Shown here: piece by piece, positions 1 to 64,000 of the stretch
Layout of the letters: each line of letters begins with the position of its first letter
Position numbering within the stretch: the first letter of the stretch is position 1
From: Candidatus Levyibacteriota bacterium
Lineage (GTDB): Bacteria > Patescibacteriota > Microgenomatia > Levybacterales > UBA12049
Length of the DNA: 64,000 nt
Assembly: GCA_003152105.1 (NCBI GenBank)
Contig: PLZJ01000002.1
Location: 685,140 to 749,139, forward strand
Direction: 5' to 3'
The notes under the pieces: generated by a model
Told to the model about the DNA's origin: nothing
Database searches by the model: none
What the model saw: the letters and a program-made list of their open reading frames with translations, nothing else
Program-made: the position numbers and the translations under genes

Positions 1-263
1 AAAACTGATAGTAGGCGCCGATAATAACAATGGCTGTTGCAACTATGCCTTCTCTAAAATTACCGTACCAAGTGCTAAGAACTATTGCGGGAATAAAGAT
101 AATTGGAAAAGAAGATGTACCGAACTTATCAAATAATAGTAAAGAGATGCCAATACTTACAACGCTTATGCTTATTGTAAACCCATAGGTTAAAAAGGCA
201 TTGGGATTTATAAATTTTTTTTGTAATTTTTTTAAGTCACTTATGGTTAAATTAGGTAATTCC
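1..263 (-). CDS. Membrane protein, N-terminal fragment; the gene runs off the window start
   Basis: Minus-strand ATG at 263 with an in-frame upstream stop. The translation MELPNLTISDLKKLQKKFINPNAF... is followed by two hydrophobic helices and stays open to position 1. No family recognised. Confidence 0.35.
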
Positions 264-335
264 ATAGGTAATAGTTGTATTATACCTCAAGATTAATAAA
301 TGAAAAGATGGATTGTTTAGTAAGACTCGACCTAT

Positions 336-1034
336 TTAATAGGAGACAAAGTAAGATATATGTGCATTGCTTTGTAATTTTTGTACAAATTGCTGTGTGA
401 GTGTTTGTTGTTTTTGTTGTGTTAATTGTTGTACTGCTTGAGCTCTTATAGTTGCATCATTTTCTCCCTGTGGAATTTGACTTTTGTTTGCCGCTATATA
501 GCTATCTACTTCACTGTTGCTAACTTGTATTTTACCTACCATTTTATTAACTAGCAATTGTTCTCTAACTTGTGTTTGGAAGTCTTCTTGTGACATACCT
601 TGTGAAGTTAATGCCTGTGTTAACGTTTGTCCTTGGCTTGCGAGATTTTTTTCAATTGAACTAATCTGTTTATTCATCTCATCTTGTGAAACAGAAATAT
701 GTCTTTTGTTCGCTTCTTGCATTATGAGGTTTTGAATAACAATGGAATTTAATATCTGCTTTCCACCCTCTTTTTCTAAGCGAGATATTACTTCAAATCG
801 GCTAATAGGTTGTCCATTTACGACTGCTGCAATAAATAAGCCTTTAAAATAAAAAAGTAGCGCAACTATTATTAATATAACTGCAAGTATTATTATTCTT
901 GTCTGCGAAGGTTTATATGAAATTTTTATTGTTTTATTAAATGAGGTTCCAGACTGTGTTGGTTGGCTTGAAACGAGTTTTTTGTTTTGAATGCTTTTAC
1001 TTTTGACTGTTGTTGATTTTTTTTGCTGAGCCAT
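336..1034 (-). CDS. SurA N-terminal-domain-like membrane-anchored chaperone (PpiD/SurA family)
   Basis: N-terminal TM helix, then AAVVNGQPISRFEVISRLEKEGGKQILNSIVIQNLIMQEANKRHISVSQDEM, typical of the SurA_N chaperone domain. Q-rich C-terminus. Confidence 0.55.
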   Translation of the reverse strand: MAQQKKSTTVKSKSIQNKKLVSSQPTQSGTSFNKTIKISYKPSQTRIIILAVILIIVALLFYFKGLFIAAVVNGQPISRFEVISRLEKEGGKQILNSIVIQNLIMQEANKRHISVSQDEMNKQISSIEKNLASQGQTLTQALTSQGMSQEDFQTQVREQLLVNKMVGKIQVSNSEVDSYIAANKSQIPQGENDATIRAQAVQQLTQQKQQTLTQQFVQKLQSNAHISYFVSY

Positions 1035-1084
1035 GCAAATAGTATAACATAGTTTTTTAAAATGTACACTAGTAAATTATATAT

Positions 1085-1816
1085 TTATTTATCTATATTA
1101 AATAAATTACGTAAATGTTCTACTTCTGATTTTGTCAATTTTCTCCATTTTCCAACAGGTGTATTCCCAAGTTTAATTGGTCCAAATGCAATTCTTTTCA
1201 AATCAATTAAATCTAAAGCTAGTTTTGCGCACATTCTTCTTATTTGTCTATTTCGTCCTTCATAAAGCACAATCTTTAATTGCGTAATATTTTTATGTAA
1301 AGAAATTACAGATACTTTAGCAGGTAAAGTAATTCCATCATCAAGTAATACGCCTGAGCTAAGTTCTGTGAGTTGACTTTTATTTGGTTTATTTTTTGTA
1401 GTTACAATGTAAGTTTTAGGTATGTGATATTTTGGATGTATTAATTTATGTGTCATTTTACCGTCATTAGTTAATAGTAATAAACCATGTGTATCTTTAT
1501 CTAATCTTCCAATGGGATAAATTTTACTATATGTATCTATAAAAGAAGTAACGTCTGTTCTACCCATTTCGTCTGAAGTTGTTGATACGATACCAATTGG
1601 TTTGTTGAGTAGGTAATACTCAAACTCAGTTGGCTTAATTTGATTTTCATCAATTAAAACTTTGTCAATTAATGGGTTACATTTTAATGCAGGGTCTGTT
1701 ATGCGAATGCCATTTAATGTGACGATATTATTTTTGAGAAATTTTCTTATGCCACGTCTTGATGTTATGCCTGTATTGGAAATGAATTTGTCAATTCGAA
1801 CTAATTTTGTATCCAT
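1085..1816 (-). CDS. rRNA pseudouridine synthase, RsuA/RluB family
   Basis: N-terminal S4 domain (RIDKFISNTGITSRRGIRKFL) and catalytic motif GRLDKDTHGLLLLTNDG. Confidence 0.85.
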   Translation of the reverse strand: MDTKLVRIDKFISNTGITSRRGIRKFLKNNIVTLNGIRITDPALKCNPLIDKVLIDENQIKPTEFEYYLLNKPIGIVSTTSDEMGRTDVTSFIDTYSKIYPIGRLDKDTHGLLLLTNDGKMTHKLIHPKYHIPKTYIVTTKNKPNKSQLTELSSGVLLDDGITLPAKVSVISLHKNITQLKIVLYEGRNRQIRRMCAKLALDLIDLKRIAFGPIKLGNTPVGKWRKLTKSEVEHLRNLFNIDK

Positions 1817-1828
1817 ATATGGTTCTTA

Positions 1829-2488
1829 TTATATAGTAATTAAAAAGGAAAGGAGATACATAAGTAGTATTATGCTTATATCGATAATAAGTGGTATTAG
1901 CAAATAGGTTGCTACATGGGTAAAAAGTGGATTTAAAAGAGGAAGTAAGTATAGAAGAAACAGGTTTTTTTCAAAAATAAAAAGAAATACGATACTTAGA
2001 AAAAGAAGCACAAGATAAAACGTAAGACCTTCTAGATCTTTTCGACTTGAAAACATAGAATTTGAAATAGAGAAAATTATAAATCCTAAAATTCCATACC
2101 ATAGGTAGGTATGGAAATATAAATTTGATTCTAATATATATACAAAAAGAGTGATTACTATTGTTCCGATTAAAACAGGAGCAAATCCAATAAGTGTCCT
2201 AAAAAATATATTAGAACGAGCCATTTCCACACTTCCAAGAGTGATTGCATTTCCATTAAATGTAGGAAGTAGAACAATTTTACCTGTTCTAACGAGTAGG
2301 ATTTTTGCGAATACATAATGTGCAAATTCATGAATAATGGTTCCAGGAAAGCATATAATTGATAAGAGTATCACAGTAAGCTTATAATTTTTTGTCAGGT
2401 AATAAAAAAGTTTTGACAATTTTAAAATAACTATTTTTGAAAGTAAGAAAAGTAAAACAAATTCGAAGATTAATACGATAAAGGGCAT
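1829..2488 (-). CDS. Polytopic membrane protein with HExxH motif, putative membrane zinc metalloprotease (M50/DUF3267-like)
   Basis: HEFAHYVFAKIL embedded between TM helices; 5-6 predicted TM segments. Confidence 0.4.
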   Translation of the reverse strand: MPFIVLIFEFVLLFLLSKIVILKLSKLFYYLTKNYKLTVILLSIICFPGTIIHEFAHYVFAKILLVRTGKIVLLPTFNGNAITLGSVEMARSNIFFRTLIGFAPVLIGTIVITLFVYILESNLYFHTYLWYGILGFIIFSISNSMFSSRKDLEGLTFYLVLLFLSIVFLFIFEKNLFLLYLLPLLNPLFTHVATYLLIPLIIDISIILLMYLLSFLITI

Positions 2489-2491
2489 GAA

Positions 2492-2830
2492 TTAACTAAT
2501 ATTAAGTAACTCGACTTCAAAGATTAATGTTGCAAAACCGGGTATTAGTGGATCAACGCCATATTTTCCGTATGCCAAATCGTATGGTATAGTTAATTTT
2601 CTTTTACCACCAACTTGCATGCCCAATACTCCTTCATCCCAACCTTTGATAACATATCCGACGCCAATTTTTGTTTCAAACGGTTCATCGCGATCAAGTG
2701 ATGAATCAAACTTAGTTCCATCAGTTAGCCATCCTGTATAGTGCATGAGCACTGTGTCACCTGATTTAACTTTATCTCCTTTTCCAATCTTTATTTCTTC
2801 AATTTTTAATGTTAATTGTTTGTCTGACAT
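2492..2830 (-). CDS. FKBP-type peptidyl-prolyl cis-trans isomerase
   Basis: [12 protein letters not shown]...[33 protein letters not shown]...LIFEVELL is the canonical FKBP fold signature. It lies 3 nt downstream of the previous gene. Confidence 0.85.
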
Positions 2831-2852
2831 GGTATTAGTATAACAGGTTTTA

Positions 2853-3887
2853 TTATCCAGTTATAGCAGATACTTTAGGTATTTTATGAATGAGGTAAGC
2901 TAAGAGAAAAGATACTAGAGCAATAATAATAAAAATCACTAGCGTAAATAAAAACATTAAAAAAGAACCTTTAATATGAGCAAATAGTAATTTGCCAATA
3001 TATCTCCAAAATAATTCAAGCACCAGTACATGAATAAAAAATACAAAAAAGGATAAATGAGAAATTTGTTTTATTAGTTTAATATTCCAATGTATGTTCA
3101 TACATTTTCTGTATGTGTAAATAAAAAGTAAAATTGTATATAGTAATATACTAGGACGCCATTGTGTGTAAATGGCAAGATAATTATGTGTATGTATATA
3201 AATAAAATATCCCTCAGTTATAACCCAAATTACTGCGAGAATTAAACCTATTAGAATACGTTTATCATTTTTAACAAGTAATAAAGTGTTCGAATTTTTT
3301 GATATATACATCCCAAATACAAACATAAAATAATTAAGAAGTGCAATCGAGATTGGATTATAAAATGGTAAGGGCAGAATATAATATGTGTAAGCAACCA
3401 AAAGTACTTGTACGAACCCTAAAATAATAATTGTATTTCTTGAAAGAAAAAAGCTTTGGTATTTATGAAGTATTGGAAATAGTAAATAAAAAATTATTAT
3501 GCTTGGTATAAAATATAAATGATAGGAGGCATCGCCTGTTAATATTGTATGAGGGAGATTAATAGTATGAATTGTATAAACAAAATAATAATAAATAATA
3601 CTCCAAAAAAGATAAGGTATTACAATTCTACTTACCCTTCTTTTGAGAAATGAAATATAATGATTAGCATGTCTGTAATTTAGTTCGAGTACAAAACCTG
3701 AAATAAGGAAAAATAATGGTACTGCAAATCTAATAGCTTGATTAAATATAAATACGAAAATATATCCTGATATATCAAATTTTACGACTTCTAATATTCT
3801 TGTAGAGGTATGAATTCCAATTACCGCAAGAATTGCTACTATTCTGAGCACATCAATAACAGGATTGTAAACTTTTTGTTTATCCAT
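2853..3887 (-). CDS. Acyltransferase family 3 (membrane O-acyltransferase)
   Basis: Start [18 protein letters not shown] and about 10 TM helices, characteristic of Acyltransferase_3/OatA-like proteins. Confidence 0.6.
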
Positions 3888-3908
3888 ACATTACTTAATT
3901 ACCAAGAT

Positions 3909-4370
3909 TTATTGGAGCTTTTCTATCTTAGTTATGGTGTAAGTGAGTACACCAGAGGGTGTTTTAATAGTAATTAAATTATGTAAAGATTTTCCAAGCA
4001 TTGCTTTACCAAGAGGTGATACATTTGAAATACTATTTTTGCTAGGATTTGCTTCGATATTCCCAACAATAGTAAAAGTTTTTTCTGATTTATCGTTTAT
4101 TATAGTAACTGTATCTCCCATTGTAATATGAGCAGATTGAGAAGGAAGAATGATATGAGCATTTGAGATCATTGTTTTTAGTTGTCGAAGTCTCCTATCA
4201 ATACCTGATAATTTAAATCGTGCGGATTTATAAAATCCGTTTTCAGATAAGTCACCAAGTTCTCTTGCAGTTTTTAGTTCAATTACTGCCTTTTTTCTAT
4301 CTAGAAGTAAGGTTGAGAGTTCCACTTGTAATGTTTCTAGTCCTTTTTGCGTAAAAAAATACTTTTTCAT
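3909..4370 (-). CDS. greA: Transcription elongation factor GreA
   Basis: N-terminal coiled-coil LETLQVELSTLLLDRKKAVIELKTARELGDLSENGFYKSARFKL and C-terminal FKBP-like domain; 153 aa. Confidence 0.85.
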   Translation of the reverse strand: MKKYFFTQKGLETLQVELSTLLLDRKKAVIELKTARELGDLSENGFYKSARFKLSGIDRRLRQLKTMISNAHIILPSQSAHITMGDTVTIINDKSEKTFTIVGNIEANPSKNSISNVSPLGKAMLGKSLHNLITIKTPSGVLTYTITKIEKLQ

Positions 4371-4503
4371 TTTGCATACATAGTACTTGCTATAATACCA
4401 TAAAATGTTTAGTTAAAAAAAATGTCGATATTTTTATAACAATTAAATGGCTGAAAGTAACAATAAATTGTAATATGGAGGAATTGTTCTATAATAGAAT
4501 ACT

Positions 4504-5301
4504 ATGAATCAATTAAGACTTTGTACATGGAATATTAATTTAGGTGAAGATAGAGATCAGCTTATAAAATCTATGCAAGGCCCATCTGATTTTAAAAATT
4601 TAGATGTAATGCTTTTACAGGAAGCATCAGTTAAAAGTATGGACGACGCAAAGTTAATTGCTGAAAAGTTAGGAAAAGATTTTGTGCATCACCAAGTGTA
4701 TGTCCAAACACCCACATTTAAATGGTATTCGACGAAAAGAAAAGTAAAGGGAATACCTCAATCAAGTGCATTTATATGGAATAAAAAGACATTTATAATG
4801 AAATCAATTGATGAGTTTTTACTTCCTCCCTACAATAATAAAAAAATGTCACCATATGGCAAAGCAATATATCATTTATCTTCCACGCAACAACGAAAAT
4901 GTATCGTTATCGAAGGGATGTTTAATGGGAAATCAATTAGAATATATAATGTACACTTTGATGTTTTGGGGCCTGTAACAAAAACTAAACAGCTTGAAGA
5001 AATTCTTCGAGATAGTACTAATAGATCTATCGTAGACACTGAAATTCTTGCAGGAGATTTTAATACATATCGATTTTTAAAAAGACCAACTTGGAAGAAA
5101 TTAAATGCAATAACAAAACGTGATGGATTTATCGAATTAACTAGTGATATTAGATGGACTTTTGCCGATAAGAAAATTCCAATAAAGCAAAAATTGGACG
5201 CAATTTTTATTAAACATAAATTACCGCTTCACTTTAATTCATGGGCACTTGATATTATAGGGTCTGACCACTTACCTGTTTTTGCAAATATAGATTTTTA
5301 A
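4504..5301 (+). CDS. Endonuclease/exonuclease/phosphatase (EEP) family protein
   Basis: LCTWNINLGEDRD at the N-terminus, LLQEASVK, C-terminal GSDHLPVFANIDF (EEP catalytic His/Asp motifs). Confidence 0.75.
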   Translation: MNQLRLCTWNINLGEDRDQLIKSMQGPSDFKNLDVMLLQEASVKSMDDAKLIAEKLGKDFVHHQVYVQTPTFKWYSTKRKVKGIPQSSAFIWNKKTFIMKSIDEFLLPPYNNKKMSPYGKAIYHLSSTQQRKCIVIEGMFNGKSIRIYNVHFDVLGPVTKTKQLEEILRDSTNRSIVDTEILAGDFNTYRFLKRPTWKKLNAITKRDGFIELTSDIRWTFADKKIPIKQKLDAIFIKHKLPLHFNSWALDIIGSDHLPVFANIDF

Positions 5302-5309
5302 TTATATGT

Positions 5310-5717
5310 ATGTTTAAAAAAAAAGATCTTGATCCTCTGTTTGTACCGCTTTATAACGCTTTCGAAGGTAAATTATTGGGAACAAATTGGTTAAAGCAAT
5401 GCGTCTGCGAAACAATCTATAAAATGCCAATTGCAATACAGTCATTTATAACCCAAAACTGTTGGTTTATGGGTTCAATTGATGATGCATGGGCATTTAC
5501 CTTTACAGGAAATGATTTAAAAAACCAACATTTAATTTTTTTAAGTGATGATTTGCTTTTACAAGAAAAAGATCAAATAACATTTACCATTGCACATGAA
5601 ATTGGACATGTAATTTTAAAACATCGTAATTCGACTCTTGTTAAACAATCAAAAAATGAAATTAATAGACAAGAAAAAGAAGCAGATGATTTTGCTAAAG
5701 AATTTGTTTCATTATAG
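5310..5717 (+). CDS. Small HEXXH zinc-metallopeptidase-like protein (ImmA/IrrE / DUF955-like)
   Basis: HEIGHVILKH followed about 25 aa later by EKEADDFAKEF, matching the ImmA/IrrE HExxH...E.EAN.FA pattern. 135 aa. Confidence 0.45.
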   Translation: MFKKKDLDPLFVPLYNAFEGKLLGTNWLKQCVCETIYKMPIAIQSFITQNCWFMGSIDDAWAFTFTGNDLKNQHLIFLSDDLLLQEKDQITFTIAHEIGHVILKHRNSTLVKQSKNEINRQEKEADDFAKEFVSL

Positions 5718-5776
5718 TTGCAGCCTAGGATTTGCTTAGCTTGTAATCTAGCCTCGATTTCTGTACAATAAAAGCT

Positions 5777-8605
5777 ATGCTTAAACCAGTTTCTCCAGAA
5801 ATTAATTTTCCCAAACTTGAAGAAGAAATACTAAGTTATTGGAAAGAAAATAATATATTTGAAAAATCCATTGCAAACCGTTCTGATACAAAAAAATGGA
5901 CTTTTTTAGATGGACCTCCTTTTATTACAGGTATGCCCCATTATGGCACGCTTCTTGCAAGCTTACCTAAGGATTTATTTGGTAGATATTGGACTATGAA
6001 GGGATATAAAGTGCGAAGAGTTTGGGGATGGGATTGCCATGGTCTGCCAGCTGAAAACAAGGTCGAAGTTAAATTAGGTATTAAAAGTAAACGAGAAATC
6101 GAAGAAAAAATAGGAGTTAAAAAATTTATTGAAGAATGTAAGAAATATGTTTCCGAAGTATCTAGTGAATGGGAATGGTATGTAGATCACATCGGAAGAT
6201 GGGTAAATTTTAAAGATGCTTATAAAACAATGGATACTCCTTACATGGAATCAGTTATGTGGGTATTTAAGCAGATGTATGACAAAGGGTATATTTATAA
6301 GGGCTTGCGAGTCTCTTTATACTGTCCGCACTGTGGAACTCCTATTTCTAATTTTGAAGTCGCAATGGATGCCGATAATCATAAAGAAATACAAGACTTT
6401 GCAACAACATATAAGTATCAATTAGAAAACGAAAAAGATACATTTATTTTAGCGTGGTCGACAACCCCTTGGAATAAGATAGTTACACCTGCTCTTGCGA
6501 TAAATCCTTCATTTACATATGTAAAAGTTAAACAAGGAAATGAATATTATATTCTTGCAAAATCAACACTTAAGCACCTAAATAAAGAGCCAAAATATGA
6601 AGTAGTTGAAACAATAAATGGCAAAGATTTATTAGGAAGAAAGTTTGTTCCTCATTATGATTATTATCCTATTGAAAAGGGAGAAAAGAGTTTCGAGATA
6701 GTTGGTGGAGATTTTGTTACTGCTGAAGAGGGAACTGGGGTTGTTACTATTGCTGCTTACGGAGAAGAAGATTTAAAGCTTATGAAAGAACAAAATATTC
6801 ACATCGAAACACATTTAGATGACGAGGGAAACATTAAGGAGAATGTTCCATTGTTCGGTGGCTTATATTATTTAAAGGCTAATAAATTTGTCAACGAAGA
6901 TTTAACTAAAAGAGGTTTAGTCTATAGAGATGAACAATTATTACATACAGTACCGCTTTGTTGGAGATGTCATACCAGATTGTATTTTGCTCCTCAAAAT
7001 GCATGGTTTGTGAATATTCAGGAATTAAAACCAATGCTTAAAGAAACTAACGAATCAATTAACTGGTTTCCAAAGCATTTTAAGTACGGAAGGTTTCTTA
7101 AAAGTTTAGAAAATGCCCCAGACTGGAATATTTCAAGGTCAAGATATTGGGGCTCGCCAGTGCCAGTTTGGGAATGTGAGTGTGGTGAAAATATAGTCCC
7201 TGGTTCAATTAAAGAACTTGAAAAATTATCTGGGAAAAAAATAACTGATCTGCATAAGCCAGGTATTGATGAAATAGTAATCAAGTGCCAAAAATGTGGC
7301 AAGAAAGCACATCGGGTTCCTGAAGTATTAGATAGTTGGATTGAAGCAGGATCTGCATCATTTGCAGAAAGACATTTTCCATTTTCAGGAAAAGATAAAT
7401 TAGAGGATTTTTTCCCACCTGACTTTATTGTTGAATATACTGGTCAAATCAGAGCATGGTTTTATGTACTTCATGTAATAGGTGGAGCTCTTTATACTTC
7501 TAATTCATTTAAGAATGTTGGAGTTACAGGTGTTATCTTAGGTACAGATGGTAGGAAGATGAGTAAAAACTTCGGGAATTATCCTGATCCAAAAGAAATG
7601 CTTGAAAAATTCGGAGGAGATGCTCTCCGTTTATATTTAATGGGTTCGCCTGTGATGCATGGAGAGGATATTATTATTTCTGAAGAGCAGTATAGAAATC
7701 AAGTTAGAGGAACAATGCTTATTTTATGGAATATATATAACTTTTTCATTACCTACGCACAAATGGATAATTGGAACCCAGCAACAATAAAAAGCGATAA
7801 ACAAGTTAGTACAAATGTACTTGATCTTTGGATTTTATCTTTACTTTCGGAACTTGGAGGTTTATTAACAAAGAGCTTAGATAATTATGACACGGTAACA
7901 GCTATTGACCATATTAAAGTATTTATTGACCAATTTTCAACATGGTATATACGACGAAGTAGGGAAAGAACAGGTATATTTGCACAAAACACAAAAGACA
8001 AAACGTTTTTTTATGACACTACCTATACAGTACTTACTTCGCTATGTAAATTATTAGCACCATTTACTCCATTTCTAACGGAAAGTATGTTTAGAAATTT
8101 AACTGATGAAGAATCGGTGCATTTACAAGATTGGCCTGAAATTGATAAAAAGTTTAAAAATGAAGCTTTAGAAACTGAAATGAAGCATGGTATAGAACTT
8201 GCTTCATTATTACTTATGCAAAGAAAACAATTTACTCTACCAGTTAAAATTCCAATCCGTAAAATAACATATAAAGGGCCGATTGCTATTGAAAGAGCAA
8301 TTAGTAGTGTTATACAAGCAGAGGTAAATTGCTATGAACTTACGTATTTGGGAAAGAGCGATAAATACGAATTACCAAATGGAAAGAAAGAGTTTACTGA
8401 TTTGGAAAATCAAGATCAGGTGGCGGGAAATGTAAGAGATATAATTAGAAAAATACAATCTGAAAGAAAAAAATTAGGAACTACTTTCACAGAAAAAATT
8501 AATGTTTCTCTTGAGCAGTGGCCAAAAGAATACGAAGATGAAATAATGAAAAAAGCTAATATATCTACTCTCACAAAAGGTCAGTTTAGTGTGTCTCGTT
8601 TATGA
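5777..8605 (+). CDS. ileS: Isoleucyl-tRNA synthetase
   Basis: Class I aaRS. GWDCHGLPAE is the IleRS-specific motif; KMSKNFGN is the KMSKS motif. The HIGH region reads PHYGT. Internal Cys clusters CPHCG, CWRCH, CECG...CQKCG. 942 aa. Confidence 0.9.
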   Translation: MLKPVSPEINFPKLEEEILSYWKENNIFEKSIANRSDTKKWTFLDGPPFITGMPHYGTLLASLPKDLFGRYWTMKGYKVRRVWGWDCHGLPAENKVEVKLGIKSKREIEEKIGVKKFIEECKKYVSEVSSEWEWYVDHIGRWVNFKDAYKTMDTPYMESVMWVFKQMYDKGYIYKGLRVSLYCPHCGTPISNFEVAMDADNHKEIQDFATTYKYQLENEKDTFILAWSTTPWNKIVTPALAINPSFTYVKVKQGNEYYILAKSTLKHLNKEPKYEVVETINGKDLLGRKFVPHYDYYPIEKGEKSFEIVGGDFVTAEEGTGVVTIAAYGEEDLKLMKEQNIHIETHLDDEGNIKENVPLFGGLYYLKANKFVNEDLTKRGLVYRDEQLLHTVPLCWRCHTRLYFAPQNAWFVNIQELKPMLKETNESINWFPKHFKYGRFLKSLENAPDWNISRSRYWGSPVPVWECECGENIVPGSIKELEKLSGKKITDLHKPGIDEIVIKCQKCGKKAHRVPEVLDSWIEAGSASFAERHFPFSGKDKLEDFFPPDFIVEYTGQIRAWFYVLHVIGGALYTSNSFKNVGVTGVILGTDGRKMSKNFGNYPDPKEMLEKFGGDALRLYLMGSPVMHGEDIIISEEQYRNQVRGTMLILWNIYNFFITYAQMDNWNPATIKSDKQVSTNVLDLWILSLLSELGGLLTKSLDNYDTVTAIDHIKVFIDQFSTWYIRRSRERTGIFAQNTKDKTFFYDTTYTVLTSLCKLLAPFTPFLTESMFRNLTDEESVHLQDWPEIDKKFKNEALETEMKHGIELASLLLMQRKQFTLPVKIPIRKITYKGPIAIERAISSVIQAEVNCYELTYLGKSDKYELPNGKKEFTDLENQDQVAGNVRDIIRKIQSERKKLGTTFTEKINVSLEQWPKEYEDEIMKKANISTLTKGQFSVSRL

Positions 8606-9684
8606 GTAATTCATTATTTTCATTGCGTACTGTTGGCTTGATAATTCCTGCATTGATTTTAATACTTTTTGGTTTAATTGCTCTTTTTTTTATTAACACA
8701 GGGTATTTTAGAAATCAAATTTTTTTTGTTATTATTGCAATTATTGCTTATTTTATAGCCTCACGCTCTAATATTTGGGCAATTAAATTTTATTTATTAC
8801 CAATGTATTTAATTTCCTTATTTTTGCTAGCTTTAGTGTTTTTTCTGGGATTTGAAAGTAGAGGAGCAGTTCGTTGGATAAGTTTACTCGGGGTTAGTGT
8901 ACAGTTTTCAGAAATTCTAAAGCCATTTCTGGGAGTTTCTCTCGCTTTTTTTCTTGCAAGGTGCACATCGCGATCCTTTTTTTCATTTTGCGCACTTATT
9001 GTATTATTACTGCCAATAGTGTTTCTCATTGCAATGCAACCTGATCTAGGAAGCGCGCTCATTTATTTATTTGTTGTATTATTTACACTTTTGGTTTTTG
9101 GTTATCCAATATGGTGGTTTTTGGCAGGTTTATTCTTGCAAGCTCTCCTGTTTCCAATCTTTTGGCATTTCCTACATTCTTACCAACAACAAAGATTACT
9201 AACTTTTATTCATCCTTCAAATGATCCGCTTGGTTCATCATATAATGCAATTCAATCGGTAATTGCTGTTGGGTCTGGTATGTTTGCTGGTAACGGGATA
9301 GGAGAAGGTACTCAATCTACGTTGCGTTTTTTACCAGAACGACATACTGATTTTATATTTGCAACGCTTTCGGAAGGTTTAGGATTTATAGGATCAGTGT
9401 TAATAATTGCAACTTTTTTATTCTTACTTTATAAAGTATATAAAATATTTACATCTGAAAATGAAGGGTTTGCTAAAAACTTGGCAATTATTACATTTGC
9501 AATTCTACTTTTCGAATTTTTTATTAATCTAGGTATGAATATTGGTTTACTGCCTGTAGTTGGTGTTCCTCTTCCTTTTGTTTCTTATGGCGGAAGCGCC
9601 ATGCTTTCAAACTTTATATTACTTGGATTTTTAACATCAGCAACAAATACTGCCAAAACAACACATTCGCTGGAAATTAAGTAG
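8602..9684 (+). CDS. FtsW/RodA/SpoVE (SEDS) family peptidoglycan polymerase
   Basis: About 10 TM helices and PERHTDFIFATLSEGLGFIGS, the SEDS signature. Start overlaps the ileS stop (ATGA). Confidence 0.8.
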   Translation: MSNSLFSLRTVGLIIPALILILFGLIALFFINTGYFRNQIFFVIIAIIAYFIASRSNIWAIKFYLLPMYLISLFLLALVFFLGFESRGAVRWISLLGVSVQFSEILKPFLGVSLAFFLARCTSRSFFSFCALIVLLLPIVFLIAMQPDLGSALIYLFVVLFTLLVFGYPIWWFLAGLFLQALLFPIFWHFLHSYQQQRLLTFIHPSNDPLGSSYNAIQSVIAVGSGMFAGNGIGEGTQSTLRFLPERHTDFIFATLSEGLGFIGSVLIIATFLFLLYKVYKIFTSENEGFAKNLAIITFAILLFEFFINLGMNIGLLPVVGVPLPFVSYGGSAMLSNFILLGFLTSATNTAKTTHSLEIK

Positions 9685-9707
9685 TACATTTGCTATAATA
9701 CCTCAAT

Positions 9708-10118
9708 ATGCAATATGCAATAATTCGAACCGGTGGAAAACAATATAGAGTTTCTCAAGGTGAAACAATAGAAGTTGAAAGACTAAAAGGGAAAGCAAAT
9801 GATACATTAGTTTTTTCAGACGTACTTCTTTATGTTTCTGATGGAGATTTTCAAATAGGTAAGCCTTTATTAACTGGTATTACCGTTTCTGCAACAATTG
9901 TTGATCATGCAAAAGCAGAAAAGATTAGAGTTGCTAAATATAAAGCTAAAGTTAGATTTCGACGTGTTACAGGACATAGACAACATATAACAAGAGTTAA
10001 AATTGATGGGATTGACACCAAGAGTGTTTCAAAAAAAGTTACAACAAATGAAGAGACTAAAATAATCGAGAAAAAACAAGCAACTAAATCAATAACTAAA
10101 AAGTCAATTAAAAAATAA
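9708..10118 (+). CDS. rplU: Ribosomal protein L21 with Lys-rich C-terminal extension
   Basis: MQYAIIRTGGKQYRVSQGETIEVERL is the L21 N-terminus; about 35 extra K/T-rich residues at the C-terminus. Confidence 0.85.
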   Translation: MQYAIIRTGGKQYRVSQGETIEVERLKGKANDTLVFSDVLLYVSDGDFQIGKPLLTGITVSATIVDHAKAEKIRVAKYKAKVRFRRVTGHRQHITRVKIDGIDTKSVSKKVTTNEETKIIEKKQATKSITKKSIKK

Positions 10119-10132
10119 TTGGAATTTAGTGC

Positions 10133-10161
10133 TTGACATGTGTGAAAACCCTAGATACAAT
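10133..10161 (+). promoter_or_regulatory. Sigma70-like promoter TTGACA-N17-TACAAT upstream of rpmA
   Basis: TTGACA at 10133-10138, exact 17 nt spacer, TACAAT at 10156-10161, 24 nt upstream of the rpmA ATG. Confidence 0.45.
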
Positions 10162-10184
10162 ATGATGGATTTTCACGAAACTAT

Positions 10185-10430
10185 ATGGCACATACAAAAT
10201 CACAAGGATCAGTTAAGGGAAATCGAGATTCAATTGCAAAACGCTTAGGTGTAAAGCTTTATGGCGGTCAACAAGCAATTGCTGGTAATATTTTAGTTAG
10301 ACAAAGAGGGACTAAATTTTTCGCAGGAAAAGGAGTCGGAATGGGAAGAGATTATACGTTATTCGCATTACAAGAAGGACAAGTTAGCTTTAAACAAAAA
10401 CTAGGTAAAAAAATTGTAGAGGTAAAATAA
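10185..10430 (+). CDS. rpmA: Ribosomal protein L27
   Basis: [29 protein letters not shown] is the canonical L27, with no N-terminal propeptide. Confidence 0.9.
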
Positions 10431-11260
10431 TGGAAGAAAATCAAGACAAACTTTACGAACTTGACCCACACATGCTTCAAGCAAATCCTCTTCAACCTCG
10501 AGGAATTATTTCACCAGAATCGTTAAATGATTTAGTTGAATCAATCAGAGAACAAGGTATTCTTGAGCCGATCGTAGTAGCTAAAACTCCTGCTGGATAT
10601 CAAATTATTGCTGGAGAAAGAAGATGGAGAGCTGCAAAAATTCTCGGGTTATCAAAAGTTCCTGTAGTCGTTAAAGAAACAACTCCACAAGGCATGCTTG
10701 AAATGTCAATTGTTGAAAACGTTCAAAGAGAAGATTTAAATCCAATCGAAAGGGCACAAGCATACAAAAGATTAATAGATGAATTTGGACTTGGCACAAA
10801 CGAGGTAGCGAAACGAGTAGGAAAAAGCGCCCCAACTGTTTCAAATACAATTCGATTATTAACCCTTCCTGACGCTATTAAAGACGCGTTAGTTGCAGGA
10901 GTAATTACTGAAGGACATGTACGTCCTCTAATATCTTTAGGCGATCCTAAATTAATGCTTGAATTATTTAAGAAAATTTTACGCGATAACGCAACGGTGA
11001 GACAAACAGAAGAATGGGCTAGAAAAGCAAAATCTGAACAAGAAGGACAAAATGATAGACAACCAAAAATAAAAGAACGTTTATATATCCCTGAACAAGA
11101 TGAAATGGCGAAAACCATACAAGATTCTCATCAATTATCAAATGTCAAAATATTTCAATCCAGAAGCCTTGCGAGGATAGAATTGATTTTAAAAGGTGAT
11201 GTCGAGCACACCACTCCAAAAATTAAAGAGCTAGTAGAGTTATTAAAAGGAAACAATTAA
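10430..11260 (+). CDS. parB: ParB/Spo0J-like partition protein
   Basis: ParB N-terminal box IVVAKTPAGYQIIAGERRWRAAKILGL; HTH GTNEVAKRVGKSAPTVSNTIRLL. Start overlaps the rpmA stop (TAATG). Confidence 0.75.
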   Translation: MEENQDKLYELDPHMLQANPLQPRGIISPESLNDLVESIREQGILEPIVVAKTPAGYQIIAGERRWRAAKILGLSKVPVVVKETTPQGMLEMSIVENVQREDLNPIERAQAYKRLIDEFGLGTNEVAKRVGKSAPTVSNTIRLLTLPDAIKDALVAGVITEGHVRPLISLGDPKLMLELFKKILRDNATVRQTEEWARKAKSEQEGQNDRQPKIKERLYIPEQDEMAKTIQDSHQLSNVKIFQSRSLARIELILKGDVEHTTPKIKELVELLKGNN

Positions 11261-11314
11261 TCTTCACGTTAGAAAATAATCTACTTATTTCTCGTAAATT
11301 TTTCAGGTTGACCT

Positions 11315-11875
11315 TTAGTTGTAGGGGTTATGAATTGTTTTTATATCTTTTGGTGGCCAGTAAACAAACATAGATTCTCCAATGACAAAGCTATCTGGTA
11401 CAAAACCCCATTCTCTTGAATCTGAACTTTCTCCTCTGTTATCTCCCATAACAAAATAATACCCTTGAGGAACAGTTTTTTCTTCGCCTTCACCTATAAA
11501 TTGACCAGCTAGCGATTTTATTTGTGGGTTTAGATATGCTGATTCATCAAGTTGTTTATCGTTTAAGTATACGTTCCCGTTTTTTACCATTATTCTATCT
11601 CCTCCCACTCCTATGACTCTTTTAATATAATCTTTGTCTGGCTCAGGTGGGGCCTTGAATACAATGACATCACCTAATTTTGGTTTTTGAAAATGTAAAA
11701 TTATAAGATTTGTGAGTACATATTCTCTATCATCAAAGTTTGGATACATGGATAAACCATTCACTTGAAATGGTCTAAACAGAAATACATAAATAACTAA
11801 AAATACTGAAGCTGCTAGTAAAAGAGTTTGTAAAGAGTCTATAAAAACTAGCCAAATTTTTGATAGTATTCCCAT
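11315..11875 (-). CDS. lepB: Signal peptidase I
   Basis: N-terminal TM, catalytic Ser box GLSMYPNF, VIGVGGDRI, GDNRGESSDSREWGFV. Confidence 0.85.
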   Translation of the reverse strand: MGILSKIWLVFIDSLQTLLLAASVFLVIYVFLFRPFQVNGLSMYPNFDDREYVLTNLIILHFQKPKLGDVIVFKAPPEPDKDYIKRVIGVGGDRIMVKNGNVYLNDKQLDESAYLNPQIKSLAGQFIGEGEEKTVPQGYYFVMGDNRGESSDSREWGFVPDSFVIGESMFVYWPPKDIKTIHNPYN

Positions 11876-11903
11876 TCCCTGATTGTCTAAAATTTATATC
11901 CTT

Positions 11904-11932
11904 TTGTCAACAGAGAAGGTATTTGATACAAT
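11904..11932 (+). promoter_or_regulatory. Sigma70-like promoter TTGTCA-N17-TACAAT for tRNA-Val
   Basis: TTGTCA at 11904-11909, 17 nt spacer, TACAAT at 11927-11932, 8 nt before the mature tRNA 5' end. Confidence 0.4.
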
Positions 11933-11940
11933 TGCAGCAA

Positions 11941-12014
11941 GGATCTGTAGCTCAGATGGTTAGAGCGTTCGATTCACATTCGAAAGGTCAGAGGTTCGAT
12001 CCCTCTCAGGTCCA
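11941..12014 (+). tRNA. tRNA-Val (anticodon CAC), CCA not encoded
   Basis: Hand-folded cloverleaf: acceptor GGATCTG/CAGGTCC, D-arm GCTC-AGATGGTTA-GAGC, anticodon stem TTCGA/TCGAA with loop TTCACAT, T-arm AGAGG-TTCGATC-CCTCT, discriminator A. Confidence 0.75.
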
Positions 12015-12020
12015 CAACGG

Positions 12021-13811
12021 TTATTTAAAGAATTTCTTATATTTTCTACTTCTTCGAAGTGCAAAAACAAGAAGAAGAAAAATTGCAGTTGTTAATGATA
12101 GAAGTTTCCCCAGACTTCTAATAGGTGTGTCTGTAAATGATACAGTAACTTTATATAAACCTTTAGGAAGATTAAAAACTATTTTTCCTACTTCATTTTT
12201 ATTCCAATAAGAAATTGGCAATAAGTTATTATTCTCGCTAACATGCCATCCTGGGAAATATAACGTATTATCTAAGATTTTACTAGATTTTTTTGCATTA
12301 ATTACGTAAATATGATTGACTGGATTTCGAAAAACTTCTGTTATTTGTGCGTTCCCAGAAAGTACCTGTATATGATATTTTGATCTATCAAATCTAAGTG
12401 TTGAAATATGTAACCTTCTTTCTTGAGTAATTTTGAAAAGTGTTGCATTAGATTTATCAGTATATTCTGTATAAAAATCCCAAGCCTGATAATATATGTT
12501 TGGATCAAAAGGTATCATTTTTCTGTTTCCCCAATTTAACCCAGTACTGCCTATCGTAAAGATAATAATGATAATTACAATATACTTTCGATTAAAATTT
12601 GCCAAGACTATACCTGCTATTATCGAACTCAGAAAACTCATAGGAACAAGAAGTCTCCATACAAACAAGAAAGAATCAAGTATATAGATATGATCCCAAA
12701 TGGGTTTGGTAATAGATTGCATCAAAAGAAAATAAATTATGCAAAATATACTAAAAAGTACGGTGATTGCGTACTCCAATTTAGAAAAATATTTATTATT
12801 TCTCCATATCAAGAAAATTGCGGCTATAAACAAGAGCAAATGTGGATACCCAACAATTGTCCGAAGTTCTCCATTATGTCCTTGGAATAAAAAACCATAT
12901 AAAATCGGAGAGAATAAATAATCTTGTATAGGAAAAAATGCACCAGCAGGTCCAACCAAACTATACCATGTATATTTTATTTCAAAAGCTGCTGGTAACC
13001 AATAAAATGACGCAAGCAAAGCACCAATGGTAAGCATTGAAATTAGTTTTATGACAACTCTAAATACTGGTTTTTTTGTAGTCCTTAATTTTACAATGCA
13101 ATAAAAAAACAATATTGGAATTATTGATAGCATGACGCTTGGTTGAGATAAAAATATGCCTGTAAAGCTTAGGCCTCCTAAAACAAAATTAACATAGGTG
13201 TCTTTATCTATACTTCTTTTAACAAACAAGAAAAGTAATGGAATAAAAACAAAAGAAAGGACTTCGCCAACCGAAGACCTAAAATGAAGATCAATTAAAT
13301 GATAAGGTGCGAATAAATAAAAGATACCTGAAAATAGCGCGACTTTTTCATTAAACTCTTCTCGTGTATATATATACATTGTTATGCCTGAAAATATGAA
13401 CGATAGTGCAAGGAGAATTTTTATACTATTTAGATAAGAGAATCCAATAAAATGGAATATGCTTCCAATATAGTAAGGTAAAATATACTGATACATTAAT
13501 GCAGGACATCCATACCCTGCACAAAATTCGTGAGCCCACTGTGGTATTAAAATTCCTGCTTGGAAGTTCTCATAGACACTTCTAAGCAGTATAGTGTGTA
13601 GAGCTAAATCTCCAGCCTGATGTACACCAGGTCGAAATAAGTTAACTACAGCTGGTATAGAAATTACAATTATAAGATACAGAAAATTAATTTTCTTTTT
13701 TGGGTAAATATATGTATAGAACGCAAGTAATACTACTGCTATGAAAGAAAATAAAATTGGTAAAAATACAACTTTAGCAGATGTATTAAGTAATAACGTG
13801 AATAATCCCAT
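12021..13811 (-). CDS. Polytopic membrane protein, putative GT-C glycosyltransferase (YfhO / PTPS-related COG5617-like), paralogue A
   Basis: About 12 TM helices plus a C-terminal soluble domain and final TM. Conserved loop GDLALHT...ILIPQWAHEFCAGYGCPALMYQYILPYYIGSIFHFIGFSYLNSIKILLALSFIFSGITMY. Clear paralogue of 14934-16691. Confidence 0.5.
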   Translation of the reverse strand: MGLFTLLLNTSAKVVFLPILFSFIAVVLLAFYTYIYPKKKINFLYLIIVISIPAVVNLFRPGVHQAGDLALHTILLRSVYENFQAGILIPQWAHEFCAGYGCPALMYQYILPYYIGSIFHFIGFSYLNSIKILLALSFIFSGITMYIYTREEFNEKVALFSGIFYLFAPYHLIDLHFRSSVGEVLSFVFIPLLFLFVKRSIDKDTYVNFVLGGLSFTGIFLSQPSVMLSIIPILFFYCIVKLRTTKKPVFRVVIKLISMLTIGALLASFYWLPAAFEIKYTWYSLVGPAGAFFPIQDYLFSPILYGFLFQGHNGELRTIVGYPHLLLFIAAIFLIWRNNKYFSKLEYAITVLFSIFCIIYFLLMQSITKPIWDHIYILDSFLFVWRLLVPMSFLSSIIAGIVLANFNRKYIVIIIIIFTIGSTGLNWGNRKMIPFDPNIYYQAWDFYTEYTDKSNATLFKITQERRLHISTLRFDRSKYHIQVLSGNAQITEVFRNPVNHIYVINAKKSSKILDNTLYFPGWHVSENNNLLPISYWNKNEVGKIVFNLPKGLYKVTVSFTDTPIRSLGKLLSLTTAIFLLLVFALRRSRKYKKFFK

Positions 13812-13919
13812 TTATCTGCAGAGTATACAATGATTTAAAGTGTAATACAATTTTGCAAGTGAAAGCTTCTTTAGCATAGATTCTTCATAAAATTTATAGT
13901 ACTATATAGCAACTTTTAT

Positions 13920-14972
13920 ATGACTATAGTTTTCTTTTCAAGATATTTTTATCCTCACATAGGTGGCGTGGAAAAACATGTGCTAAACATAAGCAAAGAA
14001 CTAATTAAAAAAAAGCATAAAGTAATTGTTATTACAGAGAAAAGTAATTTCAAAGACAAAGAAATTGAGCAGTATAAAGATATAACAATTTATAGAATTC
14101 CAATAACTACTTCTGAAAAAAGAAAAAAATTTTTAATATGGAAATGGTTATTGCTACACAGAAGTATTATTAGCGATTCAGATATTGTACATGCACATGA
14201 CGTATTTTATTGGTATCTACCATTTAAAATGATATATCCAAGCAAAAAAGTATATATGACAATTCATGGTTATGAGGGTAATAAAATGCCCACCAGAAAA
14301 TCTAAAATTTCTCATAAAATTAATGCAATTCTTTCTTCTGGAAACATTAGTATAGGTTCATTCTTGGAAAAATGGTATGGCATAAAAGCAACATATATTT
14401 CTTATGGTGCGGTAGCAGTACAAGATAAGAAGCCTATCATTTCTTATCCTAAAAAAGGAGTAATAAAAGCATTATTTATTGGAAGATTAGAACCTGAGAC
14501 CGGAATTATGGAATACTTAAAGTTTATCGATTTAATGAGAAAAGATAATATTTCAATTACTATTATTATTGCAGGAGATGGATCATTACGAAATGAAGCA
14601 ATAGAATATGTTAAGGTAAAAAAAATAAAAGCAACATTTTTAGGATTTGTAAATGATCCACAAAAATATTTTAGTAAGGTTGATATTGTGTTTACTTCAC
14701 GATATCTTGGTATATTAGAGTCACTGCTTGGAAAAAAAAGGGTATATGCTTTTTATAATAATGCAATTAAAAAAGATTATCTGCAAATGTCATCGTTTTC
14801 TCAATTTATAAATATCGCCAAATCTATAAAACAAATGAGGTTGTTGCTTTTAAACGATAAAGCAAATGAAAATCTCTATAAAGCATCTATAAATCAAGGA
14901 TATGCATTTGCTTTAGAACAATCATGGCAAAAGTTAACGCTTCTTTATATAAAACTTTGGGGAAAGAAATAA
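13920..14972 (+). CDS. Glycosyltransferase family 4 (GT-B, group 1)
   Basis: N-terminus TIVFFSRYFYPHIGGVEKHVLNISKEL, typical of GT4; 350 aa. Confidence 0.65.
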   Translation: MTIVFFSRYFYPHIGGVEKHVLNISKELIKKKHKVIVITEKSNFKDKEIEQYKDITIYRIPITTSEKRKKFLIWKWLLLHRSIISDSDIVHAHDVFYWYLPFKMIYPSKKVYMTIHGYEGNKMPTRKSKISHKINAILSSGNISIGSFLEKWYGIKATYISYGAVAVQDKKPIISYPKKGVIKALFIGRLEPETGIMEYLKFIDLMRKDNISITIIIAGDGSLRNEAIEYVKVKKIKATFLGFVNDPQKYFSKVDIVFTSRYLGILESLLGKKRVYAFYNNAIKKDYLQMSSFSQFINIAKSIKQMRLLLLNDKANENLYKASINQGYAFALEQSWQKLTLLYIKLWGKK

Positions 14973-16691
14973 ATAGGTATAAAATACAAAAAATAACAAT
15001 ACCGCAATCATACATGTGATGCTAATTATTTGAGAATCTGTTCTGATAAACGTTTGATTATACTCAATACTTACAAGATATAAACCTGCTGGCGCATTAA
15101 AGAATATAATTCCGGGATTCCTATTATTTTGATAACTAATTGGAATTGGTTTGCTATTTATTAGTACTTCCCAATTGGGAAAATAGAGAGTATTTTCTTC
15201 GATATATAAAGGAGTAGCTGCGTTTACTATATACTCATGAATTGTTGAAGTTCGATTTATTTGTTTGATCGTAGCGATACCCTTTAATATATAAAGAGGC
15301 ATTTTAGGGATGTTTTTTTTCCAAACGTTTTTTTGATCAACCCACTTGGGTGCTGATTGAATGTTTCCTTCGCCTTGTATGGTACTAAGTGGAATATTAG
15401 CTCGAAGTGTAGTATCAGTTATTGCTCCAATTGTTCTTCTGTTTCCCCAATTAAATATTGTAATGAGTATGGTAATAACACAAAGAATTACAATAAATGA
15501 TTTGTTTTTATTAACTTTGACTACTATTCCTGCAATTAACGAAGTACAAAGTGTAATTCCTGCTAAGAATCTGTAGGAAAATTGAATATGTTTGAATAAT
15601 GGAAGAATACTATAAATTGGCTGTGAAATAGGGAGCATCATGACAAAAAGTACAAAAAATGAGAGTATCGCAAACAGGTATAAGAGATTTGTTTTTTTGA
15701 TTTTACCTTTAACTAAAAGATATAGTGAATATAAAACAATAAATAATTGAGTATAACCAATAATATAAGAAAGTTGTCCCTTTGGTCCTTGAAATAATAG
15801 TCCATACTTCCAGTTCGAATAAATAAATTCCCAAAAGTTTTGATATGAAACACTAACTACGTTTGATTTTAATGTGAATTGCAATTCATAGAGTAGCGGT
15901 AACCAGTAAAATAATGATAAAAGCAAACCAATTGTTAATGAGAAAAATGCATATGTTAAATATTTTCCATCTCTCTTTTTAGAATATATAAATAATTCAT
16001 ATAGTATCAGTATAGGAAAAACTATTATTGAAACAGCTTGATGAGATAAAATAAGTGCTGCCACTGAGCATGATAAAAATAAGAGATGAATAATACTAGT
16101 TTTTATAGATAATTTTTTCAAAAAATAAAAAACGAAGGGAGATATAGAAAGTGCGGTAACCTCTCCAATATCAACTCTAAAATGCATGTCGACTAAATGA
16201 TAAGGAGCGTACATATAGAATAGAGAGGATGCTATTCCAGACATTTCTCCTAACTCTTCTTTAATCCACAAATACATTCCTATACCAGAGAATATAAAAG
16301 TCATGGCAAGAAGTAGCTTAATGCTTGTAATAAAAGAAAATCCGATCAAATGAAAAAAACTAATCAAATAAAATGGTAAGGGGTATGAAAAATTAAAAAC
16401 TGGATAGCCATATGTAGCATTTAGTAAACCACCCCAAAGTGGAAATATATGTCCTTCTAAAAGTGAAGAATAGAAACTCATTGCCTCATAAACATGCAAA
16501 GAAAGATCTCCACTTTCATATGTTCCAGATCTAAATAAACTTGTAAGTGGCAACAATGATATTACTATCACATAAACTAAAGGATGTATTTTTTTATTTG
16601 GGAGTAATTTTTTAAAAAGAAGGAATCCACTTGCAAGAATAATGACTGAAATGCAACTTACGATAATTAACTTAGTTGATGCTGGAATCAT
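14934..16691 (-). CDS. Polytopic membrane protein, putative GT-C glycosyltransferase (YfhO / COG5617-like), paralogue B
   Basis: GDLSLHVYEAMSFYSSLLEGHIFPLWGGLLNATYGYPVFNFSYPLPFYLISFFHLIGFSFITSIKLLLAMTFIFSGIGMY aligns residue-for-residue with 12021-13811. Same C-terminal architecture. Confidence 0.5.
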   Translation of the reverse strand: MIPASTKLIIVSCISVIILASGFLLFKKLLPNKKIHPLVYVIVISLLPLTSLFRSGTYESGDLSLHVYEAMSFYSSLLEGHIFPLWGGLLNATYGYPVFNFSYPLPFYLISFFHLIGFSFITSIKLLLAMTFIFSGIGMYLWIKEELGEMSGIASSLFYMYAPYHLVDMHFRVDIGEVTALSISPFVFYFLKKLSIKTSIIHLLFLSCSVAALILSHQAVSIIVFPILILYELFIYSKKRDGKYLTYAFFSLTIGLLLSLFYWLPLLYELQFTLKSNVVSVSYQNFWEFIYSNWKYGLLFQGPKGQLSYIIGYTQLFIVLYSLYLLVKGKIKKTNLLYLFAILSFFVLFVMMLPISQPIYSILPLFKHIQFSYRFLAGITLCTSLIAGIVVKVNKNKSFIVILCVITILITIFNWGNRRTIGAITDTTLRANIPLSTIQGEGNIQSAPKWVDQKNVWKKNIPKMPLYILKGIATIKQINRTSTIHEYIVNAATPLYIEENTLYFPNWEVLINSKPIPISYQNNRNPGIIFFNAPAGLYLVSIEYNQTFIRTDSQIISITCMIAVLLFFVFYTYLFLSPKFYIKKR

Positions 16692-16717
16692 GCTGCTATA
16701 ATAACATATAAGAAGTT

Positions 16718-17626
16718 ATGAAAACATCATTTATCGCTACAATTTTTAATGAAGAAAATAATATTAAAGATTTAATAACATCACTTTTAAATCAAACTAA
16801 AAAAATTGATGAAATAATATTTGTTGATAATAATTCTACTGATAAAACGAGAGAGATTATTAAATCTTATAAAAATATTAAGTTACTGAAATATAGTGGA
16901 AATAGATCAAAAGGAAGAAATTTCGGAATTGAGCATGCAAGTGGAGATATAATTTTAGTATCCGATTCAGGATGCATTTTAGATAAGAATTGGGTAAAAA
17001 ACATAACGAGTGGATTTAAAAATGAAGATATTTCAGTAGTATCGGGTTATTATTTGCCGATTTGTAACAGTATTTTTCAAAAATGTCTAGCAACATATAC
17101 CTGTGTTATGCCAGATAAGTTAAATGAGAATACCTATCTTCCATCATCTCGATCCATAGCATTTAAAAAAAGTGCATGGAAAACAATTGGTGGATATCCC
17201 AAAAACCTCTCAACATGTGAAGATTTAATTTTTGCGGTAAGGTTAAAGAAGCATAACTTTCACTTCATTTTAGTAAAAGACGCATTAGTATATTGGCAAC
17301 AAAGGAAAAACTTACTTTCGGCATTTTCACAATTTTTCTCGTATGCAAAGGGAGACGGTAAGGCCAGATATGTAAGAGCTCAAACGCCATATTTATATTT
17401 ACGATATATTGTCGCAGTATTATTGTTTTATTTTTCGTTTAAAGAGCATTTTCTCACTCTATTTATTGTTTTAGGATCACTATATTTTTTTTGGGCAATA
17501 TATAAAAATTATGTCTATATAAAATCTCTATATGCAATTATATATTTACCTTTGCTGCAGTTAACATCAGATATTGCTGTATTGGCAGGGATGACAGTTG
17601 GACTTTTCTTGTCATTTACTAATTAA
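16718..17626 (+). CDS. GT2 glycosyltransferase with C-terminal TM helices (GtrB/ArnC/DPM-synthase-like polyprenyl-phosphate sugar synthase)
   Basis: IATIFNEENNIKDLITSLLNQTKKIDEIIFVDNNSTDKTREI is a GT2 N-terminus. The last roughly 80 aa form 2-3 hydrophobic helices. Confidence 0.65.
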   Translation: MKTSFIATIFNEENNIKDLITSLLNQTKKIDEIIFVDNNSTDKTREIIKSYKNIKLLKYSGNRSKGRNFGIEHASGDIILVSDSGCILDKNWVKNITSGFKNEDISVVSGYYLPICNSIFQKCLATYTCVMPDKLNENTYLPSSRSIAFKKSAWKTIGGYPKNLSTCEDLIFAVRLKKHNFHFILVKDALVYWQQRKNLLSAFSQFFSYAKGDGKARYVRAQTPYLYLRYIVAVLLFYFSFKEHFLTLFIVLGSLYFFWAIYKNYVYIKSLYAIIYLPLLQLTSDIAVLAGMTVGLFLSFTN

Positions 17627-17634
17627 AGCACCTT

Positions 17635-18636
17635 TTATTTAAGTCGCTTTTGTCGGAATTTTTCAATTGGCTTTTCAAAAACAAGATAAATTATAAATGC
17701 AAACATCACTGATACGCATATAAAAAATATGGTAGTTATGCTATTTTGAGATTTAATAACACCAATTTGTATAAAAAAATTAATAAGTAACAAATGACAT
17801 AAATAAATTGGATAAGAAGTTTCACCAATTATTCTGTCTATCGATAACTTATTTGTTAATTTAAATATAAACGGTATTGATACTAAGAAAATTAGTAGAA
17901 AAATCCATTCTTTAAATTTAATAATACTAGTAAAGGTATAATTAAACGGAATATTTGAGTACGAAATCACCAAAGCTAGAATCAATATAAATGTAGATAC
18001 GAGATACTTTTTTGGAAATGTTTTGTGCTTTATAACTTTGTATATTTCATAAGATAACACTCCAAGCAGGAAAAAAATTATTATTTCTGGAAAAAACCAA
18101 TCACCAGCTGGATTGTGATTTAGTCGTAATATTACTTGCACTAAAAAATGAATAAAAAGAGCAATTCCAGTAAGTATGAACAGCATTTTTCTACTTAGTT
18201 TTACAATAAATGGAGCAACAATATAGAAACATAATTCAGAAACTAATGTGTATGCAACTGGTAACGTAAGAAGTTGTCTATTGTCAGTATTTATTTGAAG
18301 GTAATCATTTCTTATAAGTAATGTAACATCACTTAATATATTAAGTGGAGGTTGAGATAATATGTTTTGATGTAGCAATATTATTTCAAAGATATAGGTC
18401 AATAGTAGAATTAACCAATAGGTAGGATATATTCTAAAAAATCTATTTGTGATAAATAATTTATACCCTCCATTCTTTCCTATATATTTTTCATTTAATA
18501 TTAAAGACATGTAAAAACCAGATATAATATAAAAAGCTTTTAATGCGGCATCTCTACCTAAGAATAGTAATCCAAATAGAGGATATGAATGGTGAATAAC
18601 AATCGTAATTGCTAATAAGAATCTGATTAATCCCAT
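17635..18636 (-). CDS. Acyltransferase family 3 (membrane O-acyltransferase)
   Basis: FLLAITIVIHHSYPLFGLLFLGRDAALKAFYIISGFYMS and about 10 TM helices. Confidence 0.55.
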   Translation of the reverse strand: MGLIRFLLAITIVIHHSYPLFGLLFLGRDAALKAFYIISGFYMSLILNEKYIGKNGGYKLFITNRFFRIYPTYWLILLLTYIFEIILLHQNILSQPPLNILSDVTLLIRNDYLQINTDNRQLLTLPVAYTLVSELCFYIVAPFIVKLSRKMLFILTGIALFIHFLVQVILRLNHNPAGDWFFPEIIIFFLLGVLSYEIYKVIKHKTFPKKYLVSTFILILALVISYSNIPFNYTFTSIIKFKEWIFLLIFLVSIPFIFKLTNKLSIDRIIGETSYPIYLCHLLLINFFIQIGVIKSQNSITTIFFICVSVMFAFIIYLVFEKPIEKFRQKRLK

Positions 18637-18648
18637 AAAATGAAAAAG

Positions 18649-19887
18649 CTAAGCATTTGATCTAAATATAGTATAGGTGATGTAGAGAGTATATGTTTGA
18701 GAAATTATATATGAAATGAGTACTGCATACGCAACACCATTAAGATTAAATAATTTTGAAAATGGAAATAATAATATAATCAGCAGTAAGAAATTTATAG
18801 AATCTGTTATGGTCAGTACTTTTGGTTTGCCTAGAGCTAATAAAAAGGGAGCAAATGGACCCATTAGTGATCTAAAGCAACCATAAACTGCTAATATTTG
18901 AAGAATTGGTGCAGCATTTAACCATTTATTACCCAGTACGACTACAATTATTTCTTTTGGAAAGGCTATGAAAATAAAACTTAAAATAATGGTCGGAATA
19001 GATATAAATAGAATATGCTGTTTTAGAGAATTTTTCATTAATAATTTATCATTTTGTATATGTGCATATATTGGGAATGCAATTTTTGAAATATTATCAG
19101 TAATTTCTGAGAATGCTATATTGCCAATCTTAAATGACATATCATAAATTCCAAGGACTCCTGTATTAAAAAACTTTCCAATAAATAGATTGTCAATCTG
19201 AGTCATTAAATAGGAAGAAATTCCTCCTATTGTTAACCATTTACTAAAACCGAGTAGTTTCTTAACTAAACTAAATGAGATTGGATGTGAAAAATCTGAT
19301 TTTATTACTACGTATGATAATAAAGTTTGAAAAATCGTTCCTATGAGAAGACCAAAGACAAGAGATAAGGCGTTGCGATATATAAGAGCAAGCAAGATCG
19401 TAAAAAATGCTGTTATAAAACTTGATATAAATTGATAAAGAAATTCGTTTTTGAATTGAAACTTTTTATAGAAATAGAGTAAATAGGGATTTTGAATGCT
19501 ATTAATAAGAGGAATAAAAGAAGCAATCAAAAGTAAATTAAACAAAACAGGATTGTTAAAAAATGAAGCTAAGAATTTAGCAATTACAATATTAATTAAT
19601 GTTAAGCATACTCCACGGACAAAATTTATAGAAAGTATAGTTTTTGCATATGGATGAAGTTCTTCTTGAAAATGGATAATAGCGTATTCAAGTCCAGTTT
19701 CTGATATAGCTTCTAATAAATTTATTATACTAGTTACGATTGCGAATAGCCCGAAATCTGATTGTGTTAGAATTCTTGCTAAAATTATAATTCTAATAAA
19801 ATCTAATCCTCTAGAACTAAATTGTAAAATTCCCATCCAACTAGTACCCTCAATAAATCTTTTTTTAACATTAATTTTATTTGCCAT
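18649..19887 (-). CDS. Wzx-type oligosaccharide flippase (polysaccharide biosynthesis protein, MOP superfamily)
   Basis: 412 aa, about 12 TM. Start GTSWMGILQFSSRGLDFIRIIILARIL is typical of the Polysacc_synt/Wzx family. Confidence 0.6.
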   Translation of the reverse strand: MANKINVKKRFIEGTSWMGILQFSSRGLDFIRIIILARILTQSDFGLFAIVTSIINLLEAISETGLEYAIIHFQEELHPYAKTILSINFVRGVCLTLINIVIAKFLASFFNNPVLFNLLLIASFIPLINSIQNPYLLYFYKKFQFKNEFLYQFISSFITAFFTILLALIYRNALSLVFGLLIGTIFQTLLSYVVIKSDFSHPISFSLVKKLLGFSKWLTIGGISSYLMTQIDNLFIGKFFNTGVLGIYDMSFKIGNIAFSEITDNISKIAFPIYAHIQNDKLLMKNSLKQHILFISIPTIILSFIFIAFPKEIIVVVLGNKWLNAAPILQILAVYGCFRSLMGPFAPFLLALGKPKVLTITDSINFLLLIILLFPFSKLFNLNGVAYAVLISYIISQTYTLYITYTIFRSNA

Positions 19888-19929
19888 ATATATCTGTGTA
19901 TATTATACTGTGCATTACCTTTTTAGTAT

Positions 19930-21045
19930 ATGTCAAATAAGCTACGAATTGCCTTTTTCCATGAGCTTCCTGAAGGTGGTGCAAGGAGTGCCACAAATAG
20001 TTTTGCTAAAGAATTAAAAAAAAAGCATACTGTAGATTTGTTTTATATTGACGAAAAAAAAGACATTAGTGAACACAGAAACTATAGCAAGGCTTATTTC
20101 TATAAATTTATTCCCTTACAATGGAAAGGAAAAAATTGGAAAATCAGATTTTATAAAGATTCTATCGAATTATATAAAAATTGGAAACTTCATAAACAAA
20201 TAGCACAAACAATTAATAAACAAAAATATGATGTAATTTTTGTTAATGCCTCAAAGTTTATAGAATCACCTTTTTTGCTTAGATACTTAAAAACTAAATC
20301 AGTATTTTATTTGCATGATCCTTATTACCGAATAATTTATGATAAAGCATTAACATTTCCAAGTGACATTTCACAACTACGAAAACTTTACGAAACTGGT
20401 AATAGATTAATTAGAAAATTCATTGATAAAAAAAATATTTCAAAAGCGACATATGTTTTTTCTAATTCAAAATTTGCTAGTAGGCAGTTTTTAAATATTT
20501 ATCATAAAAATAGTGTAGTTAAATATATTGGTATTGATACTAGATTCTTTATTCCTAAAAATATGAAAAGAGATATCGACGTCTTATATATCGGGTCAAG
20601 AAGCAGTATTGATGGGTACGATTTATTAATTCAGATATTAAAATTGTTACCTAAAAATAGTAATGTAAGAATGGTTTTGCATGAAGATGGAATGAAGAGT
20701 CAATCAGAAATACGTACGCTTTATCAGCGATCTAAAATAGTAATTTGTTTAGCAAGAAAGGAACCATTTGGACTTATTCCCTTGGAAGCAATGTCTACTC
20801 AAACACCTGTCATTGCTTTAAAAGAAGGAGGTTATGTTGAAACAATTAAGGATAACGAAACAGGATACTTAGTATCTCCTAACGTCAAGCAAATTGCTAA
20901 TCGGATAACATATCTTTTATCACATAAGGCAAAAAGATTTGAAATGGGTGTTGCTGGTAGAAAATGGGTATTGCAAAATTGGAATAATATTATGCGTGGT
21001 AAGGAACTCGAAAAAGGATTAGTAACTATAGCATATGAAAAATAA
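19930..21045 (+). CDS. Glycosyltransferase family 4 (GT-B)
   Basis: C-terminal EX7E-type motif LARKEPFGLIPLEAMSTQTPVIALKEGGYVETIKDNETGYLV. Confidence 0.7.
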   Translation: MSNKLRIAFFHELPEGGARSATNSFAKELKKKHTVDLFYIDEKKDISEHRNYSKAYFYKFIPLQWKGKNWKIRFYKDSIELYKNWKLHKQIAQTINKQKYDVIFVNASKFIESPFLLRYLKTKSVFYLHDPYYRIIYDKALTFPSDISQLRKLYETGNRLIRKFIDKKNISKATYVFSNSKFASRQFLNIYHKNSVVKYIGIDTRFFIPKNMKRDIDVLYIGSRSSIDGYDLLIQILKLLPKNSNVRMVLHEDGMKSQSEIRTLYQRSKIVICLARKEPFGLIPLEAMSTQTPVIALKEGGYVETIKDNETGYLVSPNVKQIANRITYLLSHKAKRFEMGVAGRKWVLQNWNNIMRGKELEKGLVTIAYEK

Positions 21046-23281
21046 AGAAATTTCAATTATTTACATCTATTACAATACTCCTACTGAAATTAAAAATTCA
21101 CTTGCTTCAATTAAAAATGCAATTGGAAATATAACATATGAAATAATAATTATTGATAATCATTCAAGTGAATTTCTTAAAAATAACAACAAAAACATCC
21201 GTATTATTAGAAATAAATCAAATAAAGGATTTGGAAGAGCAATAAATCAGGCAGGAAAACTAGCTAAGGGCAACTTTTTATTATTAATTAATCCAGATAC
21301 GCTATTTCACAAAAATAGCATATTCTACTTATATCAAAAAATTAAAAACGACGAAAACATTGGAGCAATTGGCCCCATGCAAGTGTCTTTAGATAATAGC
21401 ATGTTACCAAGCATTAATGGATATCCAACTATACTAAAATCAATATTTTCATTTTCTATTCTTAACATACTTTTTAAAAACAATTCCTTTTCGAGAGCAT
21501 ATTGGTTACCAGGTGTACAAGGAACTAAACAACTTGTCGTACCTGTTATTGGTGGGGCATGCATGCTGATTCCCAAAAAGATTTTTAATCAAGTAAATGG
21601 CTTTGATGAAAAGTTTTTTATGTATTTTGAAGAATCAGATTTGTGTAAACGAATTAATCAGTTGGGCTATAAAATTATATATTATCCTAAAGCTAAAATT
21701 ACTCATCTTGTTGGAATGAGTAATAAAGATAAAACAAGTATTGAATCTATCTTTGAAAAAAGTAGGTATTATTACTTGAAAAAAAATTATGGAAATACAA
21801 AAGCTCTGCTAGCCGAAGGATTTATTAGATCTACGAAATCTAACAATATATTACTTGTTCTAATTTTACTTATTTCCTTATTTTTAAATTTATATAAAAT
21901 TTCAACTCAACTGATGTTTTTTGGGGATTTTGGCAGAGATTATTTAGTGGCTAGAGATATGGTTATTAACCATACTATACCATTAATTGGTATTGAATCA
22001 TCTGTTAAGTGGTTACATCAAGGTCCTCTTTCTATTTATTTTATTGCCTTATCTTTTCTGATCGGTAATTTTTCACCAATTGCTCCCGCGATTTTTTATG
22101 GAATAGTTGGCAGTTTGACAACTCTGTTGGTTTATATTCTAGGTAAAAATTTATGCAATAGTAAAGTTGGTTTACTGGCAAGCTTATTTTATGCAACTTC
22201 TCCTTTGATTACCGTAAGTATGAGAATGCCATATCATACTTCTTCAATACCATTTTTTGCATGCCTCTTCTTTATTTCCATGTTTAAAGTCATAAAAGGT
22301 AGCTATAAAGTATTACCAATTGCAAGTTTTTTACTTGGAATCTTATTCTTATTAGAATTATCTAATGGTGTACTTTTTTTACTATTTCTTATATATATTT
22401 ATTGGTATAAATTACGATTCCCTAAAAATATAATAAATAAATCTATTTTTACTTTTATACTTGGAATTTCTCCTTTTATCTTGTATGACCTTATGCATCA
22501 TTTTATTCAAATAGGCGGTTTTATATTATGGGTTATTAACAGAACGCGATTATTCTTCGGTTTAACTACAAACGGCAACGAAACAACATTACATGCAGGA
22601 AGCGCTATACTTACCATATGGCAAGAACTTAATAGGATATTCTTTCCTATAAATCATATCTTGGCAGATGTTTTACTTTTATCAATAATTTTTATTGTCT
22701 TTAAATTAAGGAAAGAGATTTTATTTAAAAAAGATACAATTATCATACCTATTATTTGGCTATTTGTTCCTCTAACTGCCTATGTTATTCATTCTGCTCC
22801 AGGAACCGCATATTTTCCTTTATTATTTCCTTCTATATCTTTACTACTTGGATATTCAATCTATTATTATTCCAAAATCAGTAAAATAGTGATACTATTT
22901 TTTATTACAATTTGTCTTATAAATGGAGTGTATACAATTTACAACCATTATTTTTTAGATTCTTCTTCATTTATTGGCTCTAATGCTCCTGGTTGGAATT
23001 ATGGTATGGGTATTTCAATTGATGAACAAGAAATAATTGCCAATAAAGTTGTAACGGATGCAGATCACAATGCCTTTCAATTCACTGGAGGCAAGGATGT
23101 GGCAACTTTTCCTTCAGACTTAGATAATTATAAATATTTAATAATATATCATCATGGTTTACTTAATAATAACGCAAAATTAACATATACTTTGTACAGA
23201 GCCTCTACAAAAATTAAAACCAATCAACATATAATATTTAAAACTAAATTTTACACCTTAACAAAATATGAAAGAACTTAA
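21035..23281 (+). CDS. Fusion protein: N-terminal GT2 (rhamnosyltransferase-like GT-A) + C-terminal ArnT/PMT_2-like GT-C membrane domain
   Basis: Residues 1-260: ISIIYIYYNTP...IIIIDNHS...GGACMLIPKK...FMYFEESDLCKR, GT2 with ED motif. Residues about 270-748: about 12 TM, FGDFGRDYLVARDM...WLHQGPLSIYF, equivalent to the ArnT DE..Y...KPPL.YW loop. Confidence 0.6.
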   Translation: MKNKEISIIYIYYNTPTEIKNSLASIKNAIGNITYEIIIIDNHSSEFLKNNNKNIRIIRNKSNKGFGRAINQAGKLAKGNFLLLINPDTLFHKNSIFYLYQKIKNDENIGAIGPMQVSLDNSMLPSINGYPTILKSIFSFSILNILFKNNSFSRAYWLPGVQGTKQLVVPVIGGACMLIPKKIFNQVNGFDEKFFMYFEESDLCKRINQLGYKIIYYPKAKITHLVGMSNKDKTSIESIFEKSRYYYLKKNYGNTKALLAEGFIRSTKSNNILLVLILLISLFLNLYKISTQLMFFGDFGRDYLVARDMVINHTIPLIGIESSVKWLHQGPLSIYFIALSFLIGNFSPIAPAIFYGIVGSLTTLLVYILGKNLCNSKVGLLASLFYATSPLITVSMRMPYHTSSIPFFACLFFISMFKVIKGSYKVLPIASFLLGILFLLELSNGVLFLLFLIYIYWYKLRFPKNIINKSIFTFILGISPFILYDLMHHFIQIGGFILWVINRTRLFFGLTTNGNETTLHAGSAILTIWQELNRIFFPINHILADVLLLSIIFIVFKLRKEILFKKDTIIIPIIWLFVPLTAYVIHSAPGTAYFPLLFPSISLLLGYSIYYYSKISKIVILFFITICLINGVYTIYNHYFLDSSSFIGSNAPGWNYGMGISIDEQEIIANKVVTDADHNAFQFTGGKDVATFPSDLDNYKYLIIYHHGLLNNNAKLTYTLYRASTKIKTNQHIIFKTKFYTLTKYERT

Positions 23282-25844
23282 AATTTTTATTGGCATTTTA
23301 TTACTTATAATTATTTTATCTTTTTCTTTGCCAGGTATTTTTCTACCCACAGATATATTAAATAATTATCCAAGTTTTAGCACAACAAAATGGGATAAGC
23401 CCCAAAATTCACTTCTTTCTGATGCAGTATTTCAGTTTGAACCATGGCGTGTATATACAAAATCGCAATTACAAAACGGCACATTTCCTTTATGGAACAA
23501 TTTAAACGGATCCGGTACACCGTTTTTCGCAAATATGATTTCAGCAATCTTATTTCCTTTAAATTTTATTTATTATATTTTGCCCACCGCGCCTTCGTTA
23601 TATTTAATCAGTTTTTTGAAGCTGTATTTTCTTGGACTTTTTAGTTATTTATATTTTAAAAAAGTGCTGAAGAAAGAAAAGTTTGCATTTATGGGAGCAG
23701 TTGCTGTGTCGTTCTCTGGATTTCCTATTCTTTGGTTATTATGGCCTCAAACTAATGTATACATGTTCTTCCCTTTGTTGCTATATATCACCGAAGAAAT
23801 AAGAGAACAACCGAAAAAATATTATAAATGGTATTTATTTCTATCAATAGTATATTTTTTAGCTGTACTTGGTGGACATCCAGAAACACTTTTTGATATT
23901 TTACTGCTACATGTGTCCTACTTACTTTTTAGGTTATGGAATCAAAAAAAACAATTATTTATTTCGATCGGTTTTGTATTTTTAGGAATTATTACTTCTG
24001 CTATTCAAATACTTCCATTTATTGAATATATTTTACATAGCGATATAGTGCAGCAACGAGGATTACAGACTTATACATATTATTTACCTTTAAAAAGCAT
24101 AATAATGCAAATTTTTCCATTTATACTTGGAGCTCCACAACTTAATTTTTATAAACCAATTGCTTCGTTTACTAATTTTCAAGAGGTAATGAGTGGCTAT
24201 GTTGGTGCAATAGTATTAATCTCTGCGATCTATGTTACACGTAAGTATTTTTCAGATAATTTAGTTAAATACTGGACTATTATGATAATACTAATATATG
24301 GAATTGCATATAATATTTATCCATTTAAAATGCTTTCTTATTTGCCTATATTACATAGTAATGCAAACCAACGATTAACAGGATTTGCATCAATTGGATT
24401 TATATTCTTAGCATGTTATGGATTTTCTAAAGTTGATAAAAACAAGATAAATATTCCATTTTCTTTCCAAAAATTATTTTACTTGATCTCAATAGTTGTT
24501 AGTTTACTATTGGTATTTTTACCGAAATATTTTCCAAAACATATAATAGGAAATAGTACCAATATTGCATTTGTATACTTTTTGCAAAATCATATTGCAT
24601 ATATTTTCTTAACAACATTTTTATTTTTACAATTAGTTCTATTTACTAGAAATAAATATATAGTTAAATACAAATTTGAATTAGTTATATTATTAATTTT
24701 ATCTCAGACTTTGTTTCTACTTTGGAATTATAATCCAATTACTGCTAAGAGTGTATATTATCCAAGAACGCCTTTAACTCAGGAGTTGCAACAAATACCA
24801 AGTGGTAAAGTTATTGAAATCGGAAATCCTTCCTTGGCTCCAGATAGCAATTTAGCATATGGAATATCAGGAGCAGAGAGCTATGATGCAATTGACGTTA
24901 AATCATATAAGACGACTTTAAATGCATATTTTCCAATTAGAAACATATGGGATAAAGTAGATGAAACAAATATAAATGCTTTCCAAAAGTTAGGTATTAA
25001 ATATATCTTGAGTGATTTTGATATAAATTTGAAAAGACAAATCTATCAAGGTAGAAGCGATACTATTTTACCTCCTCTTAGTCATTCTAGGCCAGCTTCG
25101 TATTCAGTTATAAATAGTATTCATACATTAAGCGGTATACGGGTGCTTTTTGCCACATTTAATAGATCGAATAATTGTATTGTTACTATTACATTTAAAG
25201 ATGATAAAACTTCACAAACACTACTTCAAAAAAATATTTATTGTTCAAATACTAGAAACTACATGTACTATTTTGTATCAACAAATAATATTACTTTAAA
25301 TCATGATAACTTGAGAATTGTTCTTCAATCTAATAGTGATAATACTCAAAATAATGTAGCGCTTGTTGGAGATAAAGGTGGTTACCCTTATATCGAGTTA
25401 TTTTCTCCTCCATCTAAGCAGGTGTACAAAAAGTTGTGGGAACTAAATGATGAATATATATGGTCAGTGCCAGATGCTAATTTTATAGTATTTGATGGAA
25501 AAAATATTTTGAAACGAGAAAGTTCTAATACCATTCAGATTGCAACTAACTATAACCATAATGCATCGATAACTGCAAAAGTAGTTAACTATCCAGGTTG
25601 GAAAGTTAGTATAGATGGAAAGACCGGTTTAGTAAATAAAAATGACTTATTTCTGTCTACAGAAGTTCCAAAAGGAAAACATGTAATACTATTTTATTAT
25701 GCTCCAATGTCATTCTACATTGGACTAATAGTTACAATAGTAATTTTGGTAAGTATTGGATTTTACATATTAGTTAGAGAAACTTACAGTATTAAAATCC
25801 TATGTTATAATCTCATAAGAACTTTCCAAAAAAAACGAAAATAA
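23268..25844 (+). CDS. YfhO-family polytopic membrane protein (putative GT-C glycosyltransferase)
   Basis: 858 aa. About 14 TM, then a roughly 300 aa extracytoplasmic domain and a final TM. FPLWNNLNGSGTPFFANMISAILFPLNFIYYIL matches the YfhO loop motif, and the architecture matches B. subtilis YfhO (about 860 aa). Confidence 0.5.
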   Translation: MKELKIFIGILLLIIILSFSLPGIFLPTDILNNYPSFSTTKWDKPQNSLLSDAVFQFEPWRVYTKSQLQNGTFPLWNNLNGSGTPFFANMISAILFPLNFIYYILPTAPSLYLISFLKLYFLGLFSYLYFKKVLKKEKFAFMGAVAVSFSGFPILWLLWPQTNVYMFFPLLLYITEEIREQPKKYYKWYLFLSIVYFLAVLGGHPETLFDILLLHVSYLLFRLWNQKKQLFISIGFVFLGIITSAIQILPFIEYILHSDIVQQRGLQTYTYYLPLKSIIMQIFPFILGAPQLNFYKPIASFTNFQEVMSGYVGAIVLISAIYVTRKYFSDNLVKYWTIMIILIYGIAYNIYPFKMLSYLPILHSNANQRLTGFASIGFIFLACYGFSKVDKNKINIPFSFQKLFYLISIVVSLLLVFLPKYFPKHIIGNSTNIAFVYFLQNHIAYIFLTTFLFLQLVLFTRNKYIVKYKFELVILLILSQTLFLLWNYNPITAKSVYYPRTPLTQELQQIPSGKVIEIGNPSLAPDSNLAYGISGAESYDAIDVKSYKTTLNAYFPIRNIWDKVDETNINAFQKLGIKYILSDFDINLKRQIYQGRSDTILPPLSHSRPASYSVINSIHTLSGIRVLFATFNRSNNCIVTITFKDDKTSQTLLQKNIYCSNTRNYMYYFVSTNNITLNHDNLRIVLQSNSDNTQNNVALVGDKGGYPYIELFSPPSKQVYKKLWELNDEYIWSVPDANFIVFDGKNILKRESSNTIQIATNYNHNASITAKVVNYPGWKVSIDGKTGLVNKNDLFLSTEVPKGKHVILFYYAPMSFYIGLIVTIVILVSIGFYILVRETYSIKILCYNLIRTFQKKRK

Positions 25845-25845
25845 A

Positions 25846-26562
25846 ATGAATAAAAATAAGTATGCAGGTACATTAACTTTAGAAGTTTTAGAATGGGCTC
25901 ATAAATACAACAAATGGATTGCCGATGAGATATCTCCACATGTTTCTTTCCCTCTATTAGAACTGGGTGCAGGTATTGGTAATATTTCATATCATTTCAC
26001 GAAGAATATTCCTAAAGGAAGTACTTTCTATATTTCAGAAATAGATACTCATCTCATTTCAATTTTGAGAAAAAAATATAACAAAAAAAATATTAAAGTG
26101 ATCAAATTAGATATTACTAAGGTAAGTAATAAATTATATTTAAATAAATTTAAGGCTGTTTTTGCAATAAATGTACTCGAGCATATTGAAAATGATTTAT
26201 CAGCTTTAAAAAATTCACATAAATTATTACAAAAAAATGGATTACTAATTTTATTAGTACCAGCAAAAATGTATGCATACTCAAACTTAGATAAAGAGTT
26301 AGGACATTACAGAAGGTATGAAAAAGATGAATTGATAAAAAAAATATCAGATGCTAAGTTCACAATCGAAAGTATAAAATATTTTAATATTGTAGGTTTA
26401 TTAAGTTGGATGGTAAGAAATAAGTTTGAACAAGAACATAGGATGCTTAGGCCATATCAAATATGGATTTTTGAGAAAATAGTACCATTCTTAAAAGCTT
26501 TGGAATCATTTATACCTATTCCTGTTGGAATATCATTAATTGTTGTTGCTCGTAAGAAATAA
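25846..26562 (+). CDS. Class I SAM-dependent methyltransferase
   Basis: SAM motif I LELGAGIGNISYHF; motif post I IKLDI; VLEHIEND. Confidence 0.7.
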   Translation: MNKNKYAGTLTLEVLEWAHKYNKWIADEISPHVSFPLLELGAGIGNISYHFTKNIPKGSTFYISEIDTHLISILRKKYNKKNIKVIKLDITKVSNKLYLNKFKAVFAINVLEHIENDLSALKNSHKLLQKNGLLILLVPAKMYAYSNLDKELGHYRRYEKDELIKKISDAKFTIESIKYFNIVGLLSWMVRNKFEQEHRMLRPYQIWIFEKIVPFLKALESFIPIPVGISLIVVARKK

Positions 26563-26568
26563 TAAAAA

Positions 26569-26895
26569 ATGAATACCACTCCTTATTACACAAAAATAAG
26601 ACGTTTGTTTGCAAGCTTTAAAAAAAACCTACGAATTAAAATAAATAAATATAACTGGGAATTTCATTTTTATGTTTTTGTTTTCTCTCTATGTTTCTCA
26701 GTTAGCGTTTTTATAATACTTATGATTAGTTTGCATTTATCTTTTAAGATGCCAAATACTACTGCGATAAATTGGTTTACCGTTCATAAGTATCCAAAAC
26801 AACAAGATATATTTTATTTTATATTCGGATTCCCTTTTATATTAGTACTGTCTATTATTATTTGGATGTTAACATTATGGGTAAAAAAGAGATAA
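26569..26895 (+). CDS. Small membrane protein, hypothetical
   Basis: 108 aa, 2-3 hydrophobic helices, embedded in the glycosylation operon. Confidence 0.35.
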   Translation: MNTTPYYTKIRRLFASFKKNLRIKINKYNWEFHFYVFVFSLCFSVSVFIILMISLHLSFKMPNTTAINWFTVHKYPKQQDIFYFIFGFPFILVLSIIIWMLTLWVKKR

Positions 26896-28430
26896 TACTA
26901 ATTATTGCTATCATCATATTTTCTGTTTTAATTGGTCAATCTACTTCAGGAAATATATTTTTTGGAGATTTAAATATGATAGATGAAGGCCAGTTTGCGG
27001 CTTGGGCTAATCATATGTTGCATGGGAAAATGATGTACAAAGATTTATATATAGTATATGGTCCTTTATACGTCTATCCTCTATATCTATTATTTAAAAT
27101 ATTATCACCTTCAGCTTTTCTGGTTAGATTATATCTTACATTAGGGGGAACTTTTGGAATCATTGCAATATATTTTGTAATGGTAGAACTAAAACTGAAT
27201 AGAATTGTAAAGTCATTATTGCTTATTTTGTTTTTATGTTTGCCAATGTTAAATTTAAGGGAAAGCATGGCCATATGGTGTTTATATTTTTTGTTAAAAA
27301 CAACAACAAAATCTTCGAAACACTCATTTTTAATTCTTGGAATTTTATCATCAATAACATTATTAGTTAGTCAAGATTTTGGTATCTTTATTCTTCTGGT
27401 AAGTGCTTTTCATCTATTTTACAGTAGGTTATTTGCTCACAATACGCTAAATAAACACGGCATCAGAGATTATATAGTAGGATATGTAACTATAATTATT
27501 TGTTTTACTGGCTGGGCTTTTAAAGAAGGGTGGTTACTTGATTATATAAGAGTGGCTACAGGTGTAAGCGTAGATCTATCGAGCATAAATGTTCCTAATG
27601 GGCAAAATTTTCCTAACCCGCTTTCTTATTTTGCTCTTCATACAGTCGGTATGAATGTAAAATATTTCTTCTCTAAAGATGTGCTTCTTTATGTAAGTAT
27701 ACTTGTTTACTTTGCCTCATTTTTCTACTTAACCGTAAATTATGTCAAAAGAAAATTAGTTAACACAAATTATAAGTTATTGTTAGTTACACTCTATGGA
27801 ATACTATTATATTGCATATTGCTAACTCGAAACGGCATCGGTCATTATTATTATACACTCCCTGCGGTTTTACTAATTTGCGGGTATTTTTTAAATCAAC
27901 TATTATTTATTAATAAAAAGATTACTCTTTTGTCTTCAGCATTAACTATAGTAATTTTGTCATTTTTTATACGATTACTTTATTTAAACAATCCAGAATT
28001 AAAACAGTCCTTGAATATCCATAATTATTTACCAATACATACAAATAATCCCTATAGAGTAGGAATTATAAATATTTCAAAATCTCAAGCAACAAAAATT
28101 TCATTATTGCAAACTTTTATTTTCAAAAATACTAAAAAAAGTGATTATGTATTCTTTTTTAATGATGAACCTATGATGTATATGTTAGTTGATAGAGTTA
28201 ATCCAACAGATTATGATTTGCCATTTGCAGGAAATACATTAGATAAAAGAATTAAAATGCTTAATCAAGTTGCTATGAAAAAACCAAAATATATTTTTAT
28301 AGATAATGATGTGTGGGCAGTAGATGGCATAAATAATAAAACACGTTTGCCAGAACTCACAAAATATTTATATTCTCATTATCATTTAATCAAAACTACT
28401 AATAATGTTCAGATATTTCAATTCATTTAA
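26862..28430 (+). CDS. Polytopic membrane protein, ArnT/PMT_2-like GT-C glycosyltransferase
   Basis: DEGQFAAWANHMLHGKMMYKDLYIVYGPLYVY matches the ArnT DEaRYA...KPPL.YW first-loop motif; about 11 TM. The real start is probably the ATG at 26877 (MGKKEIIL). Confidence 0.5.
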   Translation: MDVNIMGKKEIILIIAIIIFSVLIGQSTSGNIFFGDLNMIDEGQFAAWANHMLHGKMMYKDLYIVYGPLYVYPLYLLFKILSPSAFLVRLYLTLGGTFGIIAIYFVMVELKLNRIVKSLLLILFLCLPMLNLRESMAIWCLYFLLKTTTKSSKHSFLILGILSSITLLVSQDFGIFILLVSAFHLFYSRLFAHNTLNKHGIRDYIVGYVTIIICFTGWAFKEGWLLDYIRVATGVSVDLSSINVPNGQNFPNPLSYFALHTVGMNVKYFFSKDVLLYVSILVYFASFFYLTVNYVKRKLVNTNYKLLLVTLYGILLYCILLTRNGIGHYYYTLPAVLLICGYFLNQLLFINKKITLLSSALTIVILSFFIRLLYLNNPELKQSLNIHNYLPIHTNNPYRVGIINISKSQATKISLLQTFIFKNTKKSDYVFFFNDEPMMYMLVDRVNPTDYDLPFAGNTLDKRIKMLNQVAMKKPKYIFIDNDVWAVDGINNKTRLPELTKYLYSHYHLIKTTNNVQIFQFI

Positions 28431-28470
28431 TTTCAGTATGTTATAATGTTTAAATTAATAGCTGGGTTAA

Positions 28471-29364
28471 TTGATTTTTATGAAATGTTTGATATGTAAT
28501 GCTACTTCTTTTCACAATATTGTAAACTCAAAAGACCTCAAAATTTTTTCATGCAACGTTTGTGGATTATACATAGTGCCACAATCAAAATCTAAAATAA
28601 AAAATGTTTCAAAATATTTTAAAAATTATGATCTTGATAAATACATTAATTATTATGAAAAATTTAGAAAAGATATCTATAAAAATAACTGGAAACAAAT
28701 AACCAGGTGGAAGAAAGGTGGCAAATCCTTAGACTTTGGCGCTTCTTTTGGATGGTTTCTAGAATTGGCACCTAAAAAATGGACTTCCTTTGGGGTAGAG
28801 CCATCGCCAGTTGCAGTTGAACGATGCAAATCGAAACATTTAAAGGTTAAATTAGGAACTGAAAATAAAGTGAGCGATTTTCATACAAAATTTGATGTAA
28901 TTACCATGTGGAATGTGATTGAGCATCTCTCTAATCCGGTTAAGACATTAATTAAGTTAAAAAGTAATTTAAATAAGGACGGTATTATTGCCATTGCATT
29001 TCCTAATAGGTATGGTTTTTATAATCAAACAGCATATTTTTTAAATCGAATTTCCTTTGGCTTAATTACTAAGCCACTTTACATTTTATTTCAAGCAGAT
29101 AATCCAGTTCCTCATTTGTACCATTTTAGAATTAGTGATATTGAAAAAATTCTAAATTCTTTAGGATTTAAAATATTACAAATCGATTCTCAAAAAATTG
29201 TGGATACCAACGGATTGTGGCATAGAGAGGAACTTGATAAAGATAGAATGTTAAAATTATTAGCATTTATCGGAATTCCTACTTTAAAGGTGCTTGATGT
29301 CTTATTAGATTTATTACGAATCAATAACGATGAAATTGTTATTTATGCTAAGAAAATTGAATAA
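28471..29364 (+). CDS. Zn-ribbon + class I SAM methyltransferase (Methyltransf_13/23-like)
   Basis: CLICN...CNVCG Cys4 ribbon at the N-terminus; LDFGASFGWFLE (SAM motif I); MWNVIEHL. Confidence 0.65.
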   Translation: MIFMKCLICNATSFHNIVNSKDLKIFSCNVCGLYIVPQSKSKIKNVSKYFKNYDLDKYINYYEKFRKDIYKNNWKQITRWKKGGKSLDFGASFGWFLELAPKKWTSFGVEPSPVAVERCKSKHLKVKLGTENKVSDFHTKFDVITMWNVIEHLSNPVKTLIKLKSNLNKDGIIAIAFPNRYGFYNQTAYFLNRISFGLITKPLYILFQADNPVPHLYHFRISDIEKILNSLGFKILQIDSQKIVDTNGLWHREELDKDRMLKLLAFIGIPTLKVLDVLLDLLRINNDEIVIYAKKIE

Positions 29365-29384
29365 TAATCTACTTCCATTTTCTT

Positions 29385-30158
29385 CTAACGTATAAGTAAT
29401 AATAGCCACGATTTGGGAGTATGGAATAGTCTGTTGTTAAGCAATGCTAGACAAAACCAGGGAGTATAAGAAAAGATTGATTGAAACAACTTAAAATTAG
29501 TTTTACCGTGCTGTCTATCTTTCCAAATTGTTGGGATTTCATATATTTTATATTCTAAGCAGTGGGCTTTAGCAACAATTTCTAACGTAACGCTAAAGCT
29601 AGACACGCTTTTTAATGAAATATTATGTATTAATTCTGAAGAATACATCTTATAGCTATTTGTCGGATCACTAGTATTAATTCCAGTAAATAATTGTAAT
29701 AATCTTCCTGCAAGTTTTGGGAATCCAACTTTTAAAGGTGCATTCAATTCTTGTTTTCCTCCTTTTGAATATCTTGAAGGACAGACTACGTCTGCTGTTT
29801 TAGGAATTAAATTAAGCATTTCTTTAATTTGCGTCAAATCATCACATAGATCAGCCATTGTCACAAGTATTTTAGAGCCTGAGGAGTATTTAAAACCTGT
29901 CCGTATTGCTCCAGATGGGCCTCTATGAATCGAGTTTTTTAAAATTACCAGTTGTGGATATATGCGTTTTAGATTTTTTAATACAGGTAATGTTGTATCG
30001 TTATCCAAATCATAAATAACAAGAATTTGATTTTTAACAGTAATATTTTTATCTAATAACCTAAGGGTTTCTTCTATATTTGCAGCTTCATTATATACGG
30101 GTATAATAACTGATAAGTCATATTTTGAATTTTTAGTAGTTTTCTGTATTTTCTTCAT
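29385..30158 (-). CDS. GT2 glycosyltransferase (Dpm1/polyprenyl-phosphate sugar synthase-like)
   Basis: DLSVIIPVYNEAANIEETLRLL, DLDNDTT and a hydrophobic C-terminal tail. Confidence 0.65.
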   Translation of the reverse strand: MKKIQKTTKNSKYDLSVIIPVYNEAANIEETLRLLDKNITVKNQILVIYDLDNDTTLPVLKNLKRIYPQLVILKNSIHRGPSGAIRTGFKYSSGSKILVTMADLCDDLTQIKEMLNLIPKTADVVCPSRYSKGGKQELNAPLKVGFPKLAGRLLQLFTGINTSDPTNSYKMYSSELIHNISLKSVSSFSVTLEIVAKAHCLEYKIYEIPTIWKDRQHGKTNFKLFQSIFSYTPWFCLALLNNRLFHTPKSWLLLLIR

Positions 30159-31408
30159 GGCAAAATGCGAGGCTTAGGAATAGGGACTAAAAATTTGCCC
30201 TTATTTTTAATATATAAACTTTTAGACAAAAAATAATTTAAATAATTCCAACTTAACAGTAAAGCAAATTTAGGCATAATGGATAGAAATTCTTCTTCGC
30301 TAACAATCGGAATATGCGTACCTGGTGTAACCAATCCTTGCTTTAGCTCGTTTGTCTCTGCAATACATGATATTTCATTACTACTTAGTTCAAAAAAGTT
30401 TAATAATGTATTACCCTTTGCTGGAGCACCATAGCCTCCAAGATTTTCCTTTGATAGTTTATATTTATGAATTAAACTCCAAATAGCTGATTTTGTTTTT
30501 AATACATTATTGGTAAAAGCTAAATAATTTGAAATTTTAGAAATTCCCCATATTTTTTCTTGATTTATTATTTCTTGGACAGATTTACTTATTGTATGCA
30601 TATGCATAAACCCAACAAATACTCTAATAGCAGGTCCGGATGCTCCAAATGGTACTCGATCAACTCTATATATCTCTAAGCCGTATTTATTAAATAACCC
30701 TTCTAAAGGGGTAATGCTTAAGTAGCTTAGGTGTTCATGATAAATTGTATCAAAAAGCGTTTGTTCCATTAAATCAATCAAATATGGTGCTTCGATAATA
30801 AACGTTCCATTTTTTTCTAATATTGTGATTAGGTTGGTTAAAAAGTCTTCAATATCGTCAATATGTGCAAAAACGTTTGTCGCAGTGATTATTTTTGCCT
30901 TTCCGTGAGTTTTCTCAATTTCTTTAGAAACCTGCTTATTGAAGAAATCATTGTATACAATTAAGCCTGATGCAAGTGCAAACTTGGCTACTTTGGAAGG
31001 CTCGATTCCTATTCTTATCATCTTATTCTTTTCAAATTCATTCAATAGAATTCCATCATTGCATCCTATGTCGATAATAATGTCGTCTTTTTTTAAAGAA
31101 TATTTCGTTGTTATATATTTGGCTAATTTTGCATAATGTGCTTTCAGTGCTTTAGAAGTTGATGATAAATATAGGTAATCATCAAAAGTAATTTTTGGAG
31201 ATACAACAGTATCAAGTTGAACAAGAAAGCAGTTTTGACATATACATAGATTTAAAGGATAAAATATTTCATTTTTTATGTCTTTTGCTGAGATAAAACT
31301 ATTTGAAGGGGGTTGGTTACCTAGTTTAAGAAAAGTATATAAATCAGACGATTGACAGTAACGACAATTAACTACGTTTCTAGCATAATCGAATGATTGA
31401 CGTTTCAT
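30155..31408 (-). CDS. NDP-hexose C-methyltransferase-like enzyme (TylCIII family architecture: Zn-binding domain + SAM MTase + C-terminal C-methyltransferase domain)
   Basis: N-terminal CRYCQS...LCICQNC zinc ribbon; DIGCNDGILL SAM motif. 417 aa with about 150 aa after the MTase core, the size and order of sugar 3-C-methyltransferases. Confidence 0.5.
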   Translation of the reverse strand: MKRQSFDYARNVVNCRYCQSSDLYTFLKLGNQPPSNSFISAKDIKNEIFYPLNLCICQNCFLVQLDTVVSPKITFDDYLYLSSTSKALKAHYAKLAKYITTKYSLKKDDIIIDIGCNDGILLNEFEKNKMIRIGIEPSKVAKFALASGLIVYNDFFNKQVSKEIEKTHGKAKIITATNVFAHIDDIEDFLTNLITILEKNGTFIIEAPYLIDLMEQTLFDTIYHEHLSYLSITPLEGLFNKYGLEIYRVDRVPFGASGPAIRVFVGFMHMHTISKSVQEIINQEKIWGISKISNYLAFTNNVLKTKSAIWSLIHKYKLSKENLGGYGAPAKGNTLLNFFELSSNEISCIAETNELKQGLVTPGTHIPIVSEEEFLSIMPKFALLLSWNYLNYFLSKSLYIKNKGKFLVPIPKPRILP

Positions 31409-31432
31409 AAATGGAACAATAAGCTGTAATTA

Positions 31433-32395
31433 TTAGGCGGTAATTTGATTGTCATTATACCACAGAAAAGTCTTTATGAGCCCTTCTTTTAAAGAAATTT
31501 TTGGAGTAAATCCTAAGCTTTTAATTTTATGTACATCAGGTAATCTTCTTGTTACCGATCCATCTGGCGATTTGGTAGATTTAATTGATATAGATGTTTT
31601 TGTAATTTGAGATAATATGGCAATAATTTCCTGAATTGTAACTTCTTTAGAAGTACCAATATTATATATTCCGCGATTTTTAGATTTGCTTAGTAATAAG
31701 TATAAGCAGTCTGTAAAATCATCAATATATATAAAAGATCTCTTACTTAGGCCATCTCCTTGAATGGGCAAGGAAATGGACTTGTTATTTTTAGTTGTTA
31801 ATTTTAGTATTTTAGATATAAGTTCAGGAATAACATGTTCGTACCCCATTTGTGGACCGTATACATTATGGGGTCTAAAAATTACTATTTTTTCAAATAT
31901 TTTAGAGCCGTTATAAAGCGTTAAAAGTTCACTTATAATTTTACCACCTGCATAAGAGTAGCGAGGATTATATAAGTCCGGAATAGATAAAGGCACATTT
32001 TCAGGTGTAGGAAAAACAGGTGGAGTTTGGTACACTTCTGAGCTTGATGCTAGAAATAATTCTTTCACGTGATTCTTTTTACCGGCGTCTAAAACATTAA
32101 TCATTCCTTTAACTCCCACTTCTAATACTAATTCAGGTTTTTCATAAAAATATTTTGTTCCATTAACAAAAGCAAGATGTACAACAGAATCAATATTTTG
32201 ACAAGCTTGATTTACTGTATTTATATTTCTTACATCACCTGCAATAAATTCAAAATGATTGTTATTGGATATTTGTAATCTATTTCCACGAGATTGATCA
32301 TCTAAAACCCTCACAAAATGATTATTTGATAAAAGCTTATTAACTAATGAAGATCCAATAAAACCCGAACCACCAGTAATCAAATATTTTTTCAT
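31433..32395 (-). CDS. NAD-dependent sugar epimerase/dehydratase (extended SDR)
   Basis: ITGGSGFIGSSLVNKL Rossmann motif; YAGGK (YxxxK). Confidence 0.7.
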   Translation of the reverse strand: MKKYLITGGSGFIGSSLVNKLLSNNHFVRVLDDQSRGNRLQISNNNHFEFIAGDVRNINTVNQACQNIDSVVHLAFVNGTKYFYEKPELVLEVGVKGMINVLDAGKKNHVKELFLASSSEVYQTPPVFPTPENVPLSIPDLYNPRYSYAGGKIISELLTLYNGSKIFEKIVIFRPHNVYGPQMGYEHVIPELISKILKLTTKNNKSISLPIQGDGLSKRSFIYIDDFTDCLYLLLSKSKNRGIYNIGTSKEVTIQEIIAILSQITKTSISIKSTKSPDGSVTRRLPDVHKIKSLGFTPKISLKEGLIKTFLWYNDNQITA

Positions 32396-32443
32396 TTGTA
32401 GAAATATTATAACTAGAATTAGTTTGTTTGTATAGCATTTTTG

Positions 32444-32473
32444 AAAATTTAATTTGCAATTATTTACATAACT
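32444..32473 (+). promoter_or_regulatory. Candidate promoter TTGCAA-N18-TATAAT in divergent intergenic region
   Basis: TTGCAA at 32444-32449, TATAAT at 32468-32473, about 60 nt upstream of the dehydrogenase gene. Confidence 0.3.
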
Positions 32474-32534
32474 AGTTTATAATCTGAAAACAATAATATA
32501 CTTATATAAATTTCTAATAATTAATACTTAAATC

Positions 32535-33800
32535 ATGGTGAAAAATAAACAACTTAAAAAAATTGCAGTTATAGGAATTGGTAGAGTTGGACTTCCTTTA
32601 GCTCTTGTTCTTGCAGACCAAAATTATTTTGTATATGGAATTGGAAGAACTAAAGAAAAAATAAATGATATTAATAAAGGGAAAATGCCTTTTCTTGAGA
32701 AAGGTGCTTTAAACCTACTCAAAAAAACTTTACATAAAACATTTATTTGTACAACAGATTATTCGGAAATTAAAAACTGTGATTATATAATCATGACACT
32801 TGGAACTCCAGTTGATGAAAATATGAATCCCTTACTGAATCAAATTAACGAATCATTGGAAAGTGCTATGCCATATTTTAAAACTGGCCAAACTTTAATT
32901 CTAAGAAGTACAGTCTCGCCAAAAACTACATTATATGTAGCTTCTTTATTAGAAGATTCCGGAAAATTAAAAATTGGTAAAAATTTCTTTCTTGCTTTTT
33001 GCCCTGAAAGGATATCAGAGGGTAAGTCAATTGAAGAAATAACAACAATTCCTCAAATAATTGGAGGAGTAGACCCTAAAAGCGCATTAAAAGCAAAAGA
33101 ATTATTTACATCAATTAAAGTAGAAACACTAATAACTGACTCAACAAGTGCTGAGCTCGCGAAATTATTTACTAACATGTATCGATATATTAATTTTGCA
33201 ATTTCAAATGAATTCATGGTTCTGGCAAATAATTATGGTAAGAATATCCATGAAATAGTTAACTTAGTTAACTATAAATATAAAAGAGGTGGATTGTCAT
33301 TACCTGGACTAACTGGAGGACCTTGTTTATTTAAAGATGGTTTCTTTCTAATTGCAGATATACCATATGCTGAACTTATTTCCACAAGTTGGAAGATAAA
33401 TGAATCTATCCCTTTATTTTTAATAAAACTTATTAAAGAAAAAATAGAGCTTAAACATAAAAGGGTGGCTTTACTTGGTATGTCATTTAAATCTGAAATT
33501 GACGATATCCGAGAATCTTTAAGTTTTAAAATTCGCAATTCACTTTTAAGAGAAAGAGCAATTATTAAGATGCATGACCCATATGTCAAAAGCTATAAAA
33601 ACCAGATTATTGAAAATAATGTGTACGAAAGTTTTAAAATGGCAGATTTAATTATCGTTGCAACTAATCATGCCATGTATAGAAAACTAGATATAGCAAA
33701 AATTAAGTTTCTTGCTAAAAAAAATTGTTATGTTTGTGACGTATGGAACAATTTTAATACCAATAAAGTAATATTTAAATTAAAAGATTTATCTTCTTAA
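32535..33800 (+). CDS. Nucleotide-sugar 6-dehydrogenase (UDP-glucose/GDP-mannose dehydrogenase family)
   Basis: IAVIGIGRVGLPLALVLA NAD-binding N-terminus; catalytic Cys context GGPCLFKDG; 421 aa. Confidence 0.75.
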   Translation: MVKNKQLKKIAVIGIGRVGLPLALVLADQNYFVYGIGRTKEKINDINKGKMPFLEKGALNLLKKTLHKTFICTTDYSEIKNCDYIIMTLGTPVDENMNPLLNQINESLESAMPYFKTGQTLILRSTVSPKTTLYVASLLEDSGKLKIGKNFFLAFCPERISEGKSIEEITTIPQIIGGVDPKSALKAKELFTSIKVETLITDSTSAELAKLFTNMYRYINFAISNEFMVLANNYGKNIHEIVNLVNYKYKRGGLSLPGLTGGPCLFKDGFFLIADIPYAELISTSWKINESIPLFLIKLIKEKIELKHKRVALLGMSFKSEIDDIRESLSFKIRNSLLRERAIIKMHDPYVKSYKNQIIENNVYESFKMADLIIVATNHAMYRKLDIAKIKFLAKKNCYVCDVWNNFNTNKVIFKLKDLSS

Positions 33801-33884
33801 CTATAACTTAAAAATATCTGAATAATACCATTTGTTTTTAAGACATAATTGTATATAATATTTAATATTGTAATTTCATTTTAA

Positions 33885-34937
33885 ATGATAAAAAATAAAA
33901 AAACTGCGATTAATAAATTTTGGCATGACAAGAGAATTTTAATAACTGGTGGTGCTTCATTTATCGGATCTAACCTAGTCGATACATTACTCGAAGAACA
34001 TAATCCAAAGTCAATTAGAGTCGTAGATAATTTAAGTAGTGGATTACTTAAGAATATTAATAGTCATATAAAAAATAAAAATATTGAATTTGTAAAAGGA
34101 GATTTACGAGATAGTACGGTTGCAAAATCCGCCACAAAAAAAATTGATGTAATTTTTCATCTAGCTGCTGATCATGGAGGTAGGGGATATGTTGATTTAC
34201 ATCAAGCGGGTCCAGCATCTAACTTTATGTTGGATGGTATGATATTTCGAGAAGCACTTAAACAAAATGTTAAGAAAATTGTATTTGCTTCTTCAGGATG
34301 TGTATATCCAAATTACATACAAACTAATATAAAAAAGAAATTATATTTAACCGAAGAACTAGTAGTCCCTCCATATGATGCAGATAACTTGTATGGTTGG
34401 GCCAAATTAATGGCTGAGTTGACACTAAAGGCATATCATCAAGAATACGGGATGCAAACAGCATCTTGTAGATATTTTACTGTCTACGGTCCAAGAGGAG
34501 TTGAGAATCATGCAGTTATTGCTATGATTGCTCGATCTTTTATAAAACAAAATCCATATCAAATCTGGGGTGATGGACAGCAAATACGAAATTGGACATA
34601 TATTAATGATATTGTATCGGGAACAATTAAAACTGCAGAGAAAATAAATAATGGAACAGCACTGAATTTAGGTACTATGGAAAGAATAAAAGTAATAGAT
34701 GCAGTAAATCAAATTCTCAATTATACAAATTTTCATCCAAAACTAAAATTTCTACCTACTATGCCAACTGGACCAGTTAATCGAGTTGCTGATAATAAAC
34801 TTGCAAAGAGATTACTCAATTGGGAACCAAAAACACTTTTCTCAGAAGGTGTCAAAAAAACAATTGATTGGTATTATTCAAATAAAAAAAGAGATGAAAT
34901 TGAACATAATTTTTCAAAACTAATAATAGAAAGATAA
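33885..34937 (+). CDS. NAD-dependent nucleotide-sugar dehydratase/decarboxylase/epimerase (extended SDR; UXS/ArnA-C-terminal-like)
   Basis: ILITGGASFIGSNLVDTL, VDNLSSG, YGWAK (YxxxK). Confidence 0.65.
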   Translation: MIKNKKTAINKFWHDKRILITGGASFIGSNLVDTLLEEHNPKSIRVVDNLSSGLLKNINSHIKNKNIEFVKGDLRDSTVAKSATKKIDVIFHLAADHGGRGYVDLHQAGPASNFMLDGMIFREALKQNVKKIVFASSGCVYPNYIQTNIKKKLYLTEELVVPPYDADNLYGWAKLMAELTLKAYHQEYGMQTASCRYFTVYGPRGVENHAVIAMIARSFIKQNPYQIWGDGQQIRNWTYINDIVSGTIKTAEKINNGTALNLGTMERIKVIDAVNQILNYTNFHPKLKFLPTMPTGPVNRVADNKLAKRLLNWEPKTLFSEGVKKTIDWYYSNKKRDEIEHNFSKLIIER

Positions 34938-35924
34938 ATGATTTCTTATCCAATAGTTGTAACCACAATATTTCCTCCTTCAAAGGCTATTAAGCTATAC
35001 GTTAAGTACAAACATAAATTAATCGTTATCGGAGATAGTAAAACCCCGTCTAACTGGAAATATAAGAATTGTGATTATTATCCAATAGCTTCTCAACATA
35101 AAATGTTTCCTACATTTTCGAAAATAATTCCATTAAATCACTATGCAAGAAAAAATTTAGGATATTTAATTGCAATGAAGGCATGTAGTAGTTTTATTGA
35201 AACTGATGATGATACATTTCCGTATGATCATTTTCCTAAGTTAATTAATGGAAAAACTATAACTTTGATTAAATCAAAGGAATTATTTTTTAATGCTTAT
35301 AAATATGCAACTTTTGGAAAAACAACTGTTTGGCAAAGGGGATATCCATTGCAACTGATATTAAATAAATCCAATTTTCTTGAAAAAAGCTTGTTATCAA
35401 ATAATTATGAATTTCCGATTCAACAGGGATTAATAAACGGAGACACAGATGTTGATGCAATATATAGATTAGTAAACAATGAAAAAATAACTTTTAAAAG
35501 TAATTGTAATTTTTCAATTGATTCAGGAGTGTATTCTCCAATAAATTCACAGAATACTTTTTGGAAAAGAAATGCCTTCTTATTTATGTATCTGCCTAGT
35601 TTTGTTTCACCACGAGTCACGGACATTTATAGAGGATATATTGCACAAAGAATGTTAAAAGAAATAAATGAATACGTTTCTTTTACTGCACCCTCTACTT
35701 ATCAAATAAGAAATCCGCATAATTATATTAAAGATTTTAAAGACGAAATGGATTTATATCTTTCAATTGAGGAATTTGTAACTTGTTTAGACAAAATGAA
35801 ACTTAATGGATCGATTGAAAATAAATATTTAATGCTATTTAAGCAGTTAAACAAATATGGTTTTATCATTCAGGATGAAATAGATGCAGTTTCTCATTGG
35901 ATTAAGGAAGTTTCTAAGCTTTAA
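34938..35924 (+). CDS. Hypothetical protein, possible GT-A glycosyltransferase (DUF288/STELLO-like)
   Basis: IVVTTIFPPS...LIVIGDSKTP... then ETDDDTF, a DxD-like motif. Soluble, 328 aa. Family assignment from memory only. Confidence 0.3.
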   Translation: MISYPIVVTTIFPPSKAIKLYVKYKHKLIVIGDSKTPSNWKYKNCDYYPIASQHKMFPTFSKIIPLNHYARKNLGYLIAMKACSSFIETDDDTFPYDHFPKLINGKTITLIKSKELFFNAYKYATFGKTTVWQRGYPLQLILNKSNFLEKSLLSNNYEFPIQQGLINGDTDVDAIYRLVNNEKITFKSNCNFSIDSGVYSPINSQNTFWKRNAFLFMYLPSFVSPRVTDIYRGYIAQRMLKEINEYVSFTAPSTYQIRNPHNYIKDFKDEMDLYLSIEEFVTCLDKMKLNGSIENKYLMLFKQLNKYGFIIQDEIDAVSHWIKEVSKL

Positions 35925-36636
35925 CTGGGTAAGTAGATTTATCTAGAATTTCACGAACAAAAGTTTTTAAATTTAAATATCCAGTAGGTATAGATTTAAA
36001 ATTCGTATCTCCAAATAGTCGTTTTCCTTCAATGGAAGGAAATTCATAAAATTTCAATTTATATTTCAATCCTCTTATGACCATTTGGCAATCTATAGTT
36101 CTATCTTCTGTATCAAGATGTAATTTGTCATATGCTAGAATGTTAATTCCCCGAAATCCTTGTACTATTTCTGAAACATATCCGTTTTTATTCCATAAAG
36201 CATTAATGATAATCGCAAAACAAATATTAAACCATTTTCGAGGTTTTAAAAAGGTATCGTCTTCTTCATTCTGACCACCTTTAATCATTCGAGAAGGAAT
36301 TACGAATTCATACCCTAACCGTAATGCATCTGCAATTTTACCAATATCTTCTGGGTTTTCATTACCGTCAGGATGATAAAGTATCATGGCATTTGTGGAG
36401 CAATGTGATCTTGCTTCAAAAACTGCAGCACCTAAGCCACGTTTTTTTTGTGTAAATACCTTGATTCCCTTTTTTTTGTAAAATTCGATTGTTCCATCTG
36501 TAGAATTTCCATCAATTACATATACCTCGTCAACAGATTTTAATGGAATTTTGGGAAACAAAATTTCTGATGCTTTTCTTTCATTCATTGCTAGTATTGC
36601 TAAGCTCACTTTTATTTTTTTTGTAGGTAATTTCAT
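35914..36636 (-). CDS. GT2 glycosyltransferase (Dpm1-like)
   Basis: SLAILAMNERKASEILFPKIPLKSVDEVYVIDGNSTDGT. Confidence 0.65.
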   Translation of the reverse strand: MKLPTKKIKVSLAILAMNERKASEILFPKIPLKSVDEVYVIDGNSTDGTIEFYKKKGIKVFTQKKRGLGAAVFEARSHCSTNAMILYHPDGNENPEDIGKIADALRLGYEFVIPSRMIKGGQNEEDDTFLKPRKWFNICFAIIINALWNKNGYVSEIVQGFRGINILAYDKLHLDTEDRTIDCQMVIRGLKYKLKFYEFPSIEGKRLFGDTNFKSIPTGYLNLKTFVREILDKSTYPVKA

Positions 36637-36701
36637 AGATTTAGATTTTTATATATGTTATTATTGCAAATAGTTTTAGCTTTAATAATGATATTTTATA
36701 A

Positions 36702-38225
36702 ATGAAAAAAATATTCACTAATACTTATACAATTTCCATTTTGCTATTTGTAATAGGTATTTGTACAAGGATACCATTTCTTGAACATTTTCAATCTCAT
36801 TGGGATGGAGCAGAATATAGTATGGCTATATTACATTATTCATTAGTTCAAGATACTCCATCGCCGCCTGGATATCCATTATACATTTTTTTAGGAAAAA
36901 TAATATATCAATTTGTACATAATCCACATACCGCTTTGCTTATCGTGAGTGTGTTGTTTAGTGGATTAACCGCTTATTTATTTTTTATACTGGGAAGTAT
37001 ATTTTTAAATAAAGAAATAGGCATAATTGCATCCCTAATTTATTTATCTTCTCCTGTATTTTATTTTTTAGGAATTACCGCACACGGCTATGGAATTACA
37101 GTCGCACCGTTATTATTACTTATCATTTTAATAGTTAGAGTTATTAAGTATAAAAAGTCGCATCCTATACTACTTGGCATATTATTTTCAATTACAATTG
37201 GAATTAGACCTCAAGATAGTATTTTTACAACTGGCTTATTTTTATATAGTTTATTTATCATAAATAAGCCAGACAAGATTAAAGCTATTATTTCATTTTT
37301 ATTATTTACCACATTATGGTTTATTCCAATATTGTCTTTAGTTGGGGGATTAATCCCATACTTACAAAGTCTTAAGAATGCAACTACTACAAATGCAATT
37401 CCACTACCAACTTTTACAATCATTGAAGGAAATATTTTTCAGGTTATAAGAGGTATATTTCTGACGTTTGGAATAGGTATAATTATTTTTATTTCAACTA
37501 TCAAATTTATACATAAAAAGAATTTTATTAAAGTTAAAAAAAATAAATATTATATTTTATTTTTGGTTTGGATATTACCTGCTTTTCTATTTAATATAAT
37601 AATCAGAAGTGATCAACCTGGTCATCAAGTATCTTATTTAGCTGGGTTAATTGTGGTATTTTCTGTACTTATTTTTGAAAGTTTTAAAGGGTATACAAAG
37701 GTAATGTATGTCATTGTTATGATAATTTGTATATTCAATATTTATAATTTCTTTAGAGATCGTGACCCTGATTACAAACTTGTTTATACTCCTACATCAT
37801 TTCATTATAGCGAAATACAAAAAAATGATATACAGCTTGGGTCAATTATTCCGTATATTGTTAAACATTTTAATCCAAATAAAACAATAATTATTACTAG
37901 TGCGCAGCCTTGGAGACCTTTAACATATCATTTAAATAAATTTGAAGTTATCGATCTAGAAGGTTTATATACAAATGATTCACATTATACTTCGGTTGAG
38001 CAAATTGGAAACTATTTAACTATGCAAGTACAATCAAATAAAAAAATGGAGTTTCAAATACCAAAAAAAGTTTACTCTTTAGTATTTACGGTTGCAAGTA
38101 CCTGCTCATATATTCACCAAGCACATATTAAACTACCTGGGAATACTTGTTTAACTGTTTTAAAAGTAAAACCAAATCAAGTATTTTCTTATAAAATTAA
38201 TAGATTTGCTAATATTTCAAAATGA
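36702..38225 (+). CDS. ArnT/PMT_2-like GT-C glycosyltransferase (polytopic membrane)
   Basis: HWDGAEYSMAILHYSLVQDTPSPPGYPLYIFLGKI matches DEaRY...KPPL.YW of ArnT / GT39 / GT83; about 11 TM. Confidence 0.55.
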   Translation: MKKIFTNTYTISILLFVIGICTRIPFLEHFQSHWDGAEYSMAILHYSLVQDTPSPPGYPLYIFLGKIIYQFVHNPHTALLIVSVLFSGLTAYLFFILGSIFLNKEIGIIASLIYLSSPVFYFLGITAHGYGITVAPLLLLIILIVRVIKYKKSHPILLGILFSITIGIRPQDSIFTTGLFLYSLFIINKPDKIKAIISFLLFTTLWFIPILSLVGGLIPYLQSLKNATTTNAIPLPTFTIIEGNIFQVIRGIFLTFGIGIIIFISTIKFIHKKNFIKVKKNKYYILFLVWILPAFLFNIIIRSDQPGHQVSYLAGLIVVFSVLIFESFKGYTKVMYVIVMIICIFNIYNFFRDRDPDYKLVYTPTSFHYSEIQKNDIQLGSIIPYIVKHFNPNKTIIITSAQPWRPLTYHLNKFEVIDLEGLYTNDSHYTSVEQIGNYLTMQVQSNKKMEFQIPKKVYSLVFTVASTCSYIHQAHIKLPGNTCLTVLKVKPNQVFSYKINRFANISK

Positions 38226-38689
38226 ATCTAAAAAAATATATATATTTATGTTTCTTTGCCTGTATTGGATTATGGTTTCTGCTATCAATCGCAAGAACTG
38301 CATTTGATTTTGTGAGAATTATTCCAGAAGAAAAAGAGTGGCATGGACTGAGTTATGATCAAGAAAGATTTAAGCTGTTTGGAAATGATTATGCACTCAT
38401 TAAATTAATGAAAAAATATATAGCAAATAAATCTTATATTATCTTTATTTCAAAAGATGGGGAAGCATTTTATTTGTCAAGATATTACTTATACCCGTCC
38501 AATATGCTATTTGTCCAGTCACCCATAGATTTAAGAAACATAAATACAAAAAAATATTCAACTATAGTTGAATATCCAAATATAGTTAGTCTAAAGCCAT
38601 ATCTTGGTGCATTAGTGAATAATTATTCAATTGCATATCGTTTACAAGCAAAAGGTAATAGTAAAGAGATATTGAGGTTAAAAAAATGA
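38222..38689 (+). CDS. Small N-terminally anchored extracytoplasmic protein, hypothetical
   Basis: One N-terminal TM plus about 120 aa soluble. Start overlaps the upstream stop (ATGA) and its stop overlaps the next start. Confidence 0.4.
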   Translation: MNLKKYIYLCFFACIGLWFLLSIARTAFDFVRIIPEEKEWHGLSYDQERFKLFGNDYALIKLMKKYIANKSYIIFISKDGEAFYLSRYYLYPSNMLFVQSPIDLRNINTKKYSTIVEYPNIVSLKPYLGALVNNYSIAYRLQAKGNSKEILRLKK

Positions 38690-40005
38690 GTATTCTAAAC
38701 ATTTTATTATCAGCTACGTTACTTTTTGGAGCGGGTTTTAGTTTTCTGCAATTATTTTCAGTATTTAGGAAAAGTAGCATTATTGAAATTCTCTCAATTT
38801 CTTATGGTATAGGAGTAGCATTAATTTCATTTCAGCTTCTAATTTACGATTTACTCGGAATTAAATGGAATATAGCGTGGATTATACTGCCATGGATTTT
38901 AGTTTTCGCTTTTGTTTTATATAAAGTACCTTTTAAGAAGTTATTTAGTTTCTCAATTGTAAAATTTGATGCGTTCGAAAAAATCGTACTTTTATTGATT
39001 ATATTACTGTTGTGTTATGTAGGATTAGAATCAATTTTAAGACCACTATCAGCATGGGATGGATGGGCAACTTGGCTATTTAAATCTACAATATTTTTTA
39101 CCGATGGAAAGATAAATACAAATGCTTTAAATTTTACAGGATCCGAATATCCTTTACTGATAGGTCTTATGGGTACCTTTGGTTATTTAATGTTGGGTCA
39201 TATCGATGATAAGTTAATACTGATATTATTTTACTTATTCTACGTTTGTTTAGCTGGAATTTTTTACTATACCTGTAAAGAATTAACAAATAAGAAAACA
39301 GCTTTGATTAGTACCTTTTTATTACTATCGTTGCAAAATCTAATTAGGCATGGTGGAAGATATGATGCTGGAATGGCAGATTTGGCTCTTGGTTATTATT
39401 ATTTTGTTTGTTGTAGTTTGTTTTTAAAATTTATAAAATTTAAAAATAAAAATTCGTTTGTTTTGTTTATGTTTATGACCGGATTATTAGGTTTAGTAAA
39501 AGATGATGGTATTCCTATGACTCTATTTTTATGTATAGTCGGAGCAGTAAGTCTTTATTCAATTAAAAAATTATCTTATTTATGGATGTTATCATTCCCA
39601 ATCATAATTCTTGGTCAATGGGAATTATTTAAACTGGTATTTCATATGCCTGGAGCTCCAAAGTTTATCCAAAATCCTGAGTTTAATCGCACCATTACAG
39701 TAATACTTGGTATTAGTAAGGAATTTTTAAACCTCGAAAATTGGAATCTATTATGGATAGGATTCTTCTTATCGCTTATAATCCTTTTGATAAAAAAGCA
39801 CAAAATTGGTCTGATTATTTCACTTTTTGTAATATCTCAGCTTTTAGTTTATTACTACGTGTTCTTATCAACCTCACTCGATCCTTTAGCGCATATAAAT
39901 AATGTTATTGATCGCTTATTGCTTCATATTGCACCTGTTGCAATGCTTGTCGTTTCAATCCCATTATATTTATTGAGTAAAAGTTATAAAAACACCAAGT
40001 TATAA
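38686..40005 (+). CDS. Polytopic membrane protein, hypothetical (possible GT-C or polymerase)
   Basis: 439 aa, about 12 TM. No motif recognised. Confidence 0.4.
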   Translation: MSILNILLSATLLFGAGFSFLQLFSVFRKSSIIEILSISYGIGVALISFQLLIYDLLGIKWNIAWIILPWILVFAFVLYKVPFKKLFSFSIVKFDAFEKIVLLLIILLLCYVGLESILRPLSAWDGWATWLFKSTIFFTDGKINTNALNFTGSEYPLLIGLMGTFGYLMLGHIDDKLILILFYLFYVCLAGIFYYTCKELTNKKTALISTFLLLSLQNLIRHGGRYDAGMADLALGYYYFVCCSLFLKFIKFKNKNSFVLFMFMTGLLGLVKDDGIPMTLFLCIVGAVSLYSIKKLSYLWMLSFPIIILGQWELFKLVFHMPGAPKFIQNPEFNRTITVILGISKEFLNLENWNLLWIGFFLSLIILLIKKHKIGLIISLFVISQLLVYYYVFLSTSLDPLAHINNVIDRLLLHIAPVAMLVVSIPLYLLSKSYKNTKL

Positions 40006-41328
40006 CTTTTCTCTAATATAATTCCTAATAAATGTGCCTTGCGAAACATAAGAACCTACATTCGTAATTCCTTTTACAAATAATAGAAAATAAAAAATAG
40101 CCCCTATATTATATAAAACAAACATACACATTAAAGCTATACAAATTTTAACTGAATATTTCTTGATGAGTAATGTAATTATTTGCGATAACCCAATAGC
40201 ATACAGTGGATAGGTACTAATAAACATGCGAATACCAAAGGAAGAGCCTTGTTGCCATCCACTCCAATTCGCTATTAAATACATTTGTAATAATATAAAG
40301 ATGCTAAAAAGTGTTCCTAGGTAAGTTTGTTTTTTTATAAAAAAGAATAATCCAATGAATGCAAGTATTAATAGTGGAGTATATAGTACAAAACCTGTTT
40401 GAGAATTAAATGCTAGTCCAATTACATGAGGATTATTAAAATGAAATTGATTATCAAGCGCGTAAGGGCTTTTAAAGAAAGATCCAGTTATGTTCTTCCA
40501 TATAATCAATTCAGGAATAAATGATACGACAGTGCCAAATATAAGAAGTAAAATAGATATAAAAAATTCGATTATTTTCATTTTTTTAATTGTGATAAGT
40601 CGAGCAATATCAACAAATGGTAGAATTAAAAAAAGCAAATCTTGAGTTCTAATGAGAGCTAATATACCTACTGTAAAGCCAAGAATAAACCATTTAACAT
40701 ATGTTTGTTTTTTATGTGATTTAATAAAATACCAAAGTAAAAATGAGCTTGTTAAAAAAGATAATGGATGCGAGTTCAAAACATCTATTGATCCGTAATA
40801 AAGAAGATTAGTACCTAAAAGTAATGAAATAGATGTAATATACGAAATTGTACTATTTACATACATCTGTAAGGTTTTAATTAAAAAATATATACCTGCG
40901 ATGATAAATAGAATATTTTCTATACCTACAATAAATTGATATAAATCAGAATATCCTGAAAAAGAAAGGCTTTTATTGAATATAGTAAAGAATTTTGTTA
41001 GAAAATCCGCGAAAATAAATCCAAAAACCCAAGTAATTGACGAACCGGGAGGATACTGATACCAAGATATCTTATCAATTTTAAGATGGCTGTTGTTTGT
41101 TGGTTTTAGAGTATTATTATTTTGTGGGCTATAGATGTGTTCTAAGCCGTTGTAGAGATTTAAATCGTGATTAAAGTATAAAGCGTGAGCGTAGCTCCAA
41201 TAATAAATTCCATCTCCATAGATTGCTTGTCCAACAATTCTAAAATGAACATAAAACAATAAAAAAAATACCAAAAACAATGAAATTAACAATTTCTTCA
41301 TGGCTGTATTTATGATAGCATATAACAA
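40000..41328 (-). CDS. Polytopic membrane protein, ArnT/PMT_2-like GT-C glycosyltransferase
   Basis: GDGIYYWSYAHAL ... YPPGSSITWVFGF fits the first-loop motif. The real start may be M10 (MKKLLISLF). Confidence 0.4.
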   Translation of the reverse strand: MLYAIINTAMKKLLISLFLVFFLLFYVHFRIVGQAIYGDGIYYWSYAHALYFNHDLNLYNGLEHIYSPQNNNTLKPTNNSHLKIDKISWYQYPPGSSITWVFGFIFADFLTKFFTIFNKSLSFSGYSDLYQFIVGIENILFIIAGIYFLIKTLQMYVNSTISYITSISLLLGTNLLYYGSIDVLNSHPLSFLTSSFLLWYFIKSHKKQTYVKWFILGFTVGILALIRTQDLLFLILPFVDIARLITIKKMKIIEFFISILLLIFGTVVSFIPELIIWKNITGSFFKSPYALDNQFHFNNPHVIGLAFNSQTGFVLYTPLLILAFIGLFFFIKKQTYLGTLFSIFILLQMYLIANWSGWQQGSSFGIRMFISTYPLYAIGLSQIITLLIKKYSVKICIALMCMFVLYNIGAIFYFLLFVKGITNVGSYVSQGTFIRNYIREKL

Positions 41329-42070
41329 GATGATTTCGGCTATAATTTTATCTCATAATTCAGAGCATTCAATAGAAAAAGCCATTAAAAGCGTTATATG
41401 GTGTGATGAAACTATACTTATTGATGATGATTCAAGTGACAAAACAACAGAAATTGCTAGTAAATATAAAATTATCATACATAAACGTAGATTAAATGAT
41501 AATTTTAGTAACCAAAGAAATTTTGGATTACAAATTGCTAAAGGAGATTGGGTGCTTTTCTTAGATTCAGATGAGATAATTTCTACTAATTTACGAAACG
41601 AAATTGTTACATGCATAAAAGAAGACAAATATAATGGATATTATATTTGTCGAGAAGATTATGTTTGGGATATAAAGTTAAAAAATAATGAAATGGGAAG
41701 AGCTTTTAGTATTAGACTTGCAAAAAGAAACAGAGGACAATGGGAGGGAATAGTTCATGAAAAATGGATAATAAGTGGTAATACTAAAAAACTAAATAAC
41801 CCCATATACCACTATCCGCATAAATCAATTTCTTATTTCATCACAAAGATAAATTATTATACGGAACTTAGATCTAAAGAATTATTTAAACGTAAAAAGA
41901 AAGTTCGTTTTTTAGATATCGCAATTTATCCATTAGTAAAATTTTTTCAAGTATATATCATTAAACATGGTTACGAAGATGGAACAGCAGGTATAATTAT
42001 TTCATTTTTAATGTCATTGCATTCTTTTTTAGTTAGAGCAAAGTTATGGCAATTATGGCAAAACCAATAA
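41300..42070 (+). CDS. GT2 glycosyltransferase (soluble GT-A)
   Basis: ISAIILSHNSEHSIEKAIKSV...DDDSSDKT...FLDSDE (DxD). The likely true start is M11 at 41330. Confidence 0.65.
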   Translation: MAVFMIAYNKMISAIILSHNSEHSIEKAIKSVIWCDETILIDDDSSDKTTEIASKYKIIIHKRRLNDNFSNQRNFGLQIAKGDWVLFLDSDEIISTNLRNEIVTCIKEDKYNGYYICREDYVWDIKLKNNEMGRAFSIRLAKRNRGQWEGIVHEKWIISGNTKKLNNPIYHYPHKSISYFITKINYYTELRSKELFKRKKKVRFLDIAIYPLVKFFQVYIIKHGYEDGTAGIIISFLMSLHSFLVRAKLWQLWQNQ

Positions 42071-43497
42071 AGAATTATTTTATTTATATATCTTTAACAT
42101 TTTTAATATTTATTATAGCCATTGCATTTAATATATCTCCTTACTTACGAGGTCCTGGACCGTACCCACCAGATTGGCGCTGGGCTTATTTGTTTGCTAA
42201 CACTATTTATAAAATTTGGGCTCCATTAATTATATTAGTGGTGATAGGAATTTTGATAAAAATTGTTGAGGAACTTGAATTTAAGACATTAATTAAAAAC
42301 ACTAAAATTATAGTTGTATTATTTATTATTAGTTCATTTTTATTTCAAATTAGCATAGTATATTTCAGTAGATCTGGGATTGGTGTTTTATTACATAGAA
42401 TTATTGATCCAAATTTAAATGGATATTTTACTACTTCTTTGCATATTACAAATATTAATACATTTTTAAGCGGCTATTCTCAAAATGTGTTATCTTTTTC
42501 AATGCACGCACAAGGTCATCCGCCTGGAGCGATATTGCTTTACTATTTACTAAACCAAATTTTTAGCCATTTTACATTATTTAATAAGTTCGTAACTTCA
42601 ATACATATTCAGCACCAAGATGTAAATATAGTATGGTCAAATCTTAATACAAGTCAAAAATCTACTGCAATTTTTAGCATGATATTAATTCCTTTTTTAT
42701 CTTCATTGGTTCTCATACCAATCTATTTAAGCACAAAAGCTCTGTATGATATAAAAACAGCTTTAAGAGCGGTTCAGTTATATATATTTATACCTTCAAT
42801 TGTGTTATTTATTCCAATAAATGATGTATTTTTACCACTGTTTACGATGTTTTCATTCACTTTATTAATTTTTGGATTGAAATCACAAAAGTCCTATTTG
42901 GTTTTTCTGTCTGGAATTATTTTTTCATTAGGATTATTTTTTAGTATTTCTATATTACCTGTATTATTAATAATGTTTCTATTTCTTTATTTGTTTAATT
43001 ATAAAAAAAGTATAGCAGCTGGTCTTGTGTTTTATGTAGCAGGTTTACTAGTTGTTCCATTTATATTACTTTTAAACGCAATAGATCCATTGAAAATGTT
43101 TCTTGTCCTAATGAGCGGGCTTCCTAAAGGGAGAAAGTATAGTACTTGGATTGTTTACAATATATATGATTTTTATATTTTTTCTGGTATTCCAGTTCTT
43201 GTATTATTTTTTATATATTTGTGTAACTCTTGTAAACAATTATTTAAGAAAAAAATTCTAAGAGTAGATCTTTTATTTTTAAGTTTTATATTAATGGTTG
43301 TGCTACTAGATGTTTCAGGTAGTGTTAGAGGAGAGGCTGCAAGAATCTGGATACCATTTTATTCATTTTTAGTAATAATCATATCCAAATTTATAACACA
43401 AGATTTACAAATCAACAAAAAATATTTTATGTTCTTGATTTTACTCCAATGTATTCAAATTATTGTAATGCAAGAATTTTGGGTAACCTTATGGTAA
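42046..43497 (+). CDS. Polytopic membrane protein, hypothetical (GT-C-like?)
   Basis: 483 aa, about 12 TM. PYPPDWRWAY near the N-terminus. Confidence 0.35.
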   Translation: MAIMAKPIKNYFIYISLTFLIFIIAIAFNISPYLRGPGPYPPDWRWAYLFANTIYKIWAPLIILVVIGILIKIVEELEFKTLIKNTKIIVVLFIISSFLFQISIVYFSRSGIGVLLHRIIDPNLNGYFTTSLHITNINTFLSGYSQNVLSFSMHAQGHPPGAILLYYLLNQIFSHFTLFNKFVTSIHIQHQDVNIVWSNLNTSQKSTAIFSMILIPFLSSLVLIPIYLSTKALYDIKTALRAVQLYIFIPSIVLFIPINDVFLPLFTMFSFTLLIFGLKSQKSYLVFLSGIIFSLGLFFSISILPVLLIMFLFLYLFNYKKSIAAGLVFYVAGLLVVPFILLLNAIDPLKMFLVLMSGLPKGRKYSTWIVYNIYDFYIFSGIPVLVLFFIYLCNSCKQLFKKKILRVDLLFLSFILMVVLLDVSGSVRGEAARIWIPFYSFLVIIISKFITQDLQINKKYFMFLILLQCIQIIVMQEFWVTLW

Positions 43498-43588
43498 AGA
43501 AAAGATATATATTACAATTGCTATTTATGCTTTATGCAGTTTTCTTATTAGTATTTTACTTATTTTATTTATACTGCCGTGTAAAAAT

Positions 43589-45142
43589 ATGTATCTATTT
43601 GCCTTAAGTATTGGATTATACTCATATGTCATTTTTGCACTTGGTTTGTTAGGACTAATAAATAAAGTTAGTATTTTTATTGCAACAACACTTTATGTTG
43701 CAGTAGTTCTATATGCCTTAGCTGAGAAAATACACTTTAAAAATTCTTTTCCAATATCTCTAAATAAAAAGAATAATATATACTTATTGCTTTTGAGTTT
43801 GTTAATTTGCGTTAATATAGTTGGTGTATTAGGACCTGAACTTTCTTTTGATTCACTTTGGTATCATTTAGTATTTCCAAAATTATATATTTTCTATCAT
43901 ACAATAACGTATATACCCGGTGGTCTACTTTATTATAGTACTATGCCTAAACTTGGAGAAATGTTATTTATTCCTATTTTGCTTTTTTCAAATGAATTAT
44001 TTGTTAAAGGCATAGAATTTTTATTTGGACTAGCAGTTGTACTATGTCTTTATAAATTTGCGAGGCAATATTTTTCGAGCACCATTTCAATACTTGTTTG
44101 CATAGTTTTTTATAGTAATCTAGTTGTTTCGTGGGAATCTATTACCTCGTATACTGATTTAATTTGGACTTTCTTTAGCATACTTGCTTTTATGTCATTT
44201 ATTTCTTGGAGTAAATCAAAAAATATTAAATTTTTGATATTTTCTTCATTATTAACAGGATTTGCCATAACGACAAAAGTTATTGCGATTGAAGCAATTT
44301 TGCCTTATATTCTCCTTCTTGCAACGCAAAGTAAGTCCTACAAATCTATCTATGTTATTTTATTATATACAGGAGGATGCTTACTTATACCACTACCTTG
44401 GTTTGTATTTTCTTATATGCATACGGGTAATGCATTTTACCCTTTCTTTTCAGAATTATACCCCATTCATATAATTAGGCTTAATTTGTATACAATATTA
44501 AAACTAATACTAACTCCTGCAGATCCTATTTCCCCTATTTATATAATAGTTATTCCATTTATTTTTGCGTATTTTTCAAAATTTAGATCTGAATTTAAAA
44601 TAGCAACAATCTTTGCTTTTACTATATTCTTACTTTGGATTTTTATACCACAAGATGGAGATACTCGCTTCTTAATGCCATATTTACCTGTATTTTCCTT
44701 GATTGTTGGAGAAATACTTTATTTATCGAAAAAAAGTTCATATTTTACCTTGTTAAGTTTTATTATTATTTTAATTTGTATAGTAAGTATTACATATCGT
44801 TCATTAGCAAATATCAAATATATACCATATATTTTAGGAGTTGAGTCTAAAAGTGAATTTTTATTAAACAATTTGAATTTTAAATATGGTGATTTTTATG
44901 ATACTGATGATTACTTTGCAATTCATATACATAAAAATGTTTTGCTATACGGTTTTCATAATTTATATTACATTGATTTTCCTTTTATTGACAATACCTG
45001 GATTAAAAAGGGAGACAAATTTTATTATGTAGCTGTACAACATGGTACAATACCTAGGTTATTCCACAAAGCTACATTAACCTACATAAATAGAGTCACT
45101 GATGTACGGTTATACTTTGTTGGAAAAACAGTTTGGAAATGA
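43589..45142 (+). CDS. Polytopic membrane protein, PMT_2-like GT-C glycosyltransferase
   Basis: LSFDSLWYHLVFPKLYIF ... IPGGLLYYSTMPKLGE first-loop motif; about 13 TM; 517 aa. Confidence 0.4.
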   Translation: MYLFALSIGLYSYVIFALGLLGLINKVSIFIATTLYVAVVLYALAEKIHFKNSFPISLNKKNNIYLLLLSLLICVNIVGVLGPELSFDSLWYHLVFPKLYIFYHTITYIPGGLLYYSTMPKLGEMLFIPILLFSNELFVKGIEFLFGLAVVLCLYKFARQYFSSTISILVCIVFYSNLVVSWESITSYTDLIWTFFSILAFMSFISWSKSKNIKFLIFSSLLTGFAITTKVIAIEAILPYILLLATQSKSYKSIYVILLYTGGCLLIPLPWFVFSYMHTGNAFYPFFSELYPIHIIRLNLYTILKLILTPADPISPIYIIVIPFIFAYFSKFRSEFKIATIFAFTIFLLWIFIPQDGDTRFLMPYLPVFSLIVGEILYLSKKSSYFTLLSFIIILICIVSITYRSLANIKYIPYILGVESKSEFLLNNLNFKYGDFYDTDDYFAIHIHKNVLLYGFHNLYYIDFPFIDNTWIKKGDKFYYVAVQHGTIPRLFHKATLTYINRVTDVRLYFVGKTVWK

Positions 45143-46326
45143 AAAACGTTGCATTCTTATCTTCTTTGTTAGTTCTGACAGTTGCTTTAATTTTAAATCA
45201 ATTTGCTCGAATTCAATTTGGTTCAATTGCTATTTCACTCATAGATATTAGCGTTGTCTTTTTACTCATTAGCAGAGGTAATTTAGTAAAGGAAATTAAA
45301 AAACATCAACTATCTAAATCGATTTTATATTTTGAGGTTGCATGTTTACTATCTTTACTTCTTAATATATTTAATTTTCAATTAGTTTTAATTGTTATTG
45401 GATCATTATATTTTATGCGTTGGATAGTTTATTCGAGTGTTGTTTTCAAAATTAATGCTTATTCTAAACGTCATCAGAGATATCTTGTTAATTCCATGGT
45501 TACTATTGGCGTATTTTTACTTCTCTTAGGATTTTTGCAATATGTTTACTACGATAATTTACAAAATTTGTATTATCTAGGTTGGGATAAACATTTATAC
45601 CGATTATTTACTACTTTTCTAGATCCCAATTTCGCGGGAGCGTTTTTTTCATTATTTAGTGTTTTACTTGCAGAACTCATTTTTGTTAATTTCAATTTAA
45701 AACATACTCTGCGACTTATCGGTTATTCATATTTGTTTACGATTACTTGTTTAGCGCTGTTTCTTACGTACTCCAGAAGTGCATTATTAATGTTTCTCTT
45801 TATTTTTATAATATATTTCTTCTTAAAAAGAAAGCTGCGATTTATTTTTGGCATAGTAATGTTGCTTTTAATTTATTTTATGATTGCATCTACTAAATTT
45901 AGTGTTGAAGGATTTAATTTATTAAGAAGCGTATCTTCAGAAGCACGACTGGCAACAAGTTCCGAAGCTATTACTATATTTTTACACAATCCAATAATTG
46001 GTATAGGATTTAACACATATAGATATGAACAAGTAAAATATGGATATAGGAGTATTAAAGGAGCAAGCATCAGTCACTCTGATGCTGGTGTGGACAATAG
46101 TTTTCTATTCATATTAGCAACAACGGGAATCGTTGGTTTTTTATTTTACTTCAATTTATTGTACGCAATATGCAGTTATTTATATAAGAAAAAAACTTCT
46201 TTCTCAATTATTGCACTTTCTTCATTATTTGGATTATTAATCGATAGCATTTTTATTAATAGTTTATTTTATCCGTTTTTTATGATTTGGTTATGGTGTT
46301 TGATAGGGCTTAGGGATTATATGTAA
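45133..46326 (+). CDS. Wzy_C-domain membrane protein (O-antigen ligase / polymerase / PglL-like O-oligosaccharyltransferase family)
   Basis: LFLTYSRSALLMF and a periplasmic loop between TMs, the Wzy_C signature; about 10 TM. Confidence 0.5.
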   Translation: MEMKNVAFLSSLLVLTVALILNQFARIQFGSIAISLIDISVVFLLISRGNLVKEIKKHQLSKSILYFEVACLLSLLLNIFNFQLVLIVIGSLYFMRWIVYSSVVFKINAYSKRHQRYLVNSMVTIGVFLLLLGFLQYVYYDNLQNLYYLGWDKHLYRLFTTFLDPNFAGAFFSLFSVLLAELIFVNFNLKHTLRLIGYSYLFTITCLALFLTYSRSALLMFLFIFIIYFFLKRKLRFIFGIVMLLLIYFMIASTKFSVEGFNLLRSVSSEARLATSSEAITIFLHNPIIGIGFNTYRYEQVKYGYRSIKGASISHSDAGVDNSFLFILATTGIVGFLFYFNLLYAICSYLYKKKTSFSIIALSSLFGLLIDSIFINSLFYPFFMIWLWCLIGLRDYM

Positions 46327-47035
46327 CTTTAATTTGCTTATCTGTTTTGTTTCCAGCTTGATCAGTGGATTCGATAGTAATATGAGTGTCTCCGCCGTTT
46401 TGTAAGGTAAGTATATAATTATAGTTGCCGTTCTCATCAATAGTTGCTTGATATCCGTTTACTGTTACCGTTGTATTTGGATCAGTAGTACCTTTAATAG
46501 TAATTGGATTTTGATCTTTTGAAAATGTTGAACCATCAGTTGGACTTGAGATGGTTAAGTTAGGAGGTTTGTTTAAGTAAGAAATCGATATTGTATTTGA
46601 ATTATTACTATCATTTAAATTTTTTTCCGCTTTTGCACTAAATTGGTTATTTCCTTGGGTAAGTGAGATATTCGTAAAAGTAAAACTTCCGTCAGTATTT
46701 GTACTTATATTTGTTACAAAATTGTTATTATTGTAGAGTTTTATTGTTTCTCCATTACTTGCGTTACCAGTAATAGTAATAGTATTGTTTTTTGTCGCGT
46801 TTGGAAGAGAATTTAAAGTCGGAGGAGCTATATAAGTTGGGGCAGTCGATTTGCTATTTGTAGAGAATGACGAATTTTGGCTTGAAGAAAATGAGCTAAT
46901 ACCTAGAATTAATGGAATACCAAACTTTACAACTATAATGACAACTATAATTATACCAATTATTGTAAAAATAATGTAGCGTTTGGTTTGATTTTCTAGC
47001 TTTTTTTCTAAACGTGACTCGTATCTTCTGTTCAT
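46310..47035 (-). CDS. Membrane-anchored surface protein with tandem Ig-like (Big) domains
   Basis: N-terminal TM IIFTIIGIIIVVIIVV, S/T/N-rich linker, then two beta-rich repeats (TITITGNASNGETIKLY... and ITIKGTTDPNTTVTVNGYQATIDENGNY...TDQAGN). Confidence 0.55.
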   Translation of the reverse strand: MNRRYESRLEKKLENQTKRYIIFTIIGIIIVVIIVVKFGIPLILGISSFSSSQNSSFSTNSKSTAPTYIAPPTLNSLPNATKNNTITITGNASNGETIKLYNNNNFVTNISTNTDGSFTFTNISLTQGNNQFSAKAEKNLNDSNNSNTISISYLNKPPNLTISSPTDGSTFSKDQNPITIKGTTDPNTTVTVNGYQATIDENGNYNYILTLQNGGDTHITIESTDQAGNKTDKQIKVTYNP

Positions 47036-47036
47036 G

Positions 47037-47107
47037 AGCCGATAAGCAGAATCGAACTGCTATTTAAGCTTTACGAAAGCCTTGTTCTACCATTTAACTA
47101 TATCGGC
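47037..47107 (-). tRNA. tRNA-Thr (anticodon CGU), CCA not encoded
   Basis: Reverse complement folds as acceptor GCCGATA/TATCGGC, anticodon stem AGGCT/AGCTT with loop TTCGTAA, T-arm AGCAG-TTCGATT-CTGCT, discriminator T. Confidence 0.7.
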
Positions 47108-47163
47108 ATTTTGTAGTATTGTATGAAATTTTTAGTTTTATCGCAAATATATTTGCCGATATA

Positions 47164-47571
47164 TTATTTGGGTTTATAATGTCTTGCAACTTTCAACTCT
47201 GCAATTGCACGTACAAATTCTTTTTCAATTTCAGCATAATCTATATCTCCAACCTTCTCACTCATAAGTTTTTCAGCACGTTTTTTTGCTTCTTCAGCTT
47301 TGGTTATATTAATATCTTGTGCGTGAATTGCATAATCTGCGAGAATGGTGAGTTGGTTATTGCTAACTTCTATAAAACCTCCTGTTACCGCTAAGTGCTG
47401 CGATTGCCCTTTTGTTTTAATTTCAAGTTCTCCTGGAACTAATTTAGAAAGGAGAGGAGTGTGTTCCGGTAAAACTCCTATAATACCTTCTTCTGTTGGA
47501 ATAATCACTTCATCTACCTCACCTTGGTAAATTACTTGTGATGGAGTGATGATGGATAAATGTAGTTTCAT
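47164..47571 (-). CDS. atpC: ATP synthase F1 epsilon subunit
   Basis: LSIITPSQVIYQGEVDEVIIPTEEGIIGVLPEHTPLL; operon position after beta. Confidence 0.85.
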   Translation of the reverse strand: MKLHLSIITPSQVIYQGEVDEVIIPTEEGIIGVLPEHTPLLSKLVPGELEIKTKGQSQHLAVTGGFIEVSNNQLTILADYAIHAQDINITKAEEAKKRAEKLMSEKVGDIDYAEIEKEFVRAIAELKVARHYKPK

Positions 47572-47574
47572 AGC

Positions 47575-49861
<2,287 letters not shown>

Positions 49862-49870
49862 ACGTATACG

Positions 49871-51403
49871 TTAATCTTTAAATCCTTTTTTAAATTCTTT
49901 GCTTGCTTTGTCTAACTCTTTTTTAGTATCTTCGTTAATTTTATTTCCTTCAGCGAGTGTCTTTGCAATTGATTTATAATTTTTATCAATAAAACGAATA
50001 AATTCATGAATAAATCTCACACAATTTTCAACTTTAACATCGTCTAGATAGCCCTTTGTTACAGCCCAAATACTTAGTACTTCATTATTTTCTGCTAATG
50101 GTTGATATTGCGCTTGCTTGAGTATTTCCGTAGTTCTCTGACCCCTATCAAGAAGTTTTTTAGTTGCATTATCAAGTTCACTACCAAATTGCGAAAATGC
50201 AGCCAATTCTCTATACTGCGCTAAATCTAATTTCATGCTACCAGCAACTGATTTCATTGTTCCAGTCTGCGCAGCTCCTCCGACTCTTGATACTGATATA
50301 CCAACGTTTATAGCTGGTCTAATACCTGAATTAAATAAATCAGCTTCTAAAAAGATTTGTCCATCAGTAATAGATATAACATTAGTTGGAATATAAGCTG
50401 ATACATCTCCTGCTTGTGTTTCAATGATTGGTAGAGCCGTGATAGAACCACTTCCGTTTTTCTTGTTTAACCTAACAGCTCTTTCTAAAAGTCTACTGTG
50501 TAAATAAAATACGTCTCCAGGATAAGCTTCTCGGCCCGCAGGTCTTTTTAAAACCAATGTTAGCTGTCTATATGCCCACGCGTGTTTAGTTAAATCATCA
50601 TATACAATTAACACATCTTCACCTTTTTCCATAAAATATTCAGCGATTGCAACTCCTGAATATGGTGCTAAATACTGAAGTGCTGCAGGATCAGAAGCAC
50701 TTGCTATAACGACTATTGAATATTTAATTGCTTCCGTTTCCTTTAATTTGTTTATTACTTGAGCTACCGATGTTAATTTTTGACCAATTGCGACATAAAT
50801 ACATATTACTTGCTTTAAGTTTCTTTCTTGTTTTTTTTGATTTAGGATCGTATCGATTGCGATTGCAGTTTTTCCAAGACCTCTATCTCCAATAATAAGT
50901 TCTCTTTGTCCTCTTCCAATAGGAAACATTGCATCTATTGAAGTAATACCGGTTTTTAATGGTGTATCGACTCCTTGTCTATCCACAACTCCAGCTGCAA
51001 TTTTTTCCAAAGGCATGTCTTTGCCTTTTTTAATTGATGTCTTCCCATCAAGGGGTAGTCCAAGAGGATTGACAATTCTACCCAATAATTCTTCCGAAAC
51101 TTTTATGCTTAAGATTTTTCCTGTTCTTTTTGCAATTTGCCCTTCAACGATTGATGATCCAGGACCAAGCAGTACAACTGATACATAATCTTCATCCAGT
51201 CCAAGTACTAATCCGTTTATATTTCCTTCAAATTCTATTATTTCTCCTATTTCTGCTTTTGATAACCCTGAAATGGTAATAACGCCGTCAGTATTTTTTT
51301 CTACTTTTCCAATATTTTGTACTTTGGGATCAGATGAAAATGTCTGAAGGTTTTTTTCTAATTCTTTAATAATTTCGTTATCGTTAATCATAGCTTTGTT
51401 CAA
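49871..51403 (-). CDS. atpA: ATP synthase F1 alpha subunit
   Basis: Walker A GDRGLGKTAIAIDTILNQ; 510 aa. Confidence 0.95.
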   Translation of the reverse strand: MNKAMINDNEIIKELEKNLQTFSSDPKVQNIGKVEKNTDGVITISGLSKAEIGEIIEFEGNINGLVLGLDEDYVSVVLLGPGSSIVEGQIAKRTGKILSIKVSEELLGRIVNPLGLPLDGKTSIKKGKDMPLEKIAAGVVDRQGVDTPLKTGITSIDAMFPIGRGQRELIIGDRGLGKTAIAIDTILNQKKQERNLKQVICIYVAIGQKLTSVAQVINKLKETEAIKYSIVVIASASDPAALQYLAPYSGVAIAEYFMEKGEDVLIVYDDLTKHAWAYRQLTLVLKRPAGREAYPGDVFYLHSRLLERAVRLNKKNGSGSITALPIIETQAGDVSAYIPTNVISITDGQIFLEADLFNSGIRPAINVGISVSRVGGAAQTGTMKSVAGSMKLDLAQYRELAAFSQFGSELDNATKKLLDRGQRTTEILKQAQYQPLAENNEVLSIWAVTKGYLDDVKVENCVRFIHEFIRFIDKNYKSIAKTLAEGNKINEDTKKELDKASKEFKKGFKD

Positions 51404-51740
51404 TATAGGTTATTATCTTTTGTATTCTATCACGTAAACTGACTTCATATAATAAATCGCCTACAGTAATTCGAATTCCAGGGTTTATTGATGGATTTAT
51501 ATCATAAAGTACTTTTTTATTTGGAAAAAGCGAGTGAATATTATCGCTGAAATTAGTGTCTGGCTTACTTGGTAGTGTAACATACACATTATTTGCATTT
51601 TCATTTAAACGCAATGCTTTAATAAACTGCTTTAATTCACTTCGTTTAAGTTGTCCTGCTATTAATGATGTTTTATTTCTATCAAGAACAGCATTTGAGT
51701 AACTTTGAGACAATAATTTTTGTAATTGTTTTTTTGTCAT
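51384..51740 (-). CDS. atpH: ATP synthase delta (OSCP) subunit, unusually short
   Basis: C-terminal INPSINPGIRITVGDLLYEVSLRDRIQKI matches the delta C-terminal signature. Only 118 aa (usually about 175); positioned between b and alpha. Confidence 0.65.
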   Translation of the reverse strand: MTKKQLQKLLSQSYSNAVLDRNKTSLIAGQLKRSELKQFIKALRLNENANNVYVTLPSKPDTNFSDNIHSLFPNKKVLYDINPSINPGIRITVGDLLYEVSLRDRIQKIITYIEQSYD

Positions 51741-51743
51741 ATA

Positions 51744-52250
51744 TTAATTATATTCTGATTTAAATTTTTTAAGCGCAATGCTAACTAGGTTCTTTTGCAT
51801 TTTATCATCAAACAAATCATTAGTAGATTTTTCTAAAAAGTCTTGCATTACGGAGCTAAGTTTTAAAAATAATTTCTTTTCAACTGTTTTACGCTCAAGT
51901 TCTATTAATGCTTTAGCTTCATCAAGTTCTATGCTTGCTTGTTTTTTTGCCTGTGCTTGAGAATTTTGAATGATTTCAAAAGCTTCATTTTTAGCATCAC
52001 TTATTATTTTTTGTGCTTTTTTATTTGCTTCTTTTAAAATCTCATCTTCATTCTCTTTTGCTTTTTCTAGTAGTTTTTTGCTTTCTTCAGCTTGTATTAA
52101 ACCTTGAATAATCGCATCCTTGCGTTTTTGAAGCATGTTAAAAACAGGCTTATATAAGAACCGCTTTAATAAATAGAGTACTATTAAAAAATTAACGATT
52201 TCCGCTACTAAAAGATATAAATTTATTCCAAATGTTTGAAAAATACTCAT
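51744..52250 (-). CDS. atpF: ATP synthase Fo subunit b
   Basis: N-terminal TM plus a long charged coiled-coil; operon position. Confidence 0.8.
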   Translation of the reverse strand: MSIFQTFGINLYLLVAEIVNFLIVLYLLKRFLYKPVFNMLQKRKDAIIQGLIQAEESKKLLEKAKENEDEILKEANKKAQKIISDAKNEAFEIIQNSQAQAKKQASIELDEAKALIELERKTVEKKLFLKLSSVMQDFLEKSTNDLFDDKMQKNLVSIALKKFKSEYN

Positions 52251-52314
52251 ATGTTTTTACCACAGTTATAAATTGTTTTTAAGGTAGAAAAAGAATAATA
52301 TCTTTGTACCTATT

Positions 52315-52524
<210 letters not shown>

Positions 52525-53256
52525 TTACGCTTCACCTCCTTCATGTTGTGGTGTAATCAGAATTGACATAAACGCCATTGTAAGCATACCAAATACTGCA
52601 GCTTGCACAAGACCTACAAATGACTCATACAGCATCAATGGCACAGGAAGGATAAAAGCAAATACAGATGTCAATTGTGATAATAGTACTTCTCCCGCAT
52701 AAATATTTCCAAATAATCGAAAAGAAAAAGAAATAATTTTTGTAAATTCTGAAATAAGCTCCAAAAGTCCAATTGGCAACATGTAGGGATTATTAAAAGT
52801 TATAAATCGAGAAATATATTCCTTAAATCCTAAAGATCTGTAGCTCATTATATGAGTTGCGGCAAGAGAAATCAGAGCCAGTGCTGCGGTTACATTAAGA
52901 TCTGTAGATGCACTGCGAAGTAGAGGAATAAACCCTTTCTTTGTATAAAAGCCTATCGCTCCTATTCCAGGGAGTAATCCACTGTAGTTTGAAACGAGAA
53001 TAAAGAGCGTAAATGTAATAACCCATGGATAAATCTTCTTGGCATTTTCACCCGCTAATGTTTCTGTAAGTCCATACACATATTCTGTAATAACTTCAAA
53101 AATATTTTGAAAAGTTCCCGGAATTAAGGTTAGATGTTTGTAAATAAATAAAGTGGATAGTAATAAAAAAAAATCTACGAAAAGCGTGTCAATGAATGTG
53201 TTTGTTATTGGAAATTTAAATAAAGTTAGAACCGGTTCTGATGCTATTGGAATCAT
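52525..53256 (-). CDS. atpB: ATP synthase Fo subunit a
   Basis: RLFGNIYAGEVLL conserved Arg helix; 243 aa, 5-6 TM. Confidence 0.9.
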   Translation of the reverse strand: MIPIASEPVLTLFKFPITNTFIDTLFVDFFLLLSTLFIYKHLTLIPGTFQNIFEVITEYVYGLTETLAGENAKKIYPWVITFTLFILVSNYSGLLPGIGAIGFYTKKGFIPLLRSASTDLNVTAALALISLAATHIMSYRSLGFKEYISRFITFNNPYMLPIGLLELISEFTKIISFSFRLFGNIYAGEVLLSQLTSVFAFILPVPLMLYESFVGLVQAAVFGMLTMAFMSILITPQHEGGEA

Positions 53257-53295
53257 AAAAAGAACCTTTAAACAAGGTTCTGCTTAATTATAAAA

Positions 53296-56200
53296 TTAAT
53301 TTTTAGGTAAGTCAAGAAGTGTACGATCGATTGGAATTATCTTTTCAACGATAATTGCAGGTCTGTCATTTTTTGCATCAATAAATCCTTCAATTAAAAC
53401 GACCTTATCTTCAAATATATGTTGACGATATTCTGCATAAATTTTAGGAAATACAATACATTCTATGCTTGCTCCAGTTTGATCGGTAATTGTAATAAAT
53501 GCCATTTCTGCATTGGATTTTTTTGTGTATATTTTCTTGGCAGATTCGATAATGCCTCCAACTCTTACTTTGCTTTTTTCTTTTTCATCTTCTATTAATG
53601 AAAGTTCATGGGTTATGTGAATTTTTAAATATTCGAGCACATCGCTATGGGGATGAGACGTTAAATATATGCCCAAAAATTCTTTTTCAAAAGCTAGTTT
53701 TTCGATTTGTGTAAAATCCTCAACATCAGAAGATGCAGTTTTCATCTGCATATCATCAAGGGAATCTCCAAAGAGTGATTTTTGTTTCTCTTCTTTTTTC
53801 TTCTTACCAATTTGATTAACTATTTCCGGATAAATTAGTAATAATTTTGCACGATTTCCAAATTTATCTAAAGCGCCAGCTTTTATAAGGCTTTCCATTG
53901 TTTTTTTGTTAACCGTGCCTAAGTCAATCCGCTTACAAAAATCTTCTAAAGTAGAAAATGTTTTTTCTTTGCGCGCCGAGAGTATATTTGTTATTGCAGC
54001 AGTGCCCACATTTTTAATTGCGGATAGACCAAATCTAATCTTAGTATCATCTTCTATAATAAATTCTTCATCTGATTTATTTATATCTGGTGGTAACACT
54101 TCAATTCCTAGTCTCTTGCATTCTAGTACTCCCTGAGATATTTTTTCATTTTTAGTAGGTCCAGTTGTAGCTCTGGATTCTGCGGTTAGTAAAGCAGTCA
54201 TAAATTCAACGGAATAATGTGCTTTTAAATATGCAGTACGAAATGCAATTGTTGCATAACAGGCTGCATGTGCTTTATTAAATCCATATCCTGCAAATGG
54301 CGCAATGAGCTCAAAAAGCTCTTCTGCTTTTTTTTGAGATAACCCTTTTTTAACAGCTCCTGAAATAAATTGTTCTTGTTGTTTTTTCATCTCAGAAGGG
54401 ATTTTCTTTCCCATAGCTTTCCTAAATTTATCAGCTTCTAGCCAATCATAGCCTGCGATTTCAATTGTAGTAAGTAGAACATCATCTTGATATGTTAAAA
54501 TCCCATATGAGTTTTCTAAAATATCTTTTAGTCTTGGGTCAGGATAGGTAATAAGTGATGGATTATGTTTTCTATTAATAAAATCTGGTATATTTTGCAT
54601 TGGACCTGGTCTATATAGAGAAACCATTGCCATTAAATCAAATATGGTAGTTGGTTTTAGGTCTTTTATATATCTTCTCATGCCTGAAGATTCTAGCTGA
54701 AAAATACCAGTAGTCTCAGCTTTGGAAAGTAATTCGTATGTATCTTTATCATCAAGTGGAACGGTTGAAAAATCAATATCTATATTTTTTGTAATTTTAA
54801 TAAATCGTAAACTCTCTTCAATAATTGTTAAGTTTCGAAGACCCAAAAAGTCCATTTTTAATAGCCCTACACCGTCTTCGCCAACCGTGTACATGTCATA
54901 TTGTGTAACAATTTTATCGCCGTTAGATTCTTTTTGAAGAGGAACATATTCTGTTAATGGTTTATCAGCAATTACTACTCCTGCAGCATGTGTGGAGGCA
55001 TGTCTCGCAACGCCTTCTAATTTTTTAGCTACATCAATTAGTCTTTTTGTTTCAGGTTCTGTTGTGTAAGCTCTATGAAGATCCGGACTCTGTTTTAATG
55101 CTGAATCCAATGTCATTGCATGTCCTTGCCAACCAGGAGGAATCATTTTTGATATTCTGTCAGGAGCAGAATAGGGCATTCCAAGTGCTCTTCCGGCATC
55201 TCGAACAGCTCCTCGTGCTTCCATAGTTCCAAAAGTAATGATTTGCGCTACTTTGTCTAAGCCATATTTATCAGTAACATAGCGAATTACATCATCTCGT
55301 CTCGTATCTGCAAAATCTAAGTCAATATCAGGAGCTGAAGGACGTAATGGATTTAAAAATCTCTCAAATGGTAGTGAGAAATAAAATGGGTCAATATCTG
55401 TGATTCGCAGGGCATAAGAAACTACAGATCCCGCAGCAGAACCTCGTCCAGGACCAACGGAAATACCATTATCTTTGGCCCAATTAACAAAATCTGCAAC
55501 CACTAAAAAATAAGTCTCGTACCCTTTACTCAGAATTATCGATAACTCATAGTCAACTCTTTTTTCTATTTCAGAAGTTATCGTTCCATACCTTCTTTTT
55601 AATCCCTTATTTACGAGATCTTTTAAATATTCAGAAGTTTTTTTATTATTTGGTACATCATATTTTGGAATTATCCACTTTCCAAGAGTAATTTCAAGAT
55701 TACACTGATCAGAAATAAATGAAGAGTTAGTAACCGCGTCCGGTATATCTAAAAATAATTGTTCCATTTCTTCCCCTGATTTGATATAGAAATCGGGAGA
55801 ATCAATCATTGATAGTTTTCTATTTGGCGTATCAATTGTTGTTTGCGTTTGAATACAAAGTAATATTTCTTGCGCTTCAGCATCTTCTTTGAATGTATAA
55901 TGATTATCGTTAGTTGCTACTAAAGGAATTCCAAGTTTTTTAGATAAGGAAATTAATTTTTTATTAACCTTTTCTTGAATAGGAATATTTAGGTGTCTTT
56001 GAATCTCAAGATATAAATTTTCATTCCCATAAATTTCCAAAAGTTTAAGAGCCCTTTTTTCAGCCTCTTCATCTCTGTCTTCCGTTATGGGTGAGGAAAC
56101 ATATCCGTTAACACAAGCTGTTAAACATATTAATCCTTCATTATGTTTTGAAAGAAGTTCTAGATCTACCCGTGGTTTATAGTAAAAACCTTCTAGATTA

Positions 56201-56526
56201 GCAGTTGAGACTATTTTTATTAAATTTTTATAGCCAGTGGTATTTTTTGCAAGTAAAATTAAGTGATTGTAATCATTATCAATTCCCGCTTCTTTATCAA
56301 GTAATCTTCTTTTTGCTACGTAAATTTCGCAACCAATGATTGGTTTTATGCCTGCTGCTAAACATGCACTATAAAAACGTATTGTTCCATACATATTTCC
56401 ATGATCAGTTATTGCCAAAGATTTCATACCTAGTTCCTTGGCGCGCTTTACCATAGGTTCTATTTTTGATAAACCGTCTAATAACGAATATTCGCTATGA
56501 TTATGGAGATGTACAAAGCTATTCAT
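53296..56526 (-). CDS. dnaE: DNA polymerase III alpha subunit
   Basis: PHP domain FVHLHNHSEYSLLDG; LITDHGNMYG; polymerase core; 1076 aa. Confidence 0.95.
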   Translation of the reverse strand: MNSFVHLHNHSEYSLLDGLSKIEPMVKRAKELGMKSLAITDHGNMYGTIRFYSACLAAGIKPIIGCEIYVAKRRLLDKEAGIDNDYNHLILLAKNTTGYKNLIKIVSTANLEGFYYKPRVDLELLSKHNEGLICLTACVNGYVSSPITEDRDEEAEKRALKLLEIYGNENLYLEIQRHLNIPIQEKVNKKLISLSKKLGIPLVATNDNHYTFKEDAEAQEILLCIQTQTTIDTPNRKLSMIDSPDFYIKSGEEMEQLFLDIPDAVTNSSFISDQCNLEITLGKWIIPKYDVPNNKKTSEYLKDLVNKGLKRRYGTITSEIEKRVDYELSIILSKGYETYFLVVADFVNWAKDNGISVGPGRGSAAGSVVSYALRITDIDPFYFSLPFERFLNPLRPSAPDIDLDFADTRRDDVIRYVTDKYGLDKVAQIITFGTMEARGAVRDAGRALGMPYSAPDRISKMIPPGWQGHAMTLDSALKQSPDLHRAYTTEPETKRLIDVAKKLEGVARHASTHAAGVVIADKPLTEYVPLQKESNGDKIVTQYDMYTVGEDGVGLLKMDFLGLRNLTIIEESLRFIKITKNIDIDFSTVPLDDKDTYELLSKAETTGIFQLESSGMRRYIKDLKPTTIFDLMAMVSLYRPGPMQNIPDFINRKHNPSLITYPDPRLKDILENSYGILTYQDDVLLTTIEIAGYDWLEADKFRKAMGKKIPSEMKKQQEQFISGAVKKGLSQKKAEELFELIAPFAGYGFNKAHAACYATIAFRTAYLKAHYSVEFMTALLTAESRATTGPTKNEKISQGVLECKRLGIEVLPPDINKSDEEFIIEDDTKIRFGLSAIKNVGTAAITNILSARKEKTFSTLEDFCKRIDLGTVNKKTMESLIKAGALDKFGNRAKLLLIYPEIVNQIGKKKKEEKQKSLFGDSLDDMQMKTASSDVEDFTQIEKLAFEKEFLGIYLTSHPHSDVLEYLKIHITHELSLIEDEKEKSKVRVGGIIESAKKIYTKKSNAEMAFITITDQTGASIECIVFPKIYAEYRQHIFEDKVVLIEGFIDAKNDRPAIIVEKIIPIDRTLLDLPKN

Positions 56527-56529
56527 AAG

Positions 56530-57309
56530 TTACGCTGCTTTAGAAAGTGTTCGGTATGATATTGCATTTTGGTCATTTCGTTCAGCGATTATATTTGATC
56601 CACGATTTTCTTTTGCAACTGATAAGGCTAGCCCAGCTTGAGCAATTAAATCTTCTGCAGATTGTGTGCCATCGTATTTTGCAAATCCAAAAGTTAAGCT
56701 AATTTTTCTTGTTGCATCTTTTGTGTAAGTGGGAAGTACTGATGCTTTTGCAAATAATTCACTACTCATATCACCAATATTTTTTTGATGTCTGTTTGTT
56801 AATTCAAGTAATGACGCTTCATTTAATGTATGTGGATCACCTTCAATAACCTGAATAAATTCGTCTCCACCGTCATTCTTTCGAGCTAACAAGTCTCCAG
56901 GCCTTACTGGTAAATGGGCCATAAGCTTGATTGCTTGATCTCCGCCTTCATGAGGACCAAATGCACTATTAAAATCTTTAAAATTATTAATGTCCATAAA
57001 TAACACGTATAAATTAGGAGCACTTCTTCTATCGCCTTTTTCTATATCTAATTCTTGTCTATTAATTGTTTGAATTCTCGATTTTAGGTCTTGTAATAGT
57101 TGTCTTCCATTTGGTAAACCTGTTAACGCATCAATATTAGATAAGCCTTTATATTCATCTCTTTCTGCAATAAGTGATTTCTGCTTTTCTTCTGCCTCTC
57201 TTCTTTGAAGATGATTTTTTACAGTACCTAACGCATCATGAAGAAATGTTTTTCTTACTTGTTCGTATGGAATGCTAACTTCTGATTCAGGAACAGATTT
57301 TTCTGACAT
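56530..57309 (-). CDS. GGDEF-domain protein (putative diguanylate cyclase) with N-terminal coiled coil
   Basis: DALTGLPNGRQLL ... FMDINNFKDFNSAFGPHEGGDQAIKLMA ... ARKNDGGDEFIQV carries the GGDEF A-site and surrounding conserved positions. Confidence 0.65.
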   Translation of the reverse strand: MSEKSVPESEVSIPYEQVRKTFLHDALGTVKNHLQRREAEEKQKSLIAERDEYKGLSNIDALTGLPNGRQLLQDLKSRIQTINRQELDIEKGDRRSAPNLYVLFMDINNFKDFNSAFGPHEGGDQAIKLMAHLPVRPGDLLARKNDGGDEFIQVIEGDPHTLNEASLLELTNRHQKNIGDMSSELFAKASVLPTYTKDATRKISLTFGFAKYDGTQSAEDLIAQAGLALSVAKENRGSNIIAERNDQNAISYRTLSKAA

Positions 57310-57310
57310 A

Positions 57311-58633
57311 TTAGTTGTTATTTAAATATTTTTCAAGGTTTTCTTTTACAAGTTTCGGATCAATTTTCTCATCATACAATCGCAGTACCTGTCCTAGTAA
57401 ATACATAATAACATTAGTTTTACCATTCTTATAATCATTGATGGCGTTTTTATTCTCTTGTAGTACTTTTTCAATAACACTAGTAAGTTTCTGTTCGTCT
57501 ATAGTATTACTTTTTGAAGAAGATAGAATGGTTTTTATAATTTCTGAAGGAACAGATTTTTCAATATCTGGTTTTTTGTTAATAATATAATTTGCAATTT
57601 GTTTTGGTGTAACTGAAAAAGATTTTCCATCTAAAACCGCTTTATCAAAAAAATCTGCGGTATTTTTGTCTCTTGTAAGAATTTCAATATCGTAACTTGA
57701 TAAGTCATACGAACTCTTAAACCTTTTTGCCTTAATGTTAGGAAGTTCAGGTATAAATTTAGTTAATTTTTCAATTATCTCATTCGTAAGTTGAATTGGT
57801 GGTATATCTGGTTCAGGAAAATATCTATAGTCATTTGCTTCTTCTTTTACTCTTTGGAGGATAGTTTCATTTTTTGTTTCATTCCATCCTCTTGTTTCTT
57901 GAGGTGGAGTTATTCCATCGGATAATAAAATTTCTTGTCGTTTAATTTCAAAATTTATTGCTTTTTCAACAAATTTAAATGAATTAATATTTTTAACTTC
58001 CACTTTATAAGGTGGCAGCACACCCTTTTTTACTGTCAGTGATATATTTGGTTCAAGTCTCATTTCGCCACGTTCCATGTTTGCATCTGAAACTTCCAAA
58101 TAGCGAACTATTTGTTGTAATGCTTGCAAATATTCCTTTACTTCTTCCGCATTCTCAAAATCCGGTTCTGTAACTATTTCAACAAGTGGAACTCCTGATC
58201 GGTTAAAATCAATTAAACTCACAGATTCTCCATTAATTTTTTCATGCATTAATTTGCCTGTATCTTCTTCCATATGCACTCTTCTAATTCGAATTTTCTT
58301 ACCATTTTGAAGTATTAGGTAGCCATTTTTAGCAAAGGGCATATCGTACTGAGAAATTTGATATCCTTTTGCCAGATCTGGATAAAAATAATTTTTACGG
58401 TCAAATTTTGAATGTAGCGCTATTTTTCCGTTTAATGCTATGCCGATTAGTATGCACCATTCAATAGCTTTTTTATTAGGTACTGGAAGGCCACCAGGCA
58501 TGCCTAGACATACCGCACATGTTTGTGAGTTAGGAGCTTTACCAAAATACTGCGTTGAACATCCGCAAAACATTTTGCTTTTTGTTTTTAACTCAACGTG
58601 CACCTCTAAGCCAATAACAGGTAAATATTTCAT
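57311..58633 (-). CDS. gatB: Asp/Glu-tRNA(Asn/Gln) amidotransferase subunit B
   Basis: MKYLPVIGLEVHVELKTKSKMFCGCS canonical GatB N-terminus. Confidence 0.9.
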   Translation of the reverse strand: MKYLPVIGLEVHVELKTKSKMFCGCSTQYFGKAPNSQTCAVCLGMPGGLPVPNKKAIEWCILIGIALNGKIALHSKFDRKNYFYPDLAKGYQISQYDMPFAKNGYLILQNGKKIRIRRVHMEEDTGKLMHEKINGESVSLIDFNRSGVPLVEIVTEPDFENAEEVKEYLQALQQIVRYLEVSDANMERGEMRLEPNISLTVKKGVLPPYKVEVKNINSFKFVEKAINFEIKRQEILLSDGITPPQETRGWNETKNETILQRVKEEANDYRYFPEPDIPPIQLTNEIIEKLTKFIPELPNIKAKRFKSSYDLSSYDIEILTRDKNTADFFDKAVLDGKSFSVTPKQIANYIINKKPDIEKSVPSEIIKTILSSSKSNTIDEQKLTSVIEKVLQENKNAINDYKNGKTNVIMYLLGQVLRLYDEKIDPKLVKENLEKYLNNN

Positions 58634-60030
58634 AGTTTCGCTTGTTGTTTGTGAAACAACGTGTTTTGTTCAAAAAGGTGTGCTAGTTGTAAAACTACTT
58701 CTTCTTTGAATTGTGGGCCAATTATTTGCATGCCAATTGGTAGTCCTAAACTCGTAAAGCCACAAGTTACATTTATTCCTGAAAGTCCTGCAATAGATGA
58801 GGGTTCAACTAGTACATCTGCTAATTCTCCAAACATCGAGTTCTCTTTAGTAGCACCTAAAGGAAGAGCTGCAGTTGGTGCAGTAGGGGCTACTATAGCG
58901 TCTACTTCTGAAAATGCTTTGTTAAAATCGTTAATAATTTCAGTTCGTACTTTAACTGCTTTATTGTAATATGCATCATAATAGCCGCTCGAAAGTGTAA
59001 AAGTACCAAGCATTATCCTTCTTTTTGCTTCTTCGCCAAACATATCTCTGCCATTGCCATATCGTATTCCATCATATCTTGCTAAATTTGAAGAGACTTC
59101 TGCTCGTTGAATAATAGTATAATCTGAAATCGCATATTTAGGATCAAATAATTTTATTTTTTTTATAAGCATACCCTTTTTTTCAAATTCCTCAATTGCT
59201 TTATAAACCGCATTTGCAACTTGACTATCTACACTGTTAAAGTAGTCTTCAGAAACTCCAATAGTCATTTTCTTCTTATTTTGTAAATTGTTTGCATAGT
59301 CAGGAACCAAAAGGGGTGAGCTTGTTGCATCTTTTGGGTCATGTCCAGCAATTACTTTAAGTACTAGTGCGGCATCTTTAACAGTTTTAGTAAGTGGTCC
59401 TGGACTATCTAATGAAGAAGCCATTGCTACAACTCCAAATCTGCTTACTCTGCCATATGTTGGCTTTAGTCCAACAACTCCACACCAAGAAGCAGGCTGT
59501 CTAATCGATCCTGCAGTTTCACTACCAATGGCAAATATAGCCTGATTTGCCGCAATACTTGCCGCAGAGCCTCCAGATGAACCTCCAGGTAAATAACCCA
59601 CATTCCATGGATTTTTTGTAGGCCCAAAATCAGATGTTTCTGTTGATGAGCCATGAGCCCATGCATCTAAATTTGTTTTGCCAATTAAAATTGCACCTGC
59701 GTCTTCTAATTTTTGCACAACCGTTGCATTATACGGTGGTATAAAGTTAGCAAGCACATTTGACGATGCAGTTGTTCTTATGTTTTGTGTTGAAAAATTA
59801 TCTTTTAATACATACGGTATTCCAAGAAGAGGAAGGTCGATTCCTTTGCTTCTTTTAACATCAGATTTTTCAGCATTTTCAATTGCCTGCTCTTTTATAA
59901 GAGTAATAACTGCATTAAGCTTACTATCAGTGTTTTGAATGCGAGAGATACATGCATTTGTTAATTCAACTGATGAGAAAGATTTATTTTTTAAATTTTC
60001 AATGGCTTCTGTCAGTGTTAATGTATTCAT
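58630..60030 (-). CDS. gatA: Asp/Glu-tRNA amidotransferase subunit A (amidase family)
   Basis: Amidase signature GGSSGGSAASIAA; 466 aa. Confidence 0.9.
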   Translation of the reverse strand: MNTLTLTEAIENLKNKSFSSVELTNACISRIQNTDSKLNAVITLIKEQAIENAEKSDVKRSKGIDLPLLGIPYVLKDNFSTQNIRTTASSNVLANFIPPYNATVVQKLEDAGAILIGKTNLDAWAHGSSTETSDFGPTKNPWNVGYLPGGSSGGSAASIAANQAIFAIGSETAGSIRQPASWCGVVGLKPTYGRVSRFGVVAMASSLDSPGPLTKTVKDAALVLKVIAGHDPKDATSSPLLVPDYANNLQNKKKMTIGVSEDYFNSVDSQVANAVYKAIEEFEKKGMLIKKIKLFDPKYAISDYTIIQRAEVSSNLARYDGIRYGNGRDMFGEEAKRRIMLGTFTLSSGYYDAYYNKAVKVRTEIINDFNKAFSEVDAIVAPTAPTAALPLGATKENSMFGELADVLVEPSSIAGLSGINVTCGFTSLGLPIGMQIIGPQFKEEVVLQLAHLFEQNTLFHKQQAKL

Positions 60031-60032
60031 AA

Positions 60033-60317
60033 TTATTCGTTTTCTAATATACCTTTAACTTTAAAAAATCCTTTGTAGCTGTCTTTTGCGTTTAGTAAAG
60101 CCTCCTCTTGTGTAAAAGAAGAGGTAACAATATCATCTCTGACAACATTTTTAAGTCCAGTAACTTGATCTGTGTTAGGTGTGTTTTCAGTATTAATATC
60201 TTTTAGGATATTAATATATGTGAGTGTTTTGGTAAGTTGTGAAGAAAGAAGTTCTAGCTCATTCTTATCAATGTGTAAATTGGCGAGTTTTGCTATGTGT
60301 GATACATTAAATTTCAT
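60033..60317 (-). CDS. gatC: Asp/Glu-tRNA amidotransferase subunit C
   Basis: 94 aa; VSHIAKLANLHIDKNE...; immediately upstream of gatA. Confidence 0.8.
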   Translation of the reverse strand: MKFNVSHIAKLANLHIDKNELELLSSQLTKTLTYINILKDINTENTPNTDQVTGLKNVVRDDIVTSSFTQEEALLNAKDSYKGFFKVKGILENE

Positions 60318-60355
60318 CTATTACTTGAAATAACTGGGATTTCGTTATGCAGTAA

Positions 60356-61117
60356 TTATAACGCAGTACCAAGCTTATTAGCAATTGCTTTTTGTGCTTT
60401 ACTTTCTAAGAAATCATCTAGCTCATCCAGAGTAATTTTTTTATTGTATTTAACTTCTAACGCTTTTTTTAGTAAAAAATCTGCAATTTTAGGATTTTTA
60501 GGAAGTAACGGTCCATGAAAGTAACAGCCAATTGCATTTTTGTATATCATTCCCTCTGTTTTATCATGTCCATTGTTTCCAAATCCTTTGATTACTTTTG
60601 CAAAAGGAAGAGTAGAGTCTTTAAGATAAGATCTGCCTCCGTGATTTTCAAAACCTACTACTAATTCATTTTTTAATTCTGGAATTTGTATTTTACCTAT
60701 TATATTACCGATTAGTCTATGGTTTTCATTTTCAGGATGTATTGTGTCAACATTAAAAATACCAAGACCTTTAATTCTTTTTCCAACTGCAGGTTCATAA
60801 AAATTGCCCATCAACTGTGGAGATCCACATACAAAAAGTGAGGGGATATTTTTTTCAATAAGATTCTTAATAGTAGTACCTTTTTTGTCGCGTAAATCAG
60901 AAATCAGGATTTCTTGTTCTTTATCTTGTGCTCCACCACCAAAAAGAAGATCAATTTTATTTATACTTGAAAGCGGTGTTGTAAACGAAATTGGAAGAAT
61001 TTTGACTTCAATTCCGCGCCACTGTGCTCTTTTTTGCAAAACAAGTATATTGCCTCGATCGCCATATGTGCTCATTAATTCAGGGTATAACCAGCCTATT
61101 GTGATGTTATATTTCAT
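60356..61117 (-). CDS. gatD: Lipid II isoglutaminyl synthase, glutamine amidotransferase subunit GatD (CobB/CobQ-like GATase)
   Basis: STYGDRGNILVLQKRAQWRGIEV and LFGGGAQDKEQ parallel S. aureus GatD. 253 aa. 4 nt overlap with the upstream murT. Confidence 0.7.
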   Translation of the reverse strand: MKYNITIGWLYPELMSTYGDRGNILVLQKRAQWRGIEVKILPISFTTPLSSINKIDLLFGGGAQDKEQEILISDLRDKKGTTIKNLIEKNIPSLFVCGSPQLMGNFYEPAVGKRIKGLGIFNVDTIHPENENHRLIGNIIGKIQIPELKNELVVGFENHGGRSYLKDSTLPFAKVIKGFGNNGHDKTEGMIYKNAIGCYFHGPLLPKNPKIADFLLKKALEVKYNKKITLDELDDFLESKAQKAIANKLGTAL

Positions 61118-62394
61118 AATATTTTTTTGCCAAGAATTATTTTTCTAATTTCTAGCATTGCAGTGTATGTAGGGAGTATGTATAGAGTTTCATTATCTGG
61201 TAATGATTTTAAAACTTCTGTTAGCTCGATTTCTATATTTTGTACTATCGTAACATCTTTAATTCCTTCATATTTAATACGAAGAGCCATATCATATACT
61301 CTGTCACCTGACACATAAATATGAGGGCACGTATTAAGCAAAGAAAGATCTGTATCCCAAATCCATGATATATCTCTGCCATCTGGAATTCTATCATTTA
61401 AACAAAATAAAATATGTTTTGCGTTTAGTTTTTGAATAGTTTGCAAGGATTGATTAAAGCTTGTTGGATTTTTTGATAAAAATATCTGAACTTTTTTATT
61501 GCCAATTTGTATTATTTCTTGTCTTCCAAAAGCGGGTTTAAATGATTTTAGTCCGTTTTCAATATTCTCATTTGGGATGCCAATGGATTTTGCGGTAAGT
61601 TCTGATGCGAGAATATTGTACTCATTGTAAGTTCCCGGTAGTGGATAAAAAATCGCATTAGTTAGATCTACCTTTGGTCTTTTAAAACTACAGTGTTTAC
61701 AGTAATATTTTCCCAAATGCGAAAAATAAGTTACAGAGTAAGTTAACTTGTGAAAACATTTAGGGCAAAATAGAGAATCTGATGAAAAACTATCAGAAGG
61801 TAAAGATTCTGCTTTGTCTAAACCAAAATATTTTACTACATGATTACTGTTACTACCAAGATAGGCAATTTGTGGATCGTCTCCATTACAAATTAAAATA
61901 ACCTCTTGAGGAAGTGATGATACTGTTTTTTTCCATTTTTCAATTATCGTTCGAACCTCTCCATATCTATCTAACTGATCTCTAAATAAATTAAGTAAGA
62001 CTATGTAGGAAGGTGTTATTTCTTTTACAATTAATGGAAATATGTTTTCATCTATTTCAAATAATGCAAAGTCAGCAGTAATTTTGCCATTTACGTTAGC
62101 ATTTGAAATCAGAGCTGAAGCAATTCCGTTCATTAGGTTGGCACCAGAGGTGTTTTGTATTACGGTAAAATTGTTTTTTTTGAGTATTGTTTTTAGCAGT
62201 TTACTTGTTGTGGTTTTGCCGTTAGTTCCAATAATAAATATGACTTTTGTTTTAGAAAAAGCAAGTTCTGAAGAAATAAAATGAGGCTGTAGAAAAAGCA
62301 TCAAATGTCCAGGCCATGTAGAGCCATTACCTAAATTAAGTGTTCTTATGCTCCTGCTTATTATTTTTAATAGAAAGATGAGAAGTACGTTCAT
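61114..62394 (-). CDS. murT: Lipid II isoglutaminyl synthase, Mur-ligase-like subunit MurT
   Basis: Mur ligase P-loop IIGTNGKTTTSKLL; Cys4 ribbon CPKCFHKL...CKHCSF; C-terminal DUF1727-like region; 426 aa. Confidence 0.7.
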   Translation of the reverse strand: MNVLLIFLLKIISRSIRTLNLGNGSTWPGHLMLFLQPHFISSELAFSKTKVIFIIGTNGKTTTSKLLKTILKKNNFTVIQNTSGANLMNGIASALISNANVNGKITADFALFEIDENIFPLIVKEITPSYIVLLNLFRDQLDRYGEVRTIIEKWKKTVSSLPQEVILICNGDDPQIAYLGSNSNHVVKYFGLDKAESLPSDSFSSDSLFCPKCFHKLTYSVTYFSHLGKYYCKHCSFKRPKVDLTNAIFYPLPGTYNEYNILASELTAKSIGIPNENIENGLKSFKPAFGRQEIIQIGNKKVQIFLSKNPTSFNQSLQTIQKLNAKHILFCLNDRIPDGRDISWIWDTDLSLLNTCPHIYVSGDRVYDMALRIKYEGIKDVTIVQNIEIELTEVLKSLPDNETLYILPTYTAMLEIRKIILGKKIL

Positions 62395-62445
62395 AATTTT
62401 GTAAAGAATATGCAGTAATTGTATTATTGCATATATAATTTTAAC

Positions 62446-63345
62446 CTACATGGAGCGTAAAATTTTAATTCTTTCTTCAATTGGTGGATGTGTATCAAAT
62501 AAAGATGAAAACCAGACTGATGCGCTTTTACCTTTAAATGGATTAACAATAAATAAATGAGCGGTTGCGTTTGATGCTGAATTTAATGGTCTAGTATCAC
62601 TGGAAATTTTCTCTAGCGCACTCGCTAAGCCTTCTGGATATCTTGTTAGTAGTGCTCCTGAGGCATCTGCTAAAAATTCTCTTTTTCTAGATATTGCCAG
62701 TTGAATAATAGTTGCAATAATAGGAGAAAGTATGGCAAATAAAATGCCCAGTACTAAAAAAACAGTGCCTAAACTATTGTTTCTATCATCGTTTTCTCGA
62801 ATATTTCCAAACCATAAATTATTCATAAATAAATTAGCAATTAAGGCTACAAATCCGACTAGTATGGCTACAATTCCCATAAGTCTGGTGTCATAGTTTT
62901 TAACATGAGATAATTCGTGGGCAATTACTCCTTCTAGCTCTACTTTATCTAGTTTTTGTAGAATTCCAGATGTTAAACAAACGACTGCATGACTCGGATC
63001 GCGTCCAGTAGCAAAGGCATTAGGTGATAAATCATCGATCATATAAATCTTAGGTTTCGGAAGTCCATCACCAATGCAAAGGTTTTCAACTAAATGATAT
63101 ATCTGTGGATTATCTTTTTCATCAATTAATTTTGCACCTGAAGTGGCAAGAACTATTTTATCAGAGTAGTAATAACTACCAATAGACATTACTCCGCTTA
63201 GAATTAGTCCAATTGCTACGTAACCTACGACATTACCTGTTGCTTTTCCAAACACAAATAAAATGGTAGTAATAAATACCACAAAAAGCACCATTATTAG
63301 TATGGTTTTCCACTTATTTTGAGAAATATTCGAATAAATATTCAT
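62446..63345 (-). CDS. htpX: Zinc metalloprotease HtpX (M48 family)
   Basis: HELSHVKNYD HExxH in a 4-TM scaffold; 299 aa. Confidence 0.85.
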   Translation of the reverse strand: MNIYSNISQNKWKTILIMVLFVVFITTILFVFGKATGNVVGYVAIGLILSGVMSIGSYYYSDKIVLATSGAKLIDEKDNPQIYHLVENLCIGDGLPKPKIYMIDDLSPNAFATGRDPSHAVVCLTSGILQKLDKVELEGVIAHELSHVKNYDTRLMGIVAILVGFVALIANLFMNNLWFGNIRENDDRNNSLGTVFLVLGILFAILSPIIATIIQLAISRKREFLADASGALLTRYPEGLASALEKISSDTRPLNSASNATAHLFIVNPFKGKSASVWFSSLFDTHPPIEERIKILRSM

Positions 63346-63384
63346 ACAAAAAATGCTTATAAACTATATGCACACAGAACGTAG

Positions 63385-63933
63385 TTAGAATTTAACAGCT
63401 ATTTCCTTTTTTTCAGAATCTGTAGCTGCAAAAAATTCCATTGGTACAAAATGAAGCATATTTGCAATAACAACATTTGGAAATACTTTAATTTTTGTGT
63501 TGTAATTCATTACGTTACTGTTATAAAACTGTCTTGCGTAGGCAATTTTATTTTCAGTGTCTTCTAATTCATCCTGTAGCTGTTTAAAGTTTTCATTTGC
63601 CTTTAGCGTTGGGTAGTTTTCAGCAACGGCAAATAAGCTTTTTAATGTTTGTGTCATTTGATTATTTGCTTGTGCTTTATCTTCAATTCCTTTTGCAGAA
63701 AGCATATTAGCGCGAGCTTTTGTAACATCCTCAAAAATTGCTTTTTCGTGTTTAGCATATCCTTTTACCGTTTCAACTAAGTTAGGTATCAAGTCAGCTC
63801 TTCTTTTAAGTTGAACATCTATCTGGGAAAATGCTTCAGAAATTCTTACTTTTGCAGTAACTAATCCATTATAGGTAACCCATAAATAGATAACTGCTAC
63901 CGCTAAAATACCAAGTAAAATATACATTGTCAT
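63385..63933 (-). CDS. lemA: LemA family protein
   Basis: N-terminal TM then [41 protein letters not shown], LemA signature. Paired with htpX, as is common. Confidence 0.8.
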
Positions 63934-64000
63934 ATTATTTTCACCTCCTTAGTTACGAATCCACTCTATAAGCTTATTATACGGCAAAGTATTTAAAATG

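Follow-up and report, generated by a model that had tools for sequence, protein, structure and literature searches.

A conserved convergent gene pair for a Wzy_C-family membrane protein and a tRNA-linked, membrane-anchored double-Ig protein in Levybacteria

The 64-kb stretch of Levybacteria DNA analyzed here (hereafter the window) contains a glycan locus of ~34 kb, and at its edge, as the sequence-only reading had proposed, lies a gene encoding a membrane protein of the Wzy_C family. The locus includes a gene for a Wzx-type flippase (Polysacc_synt_3; 18649-19887) and genes for polytopic proteins at 26862-28430, 38686-40005, and 40000-41328 that are candidates for a polymerase. Upstream of the Wzy_C gene and in the same operon direction (plus strand), Pfam identifies a GT2 gene (41300-42070) and two PMT_2-like GT-C membrane glycosyltransferase genes, the first at 42046-43497 and the second at 43589..45142 (PMT_2, 27.5 bits; weak match to the NCBIfam LIC_10190 family). 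The Wzy_C open reading frame spans 45133..46326 on the plus strand and terminates with a stop codon at 46324-46326. The gene and its stop lie where they were first placed, with one small correction: the public gene call (P0069) puts the start at ATG 45139, TTG 45133 being the alternative; the gene so defined (45139..46326) encodes 395 amino acids. ATG 45139 overlaps the stop codon of the upstream GT-C gene (45140-45142) as ATGA, which suggests translational coupling. Facing the Wzy_C gene on the minus strand is a gene for a membrane-anchored protein with two Ig domains (46310..47035), preceded on that strand by tRNA-Thr(CGU) (47037..47107). The Wzy_C and Ig genes converge and are not co-transcribed.

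The Wzy_C protein scores 66.7 bits with Pfam family PF04932, whose cut-off is 31.7 (residues 202-340, profile positions 3-149 of 149; E 2.6e-18), which bears out its original family assignment; no other Pfam family matched at E up to 0.1. The protein adopts a WaaL-type polytopic fold, and its nearest structural neighbors are WaaL, followed by FtsW and RodA. Residues that are invariant in the family include R213 (LTYSRSA), R263, R270 (SSEARL), and H313-x5-D319-N320 (SHADAGTDNSFLF). A weak hhalign alignment with E. coli WaaL (E 0.026, 133 columns) places R213 on R215 and R270 on R288, which correspond to R224 and R298 of N. meningitidis PglL and are essential in WaaL and PglL (PMC3643930). The same weak alignment (E 0.026) places H338-N339 of E. 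coli WaaL on the invariant D319-N320. The invariant His of the Wzy_C family, H313, lies 6 residues upstream of D319, in a segment (313-315) where the predicted model has low confidence. The catalytic His of the His-Asn motif is H338 in E. coli WaaL, H349 in PglL, and H324 in PglS. Since WaaL H338 falls on an Asp and the invariant His is displaced by 6 residues, the active site of the Wzy_C protein may differ from that of these enzymes.

The question of whether the protein sides with PglL and PilO or with WaaL received a mixed answer. The essential Arg pair is conserved, but the PglL_A motif (Pfam PF15864), which marks PglL-type enzymes and separates PglL from WaaL (PMC3643930), is absent in a Pfam search at E up to 0.1. 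PilO also lacks PglL_A; absence of the motif therefore does not exclude O-oligosaccharyltransferase activity. Assignment to WaaL proper finds no support in the RfaL equivalog model (NCBIfam NF012031), which gave 17.9 bits, far below its cut-off of 277. The flippase gene raises the alternative that the Wzy_C protein is a Wzy-type repeat-unit polymerase of a Wzx-dependent pathway, with an Ig gene that is unrelated or encodes a chain-length regulator. Indeed, the locus contains no other recognizable polymerase, and the chain in the 7tpj structure was named "polymerase/ligase" by its depositors. Nevertheless, we regard this alternative as very improbable. Comparison by hhalign with E. coli WzyE and WbbH, the sole comparators, revealed no similarity (12-19 aligned columns, E 0.1-0.7), the protein has no Wzy, EpsG, or WzyE match in Pfam, and several of the polytopic proteins in the locus could fill the polymerase role. 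Moreover, the Wzy_C protein is maintained across species (identity at least ~40%, 54 invariant positions) beside glycosyltransferase genes that vary, a pattern that is atypical for polymerases. A conserved enzyme among variable transferases is easier to reconcile with a ligase whose acceptor is fixed than with a polymerase specific for a repeat unit, and our best reading of the protein is a predicted ligase of the WaaL/PglL superfamily.

Pfam, AlphaFold, Foldseek, and family alignments describe the product of the opposing gene as a type-II membrane-anchored protein of 241 amino acids. Its start is the ATG at 47035 because homologues align from Met1 and no other ATG, GTG, or TTG precedes the membrane helix. 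A basic cytoplasmic N-terminus (amino acids 1-20; 46976-47035) leads into the membrane helix (amino acids 21-47; 46895-46975), which is followed by a polar, Ser/Thr-rich linker with a conserved FIAPPxL segment (amino acids 48-72; 46820-46894), a first Ig domain with its lead-in (amino acids 73-155; 46571-46819), and a second Ig domain (amino acids 156-241; 46313-46570), all encoded on the minus strand. The two Ig-like beta domains that had been anticipated are recovered both by Pfam, which matches Glucodextran_B, Big_6, and Big_13, and by the AlphaFold model (pLDDT 86.7), in which a helix (8-50) and a disordered stretch (50-63) precede two beta-sandwich domains at ~85-153 and 160-240. Foldseek shows that these domains resemble the Ig tandems of the bacterial proteins Bap and SiiE. 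The family comprises 275 clusters whose names are those of Levybacteria proteins. PamR, the CPR pilus anchor protein (NCBIfam NF058578), was considered and rejected: the Ig protein reaches 34.4 bits where the cut-off is 300, and its membrane helix is N-terminal rather than C-terminal as in PamR (bioRxiv 10.64898/2026.03.03.709456).

The positions of both stop codons place the tail-to-tail overlap at 46310..46326, which fixes the 17 nt initially reported. Both stop codons lie inside this dual-coding segment, where the Ig C-terminus, ...VTY(S/N)(P/Q) followed by its stop, is antisense to the Wzy_C C-terminus; the consensus among relatives is TtAatTAtTCTCa.TAA. We surveyed about 80 related Levybacteria loci, all from one lineage. 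The 17-nt overlap is exact in 45 of 70 scored relatives, a convergent Wzy_C gene is found at 67 of the 69 assessable Ig-family loci, and in the reverse direction each of five loci found from Wzy_C (L010 and L091-L094) carries the Ig gene. Overlap alone is unremarkable, since 4 of the 8 convergent gene pairs in the window overlap tail-to-tail, and such overlap is common in this compact genome. However, conservation of the pair and of its linkage to the tRNA over the ~80 loci exceeds chance.

Part of this conservation is inheritance, given that a single lineage was sampled and that most of the loci share synteny of the ATP synthase operon as well. These same facts, together with the frequency of overlaps in the window, could be taken to mean that the two genes share no functional link and merely retain an inherited order near the ATP synthase operon and tRNA-Thr, with the overlap preserved because changes in it damage both proteins. 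This explanation appears improbable to us, for the two genes stay together at loci whose flanks are altered on both sides (L007, L092, and L093). The pair survives a replaced upstream region in L007 and a missing upstream GT-C gene in L093. In addition, any gene inserted between the two encodes another glycosylation enzyme, and the outer membrane face is where both proteins act. We consider it quite likely that the Wzy_C and Ig genes are functionally linked.

The tRNA-Thr(CGU) gene was delimited by ARAGORN (47036-47107, minus strand), by Rfam (RF00005, 63.8 bits, model positions 1-71, ending at 47037), and by direct reading. Manual tracing puts the last base of the acceptor stem at 47038; the discriminator U is therefore 47037, followed by a single C (47036) and the ATG of the Ig gene (47035-47033). 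This confirms that the minus-strand start codon begins 1 nt past the discriminator. CCA is not encoded. Folding predicts an independent tRNA cloverleaf with an unpaired AUG region. Upstream of the tRNA, a consensus scan identified a promoter-like site, TTGCGA-17 nt-TACAAT (47118..47146, minus strand), whose -10 element stops 10 nt short of the tRNA 5' end; among 60 distinct relatives, 44 have the same arrangement, TTGCTCTTT-17-TAcAAT, ahead of the tRNA at a distance of 8-14 nt. The scan of the same strand revealed no promoter-like site inside the tRNA or between it and the Ig coding sequence. This promoter probably drives both tRNA-Thr and the Ig gene.

Relatives share this organization. tRNA-Thr lies upstream of the Ig gene and on its strand at 65 of 72 loci. 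The spacer between them has a median length of 15 nt; it measures at most 10 nt in 23 cases and at most 20 nt in 42 of 65 relatives, so that most spacers are too short to hold a promoter. The near-zero abutment of tRNA and ATG is unique to this genome, spacers elsewhere ranging from 2 to ~100 nt. The tRNA and Ig genes in the window thus lie on one strand behind an upstream promoter, with neither promoter nor terminator between them, and the shared transcript implicit in the sequence-only reading gains support from the recurrent tRNA, the short spacers, and the conserved promoter. We consider co-transcription of the Ig gene with tRNA-Thr very likely.

A processed, nearly leaderless Ig mRNA in this genome is a further step that we hold to be somewhat probable; the 1-nt spacer and the unencoded CCA point to such a 5' end. 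Alternatively, the Ig mRNA may arise from a promoter inside the tRNA or by read-through from the ATP synthase operon, with the abutment reflecting compaction. Relatives with spacers of at least 24 nt have a separate TGTAATATAAT box that stops 6-8 nt ahead of the ATG, and the inverted tRNA in L093, together with several other relatives that have no tRNA, indicates that the Ig gene can be expressed without one. These observations notwithstanding, expression independent of tRNA processing seems unlikely here, because the final 20 nt of the window tRNA contain no -10-like hexamer, the spacers of most relatives are short, and the promoter ahead of the tRNA has been conserved among them. The route to a processed mRNA is nonetheless not uniform, as some relatives have a GGAG in the spacer, a -10 box of their own, or an encoded CCA. 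Shine-Dalgarno-like motifs precede just 4 of 57 genes in the window, and several genes of the window carry a -10 box that precedes the ATG by 6-8 nt. No GGAG-like motif precedes the ATG of the Ig gene, which directly follows the tRNA 3' end.

What, then, would the predicted ligase modify? The 64-kb window contains no lpx or waa genes and does contain Gram-positive-type MurT and GatD genes. To our knowledge, bacteria of the Candidate Phyla Radiation (CPR) lack LPS, and this lineage is not expected to make a lipid A-core acceptor. With lipid A-core presumed missing, the best candidate acceptor is the protein encoded by the paired Ig gene. The Ser/Thr-rich linker that first drew attention to this possibility holds up in this genome, where Ser and Thr account for 48% of residues 48-72. 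Across the family the enrichment is only modest, at 27% Ser+Thr in the linker compared with 19-22% elsewhere, so that a strongly Ser/Thr-rich linker is peculiar to this genome. Column identity in the family is 0.63 in the membrane helix (with F38 and G39 invariant), 0.72 in the FIAPPxL segment that precedes the Ig domains, and 0.45 in the linker. Stronger conservation of the helix and FIAPPxL segment fits a stable partner as well as a substrate.

Accordingly, the Ig protein may be a non-catalytic partner subunit whose helix packs on the WaaL-fold enzyme, in the manner of class B penicillin-binding proteins with RodA and FtsW or of Wzz with Wzy, and whose Ig domains guide or measure the glycan; in that case the true acceptor would be found among lipids, the cell wall, or other surface proteins. 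FtsW and RodA, the structural neighbors next after WaaL, were solved in complex with partners that cross the membrane once. The linker length, fixed at 18-23 residues in the family, and the resemblance of the Ig domains to adhesin domains and accessory domains of carbohydrate enzymes would also suit a partner. We find this possibility rather unlikely. No comparable partner is known for WaaL or PglL enzymes, and no other conserved acceptor is evident in the locus; conservation of the helix does not discriminate, because a membrane-anchored substrate must also dock on the enzyme.

A different route to a glycosylated Ig protein is offered by the neighboring transferases. In actinobacterial protein O-mannosylation, Ppm1 and Pmt act in this way, and here a PMT_2-type GT-C could modify the Ig protein with a polyprenyl-monophosphate sugar made by the GT2, leaving the Wzy_C protein with a different acceptor. 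A GT2 of ~250 amino acids recurs upstream in relatives, a GT-C of ~530 amino acids precedes Wzy_C in most of them, and in 9 the Ig gene is followed immediately, on its own strand, by a gene for a PMT_2 GT-C. Several proteins in the window match PMT_2, but at 25-36 bits, near the cut-off. GT-C content beside the pair also varies, from none in L093 to an extra GT87 in L092, while the invariant neighbor is Wzy_C, and we judge this scheme highly unlikely. That the Ig protein is the substrate of the Wzy_C enzyme, and not its partner, is plausible, at somewhat less than even odds.

Together, these observations lend partial support to the interpretation in the sequence-only reading. It is tempting to speculate that the pair consists of a WaaL/PglL-superfamily ligase and a dedicated membrane-anchored acceptor or partner produced from a tRNA-mRNA co-transcript, a combined reading that we hold tentatively and place just short of even. 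The conserved tRNA-Thr(CGU) promoter would yield a tRNA-mRNA precursor containing the Ig gene. We infer that the tRNA, having no encoded CCA, would be matured at its 3' end by endonucleolytic cleavage of the RNase Z type after the discriminator, producing an mRNA that begins C-AUG; since the organism rarely uses Shine-Dalgarno sites, this mRNA could be translated without one. A glycan assembled by the ~34-kb locus on a polyprenyl-diphosphate carrier would be flipped by the Wzx-type flippase, and the Wzy_C ligase would move it, at the outer membrane face, onto a conserved acceptor. The flexible, Ser/Thr-containing linker of the Ig protein would lie just outside the membrane, beneath the two Ig domains, so that the protein may serve as substrate or as an obligate partner in the membrane, presenting the acceptor. 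As a substrate, it would anchor surface glycan to the cell in much the way that lipid A-core anchors O-antigen.

In the E. coli thrU-tyrU-glyT-thrT-tufB operon, tRNA-Thr is likewise followed directly by a coding gene of the same orientation and no promoter intervenes, but the spacer exceeds 100 nt and includes a ribosome-binding site, compared with 1 nt here. In mitochondria, tRNA punctuation yields mRNAs that start at the AUG, or a few nucleotides from it at most, once tRNAs are excised. We know of no description of a nearly leaderless mRNA generated by processing as a conserved bacterial arrangement, and a literature search for a conserved bacterial case formed by tRNA processing found none. 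Compared with the SEDS pairs RodA-PBP2 and FtsW-FtsI, the Ig protein has no transpeptidase domain, and the chemistry and Pfam family differ. Identity to WaaL (E. coli; Cupriavidus metallidurans, PDB 7TPG/7TPJ) is 12-15%. WsaB of Geobacillus stearothermophilus and WsfB of Paenibacillus alvei, Wzy_C enzymes predicted to glycosylate S-layer proteins in Gram-positive bacteria, share with this system the absence of an outer membrane, a surface-glycan locus, and a surface protein as the predicted recipient of a lipid-linked glycan (PMC2943079). By description, their targets differ in being large self-assembling S-layer proteins, and TPR motifs are involved.

The closest comparison is with PglL-ComP of Acinetobacter baylyi and PilO/TfpO-PilA of Pseudomonas aeruginosa. 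Here the partner is a double-Ig protein rather than a pilin, PglL_A is missing, Asp-Asn appears in place of His-Asn with a His 6 residues upstream, the host belongs to the CPR, and glycosylation is a prediction. The genes are convergent and overlapping, whereas known enzyme-substrate gene pairs are usually co-directional (PMC3643930). Common to all, however, are the Arg equivalents of WaaL R215 and R288 and a Wzy_C-domain enzyme gene beside a gene for a small outer-face protein anchored by an N-terminal helix. Genes such as pglL and pilO commonly adjoin those of membrane-anchored pilin substrates, as 21 of 31 pglL genes do (PMC3643930), and the Levybacteria Wzy_C gene lies beside that of a candidate membrane-anchored acceptor.

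The Wzy_C gene ends with its stop codon at position 46326 on the forward strand and encodes a protein that scores 66.7 bits against the Pfam Wzy_C family (cut-off 31.7). The convergent gene on the reverse strand (46310-47035) encodes a protein that matches the Ig-type Pfam families Glucodextran_B, Big_6, and Big_13. All coordinates in the sequence-only reading agree with the table of ORFs and with the raw sequence, and the tail-to-tail overlap described there is indeed 17 nt long (46310-46326), set by the stop codons of both genes. The public gene call makes one small correction, starting the Wzy_C gene at ATG 45139 for a product of 395 amino acids; this ATG overlaps (as ATGA) with the stop codon of the upstream gene, which encodes a polytopic membrane glycosyltransferase of the GT-C class. 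Other start codons for the Ig gene were rejected: none precedes the membrane helix, and alignments with homologues begin at Met1. By itself the overlap is unremarkable because half of the convergent pairs in the window (four of eight) overlap; conservation of the pair is the stronger signal. The three other cases (13920-14972/14934-16691, 39 nt; 34938-35924/35914-36636, 11 nt; 38686-40005/40000-41328, 6 nt) indicate that tail-to-tail overlap is general in this compact genome.

Six homologues of the Ig protein (40-49% identity) led by context look-up to nine loci, all nine of which carry a convergent Wzy_C gene. A metagenome scan with an eight-sequence query added 80 further loci, which were scored with family profiles and ARAGORN. 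The convergent Wzy_C gene was present at 67 of the 69 Ig loci with enough downstream DNA (77 distinct Ig proteins), a figure that, like every conservation count reported here, comes from a single lineage where synteny extends to the ATP synthase genes. In the reverse test, an Ig gene was found at all four Wzy_C homologues outside the Ig hit list and at the genome-scan locus as well. The pair is kept where the neighboring GT-C gene is missing (related locus L093) or supplemented (L092). Nine relatives that form a sublineage carry a PMT_2-type GT-C gene of about 500 codons between the Ig and Wzy_C genes, on the Ig strand and starting directly after the Ig stop codon (L019, L028, L044, L056, L062, L070, L077, and L078, at about 4700-6200, and L061). 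Locus L007 keeps the pair although its upstream region consists of unrelated genes. There, genes for an SMC-like ATPase, an SNF2 helicase, a Trp-repressor-like protein, and a Bro-N protein (1-4914) replace the tRNA and ATP synthase genes in what looks like a mobile or defense insertion. We consider it probable that the Wzy_C and Ig genes are functionally linked.

In 45 loci the overlap measures exactly 17 nt and has the consensus TtAatTAtTCTCa.TAA. Its length is probably held by a dual-coding constraint, since both C-termini are encoded inside it. Proteins of the Ig family mostly end in Tyr-Ser-Pro or Tyr-Ser-Gln, with Ser as the penultimate residue; the window protein has Asn (46313-46321), and this penultimate Ser or Asn falls within the dual-coded overlap. 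C-terminal Ser or Thr residues are often modified by dedicated pilin glycosylating enzymes.

The predicted model of the Wzy_C protein (pLDDT 83.6) matched the O-antigen ligase WaaL with a score of 23.7 over 339 aligned residues, followed by FtsW (13.1) and RodA (12.1 and 10.2), and Foldseek returned the same ranking. Neither the protein nor the family profile matched WaaL in searches of PDB sequences; fold comparison alone found it. Across 26 Wzy_C homologues, 54 positions are invariant. The family profile aligned weakly with E. coli WaaL (E 0.026), placing R213 on R215 and R270 on R288; the register of this alignment is nonetheless meaningful. In WaaL, R215 and R288 are the two essential arginines and are conserved in PglL (PMC3643930). 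The same alignment sets the catalytic H338-N339 of WaaL opposite the family-invariant D319-N320. An invariant histidine, H313, lies six residues before D319 in SHADAGTDNSFLF (window positions 46075-46113, residues 313-325 in the 395-residue numbering). The Asp-Asn pair at the position of WaaL His338-Asn339 may represent a variant active site. Comparison of the Wzy_C profile with the E. coli polymerases WzyE and WbbH gave only noise, the PglL_A motif was not detected in the protein, and its score against the RfaL equivalog model fell far under the cut-off.

The Wzy_C gene closes a single glycan locus (12021-46326) of about 34 kb, or about 3% of the 1.15-Mb genome, that lies between tRNA-Val (11941-12015) and tRNA-Thr. 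The G+C content of the locus is 27-29% vs 32-34% in the flanks and 30% in the window overall. The locus encodes at least seven large polytopic GT-C-type proteins (PMT_2, YfhO, PTPS_related, and LA_3751-like) together with GT2 and GT4 transferases, a Wzx-type flippase, acyltransferases, sugar methyltransferases, UDP-glucose dehydrogenase, and epimerases; no initiating phosphoglycosyltransferase was recognized within it. Beyond tRNA-Thr lies the ATP synthase operon. Near the genes for DNA polymerase III alpha and GatA/GatB, the window encodes a GGDEF-domain protein and a MurT/GatD pair (56530-57309; 60356-62394). MurT and GatD amidate peptidoglycan in Gram-positive bacteria, and their presence points to a Gram-positive-type cell wall. 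Homologues of both the Wzy_C and the Ig protein are named as Candidatus Levybacteria, a lineage of the Candidate Phyla Radiation.

The model of the Ig protein (pLDDT 86.7) begins with a long helix at the N-terminus, which leads through a disordered linker to two Ig domains similar to the tandem Ig domains of bacterial adhesins. Membership in the PamR pilus-anchor family was rejected: the protein scored 34 bits against NCBIfam CPR_pilus_PamR (residues 26-155; cut-off 300) and has the opposite topology. PamR is proposed to anchor a recently described pilus of the Candidate Phyla Radiation in the membrane, and the match probably reflects a shared Ig-type fold only. That the Ig protein is the substrate of the Wzy_C enzyme is a real possibility, about which we remain somewhat doubtful. 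The enzyme is conserved while the surrounding transferases vary, which suits a ligase with a fixed acceptor, and its invariant neighbor is anchored in the membrane and has a flexible linker on the outer face. The lineage should be without lipid A-core. In this superfamily, the gene for a dedicated enzyme typically sits beside that of its membrane-anchored pilin substrate (PMC3643930), and the enzymes predicted to glycosylate S-layers in Gram-positive bacteria belong to Wzy_C (PMC2943079). Ser and Thr make up 48% of the linker in the window protein, but the family mean is a modest 27% vs 19-22% in the remainder of the protein, linker length is fixed at 18-23 residues, and the two genes are convergent, all of which argues against a substrate. 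Compared with the linker, the membrane helix and the FIAPPxL...ATNSA segment show stronger conservation, a pattern that suits a stable partner of the enzyme equally well if RodA and FtsW, with their single-pass partners, are taken as the analogy.

The Ig gene is also joined to a tRNA gene. ARAGORN places tRNA-Thr(CGU) at 47036-47107 on the reverse strand, and the match to the Rfam tRNA model stops at 47037. A manual reading of the acceptor stem bore out the junction proposed from the sequence alone: the discriminator U (47037) is followed by a single C (47036) and then by the ATG of the Ig gene. The tRNA gene lies upstream on the Ig strand in 65 of 72 assessable loci; in one relative it is inverted relative to the Ig gene (L093, 4215-4287 of the reverse-complemented locus). 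The spacer has a median of 15 nt; in 23 loci it does not exceed 10 nt, and in 42 it does not exceed 20 nt. Only the window has a spacer that ARAGORN counts as zero, with a single nucleotide after the discriminator. Where the spacer is 11-12 nt, GGAG stands immediately 3' of the tRNA, and where it is 24 nt or more, a TGTAATATAAT box ends 6-8 nt before the ATG in classic leaderless geometry. The window tRNA gene does not encode CCA. Eight relatives do (GGCTCCA in L023, L032, L039, L040, L081, L084, L087, and L091), while the window and most others have GGCTC followed by another base, so the route of tRNA 3' maturation may differ within the lineage. A codon link between this tRNA and the Thr-rich Ig gene (14% Thr vs 5.4% in other genes) was discarded: ACG is not enriched, accounting for 2 of 34 Thr codons vs 8.5%.

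In 44 of 60 distinct loci, the tRNA is preceded at a distance of 8-14 nt by a conserved promoter of the form TTGCTCTTT-17 nt-TAcAAT, and the window has a promoter-like site, TTGCGA-17-TACAAT, at 47146-47118. On the Ig strand of the window, no such site lies within the tRNA or between it and the ATG, and the terminator scan found no intrinsic terminator at the gene junction. In six relatives (L009, L019, L035, L044, L046, and L058), the 60 nt upstream of tRNA-Thr resemble the 3' part of another tRNA gene, which suggests a tRNA array in place of the conserved promoter. Folding of the tRNA-mRNA junction revealed no special structure beyond the tRNA (z-score -0.21), and around the AUG no pairing is predicted. 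Between 46000 and 47400, Rfam matched nothing besides the tRNA except one sub-threshold chance snoRNA. Only 4 of 57 window ORFs (all those of 100 amino acids or more) have a Shine-Dalgarno-like motif 6-18 nt upstream, and seven window genes have a TATAAT-like (-10-like) box ending 6-8 nt before the start (for example, 336-1034, 2492-2830, 5777-8605, 9708-10118, and 51384-51740). These features suggest that leaderless or ribosome-binding-site-independent translation is widespread in the genome and ordinary for the organism.

One may speculate, although we think it unlikely that every part holds together, that in Levybacteria the main surface glycan is tethered to the cell by a dedicated membrane protein and not by a lipid. 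A divergent Asp-Asn ligase of the WaaL fold would link the polymer produced by the variable locus to the conserved double-Ig protein at its juxtamembrane linker, yielding a protein-anchored equivalent of O-antigen. The anchor would be made abundantly since its near-leaderless mRNA would be cut from the tRNA transcript by 3' processing.

The Candidate Phyla Radiation makes up a large share of bacterial diversity and, to our knowledge, almost nothing is known of how its members build the surface they use for host attachment. The literature consulted, which was of limited coverage, contained no report of O-antigen-ligase-like enzymes in the Candidate Phyla Radiation or of tRNA-processed leaderless mRNAs in bacteria; this silence is weak evidence of novelty. 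If the Ig partner is the acceptor, the pair would be the first glycan ligase system predicted to act on a protein in the Candidate Phyla Radiation, a simple and testable model for tethering surface polymers in a cell without LPS, and a compact enzyme-acceptor combination that might serve glycoengineering. The conserved fusion of tRNA and gene offers a natural case for asking whether bacterial tRNA processing can set a translatable mRNA 5' end. The main value of these proposals is that they allow a clear and cheap experimental test.

Among known systems, PglL-ComP and PilO-PilA are the enzyme-neighbor pairs most alike in working principle. By fold the enzyme resembles WaaL, but by the tests used here it counts neither as WaaL proper nor as PglL proper. 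The tRNA-Ig arrangement resembles the E. coli thrT-tufB operon in its probable co-transcription and, in its predicted lack of a leader, mitochondrial tRNA punctuation, of which it would be a bacterial counterpart if the joint reading of anchor and processing is true.

Follow-up and report, generated by a model that had tools for sequence, protein, structure and literature searches.

The window analysed here is a 64-kb stretch of a 1.14-Mb scaffold from an uncultivated CPR/Patescibacteria (Levybacteria-like) bacterium, in which murT, gatD, gatC, gatA and gatB follow one another on the minus strand. The genes and the sites between and ahead of them are the following:

62409-62433, minus strand: imperfect palindrome TATGCAATAATA-C-AATTACTGCATA, lying in the 51-nt spacer between htpX and murT
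61114-62394, minus strand: murT, 426 aa, predicted ATP-dependent ligase subunit (Mur-ligase-like) of lipid II isoglutaminyl synthase
61114-61117, minus strand: overlapping ATGA in which murT ends and gatD begins, read from the sequence
60356-61117, minus strand: gatD, 253 aa, CobB/CobQ-type (GATase_3) glutaminase subunit
60318-60355, minus strand: gatD-gatC spacer of 38 nt, holding the end of a promoter-like site and then the 12-mer AATTACTGCATA
60033-60317, minus strand: gatC, tRNA-dependent amidotransferase subunit (TIGR00135, 61.7 bits, cutoff 47.1)
58630-60030, minus strand: gatA, amidase-family glutaminase subunit of GatCAB (TIGR00132, 511.1 bits, cutoff 481.1)
57311-58633, minus strand: gatB, 440 aa (NF004012, 532.8 bits, cutoff 338)

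The coordinates of murT and gatD in the earlier note on this DNA matched the list of open reading frames exactly, and the same-strand spacers from murT to gatB measured −4, 38, 2 and −4 nt. GatC, GatA and GatB each scored above the curated equivalog cutoff, GatB being short, with the Pfam profile GatB_Yqey matched at positions 78-148 of 148, so that the match covers the YqeY tail in its C-terminal half only. GatC is a neighbour of the MurT/GatD enzyme and not a part of it.

Regarding the product of murT, two Pfam domains were found, the Mur ligase middle domain (PF08245, Mur_ligase_M, 56.3 bits, cutoff 24) followed by MurT_C, formerly DUF1727 (PF08353, 110.8 bits, cutoff 25), the latter matched over positions 1-110 of 110. 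The N-terminus is shorter than in MurC-F, and the P-loop G56-T-N-G-K60-T61, the Mg-binding E113 (S. aureus E108) and N260 are all present; a truncated N-terminus, a GTNGKT loop near residues 55-61 and a Mg-binding Glu have been described for MurT (PMC6113224). The Lys and Thr of the P-loop and the Mg-binding Glu were unvarying in 82 of 82 sequences, as was D341, the equivalent of S. aureus D349 and the third member of the inter-subunit triad, which stands in the segment PDGRDISWIWD (D-G-x-D-x-S-W context). The position of the DNAAD motif is occupied by D334-R-I-P-D338. Moreover, the Cys4 ribbon announced in the earlier note was located as C210-x2-C213-x18-C232-x2-C235, inserted in the middle domain, where the AF2 model forms beta-hairpins with a block-mean pLDDT of 85-94, and the tetrad (CCCC) appeared in all 18 CPR sequences. 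Such a Cys4 zinc ribbon is a trait of most MurT members, not of all, and metal binding is a prediction here.

The best-scoring NCBIfam models for MurT were NF045635 and NF052464, aligned over nearly their full length with 269 and 250 bits, below a cutoff of 800 bits that is an annotation threshold and not a biological feature; they exceeded all other models by more than 170 bits, the runner-up family being pMurC (94 bits). Full-length matches with MurT chains of the PDB (9sq9, 7q8e, 6gs2 and 6fqb) had E-values from 1e-60 to 1e-63. Furthermore, when the AF2 model (pLDDT 84.9) was searched with Foldseek, the first 13 PDB matches were all MurT chains, with E-values from 4e-33 to 4e-26 and TM-scores of at most 0.77.

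The product of gatD consists of a stand-alone GATase_3 domain (PF07685, 108.9 bits, cutoff 27) spanning residues 6-208 of 253, membership in GatD having been judged by a stand-alone domain of this kind in a protein of about 240-260 aa. Its nucleophile C97 corresponds to S. aureus C94 and H201 to H189, while P203 (P191 in S. aureus) takes the place of the usual triad Glu, in the context FHGPLLPKN, which fits the GatD pattern HGP(I/L)LPKN. Likewise, R134 and G60 correspond to S. aureus R128 and G59, which reportedly, according to the paper on the S. aureus GatD structure, have a role in glutamine binding. The Cys was found in 68 of 68 sequences and the His in 67 of them, and both R134 and G60 were unvarying (68/68). 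The best NCBIfam models were again those of the family, NF045636 (200.6 bits, cutoff 400) and NF052463 (187.3 bits, cutoff 450), in near-full-length alignments, and the E-values against GatD chains of the PDB (9sq9_C, 6fqb_E and 5n9m) ranged from 1e-42 to 1e-48. For both proteins, the similarity to solved chains is genuine homology and far from anything that chance would give. Since both MurT and GatD lie below the NCBIfam equivalog cutoffs, the curated rules would not assign their names automatically. The S. aureus residues that have been tested catalytically are C94 and H189 of GatD and D349, T60, E108 and N267 of MurT, the D349N mutant of the latter being inactive (PMC6113224). All their equivalents are present here, and they are kept in 67-68 of the 68 GatD and 81-82 of the 82 MurT orthologues.

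At the junction of the two genes, which reads ...AAAATATTATGAAATAT..., the stop codon TGA of murT and the start codon ATG of gatD run into each other, and the claimed overlap of 4 nt was read directly as ATGA, an arrangement compatible with translational coupling. The same spacing of −4 was found in four CPR relatives, and in most of the others the genes lie within a few nucleotides of each other. In addition, the pairing of murT with gatD was kept in 17 of 17 CPR loci and in 35 of 36 other, non-cyanobacterial loci. The identity of the pair put forward in the earlier note was therefore borne out by gene structure, domains, catalytic residues, matches with solved structures, fold and conserved pairing, and its suggested alignment with the S. 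aureus enzyme recovered both the catalytic Cys and His of GatD and the DUF1727 domain of MurT.

The products of murT and gatD very probably (a probability of roughly 0.9) make up the two-subunit lipid II isoglutaminyl synthase of this Levybacteria-like member of CPR/Patescibacteria. Both substrate and reaction are inferred by homology with the enzymes of S. aureus and S. pneumoniae: GatD would hydrolyse glutamine via a Cys97-His201 dyad that Asp341 of MurT would complete across the subunit interface, and the ammonia freed would turn activated D-iGlu into D-iGln. The ATGA overlap may favour coupled, equimolar synthesis of this presumed obligate heterodimer. The window also encodes RodA/FtsW, a SEDS protein that uses lipid II, and LCP and LysM genes lie on the same scaffold, just outside the window. 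The term 'Gram-positive trait', used in the earlier note for the predicted amidation, turned out to be too narrow, as MurT/GatD is a Terrabacteria trait that is common in Cyanobacteria too, and the host belongs to the CPR/Patescibacteria, which have been described as monoderm Terrabacteria, a group in which murT-gatD is known.

The adjacency of gatCAB was examined next to the claim that it forms one transcription unit with murT-gatD and thus joins two glutamine-dependent amidation systems, of cell wall and tRNA, in one operon. A functionally integrated operon of this kind, in which both amidations are co-transcribed or co-regulated, for instance according to how much glutamine reaches an episymbiont that is auxotrophic for amino acids, would agree with the shared strand and short spacers of the five genes and with the lack of any terminator-like hairpin between them. 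The terminator scan of the minus strand from 56.5 to 63.9 kb gave nothing except one weak site within gatA, the first convincing hairpin with a T-tract lying after dnaE (53281-53261). Neither spacer folded better than shuffled sequence: there was no terminator in the gatD-gatC spacer (z = −0.48), and no structured RNA or terminator in the htpX-murT spacer (z = −1.16, not significant). An Rfam scan of the window returned two tRNAs only, with no riboswitch or leader near murT-gatD-gatCAB. Also in favour, 14 of 15 CPR relatives (MurT identity 42-55%), as well as locus L086, have gatCAB after murT-gatD, and the 12-mer AATTACTGCATA occurs exactly twice in the 64 kb, once in the htpX-murT and once in the gatD-gatC spacer, just upstream of murT and of gatC, each copy with TA[TC]AAT ahead of it. 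Before murT, it forms part of the palindrome, with the −10-like hexamer TACAAT just ahead.

However, the conserved co-directional block is larger and functionally mixed (PolX-LemA-HtpX-MurT-GatD-GatCAB-GGDEF-DnaE-ATP synthase), so that synteny alone does not single out MurT/GatD together with GatCAB. The gatD-gatC junction is moreover interrupted in about half of the relatives by unrelated genes spanning 0.5-2.4 kb and resembling methyltransferase, NUDIX and HAD genes, in one of them by an open reading frame on the opposite strand, and in L003 and L004 a terminator hairpin and a TATAAT stand directly ahead of gatC. In L020, gatD leads directly to dnaE and gatCAB is missing at this position, and among the 42 non-CPR loci (cyanobacterial and other) none linked gatCAB to murT-gatD. 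The 12-mer was sought in 17 CPR relatives and was not conserved, the spacers being too diverged. Within the window itself, the promoter scan found its best site of the region at 60384..60355 (minus strand), TTGCTA-18-TATAAT, with 10 of 12 matches. Because of this promoter-like site before gatC, a single transcription unit of murT-gatD-gatCAB is unproven: the part of the claim that stood is that no terminator separates the genes, while co-transcription itself did not follow, and the interrupted junctions of the relatives, some with their own terminator and TATAAT, count further against it. Transcription from murT-gatD may run through into gatCAB, which probably has a promoter of its own as well. 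Functional integration is therefore unlikely. The adjacency falls inside a long run of mixed housekeeping genes, and the two amidation systems are best seen as neighbours through lineage-specific inherited synteny. As such, the link provides a handy synteny marker for this CPR clade.

Two more speculative and mutually independent proposals, which we regard as unlikely, are that murT-gatD and gatCAB are co-regulated in Microgenomates-type CPR and that the MurT/GatD of CPR and Cyanobacteria have a recent shared origin through transfer between phyla. Under the first, the TA[TC]AAT-TACTGCATA before both units could be a common promoter or operator and, if true, co-regulation would tie cell-wall amidation and the formation of Gln- and Asn-tRNA to scavenged glutamine in an auxotrophic episymbiont. 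As for the shared origin, an affinity between CPR and Cyanobacteria was only hinted at in a neighbour-joining tree of GatD, which carries no support values and is built from loci picked by similarity to the query.

Returning to the enzyme, it might act on another acceptor and not be a strict functional equivalent of that of S. aureus, the candidates being a stem peptide with a different residue 3 and a glycopolymer other than peptidoglycan from the glycan-synthesis cluster of the window. The scores below the NCBIfam equivalog cutoffs, the nucleophile elbow CGSPQ of GatD in place of CGG[YF]Q, the proximity of that 35-kb cluster and the occurrence of MurT/GatD homologues in pseudomurein-containing archaea would all fit, and the presence of DRIPD instead of the S. 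aureus DNAAD at the proposed contact with the stem peptide means that the exact substrate (its residue 3) could differ. However, DRI[PA]D prevails in Cyanobacteria, Chloroflexota and Actinomycetota, the last of which include mycobacteria, with proven D-iGlu amidation by MurT/GatD. Every catalytic and ATP-binding residue is also conserved, and the window has a gene for a SEDS protein that works on lipid II; another acceptor is very unlikely. Finally, the alternative named in the earlier note itself, a GATase that is a fragment of CobQ/cobyric acid synthase next to a generic Mur ligase lacking DUF1727, is practically negligible: although GATase_3 is a CobB/CobQ-type domain and some PDB depositors named GatD 'cobyric acid synthase', it was refuted by the Pfam domains (MurT_C/DUF1727 matched over its full length), by the NCBIfam scores (TIGR00313 matching the GATase part only, with 36.3 bits where the cutoff is 309.9; MurC-F models at 67 bits or less) and by the fold search, where MurT chains came first with a lead of about 6-13 powers of ten in E-value.

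The murT-gatD of the window is thus an ordinary, correctly recognised MurT/GatD pair. Close homologues are already labelled lipid II isoglutaminyl synthase or MurT in database annotations, so the result is a confirmation and not a discovery. A literature search for MurT with CPR, Patescibacteria or Saccharibacteria found no paper on MurT/GatD in CPR, the co-occurrences of these terms being incidental. If the assignment is true, Levybacteria-like CPR carry amidated D-iGlu in their peptidoglycan, like Bacillota, Actinomycetota and Chloroflexota; this would lend slight further support to a Terrabacteria-type (monoderm) envelope in CPR, and it would add hosts to the known range of an enzyme under study as a target for antibiotics.

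Compared with known systems, MurC-F, the pseudomurein ligases (pMurC/E) and cyanophycin synthetase share with MurT the fold of the ATP-binding middle and C-terminal domains, but they have neither the MurT_C specificity nor the Cys4 ribbon nor a GatD partner, and they remained at 94 bits or less and at Foldseek E-values of at least 1e-20. The GATase domain of CobQ/CobB has the GATase_3 glutaminase fold in common with GatD, which differs in having no CobQ synthetase (CbiA-type) domain, in being partnered by MurT and in reaching only 36 bits with the CobQ model. The closest relatives outside CPR were found in Cyanobacteria (Nostoc, Microcystis and Fischerella; loci L017-L041), with identities of 41-45% for MurT and 46-51% for GatD. 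They share with the pair of the window the DRIPD-type motif, the CGSPQ/CGAPQ elbow and the Cys4 tetrad. Their gatD, in contrast, often lies 0.1-2 kb from murT or is absent from the downstream sequence (at least 3 kb and at most 10 kb), and gatCAB was nearby in none of these loci.

With the characterised enzymes of S. aureus, Streptococcus pneumoniae and S. pyogenes (PDB 6GS2, 6H5E, 7Q8E, 6FQB and 9SQ9), the identity amounts to about 28-32% for MurT and about 40% for GatD. The pair differs from these S. aureus-type enzymes in its DRIPD motif and CGSPQ elbow, against their DNAAD and CGG[YF]Q, in its CPR host and in its scores under the NCBIfam equivalog cutoffs. In common with them, it shows the same two-gene arrangement, a short N-terminus with the P-loop near residues 56-61, the Mur middle domain with its Cys4 ribbon followed by MurT_C, the inter-subunit Cys-His-Asp triad with HGP in place of the usual HPE, the equivalents of R128 and G59, and the fold.

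Two minus-strand open reading frames, drawn from the six-frame ORF list, were found exactly at the coordinates claimed in the earlier note, and their junction, AAAATATTATGAAATAT, contained the 4-nt overlap described there, in which the TGA stop of murT and the ATG of gatD share the sequence ATGA. These genes and the others considered were the following:

61114-62394, minus strand: murT, 426 aa
60356-61117, minus strand: gatD, 253 aa
60033-60317, minus strand: gatC, 38-nt spacer after gatD
58630-60030, minus strand: gatA, 2-nt spacer after gatC
57311-58633, minus strand: gatB, 440 aa, -4 nt spacer after gatA
56530-57309, minus strand: stand-alone GGDEF-domain protein, 259 aa, between gatB and dnaE
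46310-47035, minus strand: 241-aa protein
about 12000-46300: glycan-biosynthesis cluster, 35 kb
8602-9684, plus strand: RodA/FtsW SEDS gene, 302 bits to the rodA model
5777-8605: ileS, stop overlapped by the RodA/FtsW gene

Since ileS and the RodA/FtsW gene, which are unrelated, also overlap by 4 nt, such an overlap alone is no proof of a functional link in this genome. Compared with typical GatB, the 440-aa sequence seems to lack ~40 residues in its helical/tail region, the Pfam YqeY tail domain being matched only over positions 78-148 of 148. The GGDEF gene, flanked by spacers of 1 and 3 nt (gatB and dnaE sides) and detected in some of the relatives only (L005, L006, L015 and L086), carries an intact NDGGDEFIQ motif and may thus encode a diguanylate cyclase, here in a CPR (Patescibacteria) genome of reduced size.

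The 426-aa protein matched the Pfam domains Mur_ligase_M (56.3 bits) and, at full length, MurT_C, formerly DUF1727 (110.8 bits, cutoff 25), and the 253-aa protein matched GATase_3 (108.9 bits). The best NCBIfam models were the equivalogs of MurT (269 bits) and GatD (200.6 bits), with nearly full-length alignments, followed by pMurC (94 bits), MurE/F (≤67 bits) and CobQ (36 bits vs. a cutoff of 310). The MurT_C and CobQ scores rule out that the GATase is a piece of CobQ whose Mur-ligase partner has no DUF1727. Both proteins scored under the very high equivalog cutoffs (800 bits for MurT and 400 bits for GatD), and for this reason NCBI gives close homologues only generic names ('Mur ligase family protein' or 'MurT ligase domain-containing protein'), several being named 'lipid II isoglutaminyl synthase' by JGI. 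The best PDB matches were MurT chains for the 426-aa protein (9SQ9, 7Q8E, 6GS2 and 6FQB; E 1e-60 to 1e-63) and GatD chains for the 253-aa protein (9SQ9, 6FQB and 5N9M; E 1e-42 to 1e-48). Furthermore, a Foldseek search with an AlphaFold2 model for the MurT candidate (pLDDT 84.9, pTM 0.87) placed MurT chains in the first 13 ranks (E 4e-33 to 4e-26; TM up to 0.77), with pseudomurein ligases, cyanophycin synthetases and MurC-F at E 1e-20 or weaker.

In S. aureus, the functionally tested GatD residues are C94 and H189, P191 sitting where a triad normally has Glu; the third triad member is supplied from beyond the subunit interface by MurT D349, and the D349N mutant is inactive. The MurT ATP site comprises the GTNGKT loop (T60), E108 and N267, and the protein also has a Cys4 zinc ribbon and a DNAAD motif proposed for stem-peptide contact (PMC6113224). 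In the alignment with this enzyme, the catalytic Cys and His of the window GatD were C97 and H201, together with the aligned residues P203, R134 and G60; the aligned residues of the window MurT were K60/T61, E113, N260 and D341 (all positions verified). The claimed Cys4 ribbon was present as C210/C213/C232/C235. The catalytic and ATP-site residues were kept in 67-68 of 68 GatD and 81-82 of 82 MurT orthologues, drawn from 80 genome loci around MurT relatives that were searched with the window's neighbouring proteins. Domains, best models, PDB matches, fold and catalytic residues bear out the MurT/GatD pair, a known enzyme pair that the earlier note recognised correctly; by strong homology, it would very probably act as lipid II isoglutaminyl synthase (probability about 0.9).

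The order LemA-HtpX-MurT-GatD-GatC-GatA-GatB-(GGDEF)-DnaE recurred in the 17 CPR loci. Among the loci whose sequence runs on for 6 kb or more, gatCAB lay downstream in 14 of 15 from CPR, in none of 19 from Cyanobacteria and in none of the 23 others (Chloroflexota, Actinomycetota, Bacillota). The window has a co-directional block of >15 kb (47164-63933 and beyond), (CTP synthase/LysM)-PolX-LemA-HtpX-MurT-GatD-GatCAB-(GGDEF)-DnaE-ATP synthase, which continues on the 1.139-Mb metagenomic scaffold that contains the window (ENA ERZ28653421, WOOD18-1 scaffold_5). As on this scaffold, the block was longer in L086 (PolX upstream, ATP synthase downstream) and in L085 (CTP synthase-LysM-PolX upstream). 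The proteins of the CPR loci with the block (L001-L013, L015, L042, L044, L085 and L086) were only about 50-70% identical, and its gene order is unusually stable for unrelated functions. The adjacency of murT-gatD and gatCAB is real and kept in this CPR clade as part of a block of functionally unrelated housekeeping genes, and is best taken as lineage-specific synteny. In a Gottesmanbacteria MAG (L012, 1128-2399), the MurT match had one in-frame stop codon, which could reflect a pseudogene, a sequencing error or recoding.

The gatD-gatC junction is a soft spot of the block. Four relatives have a junction of 8-19 nt and two have one of about 90-100 nt; in nine it spans 0.5-2.4 kb and holds ORFs of unrelated kinds (methyltransferase-, NUDIX-, HAD- and TPP-enzyme-like), once, in L042, on the opposite strand. 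In L020 gatD was followed directly by dnaE. In L003 and L004, gatC comes directly after a hairpin resembling a terminator and a TATAAT box, and several relatives had TATAAT 5-10 nt 5' of the gatC ATG. In the window, terminator scanning and folding found no terminator-like structure between gatD and gatC, the first convincing hairpin appearing after dnaE (53281-53261). It is in the gatD-gatC spacer, however, that TTGCTA-18-TATAAT (60384-60355), the region's best promoter-like site, ends. The single transcription unit claimed previously is therefore unproven, yet read-through co-transcription from murT-gatD into gatCAB is plausible. As to the two amidation systems said to sit in one operon, the adjacency is block synteny with an often interrupted junction, and the comparative data give no support for functional coupling of cell-wall and tRNA amidation. 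TATAAT lay only 5-10 nt before gatC or murT start codons in L002, L003, L004, L006, L010, L012, L042 and L044, a distance that suggests leaderless or very short-leader mRNAs in CPR relatives. No Shine-Dalgarno-like sequence was visible before murT, gatD, gatC or gatA in the window.

The 12-mer AATTACTGCATA occurred exactly twice in the 64-kb window:

62409-62420, minus strand: copy 1, 14 nt before the murT ATG
60346-60357, minus strand: copy 2, 28 nt before the gatC ATG

A TA[TC]AAT hexamer lies 5' of each copy, and the murT-side copy is half of an imperfect palindrome, TATGCAATAATA-C-AATTACTGCATA. On the simplest reading, the copies may be a duplicated -10/initiation region giving two similar promoters; they may also be a shared operator. 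Conservation of the 12-mer was not found in the relatives, and the fold around it was not significant.

With regard to the organism, the GC content is ~30%, and the closest named relatives of the window MurT were Levybacteria/Levyibacteriota, Gottesmanbacteria, Microgenomates and 'Patescibacteria group' MAGs (42-58% identity). The glycan cluster, which probably serves to build a cell-surface glycopolymer or to glycosylate proteins, encodes GT2 and GT4 glycosyltransferases and PMT_2/YfhO/DUF6541-type membrane glycosyltransferases. It also holds a Wzy_C polymerase, a Polysacc_synt flippase, methyltransferases, UDP-glucose dehydrogenase and epimerases, besides several large ORFs without a Pfam match. 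The 241-aa protein, whose gene adjoins tRNA-Thr and the ATP synthase operon, gave weak matches to PamR, a protein of the CPR pilus system (at 34 bits, well short of the cutoff), and to an adhesin repeat of the Ca2+-stabilised type. LCP-family and LysM proteins are encoded just beyond the window and, together with RodA/FtsW and the glycan cluster, are consistent with a peptidoglycan-bearing monoderm cell; Patescibacteria have been described as monoderm members of the Terrabacteria (PMC11665869). The 'Gram-positive trait' of the earlier note is too narrow, since the published range of murT-gatD lies in the Terrabacteria: Actinobacteria, Chloroflexi, many Firmicutes and some classes of Cyanobacteria (PMC6085368, PMC11915815). 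No paper on MurT/GatD in CPR was found in the literature searched, so that a known enzyme pair is here recognised in a lineage where that literature does not discuss it.

Compared with the known enzymes, the window MurT has D334-R-I-P-D338 where S. aureus has DNAAD, DRI[PA]D being the usual form outside Bacillota in the MurT orthologue alignment. The nucleophile elbow of the window GatD (residues 96-101) is CGSPQ, as in cyanobacterial GatDs and two CPR relatives (loci L002, L032 and L017-L041), whereas it is CGG[YF]Q in Bacillota, Chloroflexota and Actinomycetota; most CPR have CGAYQ or CGGFQ. DRIPD was likewise common to cyanobacterial and CPR MurTs, and cyanobacterial GatDs grouped with CPR sequences in a rough neighbour-joining tree, a grouping that is only a hint because the tree had no support values and its sampling was biased towards the query's relatives. 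These sequence likenesses hint at a common origin or a transfer of the pair between CPR and Cyanobacteria. In the cyanobacterial loci (L014-L041, L055, L069), gatD was often apart from murT, with gaps of 0.1-2 kb in 14 loci, and it was not found in eight whose downstream sequence ran to 3 kb or more (10 kb at most). This loose spacing contrasts with the tight murT-gatD pairing of CPR and most other phyla.
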